From positions 682,001 through 746,000 of the forward strand of contig CM039003.1 of NCBI GenBank assembly GCA_017499595.2: a stretch of 64,000 nt of DNA. Direction: 5' to 3'. This DNA comes from Psilocybe cubensis (taxonomy: Eukaryota). A model generated the notes under the pieces. It did no database searches. It was given only the letters and a program-made list of their open reading frames with translations, and was not told where the DNA came from. Numbering within the stretch: position 1 is the first letter of the stretch; every line of letters begins with the position of its first letter. The position numbers and the translations under genes were made by a program. Positions 1 through 64,000 of the stretch are shown one piece after another.

Positions 1-9
1 GACGACTTT

Positions 10-2637
10 GTGGTTCCCTTTGCTGGTCATTCTATTTACACGGTCTTTGACTTATATTGGGGATATGACGCACGCAAAATCCATCCTATAAGCCGAGATC
101 TTACCACATTCCAGTCGCCTATTGGACCTCTTCGACTTACTTCAATGCCTATGGGATATACGAATGCAGTAGCGGAATTTCAAGCCTGTACCACCTTTAT
201 CCTTCGTGACGAGATCCCTCACGTAGCCAATGTCTTTATCGACGATGTTCCTATCAAAGGCCCTCCAACACAGTACTTAGACAAGGACGGCAATCCAGAA
301 ACACTTCCAGAAAATCCAGGAATACAACGATTTGTCTGGGAACACGCTCAAGATGTTCATCGAGTTATGCACCGCATGGGATGTGCTGGTGCTACATTTT
401 CTGGACCAAAGACTCAGCTCGCTCAGCCTAAAGTTCTTATCCTTGGACAGTTATGCACTCCGGATGGACGACTACCCAATCAGAGCAAGGTACAAAAAGT
501 CACTGATTGGCCACGACCAAAGTCTGTGCACGACATCCGATCCTTTCTAGGTCTATGCGGAACAATGCGTGTTTGGATCAGAAATTACTCAGCCCTTGTC
601 CGACCACTCACAGAACTCTATCGTAAGGACGAACCCTTTGTCTGGACCCAACAACGAGAAGACTCTTTCCAAACTCTCAAAGAAATCATTTCCAATCCTC
701 CTGTTCTCACTTCTATTGACTATTCATCCGATCGCCCAGTTATTCTTGCCGTGGACACTTCTCACATTGCTATTGGTATCATTCTCTATCAACTTGACAA
801 AGGAGGCATCCGACGACCTGTCCGCTATGGTTCTATCTCACTTAATCCACGAGAAGCACGATACAGTCAGCCCAAGCTTGAGTTATATGGTCTTTTCCGT
901 GCTCTTCGAGAATTCCGCCTCTATCTTATTGGAGTCAAGAACCTCTACGTTGAAGTCGATGCCAAGTATATCAAAGGCATGCTCAATCAGCCTGACTTGC
1001 AGCCTAGTGCTAGTATGAATCGATGGATACAAGGCATTCTTCTCTTTGACTTCAAGCTCATCCATGTAAAGGCCGGTAATCATCGTGGACCTGATGGACT
1101 TTCAAGGCAACAACCAACTTCTGAAGAGTTAGAAGAACCTCAAGAAGACGATGACTGGCTCGACAATATTGCTCTTCTTAATACGGTCAAATTTTTCCCT
1201 ACTTTTCTTTTTACTCCCTCTTCTATGCCATCGTATGACTCTATCTCGCTTCCTTCTTTTATTGCTTCTTCTTCTTCTCAAGAACGGACACTTCGACAAA
1301 TTCTTCAATTTCTTACAGACCAAACTATACCCCCTTTTCCCAATTTGCAGTCCCGACGACGATTCCTTGCTCGCGCTACTCAGTACTATCTCAAAGATGA
1401 TCAACTCTATCGACGACGACAAGGAAGACCTCCACTCTTGGTTATTCTAGATCCAGACAAGCGACGTCTCATTCTTACTCAAGCTCATGAAGAATTCGGA
1501 CATCGAGGAATATATGGTGTGTTTGGAGTTATTCGCATTCGGTTTTTCTGGCCATTTCTTTTTCAGGATATCAAGCATCATCTCGCTACTTGCCATGAAT
1601 GTCAGATCAGATCCACCAAGAAAAGCGAAGTTCCTATCACTATCACAGCTCCCCCAACTATCTTCACTATCATCAATGTCGACGTCATGTACATGCCCAA
1701 ATCTGGACGCTTCCGATACGTAGTCCTAGCCCGAGACGACTTATCACGTGCACCTGAAGGACGTGCCCTCAAGTCTTTACGTTCCGAAGAGCTGGCTACT
1801 TTCTTTTGGGAAGAAGTCATATGCCGATATGGTGCTATTGCTATTGTACGCACGGACAATGGAGTAGAAGTCTCTGGCGCTTTCAGTCTTTTGATGGAAA
1901 AGTACGGCATTCCTCAAGTTCGCATTTCTCCTTACAACTCTAAAGCCAATGGATCTATTGAACGTGGTCACATTGACTTCCGTGAATCCATTCTCAAAGC
2001 TTGCGGTGACCAACCTCTAGACTGGCCACAGTATGTTCATCACACACTCTTCTCTGACAAATGCATCACTCGACGCTCTACTGGACATTCCCCTTTCTAC
2101 GTCATGCATGGTGTTCATCCTGTTCTTCCATTTGATCTCCTTGAAGCCACATTTCTAGTTGATGGATTCCGACAAGGAATGAGTTCCGAAGATCTTCTAG
2201 CTCTCCGTGTTCGACAACTCATGAAACGAGATGAAGACTTAGCCAACATAGCCAACGTTCTGAAACAATCACGACTTCAATCCAAAGCTACTTTTGAACA
2301 ACGATTTGCTCGACGTCTTCGACAAAAAAGCTTCAAGTTTGGTGATCTAGTCCTCGTTAGGAACAGTCAAGTTGAGAAGGAGATGAATCGCAAGCACAAG
2401 CCACGATATCTTGGACCTTACGAAGTTGTACGACAGACACGAGGAGGATCATATGTGCTTAGAGAACTTAATGGTACGCAACTGGCTCAAGGTGTAGCTG
2501 CTTTCCGACTTCTTCGCTATTTTCCACGAGACGGTTCAGTCATTTCTCGACCTCAGCTAGACCGGATGATCAGAGAACTTGGACACGAGAGTGAGGAAGA
2601 TGAAGACACATGGAGCGACGATATGGACGATTTCTAA
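10..2637 (+). CDS. pol: Gypsy Pol, 5'-truncated (RT, RNase H, integrase)
   Basis: FDLYWGY, MPMGYTNA and FIDD RT motifs; RNase H YSQPKLELYG; integrase H..H..CHEC zinc finger, TDNG, ERG and GPY motifs; 875 open codons. Confidence 0.95.
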   Translation: MVPFAGHSIYTVFDLYWGYDARKIHPISRDLTTFQSPIGPLRLTSMPMGYTNAVAEFQACTTFILRDEIPHVANVFIDDVPIKGPPTQYLDKDGNPETLPENPGIQRFVWEHAQDVHRVMHRMGCAGATFSGPKTQLAQPKVLILGQLCTPDGRLPNQSKVQKVTDWPRPKSVHDIRSFLGLCGTMRVWIRNYSALVRPLTELYRKDEPFVWTQQREDSFQTLKEIISNPPVLTSIDYSSDRPVILAVDTSHIAIGIILYQLDKGGIRRPVRYGSISLNPREARYSQPKLELYGLFRALREFRLYLIGVKNLYVEVDAKYIKGMLNQPDLQPSASMNRWIQGILLFDFKLIHVKAGNHRGPDGLSRQQPTSEELEEPQEDDDWLDNIALLNTVKFFPTFLFTPSSMPSYDSISLPSFIASSSSQERTLRQILQFLTDQTIPPFPNLQSRRRFLARATQYYLKDDQLYRRRQGRPPLLVILDPDKRRLILTQAHEEFGHRGIYGVFGVIRIRFFWPFLFQDIKHHLATCHECQIRSTKKSEVPITITAPPTIFTIINVDVMYMPKSGRFRYVVLARDDLSRAPEGRALKSLRSEELATFFWEEVICRYGAIAIVRTDNGVEVSGAFSLLMEKYGIPQVRISPYNSKANGSIERGHIDFRESILKACGDQPLDWPQYVHHTLFSDKCITRRSTGHSPFYVMHGVHPVLPFDLLEATFLVDGFRQGMSSEDLLALRVRQLMKRDEDLANIANVLKQSRLQSKATFEQRFARRLRQKSFKFGDLVLVRNSQVEKEMNRKHKPRYLGPYEVVRQTRGGSYVLRELNGTQLAQGVAAFRLLRYFPRDGSVISRPQLDRMIRELGHESEEDEDTWSDDMDDF

Positions 2638-2695
2638 TCTATCCCCCCCTTCCTTCCGCAACCGGGGACGGTTGATTTCTCAAGTTTGGGACGGA

Positions 2696-4321
2696 TATCA
2701 TACCCCAATCCTGATTGGAGATGAGATGTTCATTTTGGATCTACACACGACGCCCTCAACCCAAGCAGTCATTCTTTCCATAAGTCATCCACACATCTTA
2801 TCTTATCAACACTTGTCACATGGGAGCCACGTTATTCCGGATCATGTCACTTCGTTGGATCATCAAGGCTATGCGACGGATCAGTCAACCATCAAACTGC
2901 ACAGCTTTCTACACTGCCTTGCACAGCCGGACTGTCAACTCTATTTTTATCAATTCAATGGTCTTACTCAGCGTCAGGCTGCGGATTACTCATTCCAACT
3001 TATTTTTGGTTTGTCTTACTCATCCTTTTGTGTTTATTTATATCTTTTCTATTGTCTGTTGCGCTTTTATTATCTTTGTCTTACCAATCTTCTATGCTTT
3101 CTGACTCATCCTTGCTTCTTTTATCTAATCTGTATTACCATTCACCTTCGTCATACACTTCTTTCTTACTCATCCTATTCATTTCTTGGTCGATATTGAC
3201 ATGTCTTATTGTTCTTGCTTATTGTTACACTTGCGTAGCCTCATTCTTGACACTTTGTACAGTATATGACTCGGTTTTCAGTAGCTCAGATTGGTATTTC
3301 GTTCACGTAGCTTTTAGTATAAAAGCTGTAGTAGAATTACACGAAATGACAGGAAAGTTACACCCAGTCCCCACTTTCTTCAAAGCAAGTCAATTTTCAT
3401 CCAAGTCAAGTCAATTTCAAGTCAATCCACATCGATTCATTTCAATTCCAAGCTCAAGTTCAAGCCAAGTCCAAACCCAAGTCCAATTCAGTCATCAGTT
3501 CCACCCTCCATCGAGACCAAGTTTACTTCCATTCATCCAAAGTCATCTTGCTTTCCATTAAGAGAGGATTTCATCCGAGACCAGTCATCCTCCTCATCCA
3601 ACGCCTCTTCTTCTCAGCATTGAATATCCAACTTCTATCCAGACCTCCAGTACTTCCCTACTTCCTCTCCTCCATTCAATCCGTCACCGCTCCTACTCCT
3701 TCTACACCTTCCAACCATCGCCGTTAGGAGTGTATTCAAGACATCCTTTCCCTCCGTCAACTCATCTGGAGCGATTTTATTCGAGATAGACTTAGTCTTT
3801 CATCCTCGATTCAGTCAATACTCCTGCGACGTATAGCTTCATTCCAAGCTTCAGAAAGATTGTCAATTTAAAGACACTTTCCCCATTCTCCAAGATTCAG
3901 CCCGTTAACGACATTCCAACCCCTAGTCATCTTCTCATCTCCCCTCGGAACGTTCCCCACTCACTTCAGACAACCCCTCTAAGATTCACATTTATTGATT
4001 TCTCATACGCATTCTACGCATCTTCTTCACGCTTTCCATATACACCCGCCATCCAATTCCACGGTTCCATCCCATTTTCGGAAGGCTTATTTACTATCGT
4101 ACCCAGACGACCCGGTTATCCTCTTCTTACTATTTCGCTTTTGTTACCCTTCACAATCCACACCATCCTAATCTACTTAAATCCTAGGCAGCGTCCTCCC
4201 TTAAGAAACTTAGGAGAAGGTTTTGTCCTATCTAGTCTGGACCACTCTTTCCCTGGGGTTTGTGTTTGTTGGATTACATATAGTTTATAACCAATCACAA
4301 ACTTCGATCTTCAATGTTTCA
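2696..4321 (+). repeat. 3' LTR of Gypsy A (~1.6 kb)
   Basis: Starts TATCATA (probably decayed TGTCA) after the purine tract and ends TTTCA; TATAAAA at 3318-3324; 2870-4321 matches 46416-47423 plus 52801-53253. The 5' boundary is inferred. Confidence 0.75.
3796..4290 (+). CDS. Conserved ORF inside the Gypsy A LTR, unknown product (possibly extends to ATG 3346 across decayed stops)
   Basis: 3883-4290 aligns without gaps to 52815-53222; hand count ~44 synonymous vs ~12 nonsynonymous codon differences in 135 codons; same TAA. Confidence 0.7.
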   Translation, partial: SFILDSVNTPATYSFIPSFRKIVNLKTLSPFSKIQPVNDIPTPSHLLISPRNVPHSLQTTPLRFTFIDFSYAFYASSSRFPYTPAIQFHGSIPFSEGLFTIVPRRPGYPLLTISLLLPFTIHTILIYLNPRQRPPLRNLGEGFVLSSLDHSFPGVCVCWITYSL

Positions 4322-5892
4322 GGAAAACCTTTGGATATGTATTATGCTATAGTGGACATAGGAAAGAATTACTATATTTGAAAGGTACGAGCGACATAAG
4401 CTCCATTAAAAATTCATATTAACACTACTATATTCCTACTAATTATATAGACTTGCGGCTTTGGTGCAAAATACTATTTTAGCATCTGGTACCTGTTTCT
4501 AGCTTTCTTTATCTTACCTTGTTATCATTCAGTCCCATACAATGCCTTTCTACAATACTATGTTTTATGTTTGATGAAATATAATAGATTTAACTCTTCA
4601 TTTGCATGATATAATACAAATGTACCAGAAATAAATACACAAACAGGTGAGCCACCACACAAGTTTTCATGTCAATCTCTTCTGTGGCTAGAATAGTAAA
4701 AATATATATTACAGTGCAAGGTTGAACAATCTTGGGAAGCATTGGAATCTGATGGATGACCATGTATTCTGCACAACAATTGTATTGGCTGACAATTCTA
4801 TATGATATTCCATAAATTTTAAGTGAACTTAATGCCATTTAGTGTAATGGAAATCAGGCAAAATTGTTCTATATCATGTTGACCATGTAGACATTCTAAG
4901 GCTCATGCATTCCATTGTAACTAAATCACATTAGACAGTTTATTTATAACGTACATTACCTAAGATTTAATAATAAGGATATTATGTGAGATACAGTGGA
5001 TTTACTCCCACTACCTAATTAAGAGATTAGCGTGCTATACGTGTGATTTAGCCTGGCAAATCATAGCATACATGACGTGCCATTTAGCACTAAATGGAGC
5101 CACCGGGTGGCCTGCAGAATCCGCGTGTGGGGTTGCATGGGAAAAACACAGGCCGCAAATGAACTGAACGGGTCCATCTATATCCCATGTATTATAAGCA
5201 GATGGATCCACTTTGACCCGTGTTGTGCTGTCAGACGGCCCCATTTGACCCGTGTCTTCCCAGAGAAGGAGGATTATTTATGGGGTATTGCAAATCAATG
5301 AGCACAAGGGCTCCAAAAATAATTTATTCAGTTCTACCAGTGTACAAATGCGTTTCCAAACTCAATTCAATCCCTGTCAGCCCAGTATCAATTTCCTCCA
5401 GCGCATTATAAGTCAGAATCTCTGACTGCAGCTAATGCAGGCAGAGGTTCTTAAACGCTGTGACCTTGCTATCATAACTATTGTTGCCAAGAGAACTTTT
5501 GATTATATGGTTGTACGTGGCCCATAGCTGCTGCTTGGTATAATTCTAAAACAGTTGTCAGTATCTAGTGCTTGGTAATATCTAAGTATATACATATAGA
5601 AAAGGAGGGTTAAAATACGCCGTCTGATCTGTCACATCCTTGAACTCAATGTCAGACTGGGTGGGAGGCGAACCGGGGTAGCCGCCCATGGGATCAAACC
5701 TGCCGTAGGTTCAAAAATAAGAATTTTAAAGGAGCAGGTGGCATGCTTCAGGCAGCGGAGAATAGTGACCTTGCTTTTTCTCAGAAGAAATAGCTGGATG
5801 AGAGTCCATAATGATTTTGTCGACGACGGATGTGTATGAAACATTTGGTGTATGTGCTGCCATAGATGGCAGAGCCACATCATCTCAGATGA

Positions 5893-6016
5893 CTGGCATA
5901 GACAGAGGAGATCTGGAATGACAGGCATAGGGGGAGGAGCCAGGCTAGGTGGAATCACAGGCATAGGTGGAGGAGCCAGATTATCTGGAATGACTGGCAT
6001 AGGCGGCAGAGCCAGG
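5893..6016 (-). repeat. 36-bp tandem repeat (LAPPPMPVIP on minus strand) in a decayed ORF
   Basis: GGCATAG recurs at 5924, 5960 and 5996, with a shortened unit at 5895. Confidence 0.75.
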
Positions 6017-6545
6017 TCATCCGGCCTTGCTGTACGTTTGCTTTCTTTAGAGTTGCTAATACTCAAAGATATTGCTGAGGCTCAGAAATCAATTACAATT
6101 TACTCAAATTAATACAACTAGTCTTACATTTTATAGGTTTTATAGGAGGAGGTTCCTTTAGTTTTTTGAGAAGCCTGGTAAGATTGTTCAGACTGGTGTG
6201 GTCAATGGGGGAATCCGTGCTAGCAGTAGGAATAAAGTTGTAGAAGGACATATAGTCCAGGAAGTGCAACCTTGTAGGCTTGTTTATATATCTCATGGAA
6301 TACAATCCTATCCGAGGATTCTCTATTACACTGAAATAGATTTACCCGTGTATCAAACTTAGCAACTTTAGCACAAACTAGATCTGGGGAAGAAATCACA
6401 TGACTCAGATTGTATATGTTTGTGTATGGTTTTGTTTTGCGGGAACGCTTTTTTTTAGACTTAACTCCAACCATGATCACCACTCCCACGTTCTACCGTG
6501 CCTCACCCATTAATATGTCTCCCCCAAAAAAAAAATGCTTTTCCA

Positions 6546-8926
6546 ATAGCATCATCATCATCCATCACTGCCACCTTTGCCCAATGCCTTGCTGACTGGA
6601 AAAAAATGTTCACAGAGTGCTACCGCAGCGGTGAAAGCACGTTCAACGCTCAGTTAGAGCAGCTCTACAGGGACTTGGTGAGTAATAAATATCCCTTGAT
6701 CATGACTTGCTCAACAAAAAAAAAATTCCAATAGGTTTTATTGTGTCATGAGTATATCAGGGATACCGCCTGCTTCCGGCTCATCGACTACATTGCGAGT
6801 CCCATTGTCTACTCTTACAAAGTCATCCAGGGCAAGGGCAGCAAGAACATCCACAGGTTTGAGGTCGACTGGGCAACACTCAAACATCAAGTTGCCAACT
6901 TTAAGGCCTACTAGGAAGGCCAGGAGGCAGAGAAGAAGAAAAAGGAGAAGAAAGAGCATGAGGAAGAGGAGAGGCAGAGGGTGGAGGAGAGAAGGAAGAG
7001 GGAGGAGAGAAAGAAGAGGGAGGAGAGGAAGAAGAGAGAGAAGGAAAGGCAAAGGGTGGAGAAAAGGAGAAAGAGGGAAGAAGAAAAGCAGAGGGTGGAG
7101 GAAAGGAGGAAGAGGGAGGAGAGGAAGAAGAAGGAGGAAAGAAAGAGGAAGGAGGAGGAAGAGGAGAGGCAGAAGGAGCAAGAGAGGCAGAGGGAGCAGG
7201 ACAAGGACAAGGACAAGGACAAGGAGACGGACAAGGAGACGGAGAAAAGACGGGCCGAGAAAGGCAAGGGCAAGGCCATTGAACCCCCAGTAGAATGCGG
7301 ACCCGTAACAGATGGCCATAAAGACAAGGGCAAACAGAAAGCGGCAGACTCCGTAAAATCCAGCAATGTGGCTCCAGTGGAGTACAGGAGACCACAAACA
7401 AAGACGGGGGAAATACTTCCCCACATGACTCCCTTCAACATGCCCGGCCATCCCATATACAAGGCAAAGTTGGCAAGGTTGGCGCAGTCCAAGTGCAAAA
7501 GCAAGGCTACCATAGGAAGCCACATGGACAATGACGCCAATGCCGACAACGACGACAAAGGCAATGATAACAAAGGGGTTCCGCCTACCACCTCCACCTG
7601 GAAGATGCTCACCCGGTCCGCAAAGAAGGACACCGACCAGGACGCTATCTCCCCCTATCAGGAAGGCGTGGTCAAGATCTGACAAAGCACGCCAGGTGCT
7701 GGAGAGAATGGTGAATATGGTGGAAAGGTGCAAGGGATGCACCAAATTTAAGGTGCCATGTCATGTCAAGGGGGAGATAGGCACTGAGCCTCTCGTCCCT
7801 ATAAAGCACCAATCTTGCGAGTTTTGCAAGTCTTGCAAGATCCACTGCAGCTTCTATCCAGGACGCCACACCTTCACGGGGCAATTCAGCCTGACAATGC
7901 CACTGGGAAGTTATGGGGAGGTGTTGAAGTTGGAGCAGGAAGAGGATGTTCCGGCGAAGGAGAAGGCCGGGGAAGGGTCATTCCCCGAGGATGTGGGAGA
8001 GCTGCTTGTGCAGCTCTTTGAGCAACAAGGCTGACTGATGAACGGATGGATGGCCTTTCTGCGTCCATGATGGCGATGAACGCACGGATTGCAACGTTTG
8101 CCAAAACAAACTTGGCGGTGAAGAAGAGGATGAAGACTGTCGAGGACGGCTTCCAAGAGCTGAAGGCCAAGTGGACCATGGCAAAAGAACAAGTGGCAGG
8201 AAACACTTCACTTTCCGTCACGATGTTCAACAACATCAAGCAGGGGATCCAGGACGTTCAATACATGGTCGGAATTTTGCTAGAGCAGGATAAACAAAGG
8301 GATCCCGCCCCCAAATAGGCAGCAGGACCCTCCAAGACGAAGGTCAAACACAAATAGGGTCCGTCACAGAGCCGTGAACCAACCTCTGCGCCTCAATCCT
8401 CAAGCCCACCACTACCGCCAGCACCCATCCTGCCTTCCCCTCCTTCTCCACCACCAGCAGCCCTACTCCCTTCCCCATCTCCACCACCACTAGCGCCGCT
8501 CCTCCCTTCCCCGCCCCCACCTCTACCTGCACCCGTCCTCCCTGCCGCGCCTGCGCCCCAAACTGCGCTTTTCTTGCCCGGATCAACTCCAACATTGCTT
8601 TTGCCCCCCTAGCTGGCCAACCCTTACTTCCACTGGTACTGTCTATCCTTTCCCTGTCTCCACCACCCCCTCTCCCAGCTCCACATCCTTGAAGTTTGAC
8701 GTCAAAGACCGCACCGTTGTCAAAGGCCGCGCCATTGTCCAAGGGCGGCCCATCTTCAAAGGGCGGCCCATCGTCAAAGGCGGGCCCATCATCAAAGGCT
8801 CAGCCATCTGGAGATGGCAACTCGTCAGAGTTGTCTGATCCATCGGACAGCAACGAGGTCGAGATTGTGGAGGAAGACGTGGAGATTGTGGCATCCACGC
8901 TGCCTGTGTCAAATATGGCCACATAA
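6546..8926 (+). pseudogene. Spliced gene relic: charged coiled coil, KGKGKA motif, Zn2Cys6-like cluster, coiled coil, Pro/Ser-rich tail; probably TE-associated
   Basis: Probable start decayed to ATA (6546); GT-AG intron 6678-6734; E/K/R repeat ~6920-7260; Cx2Cx6Cx18Cx2Cx6C at 7729-7848; in-frame stops and frameshifts; 18-bp repeats at 8702-8808. Confidence 0.65.
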
Positions 8927-10275
8927 ACTGCTTTGTGCAGTACTGGGGACCATGTGAAAGTTTTTCAATAGGCAGTGGGGCGTAAAAATGTGGGCTATTG
9001 AGGTGGGCATATTTTGTGAATTCTGGACTGTCCAGAAGAACTCTGAGAATTCTGTATTTGTGCTGTGCATTGATGCAATTGTCAACCAAATCCGAGCCAT
9101 ATAACACTTCTTCAAAGTTAAACACTGTTTTTGAATGAATAGCTTGGAAATTGTTAAATTTCCAATTTGCATCAGCAGGTAACGTTGCTTCTTGAGGCAG
9201 AATCCAAACGGTTGCAGCAATTGCATTTACAAAATGGTTTTGATTATGCATGCATTGCAAAAATACTCGGAGTGGGATATTTACATTGTCGTGGATAAGG
9301 TTAAAGGGATTCTTTAAGACGGCCGTGGATGCTTTATTTATGGCATTTTTAGATAATAATGTGTAGGCATTTGAAGTCCACTTGTGACTCATTATAAATC
9401 CAATAGCATGGATTGCGTCAAAAGCTTTTGCTGCAAGCCCGCAAGCTTTGAGATAGATTGCCCAGATTCTTTGGAAACAGTTACAATGACAAAAACAACG
9501 GTATTGCAGTTGTGCAACAATTGATAGATTTTTCTAATTCATACAGAGATTTAGATTAAAATATTTGGCCACATTGTATGAATACGCACCAAATTTGACA
9601 ATGTTGTATCTGAGATCTGCTGCAAAACGTCAACATAATGTCTTGATGCACTTTCCACAACTTTCCAGAGCACTGGCACTGAATTTTGGACACTTTGAGC
9701 CCATGTAGAGAAGTCGGTATTCAGCAGATTATGTTTTGACATTTCTTGAAGGGGTAATTTGAAGAGAAATGCTGATGCTTTCATTTCACGATCAATCCTA
9801 TCAGTGACACACTTGACGGCAAACTGATACATAGTGCAACGTGCACCCTCTGGCCTTTTCCACCCCACTGAGAGTCTAATGCTCGTTTTGGAGGTTTGTA
9901 CCAATGACGCAAAATTGCCGGAAGTTCTTTGCTTGCCAACAATGAGGTTCTTGCATACTGGATTTTGCAATCTGAATGACAGTCTGGGGATCCCCAGCTT
10001 AATGCATTGAGAAACAGTGGTAAATCTAGTCCACAACCAATAATGCAGTCTAGAACTTTGCGTACTTTTGAAGCTATCTCTCGCTGATGGAGTTTTTGCC
10101 TTCTTAGTTGTATGTGCACGAAAAACACTGAATCTTGTAATGTTGCTGTTGCATCTTCTTCTTCGCTAGACAGACAGTCATTGGAGTCTTCCTTGGACAT
10201 CTCAGAGTCTTCAATATGCATAAATTCATCTTCAGAGGCATCAAACAGCGAGCTATTACAAATGAATTTGTCCAT
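8921..10275 (-). pseudogene. Truncated DUF6589-type (possibly Academ-like) transposase relic
   Basis: IYLKACG..AKAFDAIHAIG..MSHKW and HDNVNIPLRVF..NQNHF..AATVW resemble fungal DUF6589 proteins (recalled, not searched); frameshifted; cut off near 8921. Confidence 0.6.
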
Positions 10276-10510
10276 TAACAGAAATAGAGACTGAGGGAAG
10301 GCGGTGATTGATCAAGAGATAGTGATAAAAAGACCGAGCATGAGTGGGAAGAATGTGACTGATGTGACATTAGGGGCTGTCCGCATCTTTACTGATGCAA
10401 TTGCACCAGATGTTAGGGAGAGCGATTGTGCAACGGTTTTCATCAGAATTTTTGACTCCGCTTTCATTCTCCGCCGGAGCTCTCCTGAACATCTGGAGCC
10501 GAGATTACCA

Positions 10511-10774
10511 TTCATCAAGCCTTTGTCACAGAGGACATACAGCGACGTCGCCGCGCTTCGGAGTTGCCTGCACTCGCCACCGCGTTCCAGGCCGCTCCAG
10601 CCCCTTCTGCATCCAAGCCCAAGTGCGCATTTTGTGATATGACCAATCATGCAATGGACAAGTGTCACAAGTTCATTGCTGCGCAAAAGGATGCAAAGGA
10701 GCGTGTCAAAGCGGCTCGCAAAGGCAATAGAGCGCACAAGGCCTCAGAGGCATTCAGTGAGGAAAAAGAGTCCA
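10511..10774 (+). repeat. Isolated copy of Copia B gag zinc-knuckle segment
   Basis: ~264 bp nearly identical to 11880-12143. Confidence 0.9.
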
Positions 10775-11126
10775 CCAAGCACAGTACTGGCACTGACACT
10801 TTCCAAACACCTCATGCAAAAAGGGGGGCAGCTTAGAGATGATTGTGCATGAACATCACAGCCAACTCCATCAAGCACTGTCAGTTCAGTAATTATTCAA
10901 ACATTGAAATTTTTGGAAAGTAGGGAAATTAGATTTTTCAATTTCTATCAGGCTGTTTTATACTACTGGTGATGCAGGGCATCAAACTTGTTTCTAAGGT
11001 TTCTGGTCTCACCAAAATTGTCAGAGATCTATTTCATAGCTAAATCATTTGCCATCAGATTGTTGATTATAGTCTTTGTCACAGTGGCAGTGATTTTTGG
11101 ATTTGCAAAGATTGATAAGAGTTCTG

Positions 11127-14100
11127 TAGGTCGCCGAGTAGCTCACACTGCCCCGAGCTCGCCTGCTTCAACAGGTTATGGGCCCCGCGCTCTAAGCGCT
11201 CCAATTCCGTGTGTTGCAAACCAAGTTGCTTTCTGCATAGTTTTCACAAAACGGTCATTTTAGTTACTACCAACACTCGTATCCATCCGCTTACGTGTTC
11301 CTTCGCAATTCGCAATAATGACTTCTGATCCCCAAATCACTCCATTGAACTCAACCAACTACAACACCTGGGCAGGCCAGATGACCGCCTATCTCCAGTC
11401 TAAAGGGATATGGCGCATTGTCAGCGGTGCTAGAGCACAGCCAACGCTCTCAGACAAGCCCACTGCTCAGGAGGAAGCTTTGCTTGAAACCTATTTTGAG
11501 CAGAGAGACAAAGCATGTGGTTTGATCTATCTCAGTTTGGAGAATGATCAGAGGGTTCATGTGGAAGCCATCAAGGATGATCCTATCAAGATGTGGGATG
11601 CCCTCGCTGCTGTACATCAGCAAAAGCGCCCTGGCAACCGCTTTAATGCATATGATGATCTGTTCTCAATCCGAAAGGAGGAAGGTGAAAACCTTCAAAC
11701 CCTGATCAATAGAGTTGAGCAAGCCATGTTGCTAATTCAGCAGCTTCGCCCTAAGGGGTTTGATCTGGCTAAGCTTGATGAAGAGCTTGCTTCGCTTGCT
11801 CTGGTCAGGGCACTCCCAGAAGAGTACAGTTCATTTGCATCCTCACTTCTCCTTTTGGACAAGTTGAACAAGGCTACAATTCATCAAGCCTTTGTTACAG
11901 AGGACATACAGCGACGTTGCCGCGCTTTGGAGTTGCCTGCACTCGCCACCACGTTCCAGACCGCTCCAGCCCCTTCTGCATCCAAGCCCAAGTGCGCATT
12001 TTGTAATATGACCAATCATGCAATGGACAAGTGTCACAATTTCATTGCTACGCAAAAGGATGCAAAGGAGCGTGTCAAAGCGGCTCGCAAAGGCAATAGA
12101 GCGCACAAGGCCTCAGAGGCATCCAGTGAGGAAAAAGAGTCCAAGGACATGGAATTTGCTGGAAATGCAAGTGCTCTTAATACCGATGTTCCCTCTTCCA
12201 TTTCACCCCAAACTAATGACGATTGGATTGCAGACACAGGGGCGACTTCTCATATGACGCCCCATCGCAATTGGGTTAGAAATTACACCCCCCTTCGCAT
12301 TCCAATCCGATTAGCAGATGAACGAGTTATTTATTCTGCAGGGGTGGGCACTGTGTTCTTTGAACCAGTTGTAAATGGAATAAAGTCAAGAGGCGTCGAG
12401 TTAACTAGAGTTTTACATGTACCAGATCTCCGAAACAATCTACTGTCTGTTCTATACCTCACAAAGCACAAAGGCTTCAAAATCACCATTGATGCTAATC
12501 TGATGGAGTTTTATCGCAAAGGAGCTTGTCTCTTCTCTGCAGATGTTAGTACATCAAACTGCGCTTTATTGAACGGTTATACAGTTCCTATTTCGGAATC
12601 TGCCTTCATTTCCTCCAATTCCACTCTACCCCTTAATATCAGTCTCTGGCATCGTCGGTTTGCTCATCATAGCTACACTGACATCCAGAAGATGATTAGA
12701 GAGGGTATGGTCACCGGACTCAAGCTGAATTCACAGCAACAGCCTGACCCCATTTGTGAACCTTGCCTTGCAGGCAAGATGCATTCCAACCCATTTCCTT
12801 CTTCACCCAGCATGTCAGATGTTCCGCTTGCGCTTATCTTCTCAGATCTGAAAGGTCCTATCTCGCCCCCTACTCCTGAAGCCTATTGCTACTGGATAAC
12901 CTTTATTGATGACCATACAAAGAGTAGAGCTGCTGTGCTTCTTAAGCGCAAAAGCGATGCATTCAGTGCGTTTCAAACGTACAAAGCATGGGCTGAGAAC
13001 AAATTAGGCTTTAAGATCAAAGCGCTGCAGGATGACAAAGCTGGTGAATACATGTCAAATGCTTTCATCAAATTCACTGACCAGTGTGGCATTGAGCGTC
13101 GTCATACAACGCGAAATCGCCCACAACAGAACGGAGTTGCAGAGCGTGCAAATCGCACCATGGCAGAACATGTTACTTCCATGCTCAATGAGGCTCGTGT
13201 TCCACCTTCGTTTTGGGGTCACTGTGTTGCAGCATACATGCATGTATGGAATCGTGTTCCTACAGCTCCTCTACCGGACAAGACTCCGTATAAAAGCTGG
13301 AACAAGCGCAAACCTGATGTTAGTCATTTGAGGGTTTGGGGTTGCCTTGCATATGTTTATGTTCAGGGAGATAAGCGCAAATCGTTGCAGCCTCATATGG
13401 AAAAGTGTATCTTTGTTGGGTATCCTACTGGGTACAAGGGCTGGGAGTTTTACAACCCAGTCACCAAAAGGTTCATTGCCAAAGTTTGACCTTTTTTCCA
13501 CTTCTTCTGCAATTGCACCACCTTCTAATTCAGGTGGGCACTCTACTGGCTTCAATTTTGATGATGATGAGGATGACTCTACTCCAAGTCCTGTCATTGA
13601 GCCAGAGGTGCCTGAACAGCCAGCTGAACAGCCACAGCCTGAGGCCGTTCCTGCACCTCCTCCTAAGCCTGCACATCGTCAGCGTGCTCCAGTTGATCCT
13701 GCAATATTGAGACGCACTACTTGCGTTCCTACGCAGCCTGGTAAATGGTACAAGGTCACACATGATTCTGAACCACCTGAAGCCAATGATCCTGGATTTG
13801 AAGAGGTGGAATTTGCTGGGCTTGTTTCAAGCGCAGATCTGCGCACATTCAAACAGGCAATGAAAGCGCCTGATGCACACATGTGGGAAGAGGCTGCTAA
13901 TACAGAATTCAATCTGCTGCAGCACAATCAAACTTGGGAGCGAGTTGAGCTCTCTCCGGGTCAAAAAGCAATTGGCTGTGGTTGGGTCTTTAAAATCAAG
14001 CAAAATGCAGATGGCAGTATAGAGCGCTACAAGGCTCATATTGTTGCCAAGGGCTACAGTCAGTGCCCTGGCATTGATTACCATGAGGTCTTTGCTCCTA

Positions 14101-15745
14101 CTTTCTGCCCTGCTACTTTCCGCTTGATTGTGGCTCTGGCCGCCATTGGAGACTTGAAGTTGCACTCTGTTGATATTACAGCTGCTTTCACTAAAGGTGA
14201 CCTAGACGAGGAGATTTACATGTTACGACCTGAAGGATTTCACCAAGGTGGTCCTAACATGGTTTTGAAGCTCAAAAAGTCACTCTATGGTCATAAGCAG
14301 TCTGCACGTCAATGGAACCTCAAGTTGCATGAGGCATTGTCAGATATGGGGTTCAAACGTATAGAATCAGATCGCTCTGTCTACATCTATTCAGATGGAG
14401 ATGTGAAGATTATTGTTCCCATTTACATTGATGACATTACCTTTGCCTCCAAATCGGACGCTGCCATAGATAGAGCTGTTAAGCAGCTAGCTGCGCGTTT
14501 TGAACTCCGTGATCTGGGTCCTACACAGTATTTACTTGGTGTTGCCATTGAGCAAGATATGGCTGCTAAAACCATTTCCTTGCATCAGCGTCAGTATATC
14601 CTTGATATGCTTGATACATATGGCATGACTGATTCTAATCCGGTCAAAACACCTATGGCTGTGGGCACTGTTCTGTCCAAGGCAGATGGACCTCAGAATG
14701 GAGATGAGGTGGAATTTATGCGAAATGTTCCCTACCTCAATGCAGTTGGCTCCTTGCAGTATCTAGCCACCATAACCTGTCCTGACATTGCTTTTACTGT
14801 GTCCTATCAAGTTGACTTATTCTGGCGCTGTGGGCCATGATAACTTTGTCACCTACACTGATGCTGCACATGGTGATTGTGTAGATACTGGACGCTCTAC
14901 AAGTGGTTATTTGACCGTTCTAGCTGGAGGTGCTATTGGCTGGGCAAGCAAACTCCAAACTGTTGTAACTCTGTCTACTACTGAGGCAGAGTACATTGCT
15001 GCGGCGGAGGCAGCCAAGGAAATTGTGTGGATGCGCAATATCCTTGAGGAGTTTGGCTACACAGTCACTGAGTCCTCTGTGCTGCATATGGACAACCAGT
15101 CATCTATCAGTGTTTCCAAGAATCCAGAGCACCATGGACGGATGAAGCACCTTGATTTGCGCTATTATTGGCTTAGGGATGCTGTTAGTGTTGGAAAGAT
15201 TTCTCCTTCTTATATTTCTACTAATCAGCAAGCTGCTGATATTCTTACCAAACCCCTCTCACCTCCTAAAGTGGACTTTTGTAGAGATAAAATGGGTCTC
15301 AAACTTTAATCTTTCTTTCTCTGTTTTGCTTTATTTTTCTTTGTTCTGGAGACTTGTGAGAACTACATATTAAAATTGCTCTCTATGTCTCTCTCACTTT
15401 GCTATCTTATCAGATTAGATTACTTTCTTCTTATCTTCATTTGCTCTCCAGACCATTCTAGACACATGATATTTATCAGTCCATAGACTGGTCTGGACCG
15501 GACCAGAGTAGACCTAGGTAGACCAGAGTACTTGAGTCTACACAGTATATAGTCACTCTAGTTTACATCCTGAAGTCCCCAGTTACTCACTTCGGACTTC
15601 AGGTTAGTTTGTTAGCACTTTGCTCAATTCACCCAGTTACTCACTTCGGACTTCAGACGCTTCGTGCTCGCTTATCCCTGCGCCCTACGTTTTATAACTA
15701 GGTCGCCGAGTAGCTCACACTGCCCCGAGCTCGCCTGCTTCAACA
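11127..15745 (+). mobile_element. Ty1/Copia LTR retrotransposon B, deleted derivative
   Basis: gag-PR-IN-RT-RNaseH order; PBS GGTTATGGGCCCCGC at 11174; 47-bp 5' LTR remnant (11127-11173) identical to the end of the 3' LTR (~15368-15745, ends TTCAACA); no TSD visible. Confidence 0.95.
11318..15309 (+). pseudogene. Copia gag-pol split into three frames by two internal deletions
   Basis: CAFC..H..C knuckle; WIADTGATSH protease; LWHRRFAH/CEPC and QQNGVAER integrase; YIDD RT; YTDA..STTEAEY RNase H; frame breaks at ~13485 and ~14810. Confidence 0.9.
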
Positions 15746-15799
15746 TGGCTTTGAGAAGATGTGTGCATATTTACTGTCTTGTCCAACATGGGTCTTACA

Positions 15800-17950
15800 T
15801 ATGCTCCTGCACCACAGCACATTGTCTGTTGGGTTATCAGTAACCCCTTCATTAACTGAGTGCATGTGGACTCACCACTGGACTATCTTTGCTCGATTTG
15901 GCATCTGCAATAGCGGTGCTACAAATTATACCTCTCTAACAAGGGCTAGAGTTGAAGGCTACACAAAAAGGGTGAATTCCTTATCAGCATCTATGTTGAA
16001 CAAGATAGAAGAGCAAATTTACCTTGTCTAGCAGTTCAAAGCTAAACAACAGGAAGAAAAAGAAATAGCATGGAAAAATAGAGATGCAGAGATGGTAGAT
16101 AATAGGAAAAGAAAGAGGAAACAGAACAAACCAGGTAAAGAGGAAAATGAGAAGAATAGCAGCAAGCCTTTTGTTTGTCATTCTGATTAGATGCCCTTGT
16201 AAATGCAAGTGTATGACAATGATGAGGAGCACAATAAGAAGGTTGGACACAGTCACAAAGACCACAGCACACAATATAATTTGCCAAGTCAGCTGCAATA
16301 TAGCCAATACAAATGGCAATGGGCAGGATTATGTAGTTGTATAAATACTAGTGCTAATGTCGGTTTGTATTCCCAGAAAATATGAGCTACAGGTTAAATG
16401 GTACCAGGCAGATTGAAGAAGCAGGCCTAAAAAGTTCTGCTGTTGATTCTGCATGTGCACTTGGAGCTATTGCTTGAGCAATTGGTATACAATAGCCTTC
16501 ATTGCACTCAAGCACAATCCGGCTAGTAAGTACCAGCTAGGCATGTACATTGCACCATGCAATCTTGTATATTTGCAATTCTGTACAGGTTTGAAAAGGT
16601 GTATTCTTGTATCTGCCTTGAAGCATTTTTGACATTTTTCTGGATGAGGAGATTGAGTAGAGTATAATTGTGTCACCACATGCTTTCAAATCATGTAAGA
16701 TAAATTTTATATTTATATAATATTCAATGAGCTCCTTTGTAACCCAATAATTCTGCATCTTCCAGTCCAGATTTCTTGACAACAAACTATAGATTTTTTA
16801 AATCCTCTGTATGATAAGAAAGAGACTGCATTAAGACAATAAACATTATCTCCTTCATTGGAAGACAGATGAAGCTGTTTTGTCCAGTATATAGGATGAA
16901 TTAGTAAAAATTTCTTCATTTGGGGGACCATAAATCAATATAAGTGCATATGAATCTGATCTCCAGGATTGCCTTCATCTCAATCAAAGAAATAGTATTG
17001 AATTTCAGCAAATTGAATTTTACTATTACAGCTAAACTAATTGTAATGTTATGATAGTGCTATAGATATAAAGAATAAGAAATATTACTATACCTTGACA
17101 TTGCAAGGGATTCTTTTGTCCTCAGAGGTGTGTTTTGATTTTAAAAAAAGGCTTCACACTATCTGTCTATTGGGTGATTGAAGTCAGCCCCATTTTTGCT
17201 ATTTTTTTTTTTGTCAAATATCTGACTGACAGCTTCAAATTCTCTTTTAGAAAGTGCATGTGCTGCTTTTTCTTATGGTCAAAGCAAAATATAACCGCTA
17301 CCCAGATTGAAAAAGAATTGCAGTAGATTTTGCATCAAATCTTTGTCAAGTTTTGGGCAAGCTGCTTTTAGTGTATTAATTTGTGCATATTAGAGGGCAA
17401 GTTAAGCAAGATTCAAAAAGGGGTTTGATGGCTGCCAAATTCCTCTTCCAAGATTCCTAATTGCACATTCCATAGTATACTGATTATTAAGACATCCATT
17501 TCCAACCCAGAGAATCTTGGGAGCAGTATGTAAAAGTGAATAATAGCAGGGTTAAATAAAATGTAGCAGTCTGGTTGGCTCTGATAGTAAATATTCTTGT
17601 ATTCTTTCACAAATTAGACAAAACAACTATGGGCCTCCTATATTTGTTTTCCACTTGTCTTCCTTTGCATGATAATACAAAAATCTCACACAAGTTTGCA
17701 GAAGTTTTTTCAGTATATCTTTAGAAGAACTATTTGGAAAAAAGCTGGCCCATGCCCAAAAAGATAGATATAGTATTTTGTTGCTTTATATTTGCTAGAA
17801 ATTTTCTCTGCAGAATTTTAAGGAGGGCAGTGAAAAAAGAATGGAAAATACTTAGTGGCTACAGCAACAAGTTTTCCATGAGCTTGCCAAGTTTCATACC
17901 TGTAGCTGCTAGCTAGGTTAATGTATCACATCTGGACAGTTGCCCAGTAT
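15800..17950 (-). other. Heavily decayed coding-like sequence, probably a DNA-transposon gene relic
   Basis: Short broken Cys/His-containing frames and CpG loss; no motif I can name reliably. Confidence 0.25.
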
Positions 17951-18751
17951 ATGTTATACATCTATAAGGGAAGTTTGCCCACTCTTTTTGGCCAGCCCAA
18001 CCAACTGGGCTACTGGGCTATTATGGAAGTTGTTTATTAATAGGCGGGATCATGTAAACAACAGTAAAAATCACTTTTAATATTGGGCAGGCCTCCATAG
18101 TGTAGCTTAACTCATTGTTTAGGACATTCTTAAGCACCAAAAAAATAGTAAATGGGCAAATATATATTTGAAATCTATATCAGGCATTTGCCTGCCTTTT
18201 CAAAGGTGGAAAGAGATGGATGCAAGAGCTAGACTTTGGATGACAATCTCTGATATTTTTTTTTGCTAATAATAGAACTTTGCTCATCAAATGATGCACA
18301 CTATTGATTGCATTAAATCTGATGTCCAATATTGATTGACATCAAAATTGATATCAGGAACTTGGTCTAATTATATCAGAATTAGCTATAATATCAGAAT
18401 CAATTAGGGTTTCCCTGCCTTTGGTCCCTGAGTCAATAAACAATACTCATTCTATGCTACTTTTATGCATTGCTAGCAATAGATTGGATGCTTTTGGGGG
18501 CATTTCTGGACTATTTCTCTTGGTCTTTTTTGGTAGATCTATATGGAAAACCCTTTAGTATAAGAGAAAACACTCACATGCTCAATAGAATCATAGATCT
18601 TTGGTATATTAAAATGTTGTAGGGTATACATACAAACTCTAGTAAGACAAAATGATGGAAGAATGAATGAAAAAAAGAAAATGAGCTTGTATCAATTGAG
18701 TATGAAGTGACGTCAAACAAAATATAAGTAAACAGAGGTGTCCATGTTTAT

Positions 18752-19350
18752 ACTTTCCTCTCTCCATAAAAAGAAAAAAAAAAAGATAAAAAATATGAAG
18801 CAGGGAGCCAAGAAATAGTCAAGAGCGGAGTACTACAATGCTTAGCATAGATGCCTCAAAACCCAATGGGAAAAAGCTACTGGCTAGCCACAGAGAGAAG
18901 TAAGAAACTACATAAAAAAATGCAGTTTGCTACAGCCGGTTCCTTTTAACCAACCAGATATTGAGTACTTGTGTATCATTGAGATGTGATCCAGGCAGCC
19001 ACCAAATTTTATTATCATCTTTGTTGAGCCATCTAATGAGATACTGATACCCTTGGCCGCATTTCTTTTTATCAATAATATTGCAAGTCTTTATTGATAA
19101 CAGTTGGTGGGTTAAGTTTTACTCTTGATGGGAATAGTGTGTTGTCATTTGAAATGTGAGATTTCATAAATGAAGTGTGGAACACCCGACATATTGACTT
19201 TGTTGCGTTTAGCAAGTCAAGCATAACTGTGGAAGCATTCTCATTGCATGCCAGGACAATATATGGTCCATTGAAACATGACATGAACTTTGCAACACAA
19301 TATTTTCTACTAGCCTTATATTTTTTGTGCCTATTTTTGGTAGATAGCAT
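18752..19350 (-). mobile_element. Decayed chromoviral Gypsy 3' fragment (integrase GPY/F, chromodomain, PPT)
   Basis: AKFMSCFNGPY..VFHTS, then YQYLIRW..WWLPGSHL; purine tract GGAGAGAGGAAAG near 18753-18765 on the minus strand. Confidence 0.8.
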
Positions 19351-19620
19351 TACTTTCTATCCTACAAAAAAAGGGAAAATTAGAATACAACATGAATTAG
19401 CACTAGTAGCTGCCATTTAAATCAATCATAACGTGCTGAGTGCCTACATGGCAATATGCATTTTTACCACATTTTAATGATATGAAATTATGGATTATTG
19501 CTGTAAGTTATAGCTAAATGATATATCTTTCAATATTGTAACACAGCTAAGTAATTGCAAATCATTAAAAGGCTTGTAATCTACAGTATTTTGTCAATAA
19601 GATATCATAAAGTTGCTTAT

Positions 19621-19985
19621 AAGCTACCACATTTTGGAATTGGATTATTAAGATCATTGTAAATTACAAAAGAATAGTAAATATTGTATGATATTATTAT
19701 TTATAAGCTACCACACCCTAGAGCAAAATCATTAGAGTTACTATAGTCTACATAAATGCAGTAAATGTTAGATCATATCATTTCTTGTAGATTACCATAT
19801 GCTGGAATTAGATCATTCAGATCATTGTAAATTACAGAAGAATAGTAAATATTATATGATATTATTGCTTGTAAGTTACCATACTCTGGAGCAAAATCAT
19901 TAGGGTCACTATAGTCTATAAAAATGCAACAAATGCTAGATTATATCATTCTTTGTAGATTACCATATGCTAGAATAAGATTATC
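19621..19985. repeat. Minisatellite: 84-bp monomers arranged as 168-bp dimers
   Basis: Unit starts at 19621, 19705, 19789, 19873 and 19957; alternate units are most alike. Confidence 0.85.
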
Positions 19986-20089
19986 CATTCTTTTTGATTA
20001 GATATAAGCATGTATCTTATTTGTGCTTGATCATTTGTGATATAATGCCATCAATTCAAGAATCCTAGCTAATTCTGGATCTTGCCATT

Positions 20090-23000
20090 AGCTCTATCAA
20101 AACTATTATTAAATAAACCTTCTGATCTTGGCCCCTAGGTCTATAAATAATGCTTATTCTATGCTACTTTTATGTATTGCTAGCAATGGATTGGGTACTT
20201 TTGGGGAGGCATTTCTGGACCATTTTCTTTGATATTCTTTGATAGACCTATAGTATTAAGGTGTCCCAATCTGAATCTAAAATCAGAATTAAAATATCTT
20301 TACTTATTATTGTGTAATTAAGTATACAATGTTTTTTTAGCCAAAAAGCGCACTTTGAATAGCACCCTCCAGGGGTTGGTATGCACCCTTTTAACTATGC
20401 CATTATTTTTTATTTATGTTAAACAGAGTACATGCTAAGTTTTAGCTAAATTTAAGCAGCAAAATTTATTGAACTAGGATATGCACCTTACCCCTCCTTG
20501 TACCTCTTGTATAAATGTCTTCCTGATCAGATAAATTCTGGCATAGCTAGGATTGAGTAAGTGCCTACTATACAAATTTTTAGATCCTATAATCCTGATC
20601 AAATTCCAAGATTGAAGCATGACACTCCCCATCCTCCCTACATTTTGTCTATTTTATTACAGAGCAGAATAGGCATTCACACTATTAACAAGCATGTAGA
20701 TCCATTACTAACAGTACATAAAGTTTAAAATTTATTCTTGAAAATCCTTTAGAGCAAGAAAACATACTGATTTAAGGAGGGTATGAGGAAAGGTATGGTA
20801 GGTTATTGATCAGGACATATCTCTACAAATACTTTGTCATAAATCATATTCTTGATGTCTATAGATATCTAGAAGTGCCTTCTGAATATCATTTTAAGTT
20901 GCAAAAAGATCCATTTGCTAGATGAGATGTTGCAGAGAGAATATCATTCTTTATCAAAATGCACAGTATTTTTGCATTTACTATATATAAACATTCAAAA
21001 TCAAGAAATATAAAAGCAGGATAGTATAGCCCTAAATCTTAGCTTTCCAGAACATTAAGGATATTGTGCATTGGACTAGTGGTTATTGAGATATAGAAAA
21101 AAAGGTGTTAAAGAATCCATCAGAGACCCAGATGGATATTAGCCTTTATTTATGCTTTATTTGTGGTCAATTACCTCTTTGGCTATTCTCCAAGATACAT
21201 TTTGACATATCTTAGCTCATACTTATTGGATTTCCATAATTCTATATACCACAGATAGGTGTCATTTGGGGCTATACAGCCGTATTATATTTGTATTTTT
21301 TGAATGTTGTCTTGTTCATTATATCTTGCTTTTTTGGTATTTTTGGACAATATTGCTTATTCTTCTGATACCATCTTGTGAAGTGTTTTGGCTGTTTAGC
21401 ATTCTGAATATAATATGTAGAGAATATTAATAGCTATCCGTAGATGTATGGTATGTGCATTTTGGTAAAGAATAAGCAGTAATATACTAATATTATAATG
21501 GAAATCCAATCACTACTTGTTTGCCTCACAACCAAGATGTTTTTCTTCATCCAGAATGTTTCAAAGATATATGTTATATTTTTGGTACTATATAGAGTAG
21601 CATTACATATCTATATGTGCTAGAAAAGGTTATTCTATCCCATACTAAAGCTAGAAATGGCTATTCTATCTCATAATAAAATATACAAATTCTGGAGAGG
21701 ATGGAGGTAGTACCCTTAAATCTTAGAGTTACACCAAGATTTTAGGCTTTAAAAATTGGCATAACAGATGCCTACTCAGCCCCAGCTGGGCCTAAATGTA
21801 TCTGATCAGGAAGACATTTATACAAAGAGTGCATATCCTAGTTTAATAGATTCTGCTGCTCCAATTTAGCTGAAACTTGACATGTACTCTATTTAATATA
21901 AATAAAAAATAATGGGACCACTCCTTAAACCACAACTACCACTTTTTGGAAACTTCCCACACACTAAAGAGTGCAGGGAATTGTCTGCTCAAGCTGCACA
22001 AATACAACACAACCATACAAATCTACATAAAATGTATACGCGGATACAAAACAAATAAACTGAGAAATATATATGCATCAATATATGCACTATATTTCTT
22101 ATAAAATTCCAGTACAGTGAAAAAAATTGCAATATTTGTACTTAGTATTGCACAATTAAGTGTATAATATTTTGGTCAAAAAGTAAATCTTAAATAGCAC
22201 TCTCCATATATTGATATGCATCTTTTTGACCATGCCATTATTTTTTATTTATATAGAAGTGAGTACATGCCAAGTTTAAACTTAATTGGAGCAGCAAAAC
22301 CTATTGAACTAGAATATGCACCCTCTCCTCCTCCTATCCCTTGTATAAATGCCTTCCTAATCAGATAAATTCAGGCACAGCTAGGATTGGTTAGGTGCCT
22401 ATTATACTAATTTTTAAAGCCTATAATCTTGTTTAAATTCCAAAATTGAAGAATCTACTCCCTATCTTTTCTAGATTTTGTGTATTTTATTATGGGTCAG
22501 AATATGCATTTCTTTTACATATTACTACTGTGGAACTCCTGAACACTAAAATATACTAAGCAAACAGCAATTGCTCCTTTTGTCTAATAAAAAATACTAT
22601 TAAAGATTACAAAAACAAATTTCACACTGATAATTATTGATCTAATCATCTTTCTCTATGCTGAAAGTTAGAACATGATTGCTTGGCATTTTGAAACCAG
22701 TAAAAATAGCTGATATGACAAAAAGAAGACATTTTAGTATGAATAAAATAATTATTATTAGTGCTTTAGCAATACATCAGATTTTCTTGGAAATTTAATA
22801 GTATTTTGTAGAGTATTGGACACACTGTTAGCCAGACAGCTATATTTAGTATGCTTTTAATACTATATATTTAGGTGTGCTTCAAATCAGTAAATTTAGG
22901 TGTACATAATATAGGTAATTTTACATGTATAAGAATACAATTAAGTAATAAAATTCAAGGGTGCTAAGAAAAACCGTAAGATAATGCTTTAAACAGGTAA

Positions 23001-24170
23001 AGCAAATAGAAGAGATGTGTTCTAGTATATGGCCCTTAAGAGCTCAAAGTTGTTGGGTAAATGTGAAACCCTGGTATACAATAAACAAGATCAATGTGGG
23101 TATTATTATAGATGTGGCTGTTTCAATAAAATATCCAATGGCTCTCAAACTTAAAAGGTCGGGATTTGACTTCTGTGTAGTGACTTAATAATAGGCACAA
23201 GAAGACTGGACAATGTTGTGTGGGCAGTTGGTCTTAAGCTTGCATAGGGCATAGATGGGGGAAGGCAGAATAAATATGGACTGAAGGCACTAAATTGTCG
23301 ACTATTTTTACAGCCGGTGCATATAGTATTAATCTGGGTGCACTAGTTGATAATATTAAGGCCATGAGTGCACTAGTGCCTACCACTTTTTATGATAAAA
23401 CAATAGCAAGTGTTAGCACACTCTTTTTATAACTGTTGATGGTTTTATCACAAAGCCAAATAATGAGAAGATTAGCCTATTTTTTATAAGTTTTGCTTTG
23501 CTTTTTCAGTCTTTTTCATTAGATAATACCATGCTTTCTCATTATCTTTAGGATACTTTTTTATTACCTTTTGATTAGATACCAGCCTGGTTATTTGATA
23601 AGATAGTTCTACATCAATATATCTTATTTATGCCTGGTCATTTCTAATGCCATGCCATCAAATTAGGAATACTGTGGGTACTTCTGGATCATGTCTATCA
23701 ATCTATCAAAGCTATTATTAAATAAACTTTTCTCTTCTTGGCCTCTGGATCTATAAATAGTGCTCATCCTATGCTACTTTTGTGCATTGCTGGCAATAGA
23801 TTGGGCACTTTTGGGGGCATTAGTAGATCTATATTTTAAAGGTGTCTAAATCCAAATCTAAAATTAGAATTGCAATATCTTTACTTGTTATTGTACAATT
23901 AAATGTATGATGTTTTGGTCAAAAAGTGCACCTTGAATAATATACTCCAGGGGTTAGTCTGGGCACCTTTAACTATGCCATTATTTTTTATTTATAATAA
24001 ACGGAGTACATGCTAAGTTTCAGCTCAATTGAAGCAGTGAAATCTATTGAACTAGCATATGTATCCTACCTCTCCTCCTACCCCTTGTATGAATATCTTC
24101 CTGATTTGATAAATTCAAGCCAAACTGAGATAATGTAGGTGCTTATTATACCAATTTTTAAAGCCCAAGA
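20090..24170. repeat. Dispersed AT-rich modules in both orientations
   Basis: Module B at ~20290-20680 (+), ~21655-21915 (-), ~22120-22510 (+) and ~23860-24170 (+). Module A (ATGCTACTTTT..GGGGGCATTTCTGG) at ~18445, ~20150, ~23760 and inverted at ~24180-24245. Confidence 0.8.
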
Positions 24171-24633
24171 TAGGAAACGGTCCAGAAATGCCCCCAAAAG
24201 TGCTCAATCCATTGCCAGCAATACACACAAGTAGTATAGGATGAGCGCTACTTATAGACCCAGGGGCCAAGGAGAGAAAAGTTTATTTAATAATAGCTTT
24301 GATAGATTGATAGACACGATCCAGAAGTACCCACAGTATTTCTGATTTGATGGCATGGCATCAGAAATGACCAGGCATAAATAAGATATATTGATGTAGA
24401 ACTATCTTATCAAATAACCAGGCTGGTATCTAATCAAAAGATAATAAAAAAATGCCCTAAAGATAATAAGAAAGCATGATATTATCTAATGAAAAAGACT
24501 TTGAAAAAGCAAAGCAAAACTTATAAAAAATAGGCTAATCTTCTCATTATTTGGCTTTGTGATAAAACCATCAATAGTTATAAAAAGAATGTGCTAACAC
24601 TTGTTATTGTTTTATGATAAAAATGGTAGGTAC
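23376..24633. repeat. Foldback: ~445-bp inverted arms with ~365-bp spacer
   Basis: 23376-23821 is the reverse complement of 24187-24633, roughly 90% identical by eye. Confidence 0.9.
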
Positions 24634-25117
24634 CACTCATGAGTGAGACATTTGCATCAAATCTCAACTATTTGATTTTGTTACCTCTTTTCCTCCTTCT
24701 CTTGAAGCACAAGAAAAACCTCAAAGGTCAATAAAATATATAACAAAAGTAAAAATCTTGATTGCATATAATACTTACCCTAGCTGTATGATTAGCATAC
24801 AAAACTTTGCTATCTAAGTATATTGATTCATTTGTCAATATTTACTAAATGCTCTACAAAAGCCTGTTTATTTGCACAGCTTCTATATACACATCTCTTC
24901 TCCAACAACCTTTACCTTCCTTACAGTCTTCCTCAAAACCACTCCTTCAACCTCTTTTATCATTTTAAATTTTCTCATTCAACTCATTATGCCCAATTTG
25001 AATATCCTTGTGGACAAAGCAATGCACTACTTTAATTTTGTGATGGTAGTCCCAATTTTTATTAGTGGAATGTTGTGCATCATCCTGATGTTCCTTGGCA
25101 ACATTATGGCCCCTATT

Positions 25118-25565
25118 TGTCAGGGTTTCTCCAGTTTCCCCTTTTTATCTTCACAGAATTATCTTATCCTTTCATTATCTTATCAATTATCTGATTAGAT
25201 AGTTTATTTCTTTCATCACAGCCTTTTTGCTCCACTTCTTTCTAGTAAATTCTATATGATTCCTAGTCTTACTCATCCTTTTTCTATATGATGTCACTTT
25301 TATTCTTTAACCTTCCTTTATGATGTAATGTAGGGAATATTCTAGAATAGCTGTAGAGTATAAATACTGGACTTGTAGGTAGCTGTAGCTTCAGCTTCAA
25401 TCTCTTAGGATATCCACTATTATTAGTGTGATCTCTTAGAATCATTGAGTCTCTCTCACTCTCTTATTCTCTCTTTGCTCTCTTACTCTCTCTCTGCTCT
25501 CTCTCTCTCCCTTGCTTGATCTTTGTTGGTGGCCTTGTCACACTAATTATAGTGTTGCCCTGACA
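25118..25565 (+). repeat. 5' LTR of Gypsy C
   Basis: TGTCAGGG..CCCTGACA; TATAAATA at 25359-25366; about 8 transitions relative to the 3' LTR. Confidence 0.97.
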
Positions 25566-25567
25566 GA

Positions 25568-25578
25568 AGATTGAAGCT
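25568..25578 (+). promoter_or_regulatory. Self-priming primer-binding site (Tf1/sushi type)
   Basis: AGATTGAAGCT is the exact reverse complement of AGCTTCAATCT at 25393-25403, 34 nt after the TATA start. Confidence 0.8.
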
Positions 25579-26058
25579 CTCTCAAGACAACTCCACCATC
25601 TCTCTTTCAACACCAAACTCTTCAACCTCTTCAACCTCTTCAACATCATCACCTCAACCTTCTTCCCCCACTTCCAACCCACCAACCTCTTCATCAACCT
25701 CTTCACCAATCTTCTTATCAACCTCTACATCTCCACCAATCTTCAACATCCTCCTCAAGACCTTTCCTCAAGACCTTTGGCTCATCATCTTTCCTACTCT
25801 CTGTTGTGTGCTGTGTGTGAACTTAGTAGATAGGAATACCAACTGTTGGGGCAGACACAGTCCTACTAGTGTTCTGTTTTTGGTGGTCTAGGAAATATCC
25901 AGTAACCCTGTGATGCTAGGTTTAGAGCCCTGAGTGGTGTGACAACTGGGTATCCAGTAGATAGATATTTTTTTTAGAATACTTAGTATAGTTTCAAGGG
26001 CACTTTTAGTAGATAGCTTCTCCCACACACACATCAGAGAGCCTACCTACCCCTACCC

Positions 26059-27168
26059 ATGGACATGGACCTCTCCCAATTGCCTCCCACCACTCCTTCT
26101 GTGGAAGAGCTCATGCATCAGGTTCAGCTCCTTATCCAAGAGTTGAATTTCCTTAGACAGCAGCAGCAGTCATCATCCACTCCACCACACCCTCAGCAAC
26201 CAGTCAGTCAGTCACCATCATCACCACCACCACCACCACCTGCTGCTCTAGATATTCACTCTTTCCCTACCCCTCATGTTGCCCCTTCCTGTTCACACTC
26301 TCTCATTAAAGTCTCACCTCCAGATCCATTTGATGGTTCTATGGAGAAGGCAGAAAACTTCCTCAGTCAGCTCAAATTATATTTCTATGGGAAAGGGATT
26401 ACAGATGACTTTCAGAAAGTTATTTGTGCTCTATCTCATATGAAAGGAGGTACTGCTGGGAAGTGGGCATATGAGAAGACTAAAGTAATAGACAATGCTC
26501 AGTCCCAAGCAGGTCTTTGGGCTGACTTTGTTTATGAATTTAGGGAAGTGTTTGCAGATCCAGACCCCTCCAACACAGCTAAGCATAAAATGCACATGCT
26601 CAAGCAAGGCAGACAGACTGCTGATGAGTATGTTGCTAGCTTCAGGGCTCTGATCTCAGATACTGGGTATAATGATGCTGCTTTGGTAGACCAATTCAAG
26701 GCTGGGCTTAATGAAAATCTCAGGAATGCAGTCTACTATGTTCCTGACATGCCCAAAACCTTGGATGGATGGATTAAATGGAGTACTAGGCTAGATAGGC
26801 AGTGGAGACAGAGTGAGGCCTTTACCAAGTCTCTTTCCTCCTCCTCTTCTTCTCCCTTTCTTAAAGCCCCAACTCCCAAGGCTGTTTCTAAGCCTACTCC
26901 AAATCCTCCAGTCTTTTCCAACAGCAGCTCAAGAACCTTTGGTGCTCAGGCAAAGCAACCAGATGTAGTTCCCATAGAGGTTGACTCTGGATAGAAGTCA
27001 GTTAGGCCAATTGTTTGCTTCAAGTGCAGAAAGCCTGGTCATAAGGCTATAAACTGCAGGTCATCAGTTAACATCAATGCTATGACCCATGAAGAACTGG
27101 CTGACTACTTTGGGAAATTAATCTTGGAAGGCAAGGAGCAGAAAGATGAGGAAAAGAAAAATTTTTAG
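26059..27168 (+). pseudogene. gag: Gypsy C Gag
   Basis: PDPFDG, LSHMKGG and LKQG..TADEY capsid motifs; CFKCRKPGHKAINC knuckle; one premature TAG at 26992. Confidence 0.9.
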
Positions 27169-30100
27169 AAGCACCATTGGTGAAAGACATGTCCCAATGA
27201 AATAGATTTAATGTACTAGAAAATGAAATTGACAGACTTGATCCTCAGTCTTCAGATTCTGGTGCAGAAATCATGTCTTCTTCTTCCTCTCTTTCTACCT
27301 TCCCTGAAAAGATCTACATCCTCAACCATAATCCTAAAACCTCTACCCATTTGTCTGTCATCTTAAAGACAATGGACACAGAGAAAAGGTTATCTGTTGA
27401 TGCTTTGCTTGATTCTGGAGCTACTGGCCTTTTTCTGCATTCTGGTTTTGTGAAATATCATAATCTCAACACAAAAAAACTTCCTAGAGCCATTCCAGTC
27501 TATAATGTTGATGGTACTCTCAACAAGAGTGGCTCTATCCATGAAGAAGTAGACTTAATTATGGTATACAAGAACCATACAGAAAGGGCCACCTTTGCTG
27601 TTTGTGACTTGGGAGACAAATCTGCTATCATTGGACATACTTGGCTTTGGCACCATAATCCAGATGTTGATTGGAAGACAGGGGATGTTCAGTTTATTAG
27701 ATGTCCCTCTGACTGCCAAATGGAAGCCAAAAGAGCCAGAAGAAAGAGGCAGAGAATAGCTGCAGTCAAAAGAAGAAAACTCCCTCAATTTGATGAAGAA
27801 GAAGATGATTCTATTGAAGATTCTTCTGATTCTGAGATTGAGCCTGAGGACAGAATTTTCATCTCATACCTTCATCCTCAGAAGCAGTCTATTAATGCTA
27901 CTTCTACTATGTCTCAAAGATTAGCAGAAGAGTCTCATCAGCAAGCTGATTCTCCTAAGAAAACCTTTGAAGAAACTGTCCCTAAGCACTATCACCAGTT
28001 TAAAGATGTTTTTTCAAAGGAATCTTTTGATAGGCTACCAGACAGGAAGCCTTAGGATCATGCTATTGAGCTGAAACCTGGTTCTGAACCTTATAGATCC
28101 AAGATTTATCCTCTCTCTCCCAATGAACAAAAGGAACTTGATGCCTTTTTAGAGGAAAATCTGAAGTCTGGCAGGATTAGACCCTCCAAGTCACCTATGG
28201 CCTCCCCTGTATTCTTTGTCAAGAAGAAGGATGGATCTCTTAGGCTTGTCCAGGACTATAGGAAACTGAATGAAATGACCATCAAGAACTCCTACCCCCT
28301 TCCATTGATTTCTGACATTATCACCAAACTCAGCAAAGCCAAATACTTCACCAAACTTGATGTTAGGTGGGGATTTAACAATGTCAGAATCAAAAAGGGA
28401 GATGAATGGAAAGCAGCCTTTAGAACCAATAGAGGGCTGTTTGAACCATTGGTCATGTTCTTTGGTTTAATCAATAGTCCTGCTACCTTCCAAACTATGA
28501 TGAATGATATCTTTATTGAGCTCATTGATGGAAATGTTGTCATTGTCTACATGGATGACATTTTAATTTTCACTGAGACTCTTGATCATCATAGAGAGGT
28601 AGTCAAGCAAGTTCTGCAAATCCTAGAACAGAACAAACTCTACCTTAAAGTAGAGAAATGTGAATTTGAAAAGGAAAAGATTGAATATCTTGGACTAATC
28701 ATTTCACAAGGCAGGATTGAGATGGATCCTGTCAAGGTAGAGGGAGTTTCTAAATGGCCTGAACCTGAAAATGTCAAGGATGTCCAATCATTTTTGGGAT
28801 TTGTTAATTTTTATAGAAGGTTCATAGAGGATTTTGCAGACATTGCTAAGCCCCTTTATGAATTGACAAAGAAAGGAACAGTCTAGAGATGGAGCCTTAG
28901 ACAGCAGGAAGCCTTTGACCAGTTAAAGAAGAAAGTCACTTCTTCACCTGTCTTGATTTTCCCTAATGATAACAAGCCATATAAAGTTGAAGCAGATAGT
29001 TCAGATTATGCTACTGGGGCTGTTTTATCTCAGGAAGGATCAGATGGGAAATGGCATCCTGTAGCCTTTATGTCTAAGAGTCTATCTGAAGTAGAAAGGA
29101 ATTATGAGATCCATAACAAAGAGATGCTGGCTATTATCAGAGCACTAGATGAATGGAGACATTATCTTGAAGGAACCCAACATTCCTTTGAGATTTGGAC
29201 AGACCACAAAAACTTAGAGTACTTTATGGTTGCCCAAAAGCTCAGCAGAAGGCAAGCCAGATGGTCACTCTTCCTGTCCAGATTTGATTTTACTCTTCAT
29301 CATAGGCCTGGTAAAAGATCTCTTAAGCCAGATGCTTTGTCTAGGAGACCAGATCATAAAAAGGGAGTGAATAATAACCAAAATGTAGTTCTCCTCAAAC
29401 CTTCCTACTTTAAAATCCAGGCTCTCAAGCAGGGTCATGCTACCATTACTGGTGCAGAAAATGATCTTCTTAAGAAGATTAGAGAAGCTAAGGAGATGGA
29501 TGAAAAGGTGGTTAAGGCAGTTCAGGAGCTCAAGAAATCTTCTACCAAGAAGATTGAAGGACAAGAATAGTCAGAAGAATAAGGCCTTATTCTCTACAGA
29601 GGGAAGGTGTATGTTCCCAAGGACAAAGATCTTAGAAGAAAGATTGTGGAACTGCACCATGATGCCTTCATTGCTGAACATCCAGGGAAATGGAAGACAA
29701 TTGAGCTAGTCTCTAGGAATTATTGGTGGCCAGGAATGTCACATTTTATTGCAGCCTATACCAGAGGTTGTGATAGATGCAACAGAACCAAAACCTTTCC
29801 AGCCAAACCTCTTGGCCTTTTAATTCCTACTGAGATTCCCTCTGATGTCTGGCAATGCATCTCTGTGGACTTTATTATGGGGTTACCAGAATGTCAAGGG
29901 TATAATGCCATTATGGTGGTTGTGGATAGACTTAGTAAAATGATCCACATTATCCCTACTACAGATGAAGTCACTTCTGAAGGGACAGCCAGACTATACA
30001 AAGATTATGTCTGGAAACACCATGGCTTACCCATTAAAATTCTGTGTGATAGAGGTCCACAGTTTGTCTCAAGGTTTATGAAAGAACTCAACTCAATACT

Positions 30101-30824
30101 TGGTATCCAGACAGCCTCATCTACAGCCTACCATCCCCAAACTGATGGTCAGACTGAAAGAGTTAACCAAGAAATTGAGCAGTATCTTAGACTCTTTATA
30201 AACCATAGACAAGATGATTGGGTTGAATGGTTAGCTCTAGCTGAATTCTCTTATAACAATAGAGTTCAGGCTTCAACCATGCAGACACCATTCATGCTCA
30301 ATAATGGCAGACATCCCAGAATGGGCACTGAACCCCTTAGAAATAGTAAAATGGACACTGTGGATACCTTTGTGAAAAATATGGAAGAAGCCAGGAAAGA
30401 AGCAGAGTCTGCACTTAGAAAAGCTGCTGATGATATGGCTAAATTCTATAATAGACACAGAGGTACTCCAACTCAGTACAAAGTTGGGGATTTGGTATGG
30501 TTGGATGGCAAGGACCTTAAAACTGATAGGCCCTCCAAGAAATTGGATGATAAAAGATATGGGCCTTACAAAATTACCAAAGTTATTAGTCCTAATGCCT
30601 ATGAGCTTAAGCTGCCATCTACCATGAAAATCCATCCAGTATTCAATGTGGTTAAACTTTTACCTTATCACCCAGATATTGTAGGAAGAAAGCCTCCTTC
30701 TAGACCACCACCTGTCATTCAAGGAGAAAATCCTGAGTGGGAAGTTGAATTTATCAAGGACAGCAGACTTTTTAGAAACAAACTTCAATATTTGGTCAAG
30801 TGGAAAAACTATCCTAATGAAGAA
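27159..30824 (+). pseudogene. pol: Gypsy C Pol (PR-RT-RNaseH-IN-chromodomain); remainder resumes at 39208-39429
   Basis: LLDSGA, YMDD, EADSSDYATG, TDHKNL, HPG/CDRC, TDGQTER, GPY and YLVKWKNYP motifs; premature stops at 28053, 28884, 29568 and 29580; -1 slippery site AAATTTT at 27159-27165. Confidence 0.93.
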
Positions 30825-30889
30825 CTTGTTTTAGTGGGCCACCGCGGAGCGTGGTGTGACAAGTCTTTACAATTCAGTGTCATGCTTTG

Positions 30890-30972
30890 TAATAATATAA
30901 TATATATATAATATAATATATATATATAATATAATATATATATATAATATAATATAAATAATAAATATAATT
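30890..30972. repeat. TA-rich microsatellite inside the element end
   Basis: Run of TA/TAA units directly visible. Confidence 0.95.
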
Positions 30973-31234
30973 ACAAATCTTGAAATCATTCCCGCGCGCC
31001 CGTTTGGGTAACTGAAGAAGTGCGGCGCAATAGCGGCTATCGACTTCTTAGAAGTTGATAGGCTGCCATGAAGTGGTGGGGGTCAAACAGACCCGCCCAT
31101 CTTCCTCTTTCTTCCCAACCCCCACCATCTCCAACACCTCCCAGCAGTATTCGGCCCACCTCGTGCTCAAAAAAAACCGAAAAAATGACAAAATATTCAG
31201 ACGGATTGGCATTGACGGCAGGTACGTGCCGAAT

Positions 31235-31841
31235 CTATTTTAATCCGCAGTTTTATTTTATTCATTGCGTTTCGTGCGTTTTGCGCTGTGCAGGCAAAAC
31301 GCTTGCGTGCATATTTGTTAAAGGTGAGTAGTGGCCTGTTTTCAACTGTTATTAACTCACCTATCGCTTTTAGACGGCGTCACAGACGTATATCGTCCGT
31401 ATTCTCTGATTTTTTGCATTTGTTGAAGGTTTTGGCCGCACGCAAGCCAGAAGCATCCTCAGTTGTACCAAATAGTTTCAGATTGTGTTTCGTCTTTATG
31501 GATTGCGCATGAAGCGCATACATTTTGGAGGCAACAGTTTCGGTCATTCCAAAATGGGCAATGGAAGAGCATACAATATAAGACTTCTTCTTCTCACAAA
31601 CACGTTTGAAGATGATGCATCTTTGGCATCGAATGGGATTCATGCCCTTGCACTCTTTGCTGACGTTGGTACAACCCACGCAAGTTGGTAACGGATTGTC
31701 TTGCAAGGCGATGAGATAGGGAGAGTTGTTTGATAACAATTGTTGCACAAATTCAATGTAATCCTTTGCAGAGACATTGGTAGATGTCGTATTATTGATG
31801 GGGGAATGATCATTGGCTGATTGTAATGTGGAGCTGTCTAT
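31235..31841 (-). pseudogene. Cargo 1: small Zn(II)2Cys6-spacing protein, two exons
   Basis: CVGC-x6-C-x7-CQRC-x6-C at 31596-31682; intron ~31361-31288; probable ATG decayed to ATA at 31841; TGA at 31380 may be a decayed CGA. Confidence 0.65.
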
Positions 31842-32104
31842 TCTGAATCGTTTGAGAGATATGAAGAAAGTGAAAAGTGAAAGAAAGGAAATGAAACATC
31901 ATGATGAACAAAAAAACATGACTTTAGGGCAAGTGTATCTGTTCAAGTTTATATGACAGGTGCATAACTAAGGAGTTTATATGACAGCTGCAAAACTAAG
32001 GAAATGTTATTTTGTGTATGGCATGAATATGAATAGAGATCTTAAAGCTGGATAGCATGAGCATCAAATAGACGCTGAGTTAAGCAAGTTCATAAACAGG
32101 ATGA

Positions 32105-32149
32105 CCGTGGGAACATCCTGTGTACAGTGTACACAGGATATTCCCACGG
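32105..32149. repeat. 45-bp palindrome, copy 1
   Basis: CCGTGGGAACATCCTGTGTACA-G-TGTACACAGGATATTCCCACGG: 22-bp arms, one mismatch. Confidence 0.95.
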
Positions 32150-32297
32150 GGGCAGCACGTCACCCCTGTGTCCAATTTGATTTTATATCATGTCGACGTC
32201 ACCAATACATTATGGTCCAACCACCTCAAAACCATTTGAAACAGCACAGAATAACAGAATTTGAATGCCATAGATAGTAAAACAAACTTTGATTGTT

Positions 32298-35200
32298 TTA
32301 TGTAGAATTAAAAGAAAAGAGTAGGTACATATTTGCAACCCACTCTCTAGTCAACAGTTGGACTGGACAGCAAAAATCCCCACTATGCATAGCATAGTTG
32401 AACAATTTAAAATGATTTCGACCGGTTGCAGGTTGTGCAATGTGAATCATATGGGACATAATGACCATCGAACCATAGGGTATTTCATTCCACAAAGGAA
32501 GATATAAATTTCTGTCTTCCAGCATCTCCTTGGTGAAAGTCTTCTCAGAAAAATCCTTCAACAAAGTACGCAAATCATAAATTGGAACTGCCGCAACGTA
32601 TTAAACTTGGCAATAAATAATGGGATAAACTGAGGACTCACATTTTTTGCCGTAAGCCAACATTGTGGCTTTTTTCTTGGGCTGAGGAGTCGTCTTGAGC
32701 AATACCGCCGGTGCGGTTGTAAAAAGCAACTTAGGAAGTGTCTGCGCGGTAGAGCTCATTTGTTCATCTGCTGTGTGCGGTAGTCAGGAATGTCACATAG
32801 CCAAATAGAATTATGGTACTTACCACTTTTGTTGTTTGGTTTGTTCTTGGTGGTAAATTGTATCACGTTGTAGTAGGAAGGGACCTCTAACTTTGGTTGA
32901 TGGGTTACCATCCTGATGACAGCCAAAGCCCGGTCCCACCAATATGCCATCGGAACCCCTTGGACGTAATGGCCTCCCCATGTCAATTGAGGATTCATTT
33001 TGTGAAGAAACGAGGACGTTGTCACAATTGGAGTTAGGCACTGTAATGGCTCTCCAGATGCGTTTCAAAGTTCGTAATGTTGTCCCCACATGGACTGTGA
33101 CTTCAATAGCAAAGGGCTAACGCGACCAAGATTGACAAAACATTCCTCAATAGAAAAGTTGAGGAAGGATGCAAGGAAACTACCATTGGGAGATATATCA
33201 CAAAGGATGGCAAATAATGACACATAAGCGACTTACCTGGAGGGAAAATTCGCGCCATGCCACTGTTGCAATTGACTGAAGCCCACTAGCCCATGAACTT
33301 GAGTGGTGTCGACGTTGCTAAAGGTCTCTATTTGCCTGCACTATCTGTCAATATGTGTGCTGTGTCGCATATGATTTGAGGTTTACCTGAGGTGTGGAAG
33401 GTTTTTGTAACATCCTTTCACTTCGAATTTGGGATCTCTAGTAATTCCAACCAAAACCTCGCACGCAAATGGCAAAGCCCTGAATGATATACAAATGTAT
33501 GTGTAAGCTCATGTCACAAAATAAACGAGAACATGTACGCTGATTGAACATGATTGAGATTGGAGTCGTATACCAAAAGAGCAGGATTTCAGAGGCTACG
33601 TGGTCCCAGGGCGGGTGGCACAACACTGGGAGCCGGAATAGCGGCACTGGTGACAACAGGAGCAATAACGCTGGCTGTAACGGGGGCAGACACCACAACA
33701 GTATCATTGTCGGTAGCAACAGAAACAGTTCCCGCCTTGGGTGCCTGAGACTTCTTCGCAATCTTGGAACGAGGTGTCGACACTTTGCGGGTATTTTTTG
33801 AAGGAGATTTGCTTTCAAATATCAAAGAAGGAGTTCCAATATTGACGATAGAAAGAGCATTCATCCTGGAGGACGGAGTTTCTGCAGCAGCCTTGCGGGC
33901 TGATTGCCTGGCAGGAGTAGCAGGAGTTTTGCCGGCTTTCTTCTTGGGGGTGGCCCTCTTTGTCGGAGAAGGCGTAGGCGGAGGTTCTGTGCACATACGT
34001 TTGGTACTGCACCACTAGGGTCAACAAAAACCAAAGTTCAAATCAAATTAATTGTAACGTACAGAGACCTATCTGCAACAGGAGTTGCGGGTGTTGCTGG
34101 CAATTGTGACCGACTGAGATTTAAAAAAAAAAAAAACCAGCCATATCAGTACGACTTGAAAATCCGTATAACTGATGAACAACATACTGCGTAGGAAACT
34201 CAGGTGTAGAGGTAGACTCCCTCGGCCTTTTGATTTTGCGGGATTTCCGGAGAGTTGGGGCAGAAGTAAAGACACTAGAAACAATACAGTGAGAGAAAAA
34301 CTACCAATAAGTGAGTAAAAGACTCACTCGTCGATGGGAGGTGCGGGGACGCTGATGATGTTCAATCAATAATTGACCAGACAGTGAAGATGATAACATA
34401 CTTTTTAATTGGCTCCTCAATGTCCTCTCCTTTGTCAGTAAGAATACCTCCTTGCTCTTCAAGATTGTTCAAGTCATCTTCAACATCTTTGTCACCTTTG
34501 TCTTCCTCCTCTTCCTCCTCGTATTCTTCGTCCTCAAGTGCGTCTTCATCATCTTCAATGAAGTCTTCGAGGTCTTCGGAGTCACCGCCTTGCTCCTTTT
34601 CATCTTTGTCGTCGTCGTCGTTGTGGTCATCATCATCATCATTCTCGTCACGCAGCTCACCATCTGTAACCACCTCTTCTGCATCAGATGCTCCTTCATA
34701 TTCCTCATCAGCTTCGACCGCGTTGACCGTTGCCGCTGTGGGAACTCCTTGGCAAAGCCTGATATAGAAATTCATTAGAAATGAAACGTAATTGCCCGAA
34801 GGAGAAACGTACATGGGGTTTCTATAAAAAGTGCAAATATTATTTAAGAAAATACATAGGTTTAGAGCGCAAAACAATCTATAAAACAAAAGAAAATGTA
34901 CCCAGGCCTGAATTTCGTTTCACTGACAGTCACATGGGTCTTCTTGGGCTGTACAGGAGGGACTTTGGACAAAGGAGGCTGTTGAGCAACAACATTGGAT
35001 GCAGGTTTACTAAAAGCACACAATAATCAATAACAGACTTATAGCAAGACAAATAAAAACACTGTACATTGTTTTCTTTTTTGGGGCAGCTCTCTTAACC
35101 TGGGCGTCCATGTCAGCAGTTTTTCTAAGAAGAAAAACGAAGATAAAGGTAAGTTAAATTTGGGAACAAAATAACAGAGGTACATACTTGACAACCTTCG

Positions 35201-35333
35201 CTGCAGCAACTTGTTTGTTGGTGACCTTTTGAGCAGGGGGCGCTGTACTAACAGGAGGGACAGCAAGAGCTGGCAACGGAAGTCAAACTGCCAAAGCAGC
35301 AGTATCAGCGTTCTTTTTAGCTTTAGGAGGCAT
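32298..35333 (-). pseudogene. Cargo 2: multi-exon gene with basic N-terminus, acidic tract, P/T/K-rich linker and beta-rich C-terminal domain
   Basis: Start MPPKAKK at 35333; many short GT-AG introns; D/E tract ~34410-34730; C-terminal PIYDLR..LPLWNEIPYGSMVIMSH; some stops and frameshifts; exon structure only partly resolved. Confidence 0.65.
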
Positions 35334-35699
35334 TTAAGGACGAAGTCTTAGGGAAAGTTGAAGCGTGGATGACAAGGACAAGAAGAGGGATAACAAAGAA
35401 TATATGCCAAATCAATTGGCTTGGACTTAGATAATGATCAGGGCCATTGAATCTTTCAGACGCAAAGTAAACAGGAGAGCAGGAAGAAATTTGACCCAGC
35501 AGAAACCTTGGAATTCTCAAAGGAATAACCAATCAATTTTAGTGATCGCTTGAAGAGAATATCCAAAGACCATGGTGCGAATGATTGTACCAAGAAAGAT
35601 AAAAATGAAGATCCACAAGAACAGGGGGCATAAATGAAGAACAGCAAGAACAGGGGGGGCGGGCATACATTATAATATATCAAGTGCGATTTGATTGAG

Positions 35700-36834
35700 C
35701 ATGATACAGAAGTACTTTGACACCCTTGGAATGTCATTAACAATGGACAAGAACTACAACATAAACGCCGCGAGTGAGTTTTTCTTTCATTCTTCATGTG
35801 TACAAAAGCTGATCAAGATTCAGAACTTAAACTTGAAAAAATAGTGAACAAACAACAATTGAACCCCAGCCACGTTCAATTATACAACGCGGATGTAAGG
35901 AATTCAATTGCTAAGCTTCAAAAACTTGCTACCACCAATGGCAAAGCCTGCTTTGTACGTCTACTCCATTGAGGTAAATTAATTACGAATGAAGACTTAA
36001 CACTGTGTTACAGCTGCAACAGAATGGTCAAGCAATGACCATATTTACGTACCGCCATTGCTATCATGGGACTTGGAGACATTGCGTTTGATAAGGCGAT
36101 GGAAAAGCTAGAAGAAGTTTTCCTCCATTTTGCAAACAATTTTCCCGCGGACAGCGTCAGCGGCTATGACCCAGTTCTTCACAAAGACACAGGTTTCAAC
36201 GTTTTCCATGCGCATAGCCGATATTTCACAAAGGTATCCGCATATCAAGACAAATCTGACAACATAGGTTTTCATCCCCTGGTTGACCCTGATAACGTGT
36301 TGGCGTCCATGGCAGGGGACGGTTTCATCCACGCAATCGATAACGAGGTACAGTTTCTTCGTCGGGAGATACTTCCTGACGGAACAGCCAGGTATGTTTA
36401 GAAAATACCAACAATGCATCACAACCAAACTAACATCATGTTGCAACAGATATTATCCTTATAATCCTGTCTCCATACAAATTGGAGACATTGTCGAAAT
36501 CAGTGTTGCCTTTGTCGCATTTCCTGCCCAAGGAAACAAGTACAAATTTGTTGTCGCTCTTCGCGGAATACTTGTCTTGGACCAGGAGGCAAGAGAGGTA
36601 AGCAATGTTACGTTGAACAGTCTCATAGCCATTCATAACTTCCAACAGAAAGCTGATATTCTCAGAATGCGGTCGCGCTATACTCCAGCGAAAAGACAGG
36701 TTGCTGTTTTGCATAGGACAAAGAGGCAGCTATACAAAGGTCAGATTGACATTGAAGACACGCAACAGAGGATGGCACGTATGCGCTTAAACGAGGACAC
36801 AGTCCACAATAGCAATACTATGTCCCAAGATTAA
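35700..36834 (+). CDS. Cargo 3: spliced hypothetical protein, possibly OB-fold-like; 5' end uncertain and possibly damaged
   Basis: Introns 36392-36449 and 36598-36648 join ORFs 36066.. and 36283.. in frame; motif IQIGDIVEISVAFVAF..KFVVALRGILVLD. Confidence 0.65.
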
Positions 36835-36980
36835 TACACATGTAGTATATAGAAAGACAAGGATATCATAAATGTGCTAAACAAACAATCAATCCATTTG
36901 CGAGAACATTGTGAATAACAAGGAATAATTTGTCAAGTCATTTTCATGACAGAAATTCTCTGAAGGTGTTAGTTGGCATC

Positions 36981-37095
36981 CCGTGGGAGAATCCTGCGTA
37001 CACTGTATGCAGAATATTCCCACACTCGGCTGAATATTGGGAGAGGTTGACCGTGGGAATATCCTGTGTACAGTGTACGCAGGATTCTCCCACGC
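36981..37095. repeat. Palindrome copies 2 and 3, themselves inverted relative to each other
   Basis: 36981-37025 and 37051-37095; lie between the convergent 3' ends of cargo 3 and cargo 4. Confidence 0.93.
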
Positions 37096-37174
37096 TCATC
37101 CGCAAGTCAAATTTACAAATTAAGACGAAAAGAATGAGGACAAGAACACAAGTTTATTTCAAACAAAAATTTGA

Positions 37175-38582
37175 CTAAGGATGGAAGAAATTACAAATAT
37201 CCATTCCACAAGAGGCTCTGTGGTCGAGGGCAATGCAACCAAAAAATATCTGCCTTTCTGGATAGCAAATACAAAACAGTCGCATGTACATGGTCATCTT
37301 TTTGCCTACATTACAGGAATTAAATTGACGAATGCCAAAACTAAAGAGCACACACCTTATACCCCTTTCCCAGGATTTGATAGCTTTTTTGATGCGCTCG
37401 TGTAATTGGTAAACATCCACCGCTGTGTAGTGAAAATCCAATGCGATACCGCTGATGCAACGGACACCAAAATGCAAACAATTGAATTCATTGAGCAACA
37501 ATGCCTATGAATTGGCTTCAATAAAGGAAGTCTGATTTGCTTTGGGTAAAAGAGGCAAAGAATAAACCCAACAATGCCTGTCGCCAACCCGTCTAATCCC
37601 AGGAGAGAACAACTCTGGACAAGGATCGTAATGCAGCTCAACGAGAACATGACCACGAGATGAACTATATCCAACATTTAAGTTGTCCCTGATAGACTGT
37701 ATCCTGCTTCGGATATGGCAGTCCATTTTCAAAGTTTGCAATAGAATGGAAAGAACAAATTTCAAGCCACGGGAATGATATTTTGCAAGAAATTTTTGCG
37801 CGCGCTTGAGGTCGGCAGGAGGTTGCAACAGAGAGACTTGATGTCCAAAGGTAGCATTTGGATACAAGCTGTACACCTTCTCAAAGGTAACAAAATTCAT
37901 GACGCCGGCTGCAGTAGAACAAAATTGAAGTTAACATTGTTTCGACACATGATATTGGGGACATACTGCTATGATACCCCAAAATGCACTCTACCACCGA
38001 TTGACAAGTCGTAATCAGTTGGACAAAAGAACCTTGGCGCCATAGGTTAATGACCACTCCGGTGGTATTGTAATGTCGATGAAGAGGATGTTCCTGAAGG
38101 ACGATTTTTTCCATTTTCAAAATTTGTTCCGCCGTGGCGTTGTCCGGATATTTGGGATGCGGCATGATGGTAAATCCAATGGACATCATCCAGGAAAGAA
38201 CGGGAAGTGCATATCTGTGCTCAACATACATGTCCATGTCACCCGGAATCCATGTATTAGCACGATTGATAAAATGCAAAACGGTGGAACCTGAAATAAC
38301 TAGGCCAGTCTTGAACTGGAGAAGACGAAATGGCAAATGTTCATCGGGTTTGAAGATAGGAGCAAATAAATTTTCGGGACGGAAGGCGCAGTGCATATAG
38401 CCCGAAACGCGGTTGTTTAGCTCCTTGCAAGTCCAAGAGAAACGGTAGAGGGTTTTCAGATCCATCTGATCCATGTACACATCGTCCATGGGAGGCGGAA
38501 AGACTCTAAAAAATAAATAATAACCAAATGAGATAAAACAGTGAACATACTGTTGGAAACGGGGGGATAACGCGGAAGCCAT
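37175..38582 (-). pseudogene. Cargo 4: F-box-like N-terminus plus Pol-beta-type nucleotidyltransferase-like domain
   Basis: MDLKTLYRFSWTCKEL; GLVISGSTVLHF..PGDMDMYV fits hG[GS]-xn-DhD; an intron joins GYHS to TGVMNFVT; one probable TGG>TAG at 37505. Confidence 0.65.
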
Positions 38583-39429
38583 GGGTAAAACAGTGCGGAG
38601 GAAAGTGCATTGTTTATACTACGTCAATAAATATATTAACCGTAAGCCAATAGACGCCCGACATAGGGGAAGAACAAATCAGTATGCGTGAGAAACGATC
38701 ATGAATCAGAAAATCAAATTCAAATAGTACAGAACGCCCAGAACCCAAGAACGCGTAATTATTGAACGTGTGTGCCTGCACAGTTCTATTTCCAACCTTT
38801 CAGACCCATAGTTCAAAGAGTGCATTCGTTCCATCTCTAAGTATTAGTACAATATATAAGCACGTCAGCTAGACGGTTCCACATGGTTTTAAAAATTAAA
38901 CAACAACGCAAAAAAGTGAATTGAGTAGGACTATTGTTGTAATTAATTTTATGGAAACGCACATTCACATTGCAATCAAAACAAATCAAAAACAAACTTT
39001 AAAGTAACCAATGGTAAAAAGAAGTTGTAGAATGAATTGGAAAGGGGTTGCTTAGGGGGTCCAGTGACCGCTTAAGGAAAATACCGATACCGGTAACGAC
39101 ATTGATCGCATCAATAATATTTTGATGGGGACAATTGGCGAGGACATTTTTGCTCGCTGGGTTGTGGGGATAAAAGAACTCATCTTTACTTATGTAAAGA
39201 CTTGTAATGCACTTAGGAGCCTGCAGAGCATTTGAAAAATGCTTCTAAGGCTATCAAGGACTTCCATGCCAAACATCCTTCAGCACCTAGAAGGATTTCT
39301 GCTGTGACCTTTGATAGACTTTCTTTCACTCCTATTATTAACTTTACTGAACCTCCTCCTCTTCTTAAACCCTCTAAACTAACCCATCCATGTGCACATT
39401 GTGGAAAATGTGCCTTAGAGAGGGGGTGA

Positions 39430-39879
39430 TGTCAGGGTTTCTCCAGTTTCCCCTCTTTATCTTCACAGAATTATCTTATCCTTTCATTATCTTATCAATT
39501 ATCTGATTAGATAGTTTATTTTTTTCATCACAGCCTTTTTGCTCCACTTCTTTCTAGTAAATTCTATATGATTCCTAGTCTTACTCATCCTTTTTCTATA
39601 TGATGTCACTTTTATTCTTTAACCTTCCTTTATGATATAATGTAGGGAATATTCTAGAATAGCTGTAGAGTATAAATACTGGACTTGTAGGTAGCTGTAG
39701 CTTCAGCTTCAATCTCTTAGGATATCCACTATCATTGGTGTGATCTCTTAGAATCATTGAGTCTCTCTCACTCTCTTATTCTCTCTTTGCTCTCTTACTC
39801 TCCCTCTGCTTTCTCTCTCTCTCCCTTGCTTGATCTTTGTTGGTGGCCTTGTCACACTGATTATAGTGTTGCCCTGACA
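39430..39879 (+). repeat. 3' LTR of Gypsy C
   Basis: Direct repeat of 25118-25565, followed by TSD CTATT. Confidence 0.97.
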
Positions 39880-42800
39880 CTATTGAAAATACCTGTGACT
39901 GGCTCTACAACCAATGCCAGGAAGTTCTGCTAAAGAATATTAGAGAAAATTTGTATGAAAAGTTAAGGGAGATGAGATTGGGAAGAAATGTTGAGATGGG
40001 TTCACATGTAGAAGGTATATTGCTCCAATATATTCTAATAAGTCTAGTTGCTAACTACTTTATAGAGTTATTAGAAAACATTGAGGACTAGAGCAACACA
40101 TAACCATCTAGTATGTTGGGCCCATGTTTGCAATAAAACCACAATGCCTAGTTGTGTTCACTACTCTCCACTACTCATTTTGTGGACCCATATGGTGCAT
40201 AGGGCCCTTTGTCACTTAGCTTATCCCAACAACGCAGCCTCAACACACTATACTGTCTTTTGTACACATGTTATTAATAAAGAATAAGTTTCTTTTTCAA
40301 TATAATATTATACCTCATATTCTGTTTATTTTTTGTAGCCACTTTTTTGAATATCTATTTCTTGCTTCAACATGGTAGTATTCTATACTTCTTTTATGCT
40401 CTTGTATTGCTTTCTACTTTTACATTCTTGGAAATAAATTCCTATTTAGTTATCTTATCAGCCATTTGTACTATTCTACAATATTTTTTTTTTGATAAAT
40501 ATGTCATTGCAGTTAAATACCCTAACATAATCCGCTGTAGAGTAGCACTCAATATTAGACCTAAAATAAGCTGGACTAAACATCATTTTTTACTCACTTA
40601 ATACTCGTTGCATCCCAAAACCTTTTTGTTATTTAATAGATGACAGTACTATAGTATAGAATATATTAAAAAGCATGACAAGCAGCTATAAGTTGCTTAT
40701 AATTATCTTGAACAAGCAGGGTGCCAACTGAGGGATATTATATGGGCATTTGTGTCATTACCTTATTCTGGAATTCATTAATCTTCTTTTATTATGCAAC
40801 ACAACATCATTGATTTCTTGTATTTCTTCTACCATACTAGTGGCATTAGAGTTGGTGAGGAAGAAGTAGTTGATTATGTACCTATTACATAGAAGAGTCT
40901 GAATAGGATGTGGAAGTACAATATATAGGATAATAGGGATATGGTTGGGTGTGGCTGGGTGTGCATAGATTGGGCTGGAAAATGTGGAGGTTATTGGTAT
41001 GCTGCCAATTGTACCTGTCTCTAGATTGGTGGTAAATAGAGAGAAGGAAGTGGAGATAGAGGTTGTGGAGGTTGTGAAGAGATAGACAACGGTATGGAGG
41101 AAGAGGGCTGTTACTACTATAACTGCAGGTGAAGTAAGATAATAGTGGGCACAAATGCAAAGATTAACGTTAATACTAATGCAAATGCAAGCATCAATGT
41201 ATTTCCAACCAAGGAAAAGGAAATGCAAAAAGTCAGATGGATACCTACCATTTTTATAATAAAATATAAGCAGATACCAGCAGTCTTATATCTTTCTAAT
41301 CAGTAATAATTAATATGAAATTCCAATGACAAGTTATGATATGAATTAAATTTTTCTTTTCATTCTTGTCAAACAGATTTATTATATTTTGCCATAAATT
41401 TATTATAACTTGCTATAAATTTATTATATATAGATAAATATTAGACATGGAAATCAATGATATATTATTAAATATATAGCAACATTATGATATAGAATTT
41501 ATTAGACAGATTTATCATTTTTAACATTACAATCAAAGCTAGAATCCATAGAAAATATAAGTATAAACAATATAAACAACAAAAACATATTTTTGTTTGG
41601 TGTTAACATCCCTAAACTTTGCCAAAGCCATATCATTTCTTTCTAAATAATTGTTGTTTTAGTCTTGATAGAGTTCTTGTACACTCACATAAATGCTAAC
41701 AGTCTTTTAAAAGCATTGCTTGTAGGGCTTCTCCCTAAAATTATAATAATGAATGCTATGACCACAATAGAAAGTTTGATTATCAATAAACTCACCTTGT
41801 TTTTGCCTTTTTGGACTTCCGGAACTGCATTTTATCACCCAATTCATACTCTTCAATCCAATACTTATAAAAGGCCAGCTGTGTCTGAAGTATTAAAGTG
41901 TCAAAGTATTAAAGTGTCAGGGCCTAAGATTTCATTCTGAGAAGTGGTCTCGAATGATATTGATGAAAATAATGCATTAGATTTGAGCTGATGGCTATAG
42001 CGTGCCTGATAGCCAAGTGTTGAAGCAGTTGTGGATGCCGGCATTTGAGACTGGGAATGTCTTGGATAGAATGAGTTATCCGGAGTTGGCATACCTAAAT
42101 CTAAGTAATAAATCAAGATATATGAGAAATGTAACTTCAGATATACCTCTATCTAGTGCATGATTGCACTCATTCTGTGTATACGGAGGCCCATTGTTAA
42201 ATCCTACTAGATAGATAGGTGCATTATGGCTATGCTAAGTCACCACATTAGGTTGCTCTTGTGTGCCAATGACATGGCCATAGAACAAAAATCCTTGTGC
42301 ACCTGGATGAAATGCACCACCAGGTTGGTATGAGTAAGAAGACATATAGAAAGATATTCCATATTTTGGCCTTAAAAAGTCTGTATGGCAGAAAAATGAG
42401 GCAAAATAAAAACAAGCAGATGAAAAGGAGTATAGTGGGCTAGATTTTAAAGAACATATGTTTCTAGCATTGCCAATACTGATCAGTGTATGTCCTGGCT
42501 AGAATATTCCTAAGCCAGCATTGACAAATGCAAAAAATGTTAGTTAGAAAGTATGTGGTTGAGAAGAGAATGACAGCCTATAGAACACAAAACAAACAGT
42601 GACCATCATACTAGCACATGATATGTACATTATAATATATTTATATGCCTTATTCAACAAAAATTTAAAGAATAGTGGCTGAAATGTTCTTTTATCTCAA
42701 ATCTACTGCTTTTATAATTCTGCAACTCTACAGCTGTTAACTCTTCAGCTATTATGCTAGAAAACAATAATAAAGCACTACCCACAATAGTTGGAAGACT

Positions 42801-44399
42801 ATTAGCATTTACTGCTAATACATTGGAAAATCCAGCACCATAACTAGCTCAGGTTAATACAAACAGTTCCTCAAAAGAATCTGAGGTCAAATGCAGCCAT
42901 TTTGAATATGAATTAGAATTGGATAGATGCTAGTATTAATATGAACCAAAATAGTCAAGATAAAAAAAGATATGTGCCTTTGATTTGTAGAATTTTGTTG
43001 TTACAGCTAAAGTATACGCTACAGACTGCAGAGAAAAAGACAAAAGAATGTGCTGCTGCTAAGCAGGAGGCCAAATAGCAAAAAATTATTACGCAGCGGG
43101 TACATTGAAAAATGGCAGCCAGAACAGTTGAGGCCTCAACAATGATTTATATGCATATTAAATCAGACATCAGACATAACAAACCAAACAGTCAATATAA
43201 TAAGATCAACAATAAGGACAATGGTGGTTATGAGGTGGTAGATGAGCCAGCAGCAAAGGTGGCACAAGCCTAATAGAACAACAATTGAATGGACTGTGTA
43301 GCTAGTATATGATGTACATACCTTCTGGACACATTGGGCAGCTCATCAAAGTGCTCGATGTTGCAGCCATTGATTTGTTTATACCTGGCATGCAAAAAAT
43401 ACATATAGAGACCCAGGCAGAGTGCTTTACAGATGAAATTAAATCAAGGAATAATTAAATCATACTTTACAGATAAATGTGTTATTATTGCTCTAAATAT
43501 GCTTGTATTTACACAAATAATAATGGAATATATATATTTCTTAATATATACTATATGCTACTTATTAGGCTTAAAAATTCAATATTTTTAGCTAAAAATA
43601 TATATAGATACTTGTTATGGATGGTGTAACACTTGGCCACCCTTATTATGCTATCCATAATTGCAAAATACCATTAGCAATATTGCACAACTGCTATTGT
43701 AAAACTCATTGGGAGCTAAATGCAATTTGCATTATTAAAGATTGCCAAAGCCCAAGCTACAATGAGAAAAAAACATGTAAAGACCTAGCCTATTAAGAAG
43801 TTGAACAACTTTATATTTTACATAGACAATCATAAGTTTAGCTATAGGAAAGGTTTAAATGCTAGCATATTTCACATACTAATGTTGGCATTGCTAGCAA
43901 AATTAATATTACAGAGCTTATTGGTGATGTTGAAGAAGAAGAATTCAAACTTGCCAAGCTGACACAAGCTACAATTAATATTCCTGCCAAGCAATATATT
44001 TCTGCTTAATTTGGAAGAAAGAATATATAATGAACAAATTATTGTCAACAGAGGCCAGGCAAATAGGAAGAAGGCCTGCATCTTTGGAGCATGCTGGAAG
44101 AGTTGGAGCAACAAACAGGCTTTTGAATATAATTATATGTCATTTTAAATTTGTTAGTTACTACACCATCACAGTAAAAAATCAATAACTCCTTGTTCTA
44201 GGCCTAGTATAGATAACACTCTTGCTCTACTTAGAGAACCTATTAATCTTAAAACCAATGAACTGCCTTGAGATCTTGTTAATTAAAATGTGTTAAGGTT
44301 GACCAAACAAAACTTAGGTTTGAATTTAGATGGCTGTGCATAAGCTACCTTCCTCTGGTCTATCTTTTTTTTAAAACTTTGCTACAGGGTTGTCACTGG

Positions 44400-46415
44400 G
44401 TCTAGTAGAGTGGTAGTCTGTCAGAACTTCTGAAGATGTACAGCATCACACATTTGGCAGATGTTGAAGATCATATTGTTTAGTAAACCCTAATGTTGTA
44501 CTACCAGCTGTGAATGCTCAGTAAATATTTATTCTTGATACACATGTCATTGTCCAGTCTCTTGACATCTGTTTTCATAATAGTTGTGTTAAACATTGAC
44601 TATGCACAATAGTTTGCCAAGATTTACAAGTACTCATTTATTTGACAAAGAAAGTTGAGTAAGATGAAGGAATTCTAACCCATCACTCAAGTTGAGCCTT
44701 TGTACAAGGATGCTGTCAGGGTAAGATTTGAAATGATTTGTTGAACTGACATGCTGAAATATTTTTTAAATATAGCCAATAAATGTCACCATTGCATGTT
44801 GCCCTAACTTGCAAGAGTCTTTGTTGTGCAAAATCATTTCTGTACTGGTAATAAACTTTGCATTATCAGATGTTTTTAGAAATACCCCAGAATAATGAAG
44901 CCTAGCCAGAGTTTGCCACCATTTTAAGGGTGGGTTTCCATCTAGTTTGCAAGACTCTGAAATAATAATTAAACTTTGTTTCCAGAGTAGAAATTAAAAT
45001 GCATACCAGGTATCTTTTCTTAAATAGGTAGTAAACCAAAATATTGTAATAATGTTAGATCACAAGTCAAGGATATGACCACACTAGGAGTGTACCTCTG
45101 AGTTTTTGATATTGATTTTGGGCTCTATTTTCATTTTTTTTTGTAGATGGGATGGAAGAATTAAATTCTCTACTTAAGAGATGACAAATTCTGTTGTTTT
45201 GTGCAAATCCATATGCAATGTCTTGTAAAGGTGCCTGTTGGTTGCTTTGAATGCTTTGAGCTCTGATAATTGCATTAAAAGATTCAAACATCTTAATTGC
45301 AAACAAAATAACCAATCCAAATTGTTGAATATGAGCTGGTAAATGAACAATAATATGAAATTTTGCCTTATTGAACCAGGCATTAATCTACCAAGTTGTT
45401 TTTAATAAAAAGTTTTAAATTTCAACTTCAAGGGTTTTTTATTGACATGATTTACAAGTTAGTATAGGTTTTCAGTTGAAAGGCAAAATTATACCAAGTA
45501 TTAGTCCACATTCTCAATTATTGGCTGCCATATGAGGGACACAAGAGTAAAATGCCACCCAAGCATCATAAATATTAGAAGGAACCATTCCATGAATTAC
45601 AAAGGGGAAATCTATGCAATAGCCCAAAAATCTCAAAATTGAGTCTTGCAATAAGAGCCTTCTTTTGGTCATTGTTTATTCAATTTTGAATTAGATCTCT
45701 CCAAAAATATTTCATAAAGCCCAATAAAACCACATGCAAAATCTTGACTGGTGTGTCCTGATAAGGGTCTAGGTCTAGCTATAATTTATTAACTGTAAGT
45801 TTAAATGTGCCAATCAAAGCCTCTTATTAAGTTGCCACACTGGACTTGCCACATTTTCTAAAAGATTTTTAATAGCTTGATCCAGTGCATCTTGCTTTTT
45901 CATAGGCCCATATTGCTTGCTGTAAGATGCAAAAAGCTTTTCTACAAAAAAATCTTGCATGATGTGCTTAATTCCAGTTTTAGTCTTGTTTTTTTTTTAT
46001 TACTATCTTGGTTTCTATATTTTTTGCCATATTAAACTGAGTCTTGAGAATCTTTTTTGTTTCTTTTTTGTTTTGTGGCTGACCAGGCTACCAAAGTTTA
46101 AATATAAAATAGTTGAAAAGAATTAAAGAAAGCATAATACCTTGATAAAAGCTGAAATACACTTGAATATTGTCTCCATTGATTCAAGATACTTTCTTTG
46201 TTTCTTTTGCCTTTTAAGTTCAATACTGCTACATCCATCATCTTCAGTGACTAAGCCTCTATTGGTACACTGTCAACAAGGTCTAATTGACTATGTCAAA
46301 GTGGAGGCAGCTCAAAAAGAATGTTGGCACCATCTTGGGAATCCAAGCCTTTGACCCAACAAGTTCAACAAAAATATTTTCCCTTTAGACCAATATGGCA
46401 TGATATTTTGCTACA
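44400..46415 (-). pseudogene. Decayed CACTA/EnSpm-like transposase relic
   Basis: SCHIGLKG, DPYQDTPVKILHVVLLGFMKYFW, FNKAKFHI..HIQQFG and FESFNAIIRAQSIQSNQQAPLQDIA resemble basidiomycete CACTA-like proteins (recalled); many stops; left boundary approximate. Confidence 0.65.
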
Positions 46416-47423
46416 TATGTGACGGATCAGTCAACCATCAAACTGCACAGCTTTCTACACTGCCTTGCACAGCCGGACTGTCAACTCTATTTTTTTCAAC
46501 TCAATGGTCTTACTCAGTGTCAGACTGCAGATTACTCATTCCAACTTATTTTTGGTTTGTCTTACTCATTCTTTTGTGTTTATTTATATCATTTTTATTG
46601 TCTGTTGCGCTTTTATTGTCTTTGTCTTACCAATCTTCTATGTTTTCTGACTCATTCTTGCTTCTTTTATCTAATCTGTATTATTATTCACCTTCATTGT
46701 ATACTTCTTTTTTATTCATCCTATTCATTTTTCATCTGTTGTCGTGTCAATATTGACATGTCTTATTATTCTTGCTTATTATTATGCTTGCGTAGCCTCA
46801 TTCTTGATACTTTGTACAGTATATGACTTGGTTTTCAGTAGCTTAGATTGGTATTTTGTTCACATAACTTTTAGTATAAAAGCTGTAGTAAAATTACACA
46901 AAATGACAGGAAAGTTACACCCAGTCCCCACTTTCTTCAAAGCAAGTCAATTTTCATCCAAGTCAAGTCAGTTTCAAGTCAATCCACATCAATTTATTCC
47001 AATTCCAAGCCCAAGCTCAAGCCCAATCCCAAGTCCAAGTCCAATTCAGTCATTAGTTCCACCCTCCAACAAGACCAAGTTCACATCCATTCATCCAAAG
47101 TCATCTTGCTTTCCATTGACAGAGAATTTCATCCAAAACCAGTCCTCTTTCTCCTCCAATGCCTCTTCCCAGTATTGAAGATCTCACGTCTATCCAGACA
47201 TCCAGTACTTCACTACTTCCTCTCCTCTATCCAACCCGTCATCACTTCTTCCCCTTCTACACCTTCTAACCATTGCTGTTAGGAGTAGATCCAAGACATC
47301 TTTCCCTCCGTCAACTCATCTGGAGTGATTTCATTCAAGACAGACTTAGTCTTTCATCCTTGATTCAGTCAATACTCCCACAACATATAGCTTCATTCCA
47401 AACGTCAGAAAGATTGTCAATTT

Positions 47424-50400
47424 TGTAAAAATCTAGACCTAGATAGATAATGACAATGCCACTCAGTCATGAAGATTTGGACTATATTGAAAGAATCTGT
47501 ACCTAGATAGATAATAACAATGCCACTACAGGTACAGTAAGTAAAAGAGATATTAATGAAAGGTAAAAATGGGTCTCACCTCAGTCACAAAGATTTGGAC
47601 TGAGATGGTGAGTAACTACTGAACGTCCTATATATCATACTATATTACAATGGCTGTTTGTATAAAATATGATGTGGGTGCATAAAAAGGGGAGCACGTG
47701 CGGTGGATATTAACACTCCTCCTCACCGGATAGTGTGTACTTCTCCTCGAACAGAATTGTGGCAAATTAAAGATGTAAACAAGTAGGGGAAAAATCAGAA
47801 AGAAAAGAATAGGTGGAAATATAGAATAAAGAAATGGAAAAATTATAAGAGACCAATAAGAGAATATAAATGGAGGAATTGTTGTGGATGTAGAGCTTTA
47901 GTAAATATATCGGCAATGTTGCCCTTGGTGTTGATGTATGCTGTATGAATTTCGCCGGTCTGTACTTGCTCTTGTAGAAAATGAAGCTTAATATCAAAAT
48001 GTTTCAAGCGATTGTAATGGGATGGATCTTTGGATAAGGAGATGGCGGAATTGTTATTGCAAAGTAAAGGAGAGGCGGCGTGTGGTGAAAGCTGAATTTC
48101 TGTGAGTAATGTTTGTAGCCAAATTGCCTCCTTTGATGCTTCAAAGGCTGTAGTGTACTCTGCTTCCGTAGATGAAGTTGCAACAGTTGTTTGCTTCCTA
48201 GAAGACCAGGATACAAGACCTGAACCGAGCATAAAAGCGTAGCCACCTATGCTGCAACATGTGTCAAGGCAATTAGCCCAGTCAGAATTCGTGAATCCAA
48301 TGAGATTGATCTTATCTCTGCCAAGTTTCAGTTTGAGATCTTGAGTACCCTTGAGATAGCGTACAATCCGTATTGCTGCATTCCAGTGTGCGTAAGAAAA
48401 TGAATTGAAGAATTAAGAGAGTTGTTGTACAGCATATGCTATATCTGGGCGGGTGCCAACTGTTAAGTAGATAAGGCAGCCCACAAGAGATCGATAAGGG
48501 AACTTTGCTAGCCTGTCTTTGTCTTCCCAAGACATCTTGGATTTGTTGGGTTGTCGTAGCTTAAGTTCCGGATTCATAGATATGTTTACTGGGTGCAAGT
48601 CTGACTGGCCAAAAGTGGTGATAATTTTGTCAATGAGGGCGGTTTGAGATAAATAAATGGATTTTGTTTCTCTGCGGCGTTTGATTGCAATTCTGACAAC
48701 AAGTTTGGGTTCTCCAAGGTTGGATATGGTCCATGCTGTTTTCATTTGCTCTTTGAAGTGAGTGTTTTCTTCTGGTGAGTCTGAAATAGATAGAAAATCA
48801 TTGATGTGAACTCCAGCGATAACAGTACCAGTGTCAGATTTCCGAAAGTAGATACAGGCTCGCTCATAAGACATTTAAATCCCTAGTTCTCTATCGATTG
48901 GTGAAGAATTTGGTTCCATATTTGGCCCACCTGCTTTATCCCATATAGTTCTTGCTGCAGCATCCAGACATGGTCCTCTTTGCCAGGTTTTTCAAAACCA
49001 CGAGGTTGGTTCATATATTGAACCTCATTGTCTGGAAGTATTCTATATAGAAATGCCGTCTTGAAGTCAATCTGTTGGATGTCCCAGTCCAAAATAGCTC
49101 CCACATACAACAGAATACGCCACAATGACGTTCGTGCTGTAGGTGAGGTAGTCTGCATATAGTCGCGACCATATACCTGCTCATAGCCTTGGAAAACTAG
49201 ACAGACTTTGTAGCGTACAATGGTGCCAGTTTCATCATGCTTTGCCTTGAAGACTGGTCTACCCTTGCATATCTTATGGTTTGGTGGGACCTCACTGTGT
49301 GGTATTAGTTTGTAGACTCCCATCTCCTTGAGGCTGTTTAGTTTGTCTTAATACCCCTCTGCTCATTTATCTGTGTTGGATGAGCGCTGAGCTTCTTCCC
49401 ATGATTTGGGTTTGTCTTCAAATTGAAAATTGTTAGGGTCAATAGAAGATGATGATGCAATGGAGGACAGGATAAGATGAATATTAGATTTGGTAGTGGG
49501 ATTTTCTTTTGAAAATAAGGCGCAGAGTTCCTCTATTGCGGCCTGGTTGACGACTTTGGGTGCATTCCGCAGCTCCTCCTCATGGATGTCGGCGAGTATT
49601 TTCTTGGCCTCTTTGCGTTCCTCTTTTTCCAGTTGCTTTTGTTCCATAGCCTCCCTTGATTCTGTTACCACTTGATGTAACTTTGCCTTGGCATTAGAAG
49701 GAATTCAGCTAGATCTGCGTGGGGGCTGTGGTTTGATAGGCACCGGTGGATCAACAGGGTTAGGCACAATTAGCGCTGAGATATCCAATGGAAGAAACTC
49801 CTCCTCCTCTGAGTCATCAAGATTAATTGGAGTTGAGGTTGCGGAATTGAGGATGTCATTGAGGGAAACAGGTGGAATGGGATGGGGTTGAAGTCCTTGG
49901 TGAAGATGGTCTTCATGGCTTTCAATAAACCTGACATGGTGCGAGCGGTGAATGGTTTTTTTGGTGCAATCCTAGCAGTGATATGCTTTGGAGTCTAAAT
50001 TGTACCCAATAATAACCATTTCCATAGAGTGTTCCCATAATTTGGGGTTGTGTCTGTTCTGAATTAGAACGAATACGCGGCAACCAATCTCCTGTAGAAA
50101 AGATATGTCAGGTTTCCGAAGGAGGTATAATTCATTGGGTGTCTTGTTATTGATGGCACGGCTGCTTGTCATACCGGTAAGAAATGTCAAGGTTATATAG
50201 AGATCTTCCCATAAGTAAGGCGGGAGCTTTGCATATGTACGTGTTGCACGCTGCTTTCCCATGATAGTACGGTGCATGCATTTGACAATCCCAATATGGG
50301 AAGAAGTGTAGGGCGCGGTGAACTCAACTTTAATGCCTCGCAAAGCGGCCCATGCTAGGAATTCTTTGCTACAAAGCTCCCCGCTGTTAATACAAATAAT

Positions 50401-52800
50401 GAGTATCTTTTCACCCGTTTGTGCTTCCTGAAATATGATCCAAGCTTTGAGGAGTTCAAAAGCCTGGCTTTTATAAGCAAGAGGTATACTCCAAGGCTTT
50501 CGGGAATGGTCATCAACAATGCACATAATGTATTCATTTCCATGAATAGATACAACAGCAAATTTGCCAGTAAGATCCACGTAAATGATCTTCAAGCACC
50601 TATCTGCTCTCCCATGACCCTCTTCTGTAGATCAAAGCTTTGGTACAGTGCACACGTCTGTTTGCCAAGCACACATGAGTCATATATGGATGGCTTTGTC
50701 TGAAAAGACTTAGGCATATCTTTTACGGCGCCTAGTCATGCCATGTCATTCACAATCTGGAGATTTGCATGACCTAAACGGCAATGATATGTCTCTAGAG
50801 TCGGGGGAATGGTCATAGAGTGAGCATGGATGGCAGTTGAGGAAGCAAGGTCAAGAGAATAAAGGCGGGTAGAGGCTAGATAGGTGCCTTTTGCGACAAC
50901 GGAACCATTCTTGCAATCAAAAAAAGAATATCCAGTATCTGAAAAACCAATATTGATATGCGAATTGTGGGTAATAGCAGCAACTGATATGAGGTGCACT
51001 GTTGCATTAGGGATGTATAAAATGTCACGGAGGAAGAAAATGCGACCGTTCTCAAGACAAAGTTGAATGTTGCCCACTGCAACGGCGGTGATAGTAGATC
51101 CGCCAACGCTGTGAACAGAACAAGAAGCAATAGGACGTACATAGGGACATGAAATCACATTTATCAGGGGACAGGTGCATGCTTGCACCAGAATCAACAT
51201 AGAATGGACAATCAGTCGTCGATATTGGCGTAGATTGTGTTTGGTTAAGGGCAGAAATAACGGGTGTTTTGACTATAGGTTTAGTATACTCGTTCCAATC
51301 AAGGCTGCATTGAATTAGGAGGGAATCCGAGTCAGGTACAATGGCACTGAGGGCGCTAAAACCATAGGTTTTATAGTTGGTAACGTTGGGGTCAAAATTA
51401 GCGGGGAGTAATGCAAGAAGTGCTGAGGCATGGGAGGTGTTGGGGGCTGGAACAGCATTGACGACATCTTGTGTGCTAACATGCGCAATATACGAGCAAC
51501 CTTCTTTGTCCATGAAAGAAACAAGGATGGTGCTAGACTTGGCCTTATTGAATTGTTTACCCCCTTCACAATCCTTCCGCCTCGCAGCCTTTGACTCCTC
51601 AATTGTCTTACCGGCCATCCCGCCACCCTCTGCAATGCAATACTTGGTGGAGTGGTGCGATTTCTTGCAGTTAGAGCAAAGATTATTGGACATTTTTGAC
51701 TTTGACTGTGAGGCTAGCGCGATTGCGTTTGGTGAGTTGTCTTTTTTGTTATTAAGGATGAGTTGACGCTCTTCTGTGAAGCAAATGATGTCCTTTGCAG
51801 TAAAGGGTACCCCACTAGCTGTTCTCCAACGGATATTGTCAAGCAGAGCAATTTGGTCTTGCTCGCAAAGACGTAGTGCGTTGACGGCCATAACATGCTT
51901 CAGGGCGTTGAGGTTGAGTTTTCCCATTGCCCAGACCTTGTTCAGGAGGTCGAACACCTTGGATAGCTTCTCAACGTAGTCGGTGATATATTCCGGCTCA
52001 AGAGAAAGTGCCATAGCATCACGCATGAAATAGACCTGCCCCATAGGTCCCTGTTGCATGTGCCTCTCTTTCAGCAGTTTCCAATACTTGGACGCATTAT
52101 GTTTGAGCGGTTTCAAACGCTTAATCTTGTTATCAGAACATCCTGCAGCAATGAAGCCGCAGACACGCTCATCGTTCTCTTGCCAATTGGCATAGGCTCA
52201 GGGTTGGGTAGTTGAGTCTGGTATGATGGGGTTGGGTTTACAGTATCTGAAGAGACTGTTCCCTACCAAGGCACCTTGGACGTATTGGCTCCATTCAATC
52301 TAATTCCCTTTGTCTTTGTCAAGCTGCTTTCCGCCCTAGAGTGGTGCAAATGTGAGTACAACAGTAGGACGGGAAAGGTCGGCAGCAAGCAGGGCTTTAA
52401 GATCCTTGGCTTTGATTTTGGGGGGTATACCTTTGCCAGGCATAGTGTAGGGGATGATTTGGGGTTCAGATTAGAACGTAAAAGATGAGGGGATGCGGAT
52501 GACTCGCGTCATGAAAGGGATAAAGGGAGTGAATAGAAGCAAGGCGCTTGGCGTTGCGTGATAAGCTATAGATTAGATCAAAATTTCCTATTGGCTCATA
52601 ATCTGTAAAAATCTAGACCTAGATAGATAATGACAATGCCACTCAGTTACGAAGATTTGGACTATATTAAAAAAATCTGTACCTAGATAGATAATAACAA
52701 TGCCACTACAGGTACAGTAAGTAAAAGAGATATTAATGAAAGGTAAAAATGGGTCTCACCTCAGTCACAAAGATTTGGACTAAGGTGGTGAGTAACTACT
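47424..52800 (-). mobile_element. Ty1/Copia element D, degenerate
   Basis: LTRs at 47424-47715 and 52604-52800 (truncated); PPT TGAGGAGGAG at 47716-47725; PBS GATTATGAGCCAA at 52591-52603; broken gag (CSNC..H..C), PR (VDSGAS), IN, RT and RNase H (SSTEAEY) frames. Confidence 0.93.
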
Positions 52801-52814
52801 TTCACCTTCACCAT

Positions 52815-53222
52815 CCATTTACCAAGATTCGGCCATTCAATGATGTTCCTACTCCCAGTCACCTTCTTATTTCCCCTCGAAACGTCCCCAATCCTCTTCA
52901 GACCACCCCTCTAAGGTTCACCTTTATTGATTTTTCCTATGCATTCCATGCGCCTTCGTCACGCTTTCCCTATACACCCGCCATCCAATTTTACGGATCC
53001 ATTCTGTTTTCTGAAGGTCTATTTACCATTGTACCCAGAAGACCTGGCTATCCACTACTTTCAATCTCGCTTTTATTACCCTTCACTATCCACACTATTC
53101 TTATCTACTTAAATCCTAGGCAACGTCCTCCCTTAAGAAACTTAGGAGAAGGTTTCGTCCTATCCAGTCTGGACCACTCTTTCCCTAGGGTTTGTGTTTG
53201 TTGGATTACTTATAGTTTATAA
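52815..53222 (+). CDS. Second copy of the LTR-internal ORF
   Basis: Open, gap-free homologue of 3883-4290. Confidence 0.65.
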   Translation, partial: PFTKIRPFNDVPTPSHLLISPRNVPNPLQTTPLRFTFIDFSYAFHAPSSRFPYTPAIQFYGSILFSEGLFTIVPRRPGYPLLSISLLLPFTIHTILIYLNPRQRPPLRNLGEGFVLSSLDHSFPRVCVCWITYSL

Positions 53223-53989
53223 CCAATCACGAACTTTGATCTTCAACGTGCCAATAGCGGATGCATTGGGCACAAAACAATGATGAATGCAAACAAAATT
53301 AACCCAGGTTCTAAATTTACTAAAGCTATTTTATCTCTGTATATCAAATTCTAGGCATGCAGCTTAAGTAATTAAAGAAGGAGAGTATTTTGACGTCAGG
53401 ATCATAAAAATTCAAATTTTTTGTCACACATTATCATGATGCCAATTCAAGCTCAGAAGATGGCCTACCATTAGTTCAAACTTGGAGTTGAGGCAACAAG
53501 ACTTGTTGGTTTCATATCCTCATTTGTTCTCTAATTTGACTCTTTTCAACCTATGGAGAGATATAAAATAGCTCTTCAGGCTACTAGCAGAGACTATGTA
53601 TATAAGAAAATGGTTAACTCTACAGTAAATAAGATTAGAGTATATAATACTAACAAGTATGAGTCAAAAACTCAAAGTAAAGTATCTAAAAAATCCAAGA
53701 TTAACATGTATAATAATAATGTCTATGAATTATAAGGCAGACTAGTGGGTTTGTGTGGAGATATGGAGATATGGCAATAAAAGAGTATGCATAAACAGGT
53801 CTAAAATCATACATAAATTGCTGATGTAGCATTGGTGGTTGCATAATACCCGGGCCTGCAGTTGGTTAAAAGAAAACTAGTAGAGTATTTGTTAAGTTTG
53901 AAGTGTAAGAGACATCTTTAAAGAAGAATTGTTGGATAGCACAGGGTGGTATGGAAATTAGAGTAGCAGTATTGATTTTAGTATTTTTA

Positions 53990-56420
53990 TTGACATCTAA
54001 GTCATGCCGCTGACATTGTCAAGCACCAAACAAGCCCTCATATTGTGGATCCTGTTGTTTTTTGGAATAAAAGTCAAAATAAGAATAAATAAAGTCTTAA
54101 ATAATGTTTTTGGTGAATTTTCCTGGCCTTTTGGCACATTTGACTTCTTGAATGTCTAAAACATATGCAATGTCTATAAGATCTGGTCATGATTTTGATT
54201 TCAAGATTCTGGTAAATATAAAGTCTAAATCGCAAGTCAGCCGGACATGCTATTGCTCTTTTTCCTCAGTGTCTTGCTGCTCTTGTGCTATCTATTTCTT
54301 TTGCTGCTCTGCACTCTTTGCTATCTCTTTTTTAAAGGCAAAACAATGACTTTCAGATGATGTCAAAGTTCAAGCATCAATATTAAGTTTTGGCCTTTTA
54401 GAATTTATGTTATCCTGTGAGTTTTGCTTCCATTTGAGGTCTTAAATGACATTACGGGCCATGGAAAGATGAGATTTCTGGGTTGCTGACTCTGCTTCAA
54501 GTAGTGTAACACGTTTTTCTAATAGCTAAATCTAACTTTTTGATTTTTGTAAAAGAGTTAGAGTATTGGCAATAGTAGTATGAGACTGTGTGGCAGCAGT
54601 ATGTTTAAGGTGAATCGGATGAATGGGTATGGAGTAAAATATATCTGTGGATGTTAGTAAATTATTTGGATCTTGTGAATCTGGTTGAAGAAATCCAAAA
54701 GGATTATAGATATTGGGTGCTGATAATGTGTTATACTGACTTAGAGCACATTTATGCCAGGAATCCAAGTTGTTGTCACAGTTGTCAGCCTCTTCTTCTT
54801 CTTTATCACTATTCTCAATATCTGAATCAACCCCACTATTGTTATCCTTGTCATTTGTAGTATAAAAGCCATTATGCTGGGCCTTGGGTGATATGGAAAA
54901 ACTTGTCAGAACATGATTGGCCATGGTTGAGGTGAGAACACTTGGGGAAAAGTCCTTGTTGTTAAATATATTAGGATTAAAAGGATAGATGCTGCATTTT
55001 TAAAAGGCTTGAGTAATTGTAGATAGCTTAAATAATGCAGTGTGGACATCCATGTATTCTTTGACAAAGTTTTTCCATAGCATTTCTTTGCCTGTATCCT
55101 CCAAAATGTTATCATACCAGTCTGTTCATGCTTGTGAAAATGGCACAAAAACTCCGACATTAAGAGGTTCAAGCATATGAGTTGTGTGGGGTAGTAAACA
55201 GAAAAAAATAATGCCTTTAGAAATTGCCTTGTCAATGATTTGAATAGTGTTATGAGATCCATGACCATTATAGATAAAAAGAATTGGAGTATTAGACAAA
55301 TTATGTGCTTTTGCCTGAGGAATAAAAGATTTTTCAAACCAATCAGCATATAAAAAATCAGATGTCCAGCCATTTTTAGATGTGAAAACATTAAAAAGGT
55401 TGTAAAAAGAGAATTACCAGATTTTATCATCAATATCAAACCACTCTAGACAGAATTCCTTTCCCTAAAACACAAATCCAGGCTTGAAACTTATTTCATC
55501 TGCACTAATACACTCAATAATCATGACAAGCTCAAGGTTGGCACTATATTGTCCGTATCTTAGGCATTATGTGCATGAAACAAAATATTTTTCTGACAAT
55601 GACTTTCTATAGTCTCCGCATTGACATTCTTTTTTGTTTATATTATATATGTTTTTGGGTGTAATCTTGTATTTTTCAATAAAAAAGTTGAGTTGCTTGA
55701 AATATCTTGAGACAGTTGGCTTGTTAAATGTCTGTGTACACTTGAGATCTAATCCAGAAGGCTTTCCAAGTCTAATCTCTGGCCATTAACTGAGAAAAAG
55801 CCAGACCACCCTTTGCTTGGCTTTTTATCAGAAATACATTGAGCATTTTGGCAAATTGTTTGTTTGCTAAGATGGTAAGAAGTGTCAAAGTAAAAATGGA
55901 TCTAGTCAACAAAAACATGTTCTGTCTCTAGAGAAAGGAGTTCATTGTGATTTGTAAGCATGTCTATAAGGTCAAGTAATTCCATGAATGTGATTTTGGA
56001 GTATATGTGTCAGAGTACATATTGGTGCCACCCCTATCCGTTATCGTTATCTGTTATGGTCCCACGCTGTCATGCCTTGTTCTATCTTTGTGTTTAGTCC
56101 CACGTCTATCATTCTCCTGTTTCATCTATTGATAGTTGTCATATGTCGAGTACTCTGGTCCGGGAAGTAGTTACTCTGGTCTCCATGTATATATAGGGTC
56201 CTGGGGTCAGTAGTCAGACCCCAGCTTTGATATCAACTTGGTCTTTGGGCACTCTTCTCTCTTGACTTAAGTCGATTCCTAACAATATGATAAGGAATGT
56301 CAACACCATAACATTCCAAAATATTTTTACACACAACCACAATATTTGGCTTGCCTATAATCCATAGAAGCTAAACAGCCTCCTTGAGACACTTTGAGAC
56401 CTTGAGATTATTTGCTCTGA
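53990..56420 (-). pseudogene. Decayed pogo/Fot1-type DDE transposase (Tc1/mariner superfamily)
   Basis: IYNINKK (for IYNMDEK), SKNGWT, YNGHGSH and LLPHTTHMLEPLNVGVF motifs; N-terminal HTH region split by a solo LTR; boundaries approximate. Confidence 0.85.
56008..56284. mobile_element. Solo LTR (277 bp)
   Basis: TGTCAG..CTAACA flanked by TSD ATATG (56003-56007, 56285-56289); internal TATATA. Confidence 0.88.
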
Positions 56421-57329
56421 CATGTTTCTTAGCCATGCCATTGCAGAAGTTAGATTATTTTGAGTGAATTGTATCAATTTGTAAATGAACAAATCCATTG
56501 TGTTCAAATTCATGGACACATTGCATTTCAGACAGAGTTTAAATTCATCAATGTGACTTTGCAAGATGTTACCATTTTTTATAGTTTGGGGTCTGAAAGA
56601 CCAAAAAAATGGTTTTACAAGCTATAATTCTGCACAAAGGCATTGAACGCTGCAATAATGGTGTGTGCCAATTTTTGTGCTAATAGCACAAGTGCAAAAA
56701 AGAGAAATTAGCATTTGATGCCCTGTTATCAGGATAGACAGCTAAAGATTATGAAACTAAATACCCTTACAAGCAAAATTCTCATTTTTTTTTGCATATT
56801 CATATACCTATAGGCAAAATACATATAAATGCACAAAAAGATTTGGGAAAAACACATTATTTTAAGGCAAAAAACAGGAATTACAAGACTTTATATAAGT
56901 AAAGCAAGTTTTTTTTATCTCCACAACCCTCTGTGCCTTGTTCCTATCATGGGGATATGGAAATTAAAATCCTGGATATTAGCTAGGTAGATAGGTTGGC
57001 TGCTATGTGGTAGAAAACAAAATTAGATATCATTACATCATGATTTTTTAGTCACAAATTAAACATTTTAAAGCAGAGATTTATTATTCAAGACCAAAAA
57101 TTTTATGATAATGACACCATTCAATTGATTTGAGCCCATTCATTAGTCACAATCAATTCTATACCAAGTGTTTTGCATGCTTTTCTACACTTCCAACAGC
57201 AAGTAGAGGTAAATAGAATGCTCTGTTGTTATCAAATGAAGTTAGCATGAAAGACTATTAGACTAGGGAGGAATAGAATAAAAAATAATAAACATTATAT
57301 ATCTAGCTATCATTAATGCCACTTCAAAT

Positions 57330-57700
57330 AACTTGTCATATTAGACTTGTAGTGTTTGTACTGGCTATAAATTAATAAGTAGGTTGTGGGAATAACTTGC
57401 ATACAGTATATGCAAGTTATTCCCATGGTTATTCCAGTATGTCTTAAGCAAGTTGAACTTTTTTGGTAATTTCTGATACATTACTAAGATGCATTGTATG
57501 TGTTTCAGGTAAAATACAAGTATCTTTGGCAATAGTAATTATCTTCAATATTACTTTAGATTATCTTGTCATATTAAACTTGTTGTGCTGTTTGTACTAG
57601 CTGTAAATTAATAAGCAGGTTGTGAGAATATCCTGTGCACACTGTATACAGGATATTCCCACGGTCACCACACTCACTTTGCATTGAGCAATTTGAACTT
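57330..57700. repeat. Diverged ~236-bp tandem duplication containing palindrome copies 4 and 5
   Basis: 57384-57428 and 57620-57664 match the 45-bp palindrome family and share upstream flanks. Confidence 0.85.
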
Positions 57701-58710
57701 CTTTGGTTAATCACGGCAATCACAGCTGGCCACTATGGTCAAGAGATAATCATTTTGAATAATGTTTTCCGTGCATTAAAAGGTTTGTTCAGCATACAAA
57801 ATGTACTTAGCACATGTAATTTACACATTGAATATATTTTAGGAAAGAAATAATGTACTAGCATCTGCAAATTATGCTTGAAATATGTTTCTGCACAGCC
57901 AATTGTGTTTATGGCAACATTATACTAAGCCAAAAAGCAATCCACACACCAAACAAATGTTTCCACACACAAATTTTGTTTTATTCTTGATGCACTTTTC
58001 AAAAATAAGAAAATAATATTTATGGGGAATATTTCTTTACTTGGGCAGCCATACACATGAGCATTCTTCCATCAGTTTTTCCTATAAGATTCTTTTAGCA
58101 GATTTGGAGCTCTTGAATATTTAGCAGGTGTGCAGATTATAATAGACAAGTCCTTGGTTATAATCAGGCCTTATAATCTGCATAGCTCTTTTGTGTCCGA
58201 CACAACTAAGCTTGTAGTAGACCTAAGTCATAGTGACTTAATCATGACCTTGCCCAGTATTTGGTTGTGCATTCAGAACATATTAATATATTAACTATGT
58301 TACATAAATCTAGATTAAAAATATTTTATACAATTGTGAGATGTAAAGTCTTGTCATGCCACACATTGTGTTGGCCCATTAAAACAAGTTTGAATCTCTA
58401 GGTCAGTTTGAATCCCAATGATCACATTAGTACTTATAAAACAACATAAGATTGGGATCAAGGTCAAATCAGGTAAACCTGTTTTTATCAAAAAAGATAC
58501 TATTAACAAAAAAATAGTTCTGCAGAGACAGATGGAAAAGAAAATTGTGTACTGGTATTGTACATATGATATGTAATGCAAAGACAAGAAAACAAGTTGG
58601 ACAACAAAGTGACAGAACACACAACAAGGCGAAATAATGTGCAGCAAACGAAGCAGACATTTTTTTCTTTCCTATTCAAGGGACTGAAGCTAACATACGA
58701 AGATTGTATC

Positions 58711-61700
58711 TCAGTTTGCCGAAGCTGTAGCGGACTTGCTTGGTATGCCTCGCGAGGTCGAGGACAGAGGTGCGTTTTTCGCCGGTTTATCCTTGAACTC
58801 GAGCAGATCATACAAAGCCGCTATTTTGTCGCCCTAAAAGCAGAATAATTGATTATTAGAAGCCACAGAAAGAAGATACAAGTTGATGATGATCTACCTT
58901 TTGCTCCAAAACGTCGACAACTTCGCGCAAATGCTTTGCAAGCAAATTTCGCCTTTTGACATCCGACGCGGCGTCCATCACTTTATACTGATCGGCAAGT
59001 TCGACGTAAATGCTATAGATCTAGCTTAGTACACGACGACACCAAGAAAAAAGGGCAACATACCTCTTATAATGGGTAAAATCATCCTCCAACTCCCGAA
59101 TAACCCGTGCGACAACCGTTTGCGGCGGCACACCGTATGTCTGGCCGACCCTTTGCCAATGGCGGATGTCTTCGGAGAACGCAACATATTCCCGTTGTTT
59201 ACCTTTTCCATTATTTCCACTGCCACTGTCTCGAGCTGGTGCGGCACCCTCGGAACCCTCGTACCCCTCATCCTCGTACCCTTGGTCTTGTCGGCGCGCA
59301 GCTGGGCGCGACCAAGAATGTGAGGACGAATGTCCAGGCGACGTCTCATTGCTGCCAAATGACCCAGCCCTCTCACGATTCCGACGCCTATAACAAACTG
59401 TACATGTTTTTGCGTTATGCTCCGGCGCAGAAAAGAATAGACGTTCGAGGCGCTCGCCGCGGATCTGAGGGAATGGGGTTTCTAGCGCCTCGTCGAGTTC
59501 TACGTTTGCGTCTGCATGCACAGCATGGTTTGCGTATGGCTCGGGAGAGATACGCGCCCTCTCCCCGCTATCTTGACGGGTGCGATACCGCTGGTTTGCG
59601 TGGTTCGGCGTTGGTGCCGCGGGGCGTGTCATTGTAGATTGCTGATGAGAATGCTGCTGACCAGACCGATTCGCGCGCCGCTCCTCCATCTCCTGAGCAA
59701 TCACGTTGAGTTCCTCCTCGCCCACAAACCGCGGGCTTCCTTCTTCATTGTCATTGCCTCTATGTTGATTGTTAGGCGTGTACATCGATGAGCCGAGTGT
59801 CGCATGGTCGGTGCGCATAGTTCTGTCTGCCGCGCGTTGGGCAGGCGAGGAATGGCGTACAGATGAAGGATCAAAGGGCTCAAGATTGGAGTCATCGTCT
59901 TCGTCTGACGCATCTTCCTCTGTCTCTCGGCTTTCATCGTCTTCATCTTCGGCTTCGGAGTGAGATTCCTCTTCCTCTTCCTCAGATTGCTCCTCCAAAT
60001 CCTGTGACATCCCCACATCGCCGACAAAACTTTGCACGCCAACTTCCTGAACGGCAATCTCTTCACGACTTGCTCTCCTCTCCCGCAATCCCTCCTCCAC
60101 GACTCCCCTCAGTACTTCTACCTCCCCTGCGAGCCGCTGAACTTCATCGCGGAGTCGCACAATTTCATCACCTTTCTCGCGGATAGCTTGCGAGTCGGAG
60201 GATCGTAGGGCGCGAAGCTCGTTAAGTAGTGATTGATGCGACGCCAATTCAGACGTGAGGCGCGTAAGGTGTGAACGCAGAGAGGTTATTAAAGCTTCTA
60301 GTGCTGGATTGGCATGGGCGGTCATGAGAGGAGACACAAGAAAAAGAGAGGAGAAAATTGATTTTCAATGAGCAGATAAGATAAGATTTCCCGAAAATCA
60401 ATCTTACCTTTCTTCTCATCCACCGCCTCCTTATACCTTGCGTGCAGCCTCTCCTCATCAATATCTTCCATGTTCCCAACAGCCTTTCCCTTCCCTTTAT
60501 CCACCTTCCCACTGCCACCCGCGCGCTCGCGCACGTACATTGACCCAGTATTGGTTTCCTCGCGCTCAAATAGCCTCGTCCGCTCACGGGCGACATGGCG
60601 CTTACACTCTTCAAGCTCCATCTCGAGCTCGCGCACTCTGCGGCGGGAGATACTATTTTCTTCTTCGAGGTTCTGGAGTTGGGTCTGAACAGTGGAGAGG
60701 GTTTGCAGGAGTCGGGCTAGGGTCCAAGTTTTGATTGGAAAAAAAGGAGGGAAAATGAAATAATGCAAAAAGGGGCATCATCATTATAAATTAATGCGTC
60801 TGCAAAAAAAGACCAATGAAAAGCCAACACACCTTCGCTATCGCGCGGCCTCTCACCAGCCTTATATTGCATGAACTGCGCACCGGGTTTTGCGGGCGAT
60901 TCAACGGCGCTAGTAAGACCTGTCACGTCGGGAAGGTATACTTTTCCGCTTGCATTAGCCGTAAGATTGGCTGCATCTCGCGCTGTCGTTCGCCGTGTTG
61001 TTGCGCCTGTCCGACCACCGGAGCCAACACCAATATCGTAGAAAGGGTTCCGTTCAGGCGGAGCAGACGCGGGTCGTGGATTAGCGGTATATGACGCCCT
61101 AGAGGCCGCAGCAGCGGTACGTGCAGCATCAATCTCTTGGGCCTGTGTCTCCTCAATCTCTCTGTTAATTCCCCTTGCCATACGCGTGAATTTGGAGCCG
61201 CCTGTGGAGGGCGTAGCAGGCTGCAGGCGAACTTCGGGCTGTGCGGGTGAGCGAGCTGCAGCGTGATTAGAGGAAGCCGTCCGGCGTGCGGGGCGCGGTG
61301 TGGGCATATTCATTGACGCGTTGTTGTTATTGTCGTTATTTGTATTTGGCTGGGTTTCTTCTAGAGGGCGAGTAGAGCGTAATACAGGAGATTGCGCACT
61401 CCGTGGCCGTTTAGGAGAAAATGAGACGTGGCGGAGATGGTCTGTCAACTTGAGGCGTGAGCTTTGTTGATGCTGAGCCTGGTTTTCAGAGTCGGAAGAA
61501 ACAGAAGATGTGGGTGGTGTTGGGTGGAATGAGAATGAGCGGGATATTACGGGTGGTGGTGAGGGCGTCGGAGGAACTGCCGCCGGAGCGTGGCCTGAGG
61601 CAAGGATGCGGTCGAGCTCAGCGGTGTTATCAACGACGACAGGGTCATATGTCATTGTTGCTGCAGCCTATACATGAAAATCAAAATGATTGTGGATTTA

Positions 61701-62344
61701 CCCATACAAAAGGGTGATGAACGTACGTTATGCTTGGACTTGGATGGGTCCATATCGAACATGCTGTGTTTACTGTTCACGCCCGCGATCATAGCATGGA
61801 GGGGTCGGTCGGGATCATACTCCGCGCCGCTCAGACTAGGCTCCCTGTCCCTTCGAGCAGCGCGCCCCCCGCCAAGGCCAGTGTGGATTGTGATGGCACT
61901 GGCATGGTGTGCTGCAGTTGAGACCGTATTATTCCCGCCATACGGGCTTATACCTTCTTCGTCGTCACCAGAGCGGTACGACCACGCGCCGCGCATGTGC
62001 TGTTGCTCATCGTTGAAATTCTCATCATCCACCCCCCGAGAGCGGTTCCCCCAGAAAGGTGGATAGTCGTCGGCAAGAGACGGTTCGGAGATATGTCGCG
62101 GGTACTCGACTGAGCTGTTATTATGATTTTTGCGTTGATGCTGCCTACTGGATCTCTGAGTCCTGTGCTGTCCATCTTGTCGTCGTTGGTGTTCGTACTC
62201 GCGCTCGTCGTCGCTAGTCGTCGAGAGCCGAAACGAGAGCTCCGTGTTCTGGAGATTATGTTCAAGTTGGATACGGTTGTTTTCGAGCTCGTCTCCGTGG
62301 ATGCTGATGTCAAAGACAGTCCCTTTGGATTGTCTCTTCATCAT
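58711..62344 (-). CDS. Cep57/PPC89-like spindle-pole-body coiled-coil protein, 6 exons
   Basis: Exons 62344-61727, 61667-60833, 60716-60408, 60303-59064, 59012-58898 and 58833-58711 with GT-AG introns; LPDVTGLTS motif; C-terminal VIRELEDDFTHYKSIYVEL..LEQKGDKIAALYDLL resembles Cep57_MT_bd. Confidence 0.8.
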
Positions 62345-62526
62345 TGGTATCGCCGAGTAAGTTAAGAACGAAGTCAAGTTCAAAGTTCAGGCGAAGTGGC
62401 AGATCAACAAATCAAACGCGCGCATCACGTGGTGCGTGTAAACCCCAATTTCAGGTTTATTAGTTTTTTTCGTCGACTACTATTTGCCAATTTTACCATA
62501 TTTCTGATTTCTGAATCGTTCTTGTC
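62345..62526. promoter_or_regulatory. Compact bidirectional promoter region
   Basis: 182 bp between divergent ATGs; ACGCGCG at ~62416 and CACGTG at ~62426. Confidence 0.6.
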
Positions 62527-64000
62527 ATGGACGACAGACCACACAAAGCACATCGGCCTGCGCAGTCAGGAAACAAACACGAAAAGAAGGAGAAAGGAAA
62601 GGGAAAGCAGAAACAGCACGGTTTCAATGAAAAAGTATTCATTTTTCAGCAAAACATTCACCTCTGGCTTATCGTTGTCTTTTAAATTTAGGCATTCGCA
62701 CCCAAGTCGGGGCGCAGAGCGGACAGACAGGGTCGCCGCAACGTCGAGCGGGACCAGACCAGACTCCATGTACCATTGGTGAACCGTACACCAGACGACG
62801 ACCCGCCCCCGGTCATCATTGCCATCGTTGGGCCTTCCGGTGTCGGCAAAACCACACTGCTCAAGAGTCTCGTACGGCGGTACTCCAAACAGACGCTGAA
62901 CGAGGCAAAGGGGCCTATCACCATTGTCAGCGGCAAGAAGCGCAGACTGACGTTTATCGAATGCAACAATGACCTCAACAGTATGATTGATATTGGCAAG
63001 ATTGCCGATTTGGTGCTGCTCATGGTCGATGGTTCTTTCGGGTTTGAAATGGTGCGCAACATCATATTATAATTTTATATAGCTACTAATGCATTACGCA
63101 GGAAACATTCGAGTTTCTCAACATCCTCCAGTCGCACGGTTTCCCCAAAGTCATAGGCATCCTCACCCATCTCGACCTCATCAAAAAAGCCCAAACGCTC
63201 AAAGACACCAAAAAAGCTCTCAAAAAGCGCTTCTGGACCGAGATCTACCAGGGCGCAAAGCTCTTCTACCTCTCCGGCGTGCTCAACGGGCGCTACCCCG
63301 ACACCGAGATCATGAACCTCTCGCGGTTCATCTCCGTGATGAAGTTCCGCCCCCTCGTCTTCCGCAACACCCACCCATACCTCCTCGCAGACCGCCTCGA
63401 GGACCTGACACCGCGCGAGGAAGTGCGCAGCTCCAAAGGCAAATGCGATCGCACTGTAACAGTGTACGGATACGTGCGCGGCACGAATCTGCGTCTGGGC
63501 ACCAAAGTGCACATTCCCGGCGTAGGCGACCTCGAGATGAGCGGGGTGACGGTGCTGGGTGATCCATGCCCGCTGCCAACGGCCGAGTCGGAGAAGAAGC
63601 GCAAGCTGAGCGAGAAGAAGAAGCTGCTGATACACGCGCCGATGAGCGATGTGGGCGGGGTGATGTACGACAAGGATGCGGTGTGGGTGAATGTTCCGGG
63701 GAGCTTTACCAGAGGGAATACGGACGTGCCTCAAGGCGAAGGAGAGCAAATGGTCATGGACCTCCAAGACGTCAACCAGACTCTCGAAGACCGCGTCGCG
63801 CAGAGCAGCATCCGACTCTTTGGCACATCCTCACAGGCCCTCAGGGTCGACCCAACATCCTCAGCCTCTGACGACGAAGATGAAGACGACTTTGACGTTT
63901 CCGGGTCGGAAGAGGAAGACGAGTCCGGCATCGACTCGGAAGATGACGACGAAGAAGAGGGTGAAGACGAAGACGAAGAAATTCCCCGCAATGCGCAAAA
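62527..64000 (+). CDS. BMS1: Ribosome biogenesis GTPase Bms1, 3'-truncated
   Basis: Exons 62527-62634, 62692-63051 and 63102->64000; GPSGVGKTT P-loop, KKRRLTFIEC, DLVLLMVDGSFGFEMETFEFLNIL and WTEIYQGAKLFYLSG. Confidence 0.97.

Follow-up and report, generated by a model that had tools for sequence, protein, structure and literature searches.

In the 64,000-nt window from Psilocybe cubensis (the whole stretch of DNA that was analysed), a segment of 135 codons close to the end of an LTR, here called segment B, is under strong purifying selection, as judged from the codon-position pattern of the differences between two copies. It is probably a genuine protein-coding sequence that forms a fixed part of this LTR, which has 1618 bp and comes from a multi-copy Ty3/Gypsy retrotransposon. 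It would be an accessory coding segment on the transcribed R-U5 side of this LTR, and possibly one that was born de novo. The initial annotation had proposed an accessory protein encoded in R/U5 by a frame covering 3346-4290. The location within the LTR and downstream of the only TATA box was confirmed, and the coding interval was upheld for about 3883-4290, but the reach up to the ATG at 3346 was not supported, as the remainder showed no codon periodicity.

Table 1. Coordinates of the two LTR copies, their parts and the associated elements in the window
Feature	Position	Strand	Basis or remark
3' part of pol, Ty3/Gypsy (RT, RNase H, integrase)	1..2637	+	truncated by window edge; stop 2635-2637
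3' LTR of Ty3/Gypsy element (copy 1), 1618 bp	2696..4313	+	raw genomic read depth and loose read ends
Putative U3	2696..3343	+	TATAAAAG at 3318-3325; TATAAA at 3318
70-nt block	3344..3413	+	zero differences between copies; candidate transcription start and R
C/T-rich non-coding leader, without coding signal	3414..3882	+	flat phase counts, indels, in-frame stops
Coding segment B, 135 codons and TAA	3883..4290	+	codon-position pattern of differences, dN/dS 0.05; without ATG
LTR tail after stop codon, last 23 nt, ending ...TTCA	4291..4313	+	loose ends at 4313; 2 differences between copies
LTR copy 2, 5' part	46416..47423	+	matches 2870-3869; first ~174 nt missing; 89% identity over 1012 nt
Nested Ty1/Copia element	47424..52800	-	197-nt LTRs, 97% alike; splits copy 2 just upstream of coding segment
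Coding segment B' of copy 2, 135 codons and TAA	52815..53222	+	LTR end near 53245

The full DNA comparison of segment B comprised two copies (copy 1 and copy 2). As proposed in the initial annotation, the two segments (408 nt each) could be aligned over 135 codons without any indel and share their terminal TAA (4288-4290 and 53220-53222), and its hand count of about 44 synonymous and about 12 non-synonymous codon changes was reproduced exactly. The copies differ at 62 of 408 sites, and these differences are distributed over the first, second and third codon positions as 12, 2 and 48 (chi-square p = 5e-13). Nei-Gojobori estimates were 0.041 for dN and 0.81 for dS, and the resulting dN/dS of 0.05 supported the proposed purifying selection on the frame; in the other five frames, dN/dS ranged from 0.14 to 6.3. 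When the same 62 substitutions were neutrally re-placed on sites with the same base, none of 100,000 placements yielded 48 or more third-position changes, and none of 100,000 had 12 or fewer changed amino-acid codons. The third-position changes consist of 32 transitions and 16 transversions. That the latter go beyond cytosine decay, as had been suggested, is in line with the persistence of the periodicity once CpG-type transitions were removed (codon-position split 11/0/39) and in the transversions alone (5/0/16). C>T or G>A changes were found at 3 of 124 C/G sites in codon positions 1 and 2 of segment B and at 20 of 56 in position 3; the corresponding counts were 29 of 176 in U3 and 28 of 199 in the leader. 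The amino acid replacements cluster N-terminally, with two of the 12 in the last 70 residues. Also as noted earlier, the antisense frame that shares the wobble positions is interrupted by stops, six in copy 1 and eight in copy 2. Raw third-position divergence in segment B is 35%, far above the 6-13% of the flanking non-coding LTR, and an additional assumption is therefore needed, either a mosaic LTR or constrained flanks.

Variation within the family was taken from about 20,000 genomic reads, for 40 listed of 286 variable places. Ten of the listed places lie in segment B, eight in third positions (all synonymous), two in second and none in first positions, and the 25 listed elsewhere in the LTR are split over the codon phases as 10/5/10. 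A C>T change at 3890 (Ser to Phe) occurs in about 57% of reads, position 4142 is either T or C (Leu or Ser), and a 1-nt deletion at 3889 is present in 73 of 1303 reads (about 5.6%). Contigs of another organism showed three listed differences in segment B, all of them synonymous third-position changes. A third copy is known as protein only (P0006, a chimeric Psilocybe cubensis gene model) and keeps the frame with three replacements in 125 residues. The chimeric model fuses the LTR to a neighbouring gene, which is an annotation error. A scan of metagenomes with peptide patterns of segment B gave 277 pattern matches, of which none was confirmed, and an exact 26-nt pattern gave no match; in a scan of viral contigs, none of 23 pattern matches was confirmed.

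The pol of the carrier element shows the domain order of Ty3/Gypsy elements (Metaviridae), RT - RNase H - integrase. Pfam searches with the 878-residue pol frame identified, in this order, RT_RNaseH_2 (5.5e-21), RT_RNaseH (3.2e-18), Integrase_H2C2 (6.3e-13) and rve (3.2e-9); a weak RVT_1 match covers residues 9-149, and RT_RNaseH_2, Integrase_H2C2 and rve cover residues 215-312, 484-539 and 557-647, respectively. A purine-rich tract, GGGACGGA at 2688-2695, lies between pol and the LTR start. The depth of raw genomic reads is about 410 at 2600-2660, climbs to about 1600 in the LTR and drops to about 33 past 4368, and from the raw genomic reads the copy number of the LTR is in the tens. Loose-ended reads were counted at both borders (600 before 2696 and 995 behind 4313), and the low consensus agreement among them points to many different flanks. 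The 3' end of the LTR reads ...TTCA, and its 5' end in the reads is TA, not TG. Mean depth over segment B (3881-4307) was about 1608 compared with about 1614 over 2783-3880 (means of bins). Since depth is thus the same as over the other parts of the LTR and the border is at 4313, segment B is, as the initial annotation had assumed, a part of the LTR rather than of an adjoining element. Judging by read depth, most if not all copies of the family carry it. A 5' LTR of this family was not found within the 64-kb window, and the PBS is likewise located beyond the window edge; searches for further copies in the window by tblastn and blastn returned the two known LTR copies only, and no second pol of the family.

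The coordinates given for an upstream extension of the frame were reproduced. The plus frame from the ATG at 3346 has stops at 3559, 3787, 3793 and 4288 only, so that 4290 is reached after three interruptions, and the TATAAA at 3318 is the sole TATA box in the LTR. However, the extension itself was not supported. Phase counts are flat and codon periodicity is absent in 3414-3869, copy 2 carries frame-breaking +1 and -1 indels upstream of the segment (indels at 3464, 3606-3608 and 3745), and upstream of about 3883-3890 the frame register is a different one, both in copy 2 and in another organism's contig. The frame of segment B is open back to 3796, and in-frame homology begins only at about 3883-3895. 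Of the upstream stops, that at 3787 alone is private to copy 1, with 99% of reads carrying C, and for the stops at 3559 and 3793 no variant was present among the listed read differences. The consensus of fungal splice donors is GTRNGT. An intron joining the ATG at 3346 to segment B was rejected on signals only, as none of the nine GT sites read in 3349-3560 fits this donor; these sites (GTTACA, GTCCCC, GTCAAT, GTCAAG, GTTCAA, GTCCAA, GTCATC, GTTCCA and GTTTAC) have a purine at +3 in no case and a G at +5 in no case.

The earlier statement that the frame in copy 1 has no start codon was correct, as 3796-4290 is free of Met codons. Copy 2 also has no start codon for the segment, and no variant creating one was present among the listed read differences. 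On the plus strand, 3347-4313 contains no ATG at all, with 9.1 expected from base shuffles (none of 5,000 was ATG-free) and 3.8 expected from dinucleotide shuffles (1.1% had none), and U3 contains nine with 9.6 expected. The five ATGs of copy 2 are all at positions where copy 1 reads ACG. Such an ATG-free leader suggests that ribosomes are meant to scan on to gag, which sits awkwardly with efficient translation of segment B. One 208-nt contig matches 3378-3585, and its source run is probably DNA.

Comparison of the two copies also suggested a U3/R/U5 layout of the LTR. In the U3 portion 2872-3343, the copies differ almost exclusively by C>T and G>A, and the substitution pattern shifts across the identical block at 3344-3413. 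Segment B was placed in U5 because the copies share a recent U3, the identical block, and an older and more diverged 3' part, a pattern expected from strand-transfer recombination in R. The segment begins about 540-560 nt downstream of the TATA box, and 23 nt separate its stop codon from the LTR terminus. Within a 5' LTR, the segment would fall in the long genomic-RNA leader, ahead of the PBS and gag.

The predicted product has about 131-135 residues, is basic (pI 9.7) and rich in Pro, Ser, Leu and Phe, and contains a single hydrophobic stretch of 19 residues with Arg/Pro flanks. Its amino-acid make-up is as expected of any C/T-rich DNA, the base composition resembles that of the surrounding leader, and a base bias by codon position is absent (chi-square p = 0.57), in contrast to pol (3e-30). 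Neither Pfam nor a profile search of PDB gave a match at E<=1. HMMER against 1.84 billion representative proteins found one true match, which was P0006 from the same element; three further matches to long repeat proteins were judged spurious, with many short matched stretches in cadherin-like/tandem repeats. A word-index protein search returned none at near lengths and P0006 alone at longer lengths, and the Atlas gave no match to the segment, with low-score leads only (best feature score 0.78, recognition 856). AlphaFold2 with a 3-row alignment yielded a mean pLDDT of 37.8 and no confident fold. As an RNA element, the segment had no Rfam match at E<=1 and a folding z-score of +0.75. The full texts of CC-licensed PMC papers and bioRxiv were searched for earlier descriptions of coding sequence in R-U5 of a Ty3/Gypsy LTR, and none was found. 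Because detectable relatives are missing and the base composition is leader-like, segment B looks like a de novo product of C/T-rich LTR sequence, and the frame might have arisen in this way and then been kept by selection in the replicating lineage.

If segment B is coding, initiation at a near-cognate (non-AUG) codon by ribosomes scanning the ATG-free leader is quite possible, though short of probable; the in-frame ATT codons at 3859 and 3895, which have an A at -3, are candidate starts. On the same condition, splicing onto segment B as a 3' exon, by way of the pyrimidine tract and AG at 3894, is rather doubtful, and other translation routes make up the rest. As to such an exon, segment B could terminate a spliced subgenomic mRNA after the manner of retroviral accessory genes, with the AUG supplied by an upstream donor exon (leader, gag or pol) joined at AG 3893-3894. 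A very long R would then run through the segment, the poly(A) site would fall within ~20 nt of the LTR end, and the genomic RNA, too, would carry the segment at its 3' end. This explanation is unlikely, even if a number of observations would fit. In-frame homology starts only at about 3883-3895, with the frame-breaking indels of copy 2 and of another organism's contig just upstream, a missing ATG is natural for a downstream exon, and a pyrimidine tract followed by AG lies ahead of 3895 in both copies, although these are expected by chance in C/T-rich DNA and no CTRAY-like branch site was seen in 3840-3890. Near the end of segment B, ACATATAG and TTTATAA are present, which we take to be yeast-like poly(A) motifs. 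By their coordinates, pol and segment B share one reading frame, which happens by chance in one of three cases anyway. However, R would have to extend over about 900 nt and U5 to have less than 23 nt, both of which are extreme, and the shift of the substitution pattern at 3344-3413 fits better with a short R at that place.

The fungal arginine attenuator peptide is encoded by a uORF with a conserved peptide, and segment B might similarly be a cis-acting regulatory uORF, with a nascent peptide controlling ribosome flow to gag or a switch between translation and packaging. Its position in the presumed 5' leader just ahead of the LTR end, the lack of a recognisable fold and the better conserved C-terminal half, which is expected if the part in the exit tunnel matters at termination, would be compatible with this, but 131-135 codons far exceed known peptide uORFs, there is no AUG, and second codon positions are constrained in the N-terminal half too, so that this role is improbable. 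Improbable to the same degree is a relic, which would have been translated and under selection while the two LTR lineages diverged and would since have lost its start or function and now drift in all copies. The missing ATG, the appreciable frequency of the non-synonymous variants at 3890 and 4142, and the deletion at 3889 would agree with drift; against it, the frame is open and without indels in both DNA copies, P0006 and the contigs of another organism, the listed polymorphisms among tens of copies are mostly synonymous (eight of ten), and the heavy C>T change of copy 2 in U3 hardly touches the first two codon positions of the segment. A location outside the LTR, as a captured host-gene fragment or a separate repeat adjoining it, is largely refuted and highly improbable. 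The Copia element lies exactly between the two parts of copy 2 without a clean target-site duplication, and the two parts differ in their level of divergence, but the same adjacency of the parts (A-B) occurs at three independent loci (copy 1, copy 2 and P0006), depth is equal, reads run off strongly at 2696 and 4313 and not at about 3870-3883 (11 listed of 355 loose-end entries), and no B-like host protein exists among 1.8 billion representatives, P0006 aside. Finally, the absence of any coding, with the periodicity as a mutational or chance artefact, or with the selected frame in antisense, was tested and rejected at the level that the data allow, and has next to no probability left. Missing codon-position base bias and missing protein-level recognition speak for an artefact, and C/T-rich DNA readily yields open frames, but the chi-square test and the neutral placements contradict it, the pattern persists in non-CpG changes and transversions, conservation is highest at second positions, as for a sense frame, and the wobble-sharing antisense frame is full of the stops mentioned above.

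The preferred reading of segment B as a probable coding segment of the LTR can be extended to a joint one, in which a C/T-rich U5 leader stretch would have turned de novo into a gene of the retrotransposon within its own LTR. The gene would comprise 131-135 codons without AUG, be translated from the genomic-RNA leader by a non-AUG start, have persisted over a long period (dS about 0.8), with strong purifying selection acting on it in recombining subfamilies, and encode a small basic membrane-anchored accessory factor, which might act, for example, in particle assembly or trafficking or in blunting host silencing. With all its parts together, this joint reading is tentative and rather unlikely. 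If it were true, it would add a third gene class to LTR retrotransposons, in a place where coding is unexpected.

Known systems share single features with segment B. The sag gene of the vertebrate retrovirus MMTV is a complete accessory frame in a long LTR (over 1.2 kb), situated in U3 and with its own AUG. Like segment B, it is an accessory frame inside a long LTR, and its product has a single hydrophobic anchor-like stretch; in contrast, segment B lies downstream of the TATA box, has no AUG, ends 23 nt before the LTR terminus and shows no sequence similarity to sag. The glyco-Gag of MLV is a CUG-initiated 5'-leader frame downstream of the PBS and an in-frame N-terminal extension of Gag. As an AUG-less leader protein upstream of the gag AUG, it is the nearest model for translation of segment B, for which a non-AUG start is a guess, whereas segment B stops inside the LTR and would give a separate product. 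In yeast Ty1, Gag starts inside the 5' LTR, so that coding sequence also reaches the R-U5 part, but only with its first codons, and the frame runs on into the element, unlike segment B, which is closed by TAA within the LTR. A review places the additional ORFs (aORFs) of Ty3/Gypsy and Ty1/Copia elements in the internal region, up- or downstream of gag-pol and mostly between pol and the 3' LTR, with Ogre ORF1, the env-like frame of Athila and the antisense ORFs of Grande, RIRE2 and Retand as examples (PMC7264820). They resemble segment B as extra, conserved frames besides gag-pol that are present in most copies of a family, many of them without known function or outside relatives, and differ from it in that segment B is wholly within the LTR, has no ATG and occurs in a fungus.

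Retrotransposon LTRs are treated as purely regulatory and are masked by annotation pipelines. Some 135 codons in R-U5 at a dN/dS of 0.05 would show that LTRs can hide accessory genes. Such a frame would also be a clean case of de novo gene birth, with a composition that is still non-coding-like and a clear selection signature, and would lend itself to studies of non-AUG translation or unusual splicing in retroelements of basidiomycetes. By means of the strand-transfer mosaic pattern, U3/R/U5 borders may further be located from sequence only.

In the nested Copia element, Pfam identified Retrotran_gag_2, Pol_BBD, rve and RVT_2 on the minus strand, and no clear target-site duplication of this element was seen. 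The flanks of the copy 2 LTR, ACATA and ACGTG, match at three of five positions, and both mismatches are G/A differences.

Two copies of one LTR family lie in the window, and each carries a plus-strand segment of 135 codons followed by TAA, termed B in copy 1 (3883-4290) and B' in copy 2 (52815-53222). The two segments, 408 nt each, align without a gap and share the terminal TAA, as the initial annotation had stated, and its hand count of about 44 synonymous and about 12 nonsynonymous codon changes was reproduced by recounting (44 and 12). The 62 differing sites fall on codon positions 1, 2 and 3 as 12, 2 and 48, and the Nei-Gojobori method gave a dN of 0.041 and a dS of 0.81 (dN/dS 0.05). The corresponding dN/dS values were 2.2 and 5.4 in the other two sense frames of B and ranged from 0.14 to 6.3 in the three antisense frames, when stops were skipped. 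Also as annotated, the antisense frame sharing the wobble positions contains stops, six in copy 1 and eight in copy 2. When the same 62 substitutions were put randomly on sites of the same base (100,000 runs), none of the runs reached 48 or more third-position changes, none had 12 or fewer changed amino-acid codons, and only 16% were free of stops.

Cytosine decay as the source of this pattern was ruled out by the position splits obtained without CpG-type transitions (11/0/39) and with transversions only (5/0/16), and the third-position transversions noted earlier were found to number 16. Changes of C>T or G>A from copy 1 to copy 2 occurred at 29 of 176 C/G sites in U3, the LTR part upstream of about 3343, and at 28 of 199 in the C/T-rich leader (3414-3882). 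Within B, they affected 2/61 first, 1/63 second and 20/56 third positions, which indicates that the same mutation pressure acted on B and that protein-altering changes were removed. Judged from the substitution pattern, for which the full DNA comparison comprises two copies, B is a frame under selection, so that the original observation is confirmed and strengthened.

Further copies were available from raw genomic reads (run X18), for which 40 of 286 variable places were listed. Ten of these lie in B, eight at third positions (all synonymous), two at second and none at first positions, and six of the ten are copy 1/copy 2 differences too and hence only partly independent; the 25 listed in the rest of the LTR were split 10/5/10. 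Contigs labelled as another organism (X11) align gap-free to two stretches, 3890-4077 (13 differences) and 4144-4313 (three), and the three differences listed in B are all synonymous and at third positions. Among 1.84 billion representative proteins, the sole true match to the B protein was P0006, a hypothetical protein of Psilocybe cubensis with 438 amino acids, which matches 3425-4257 and retains the B frame with three replacements in 125 residues. Read by eye, its model runs through the upstream LTR in a frame other than that of B, continues into B and is spliced at GTTTGT 4258 to an unrelated downstream gene, in which by-eye reading also noted a KH-like segment. P0006 is probably a gene-finder chimera, in which predicted introns connect LTR sequence of two reading frames with that gene, and as such an annotation artefact.

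To position the LTR borders, about 20,000 reads of X18 were placed on 2600-4400 at a likeness of at least 80%. Summed depth was ~410 in 2600-2660, ~1400-1800 over 2722-4307 and ~33 in 4369-4400, and reads passed into unlike sequence before 2696 (600 reads) and behind 4313/4314 (995, +140). From these depth steps and run-off points, the LTR of copy 1 extends from 2696 to 4313 (1618 bp). Its copy number is in the tens; an estimate of some 50 LTRs and about a dozen internal regions is very approximate, since the bins used as reference are the outermost of the read-covered stretch. By read run-off the LTR begins with TA (TATCATACC), where TG is usual, directly 3' of a short purine-rich GGGACGGA (both within 2688-2700).

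Mean depth was ~1608 over 3881-4307 vs ~1614 over 2783-3880 (bin means), and it would fall by roughly a quarter in B if the 5' LTRs of full-length copies were devoid of it. The upstream LTR part and B adjoin in the same way at three loci, and among the 11 of 355 loose-end rows listed the strong run-off points were 2696 and 4313, with none near 3870-3883; the run-off consensus behind 4313 was too mixed to read (agreement 0.52), and the window contains no 5' LTR of this family followed by a primer-binding site. B belongs to the LTR, and the possibility of a separate adjacent element, raised by the initial annotation, was not borne out by this indirect check.

The proposed extension of the frame back to ATG 3346 was not upheld. 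Differences between the copies in 3414-3869 are without codon periodicity, copy 2 carries indels of +1, -3 and -1 there, and the register upstream of about 3883-3890 differs in copy 2 and in an X11 contig; a 1-nt deletion at 3889 is present in ~5.6% of reads (73/1303). Aperiodicity in 2872-3343 says little either way, as the differences on the U3 side look recent and one-directional. The idea that the upstream stops might be secondary held for TAG at 3787, which is private to copy 1 (99% of reads have C), and gained no support for the two others, the TAA at 3559, which is TGA in copy 2, and the TAG at 3793, common to both copies, as neither varied among the read differences listed. No fungal-like splice donor was found among the GT sites read in 3349-3560. 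The coding interval is reduced to about 3883/3895-4290.

The only TATAAA of the LTR is at 3318. Within 2872-3343, copy 2 departs from copy 1 almost exclusively by C>T and G>A, 3344-3413 is identical between the copies, and from 3414 on changes run both ways and include transversions. The per-site frequency of transversions is 0.4% for U3, 3.1% across 3412-3861 and 11.8% for the third codon positions of B. Such a pattern is expected if minus-strand strong-stop DNA switched from one co-packaged RNA to the other, which would combine a recent U3 with an older R-U5 by a crossover in R, and we infer an R around 3344-3413 and a U5 of about 900 nt that contains B. Alternatively, constraint on the flanks might account for the divergence pattern instead of a strand-transfer mosaic. 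The accessory protein originally assigned to R/U5 is supported in part: the selected frame stands, as do its membership in the LTR and its place downstream of the only TATA box, and the part back to 3346 does not. Downstream of 3346, the plus strand is without any ATG over 967 nt, where 9.1 are expected from base shuffles (0/5,000 without any) and 3.8 from dinucleotide shuffles (1.1% without any). U3 has a normal ATG count, and all five ATGs of copy 2 are at sites that are ACG in copy 1. A leader with so few ATGs would be in keeping with a 5' UTR traversed by scanning.

AUG is absent from the B frame, and the favoured proposal is that B would be translated from a leader whose transcription starts in the LTR, with initiation at a near-cognate codon such as ATT, which occurs in frame at 3859 and 3895 with A at -3. 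Murine leukaemia virus glyco-Gag is translated from its leader by similar non-AUG initiation and may serve as an analogue. The main rival is that B forms a 3' exon joined at AG 3893-3894, but this requires a very long R. Less weight is given to B acting in cis as a uORF through its nascent peptide, or being a relic that is dead by now. One reading frame is shared by the pol upstream of copy 1, a long open frame spanning U3 (2725-3561) and B; chance could explain this, as stops are few in C/T-rich DNA, but a splice from pol to B would give it significance.

Read from 3796, the predicted product has 164 residues, a pI of 9.7 and only 18 charged residues, with 20 each of Leu, Pro and Ser and 15 each of Phe and Ile. 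One hydrophobic window of 19 residues (LLTISLLLPFTIHTILIYL, mean hydropathy 2.0) lies between PRRPGYP and NPRQRPP, and 10 of the 12 replacements between B and B' fall within the first 65 residues. AlphaFold2 yielded a pLDDT of 37.8. Relatives were found neither in Pfam nor in PDB or Atlas, codon-position base bias is absent in B (p = 0.57) vs pol (3e-30), and the base composition equals that of the leader; together these findings suggest that the frame originated in non-coding LTR sequence. Rfam and folding energy gave no indication of a structured RNA.

LTR-borne coding is known from MMTV sag, located in U3, whereas B would lie on the R-U5 side, and from Ty1, in which Gag starts in U5. Additional ORFs of plant LTR retrotransposons are described as lying internally, for the most part downstream of pol and ahead of the 3' LTR (PMC7264820), whereas B is inside the LTR. 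CC-licensed PMC full texts and bioRxiv yielded no description of a selected frame that is complete within R-U5 of a Ty3/Gypsy LTR, and B would count as a retroelement accessory gene.

Features of the eukaryotic window, which is rich in transposable elements
Feature	Position	Strand	Remarks
Ty3/Gypsy pol, 3' part	1-2637	+	RT/RNase H, integrase zinc-binding, integrase core domains
G/A-rich tandem array	6926-7250		13 overlapping 18-21-nt units; inside open frames on both strands
Ty1/Copia gag-pol	11264-15309	+	within 10506-15309
AT-rich stretch	18400-24650		GC 31-35%; several direct and inverted repeat families
Gypsy element, unrelated to copy 1 family	25118-39879	+	chromodomain integrase
Stop-to-stop frames of its pol	27201-28055, 28056-28886, 28887-29570, 29583-30911	+	
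LTR copy 2	46416-47423 + 52801-53245		first ~174 nt absent; split by nested Ty1/Copia
Nested Ty1/Copia	47424-52800	minus	197-nt LTRs, 97% alike; interrupts copy 2
Cep57/PPC89 centrosome domains	59021-60364	minus	frame match

The Ty1/Copia insertion in copy 2 coincides exactly with the coding-segment border; at least six open pieces make up the gag, integrase and RT of the inserted element, and no clear target-site duplication was found for it. Copy 2 itself is flanked by ACATA and ACGTG, which could, on weak grounds, be the degraded target duplication around a solo LTR. The unrelated Gypsy element has LTRs of ~450 nt that lie 14.3 kb apart and are 99% alike in their first 300 nt, and its pol is interrupted by in-frame stops without frameshift, suggesting decay by point mutation, or else nested inserts, in an element that looks young. 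The window is GC-richer (~46-54%) at its end, over 58-64 kb, where two minus-strand frames neighbouring the centrosome-domain match had no Pfam match. The tandem array would encode a Glu/Lys/Arg-rich repeat, and plus-strand frames 6706-7293 and 6915-7682 were without Pfam match. A 269-nt direct repeat (10506-10774 and 11875-12143, 96% alike) has its second copy inside the Ty1/Copia gag frame. The repeats of the AT-rich stretch, among them a pair of 314-nt arms at 23508-23821 and 24187-24500 that are 94% complementary, look like foldback or MITE-like elements.

What the first reader, a model, noticed from the sequence alone, without database searches (positions are those of the whole stretch)
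30825..39207. 8.4-kb Helentron/Helitron2-like gene cassette with no Rep/helicase, inserted into a Gypsy chromodomain
Seen: the boundaries are exact, because excision restores GAA GAA TGC ACT TAG GAG CCT (EECT(W)EP). On the minus strand the unit reads TT-ACAAGTCTTTACA ... TGTAAAGACTTGT-CA-hairpin(CACCACG-CTC-CGCGGTG)-15 nt-TT. A TA microsatellite lies inside that end, and there are no LTRs, long TIRs or longer TSD. Established: asymmetric subterminal inverted repeats, a 3' hairpin and TT targets characterise Helentrons/Helitron2/HINEs. Inference: this is a rolling-circle element mobilised in trans. It carries four intron-containing genes (Zn2Cys6-like, two beta-rich unknowns, F-box-like/NTase-like) punctuated by palindromes, which looks like an organised accessory gene set rather than random captured fragments. 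It is the best candidate for an undescribed system in this window.
Basis: partly seen in the sequence, partly recalled or inferred. Interest (0 to 1): 0.85.

Follow-up and report, generated by a model that had tools for sequence, protein, structure and literature searches.

The report
Gene-carrying Helitron2-type transposon in Psilocybe
An 8.4-kb mobile element with the end structure of Helitron2/Helentron rolling-circle transposons, but no transposase of its own, sits inside a Gypsy retrotransposon of a Psilocybe genome and carries a gene pair that recurs at many places in that species.

Summary
Removing 30825-39207 restores a Gypsy chromodomain without a gap. The two flanks match the same solved chromodomains at contiguous residues.

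On the minus strand the insert has all the terminal features of Helitron2/Helentron elements:
- a 13-nt asymmetric inverted repeat
- a 5' hairpin overlapping that repeat
- a 3' hairpin directly after the subterminal copy
- a T at the 5' end and a TT target

A second, 1.5-kb element at 56881-58388 has homologous ends and the same internal palindromes. It shows one compensatory change in the repeat pair and one in the 3' hairpin. None of the 38 non-Gypsy ORFs carries a Rep, helicase or other transposase domain.

The cargo claim is only partly right:
- One gene (37194-38582, minus strand) is intact and has a nucleotidyltransferase fold.
- Its convergent neighbour is a copy that has lost its 5' end.
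- Paralogues of these two genes have adjacent locus tags at 14 of 15 loci in a Psilocybe cubensis annotation, so the pair is a dispersed repeat.
- The Zn2Cys6-like ORF and the other ORFs have no support.

Verdict: a new member of a known kind. Not testable here: genome-wide copies, the autonomous partner and expression.

The parts
30825..39207 (-). E1: the 8383-bp non-autonomous Helitron2/Helentron-type element (equivalent placements 30823-39205 and 30824-39206)
   Evidence: Interrupts the Gypsy chromodomain; the flanks match solved chromodomains contiguously
39193..39205 (-). 5' asymmetric terminal inverted repeat (13 nt), 2 nt from the 5' end
   Evidence: Exact reverse complement of 30859-30871; these are the only two exact copies in the window
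39183..39200 (-). 5' hairpin (7-bp stem, 4-nt loop) overlapping the 5' repeat
   Evidence: DNA fold -4.7 kcal/mol, z -3.15, 2 of 200 shuffles as good
30859..30871 (-). 3' subterminal inverted repeat (13 nt), 34 nt from the 3' end as placed
30839..30854 (-). 3' hairpin (6 pairs, one bulge), 4 nt after the 3' repeat and followed by a 14-nt tail to the 3' end
   Evidence: Fold (z -0.09, weak on its own). E2 folds in the same register, with one G-C to A-T double change
30892..30971 (.). AT-only tandem repeat (period 18, 4.6 copies) just inside the 3' repeat
37194..38582 (-). G4: intact 5-exon gene of 384 aa, with an F-box-like N-terminus and a Pol-beta-type nucleotidyltransferase fold
   Evidence: A public Psilocybe cubensis protein (P0001) is encoded letter for letter by the window. 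AF2 pLDDT 80.5. CCA-adding enzymes match at Foldseek E 4e-5 and VIA Z 10.4. The GS...DxD motif is present
35926..36834 (+). G3: copy without its 5' end of a ~271-aa gene family of unknown fold, convergent with G4
   Evidence: tblastn with 11 paralogues: residues 1-25 of none of them align, and a stop lies upstream. AF2 was poor, pLDDT 44
36981..37095 (.). Two adjacent ~44-bp palindromes between the 3' ends of G3 and G4
   Evidence: DNA fold -45.9 kcal/mol, z -10.7
32105..32149 (.). Third copy of the palindrome
   Evidence: fold -22.6 kcal/mol, z -7.8
31380..31898 (-). ORF with Zn2Cys6-like cysteine spacing; unverified as a gene
   Evidence: No Pfam family at E up to 1; no homologue of 94-301 aa
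32298..34814 (-). Further minus-strand ORFs (a heuristic 233-aa model and an acidic/basic low-complexity 338-aa model); unverified
   Evidence: My own splice-chaining heuristic only; no Pfam families
56881..58388 (+). E2: second, 1.5-kb family member with a homologous 5' end (41 of 50 nt), a homologous 3' end (39 of 49 nt) and two copies of the palindrome (57380-57425, 57620-57665)
25118..39879 (+). Host Gypsy (chromovirus) element: LTRs 25118-25565 and 39430-39879, 98% identical, with the 5-bp target duplication CTATT

Best explanation
E1 (30825-39207, oriented on the minus strand) is a non-autonomous member of a Helitron2/Helentron-type (HLE2) rolling-circle transposon family. It lies in a Psilocybe genome; the species reading comes from the names of the protein matches. 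E1 inserted at a TT inside the chromodomain of a young Gypsy element.

Inferred mechanism, taken from the family and not shown here:
- A RepHel protein encoded elsewhere in the genome recognises the 5' repeat and hairpin and nicks at the T-rich 5' junction.
- It unwinds one strand and stops where the subterminal 3' repeat, the hairpin and the conserved tail mark the end.
- The single strand, probably circularised, is then pasted into a TT.

E1 carries a convergent gene pair with strong palindromes between the two 3' ends: G4, a nucleotidyltransferase-fold protein, and G3, of unknown fold. The same pair is dispersed over at least 14 loci on 10 contigs of a P. cubensis assembly. I take it to be cargo that the family, or a relative of it, captured from a widespread Agaricomycete gene family and amplified. 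Most copies are decaying. The remaining 5 kb of E1 is unverified ORFs or captured sequence.
For: 1. Exact insertion into a coding domain, with no gap after removal.

2. The terminal anatomy meets each published structural feature. The 13-nt repeat lies 2 nt from the 5' end. Its second copy lies 34-36 nt from the 3' end, directly upstream of a hairpin. A 5' hairpin includes part of the 5' repeat. The element starts with T and the target is TT. Definitions come from passages read in PMC3627910, PMC4067079, PMC5148889 and PMC11417382.

3. A second element in the same window has both ends in the same order, and otherwise shares only the palindromes. Each end motif occurs 2 times in 64 kb, only at these two elements.

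4. There are two compensatory double changes between E1 and E2. Repeat position 6 pairs T with A in E1 and A with T in E2. One 3'-hairpin pair is G-C in E1 and A-T in E2, in the same register.

5. No Rep, helicase or DDE domain occurs in any of the 38 ORFs of at least 70 aa.

6. The cargo is repeated.

7. The host Gypsy is young (LTRs 98% identical, intact target duplication), so the insertion is recent.
Against: - Only two family members were seen. No genome is held for this window, so genome-wide copy number, further TT targets and paralogous empty sites are untested.
- No RepHel gene was found in the window, and none could be searched for in the genome. The autonomous partner is therefore hypothetical.
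- The 3' hairpins are no more stable than shuffled sequence (z -0.09 and 0.04). The 5' hairpin of E2 is also weak (z -0.65).
- A 2-bp TT target duplication cannot be told apart from Ts that belong to the element.
- Whether the 14 G3-G4 pairs elsewhere lie inside elements with these ends is unknown.
Confidence: 0.8

Rival explanations
1. The Helitron2-type shell is real, but the G3-G4 pair belongs to a separate, unrecognised mobile unit. That unit either nested into E1 or was captured once, so the 14 other pairs are not inside elements with these ends and E1's gene content is a one-off mosaic.
For: - E2 shares only the ends and the palindromes with E1.
- E1's G3 copy has lost its 5' end while G4 is intact.
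- 9 of 23 G3-family locus tags have no listed G4 neighbour.
- Helitrons are known to be mosaics of captures (PMC4289320; PMC11417382).
Against: - All copies of the palindrome found in the window lie inside E1 or E2: 6 arm matches in 4 palindromes, plus a more diverged fifth palindrome seen by eye in E2. In E1 two of them sit exactly between G3 and G4, which ties the pair to family-specific sequence.
- No internal target duplication or second set of termini was seen around the pair.
Confidence: 0.25
2. A cut-and-paste DNA transposon (DDE type) that makes a 2-bp TT target duplication.
For: TT stands on both sides of E1 and E2, and the inferred empty site has a single TT.
Against: - The termini are not inverted. 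Both ends read ACAAG on the same strand. The inverted repeat is asymmetric, terminal at one end and 34 nt inside at the other.
- No transposase domain was found.
- I recall no DDE superfamily defined by a TT duplication with such ends; this was not searched.
Confidence: 0.05
3. A one-off segmental insertion (repair or recombination product) of host DNA into the Gypsy element, not a transposon.
For: Only one copy of the full 8.4 kb is visible, and much of its interior has no recognisable function.
Against: - The second element has both homologous ends and compensatory changes.
- The junctions are precise and nothing was lost from the target.
- The cargo pair is multi-copy.
Confidence: 0.03

Closest known systems
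Helitron2 elements as defined by Bao and Jurka 2013 (PMC3627910) and the fungal FoHeli1/FoHeli2 with their non-autonomous FoHeliNA derivatives (PMC5148889)
   Same: - A short asymmetric terminal inverted repeat, with the 5' copy 0-2 nt from the end
- The 3' copy subterminal and directly upstream of a hairpin
- A 5' hairpin built partly from the 5' repeat
- A T at the 5' end and no long target duplication
- Non-autonomous copies that share only the ends
- Compensatory changes between related elements

   Different: - The end sequences are different: FoHeli start with TCAG or TGCCT.
- The 3' repeat is 34-36 nt from the end, against about 20-30 in the 2013 definition. This is within the 38-51 nt range of FoHeli.
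- No RepHel partner has been identified.
- E1 carries whole spliced genes and strong 44-bp internal palindromes.
Helentrons and their non-autonomous HINE/DINE-1 derivatives (Thomas et al. 2014, PMC4067079)
   Same: - 12-15-nt subterminal inverted repeats, 2-4 nt from the 5' end
- A short inverted repeat nested in the 5' repeat
- A stem-loop near the 3' end
- Insertion in a TT dinucleotide, with Ts at the boundaries
- Microsatellite or tandem repeats inside

   Different: - Those elements are animal elements whose partners carry an endonuclease domain, which cannot be tested here.
- HINEs are short and non-coding, whereas E1 is 8.4 kb with genes.
- E2 has no microsatellite.
HELPO1 Helitrons of Pleurotus ostreatus with 'cap' genes (Castanera et al. 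2014, PMC4289320)
   Same: Agaricales Helitrons, autonomous and non-autonomous, that carry one to four whole gene-like sequences of unknown function. These sequences are species-specific and are found only within the elements.
   Different: - HELPO have canonical Helitron1 ends (5' T[C/G], 3' CTRR, an A-T target).
- E1 has Helitron2-type ends and a TT target.
- The G4 family is not species-specific but widespread in Agaricomycetes.
Class II CCA-adding enzymes and other Pol-beta-superfamily nucleotidyltransferases (for G4 only)
   Same: The fold of residues ~52-278: VIA Z 10.4, rmsd 4.2 over 177 residues (4wby). Other CCA-adding enzymes score Z 10.0-7.3, a related bacterial protein (3aql) Z 8.9, and ANT(2''), LnuA, FAM46 and MenT score lower. 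The GS...DxD motif is present.
   Different: - Sequence identity is only 8-14%.
- There is no Pfam family and no sequence-level PDB relative.
- The N-terminus is F-box-like and helical.
- No tRNA-binding body or tail was aligned.

Membership tests
Helitron2 / HLE2 (terminal structure) | Short (8-15 nt) asymmetric terminal inverted repeat, with the 5' copy 0-2 (HINE: 2-4) nt from the 5' end | tested here: met
   13 of 13 complementary in E1 and 12 of 13 in E2. The 5' copy starts 2 nt from the end as placed.
Helitron2 / HLE2 (terminal structure) | 3' repeat copy subterminal (20-60 nt from the end), immediately upstream of a 3' hairpin | tested here: met
   34-36 nt from the 3' end. The hairpin begins 4 nt after it in both E1 and E2. 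The stems are not more stable than shuffles (z about 0), but the register is shared and one pair is compensated.
Helitron2 / HLE2 (terminal structure) | 5' hairpin that involves part of the 5' repeat | tested here: met
   E1 has a 7-bp stem (z -3.15). E2 has 6 pairs including one G-T (z -0.65).
Helitron2 / HLE2 (terminal structure) | Insertion at TT (or a T-rich site) without target duplication; 5' nucleotide T | tested here: inconclusive
   TT stands at both junctions of E1 and E2. The inferred empty site of E1 has one TT. Ts belonging to the element and a 2-bp duplication cannot be told apart. No real empty site was seen.
Helitron2 / HLE2 | Autonomous partner encoding Rep (HUH) plus a Pif1-like helicase with the same ends | not testable with these tools
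   No genome is held. None is present in the window.
Helitron2 / HLE2 | Multiple dispersed copies sharing both ends | tested here: inconclusive
   2 of 2 occurrences of each end motif in the window are paired correctly. A genome-wide count was not possible.
Helitron2 / HLE2 | Rolling-circle transposition (circular intermediate, joined ends) | not testable with these tools
Canonical Helitron1 | 5' TC, 3' CTRR, insertion between A and T | tested here: not met
   The ends read TTACAAG at the 5' end and ACAAG at the 3' end, and the target is TT.
Pol-beta-superfamily nucleotidyltransferase (G4) | Minimal NTase fold with a G-S ... D-x-D motif | tested here: met
   S82, G83, S84, D100 and D102 are nearly invariant in 117 relatives. 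Fold matches: Foldseek E 4e-5, VIA Z 10.4. Catalysis was not tested.
F-box (G4 N-terminus) | Match to an F-box profile | tested here: inconclusive
   No Pfam hit. PDB F-box chains match at E 0.38 and 0.96. One Atlas look-alike cluster carries PF00646 on 11% of its members, and one relative is named F-box by its source.
Zn2Cys6 fungal transcription factor (ORF 31380-31898) | Match to the Zn_clus profile | tested here: not met
   The cysteine spacing 2-6-7-2-6 can be read in the ORF, but there is no Pfam family at E up to 1 and no homologue.

The most novel reading that the evidence does not exclude
The convergent G4 (F-box-like plus nucleotidyltransferase fold) and G3 pair, with its ~44-bp palindromes, is not passive cargo. 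On this reading it is a family-wide accessory module of a Psilocybe Helitron2 lineage that works for the element. The proteins might tag or divert host silencing or repair factors or RNAs. The palindromes might act on the single-stranded intermediate, for example as priming sites for second-strand synthesis or as bidirectional terminators. This would parallel the TET/JBP genes carried by other fungal DNA transposons (PMC12730594).
Probability: 0.12. Interest if true: 0.7.

Novelty: new member of a known kind. Interest (0 to 1): 0.4.

Why it matters
Helitron2-type elements are poorly catalogued in mushroom-forming fungi. The full-text search for Psilocybe together with Helitron returned 2 papers, each using the word Helitron once (listing only, papers not read). 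Tools such as HELIANO cannot, by design, find non-autonomous families whose partner is missing (passage).

This locus gives exact ends, a nested-insertion proof of the boundaries, and a small relative with compensatory changes. Together these are enough to seed a genome-wide search. It also shows that an uncharacterised but widespread Agaricomycete family of nucleotidyltransferase-fold proteins (1022 cluster representatives at E up to 0.001) has been multiplied, with a fixed neighbour gene, to at least 14 loci in one species. That matters for annotation, because dozens of 'hypothetical proteins' would be transposon cargo. It also matters for anyone asking what fungal Helitrons carry.

Tried and rejected
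- **Whole genome:** none is held for this window.
- **Read evidence:** The look-up of sequencing runs listed 12 holders in 4 studies and no RNA holder. Nothing was laid, so the listed shares were not used as evidence. I have no evidence on empty-site polymorphism, copy depth or expression.
- **Earlier findings:** 4 look-ups returned nothing.
- **Metagenome scans:** the 5'-end motif gave 0 hits. The 3'-end motif with a variable gap gave 7 loci. None has the upstream repeat and 4 are the same gut-metagenome sequence. By my own rough estimate, about this many are expected by chance, so I rejected them.
- **Zn2Cys6-like ORF:** no homologue of 94-301 aa.
- **G3 structure:** pLDDT 44 from 18 near-identical paralogues, so it is unusable and no fold search was made.
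- **G3 against the 150 G4 relatives:** no similarity, so no fused form was seen in that set.
- **Right flank against Pfam:** the 29-residue right flank alone gave no Chromo match, only a below-cut-off match to an unrelated family. This was replaced by the PDB test.
- **The other Gypsy (1-4300):** it has no chromodomain, so it gave no internal empty site.
- **Complex prediction for G3 with G4:** not run, because I make no binding claim.
- **Supplementary tables:** those of the HELIANO and FoHeli papers were not seen. They may list fungal families or captured domains that bear on novelty.

Full report
**What is in the sequence**

The window is rich in transposons. It holds a Gypsy fragment at 1-4300, a Copia at about 11.2-15.3 kb and a second Copia on the minus strand at 47.4-52.8 kb. 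Host genes appear only from 59 kb on.

The finding lies inside a complete Gypsy element at 25118-39879. Its LTRs (25118-25565 and 39430-39879) are 98% identical over 450 nt. It is flanked by the 5-bp duplication CTATT on both sides. Its pol reading frame runs through integrase into a chromodomain. Pfam Chromo positions 1-30 of 53 align to the last 29 residues before 30824.

**Boundaries**

The left flank ends at a codon boundary at 30824, and the right flank resumes in frame at 39208 with one TAG. I tested the restoration without joining anything. Each flank was searched separately against solved structures, with the TAG read as X.

Three chromodomain chains (2dnt_A, 6v41, 7n27) are hit by both flanks at contiguous positions, and the X falls on the W of the TWEP motif. 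The right-flank matches are individually weak (E 0.36-1.1); what counts is that the positions abut. So removing 8383 nt restores the domain without a gap.

Because AA (TT on the minus strand) stands at both junctions, three placements shifted by one base are equivalent. For the same reason, a 2-bp TT duplication cannot be told apart from Ts that belong to the element.

**Terminal anatomy, read on the minus strand**

- The element starts with TT followed by the 13-nt repeat ACAAGTCTTTACA (39205-39193).
- Seven bases that overlap this repeat pair with the next bases downstream to form a hairpin (39200-39183). Its energy is -4.7 kcal/mol, z -3.15, and 2 of 200 shuffles fold as well.
- The reverse complement of the 13-mer lies at 30871-30859. 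These are the only two exact copies in the 64 kb.
- Four bases later comes a 6-pair hairpin with a bulge (30854-30839), then the tail that ends in ACAAG, then TT of the target.
- This 3' hairpin is no more stable than shuffled sequence (z -0.09).
- An AT-only repeat with an 18-nt period lies just inside the 3' repeat copy (30892-30971).
- There are no LTRs, long terminal inverted repeats or longer duplications.

**A second family member**

Searching the window for the 13-mer and for the internal palindrome led to 56881-58388 on the plus strand.

- Its first 50 nt match E1's 5' end at 41 of 50 positions, and its last 49 nt match E1's 3' end at 39 of 49. Apart from the palindromes, nothing else aligns.
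- Each end motif occurs exactly twice in the window, at these two elements and in the right order.
- Two differences are compensated. Position 6 of the repeat pairs T with A in E1 and A with T in E2. One pair of the 3' hairpin is G-C in E1 and A-T in E2, with the other pairs unchanged and the bulge shifted by one base.

This behaviour is what Bao and Jurka report for related Helitron2 elements (passage). With only two sequences it is suggestive, not statistical.

**Comparison with the definitions**

The passages I read agree on the defining features:
- PMC3627910: 8-15-nt asymmetric repeats, with the 5' copy 0-2 nt from the end. The 3' copy lies about 20-30 nt from the end, upstream of a hairpin. 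A 5' hairpin involves the 5' repeat, and the element starts with T.
- PMC4067079: 12-15-nt subterminal repeats, a TT target, Ts at the boundaries that belong to the element, and microsatellites.
- PMC5148889: fungal FoHeli elements with the 3' repeat 38-51 nt from the end, and non-autonomous copies that share only the ends.
- PMC11417382: HLE2 elements insert between T and T.

E1 and E2 meet every structural feature. They do not meet the canonical Helitron1 signature.

**No transposase**

39 ORFs of at least 70 aa overlap the element. One is the Gypsy integrase. None of the other 38 has a Pfam family above its cut-off, and none matches Rep, a helicase, DDE or a tyrosine recombinase. The larger ORFs of the rest of the window are retrotransposon or host genes. 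The element is therefore non-autonomous. Its partner could not be sought because no genome is held.

**The cargo: G4**

- The 245-aa ORF at 37881-38618 matched Psilocybe cubensis proteins.
- One of them, P0001 (384 aa), is encoded letter for letter by five exons at 38582-37194, followed by TAA. This gene is therefore real enough to have been annotated, and it is intact here.
- Its family is large: 1022 cluster representatives at E up to 0.001 and 355 at E up to 1e-10.
- All 10 representatives I looked up are from Agaricomycetes, among them Panaeolus, Psilocybe cyanescens, Volvariella, Marasmius, Cerrena and Coniferiporia.
- An alignment of 117 members has nearly invariant S82-G83-S84 and D100-x-D102.
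- The AlphaFold model is good (pLDDT 80.5, pTM 0.81).
- It matches class II CCA-adding enzymes (Foldseek E 4e-5; VIA Z 10.4, rmsd 4.2, 177 residues). Other Pol-beta-type nucleotidyltransferases rank below them.
- The evidence for an F-box at the N-terminus is weak.

**The cargo: G3**

- The plus-strand ORFs at 36039-36834 belong to a family of about 271 aa with at least 11 hits in the first search.
- E1's copy aligns only from residue 26 on, and a stop lies just upstream. It is therefore a copy that has lost its 5' end.
- Its fold could not be predicted (pLDDT 44).

**The pair is a dispersed repeat**

The names that the sources give carry locus tags. Among the members listed (15 of 20 and 15 of 18 cluster members, plus the first hits), I count 16 G4-family tags. 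Two of them are adjacent to each other, which gives 15 loci. I count 23 G3-family tags.

- 14 of the 15 G4 loci have a G3 tag at the next number.
- 9 G3 tags and 1 G4 tag have no listed partner.
- That consecutive tags mean neighbouring genes is the usual convention and was not checked on DNA.
- G3 paralogues are 87-99% identical to one another, which points to recent amplification.
- Of 17 close P. cubensis G4 paralogue models checked (an 18th, divergent at 45% identity, is set aside), only 3 keep the N-terminal part with the GS...DxD motif. The other 14 start further downstream. This suggests that most copies are decaying, although poor gene models could give the same picture.

**Palindromes**

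A palindrome of about 44 bp occurs at 32105-32149, twice at 36981-37095, and twice in E2. It occurs nowhere else in the window.

- As single strands the palindromes fold at -22.6 and -45.9 kcal/mol (z -7.8 and -10.7).
- The double copy lies exactly between the convergent 3' ends of G3 and G4.
- This ties the gene pair to family-specific sequence. The function of the palindromes is unknown.

**The rest of E1**

- The ORF at 31380-31898 has cysteines spaced as in Zn2Cys6 clusters. It has no Pfam match at E up to 1 and no homologue of similar length.
- Models for 32.3-34.8 kb come only from my own splice-chaining heuristic. That heuristic recovered 2 of the 4 known G4 introns as a control.
- I treat all of these as unverified.

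**Verdict**

E1 is, with about 0.8 confidence, a non-autonomous Helitron2/Helentron-type transposon that inserted recently at a TT in a Gypsy chromodomain. It carries an amplified gene pair. The rolling-circle mechanism is inferred from the family and is not shown here.

Gene-carrying Helitrons with genes of unknown function are already known in Agaricales (PMC4289320), and Helitron2 elements are known in Agaricus (PMC12730594). This is therefore a new member of a known kind. The 20 domains that HELIANO reports as stably captured, as far as the passages I read name them, do not include a nucleotidyltransferase (supplement not seen). A four-term full-text search returned two papers; the one listed is unrelated. 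The nucleotidyltransferase cargo may therefore be new as cargo.

Noticed in passing
window 56881-58388: A 1.5-kb non-coding relative of the element. It contains a ~240-bp internal tandem duplication, and each unit carries one palindrome (57380-57425 and 57620-57665).
   Followed up: yes
window 25118-39879: The host Gypsy has 98%-identical LTRs and an intact CTATT duplication, yet its pol is broken into five ORFs, and a TAG replaces the chromodomain tryptophan. The coding decay is faster than the LTR divergence would suggest. Whether the changes are transition-biased (RIP- or methylation-like) was not examined.
   Followed up: partly
window 2870-4317 versus 46416-47423 and 52815-53249: The 3' part of the first Gypsy-like element recurs at 85-89% identity further on. 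There it is split by a Copia element (47424-52800) whose 197-bp LTRs are 97% identical. This is another nested insertion.
   Followed up: no
window 10506-10774 and 11875-12143: A 269-bp direct repeat at 96% identity, only 1.4 kb apart. Its second copy lies inside the Copia gag-pol ORF region. It is unexplained.
   Followed up: no
window 18400-24650: An AT-rich block (28-36% G+C) of mutually similar, partly inverted repeats at 72-93% identity. It is probably degenerate repeat DNA.
   Followed up: no
window 31946-32002: A 28-nt unit repeated twice in tandem (93% identity), just upstream of the first palindrome and next to the start of the Zn2Cys6-like ORF.
   Followed up: no
public proteins P0044 and P0024/P0030 (source locus tags JR316_0004011 and JR316_0004007/0004008): A divergent G4 paralogue (45% identity) is annotated four locus tags away from one G3-G4 pair. 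This hints at a local cluster, or at a possible source gene for the capture.
   Followed up: no
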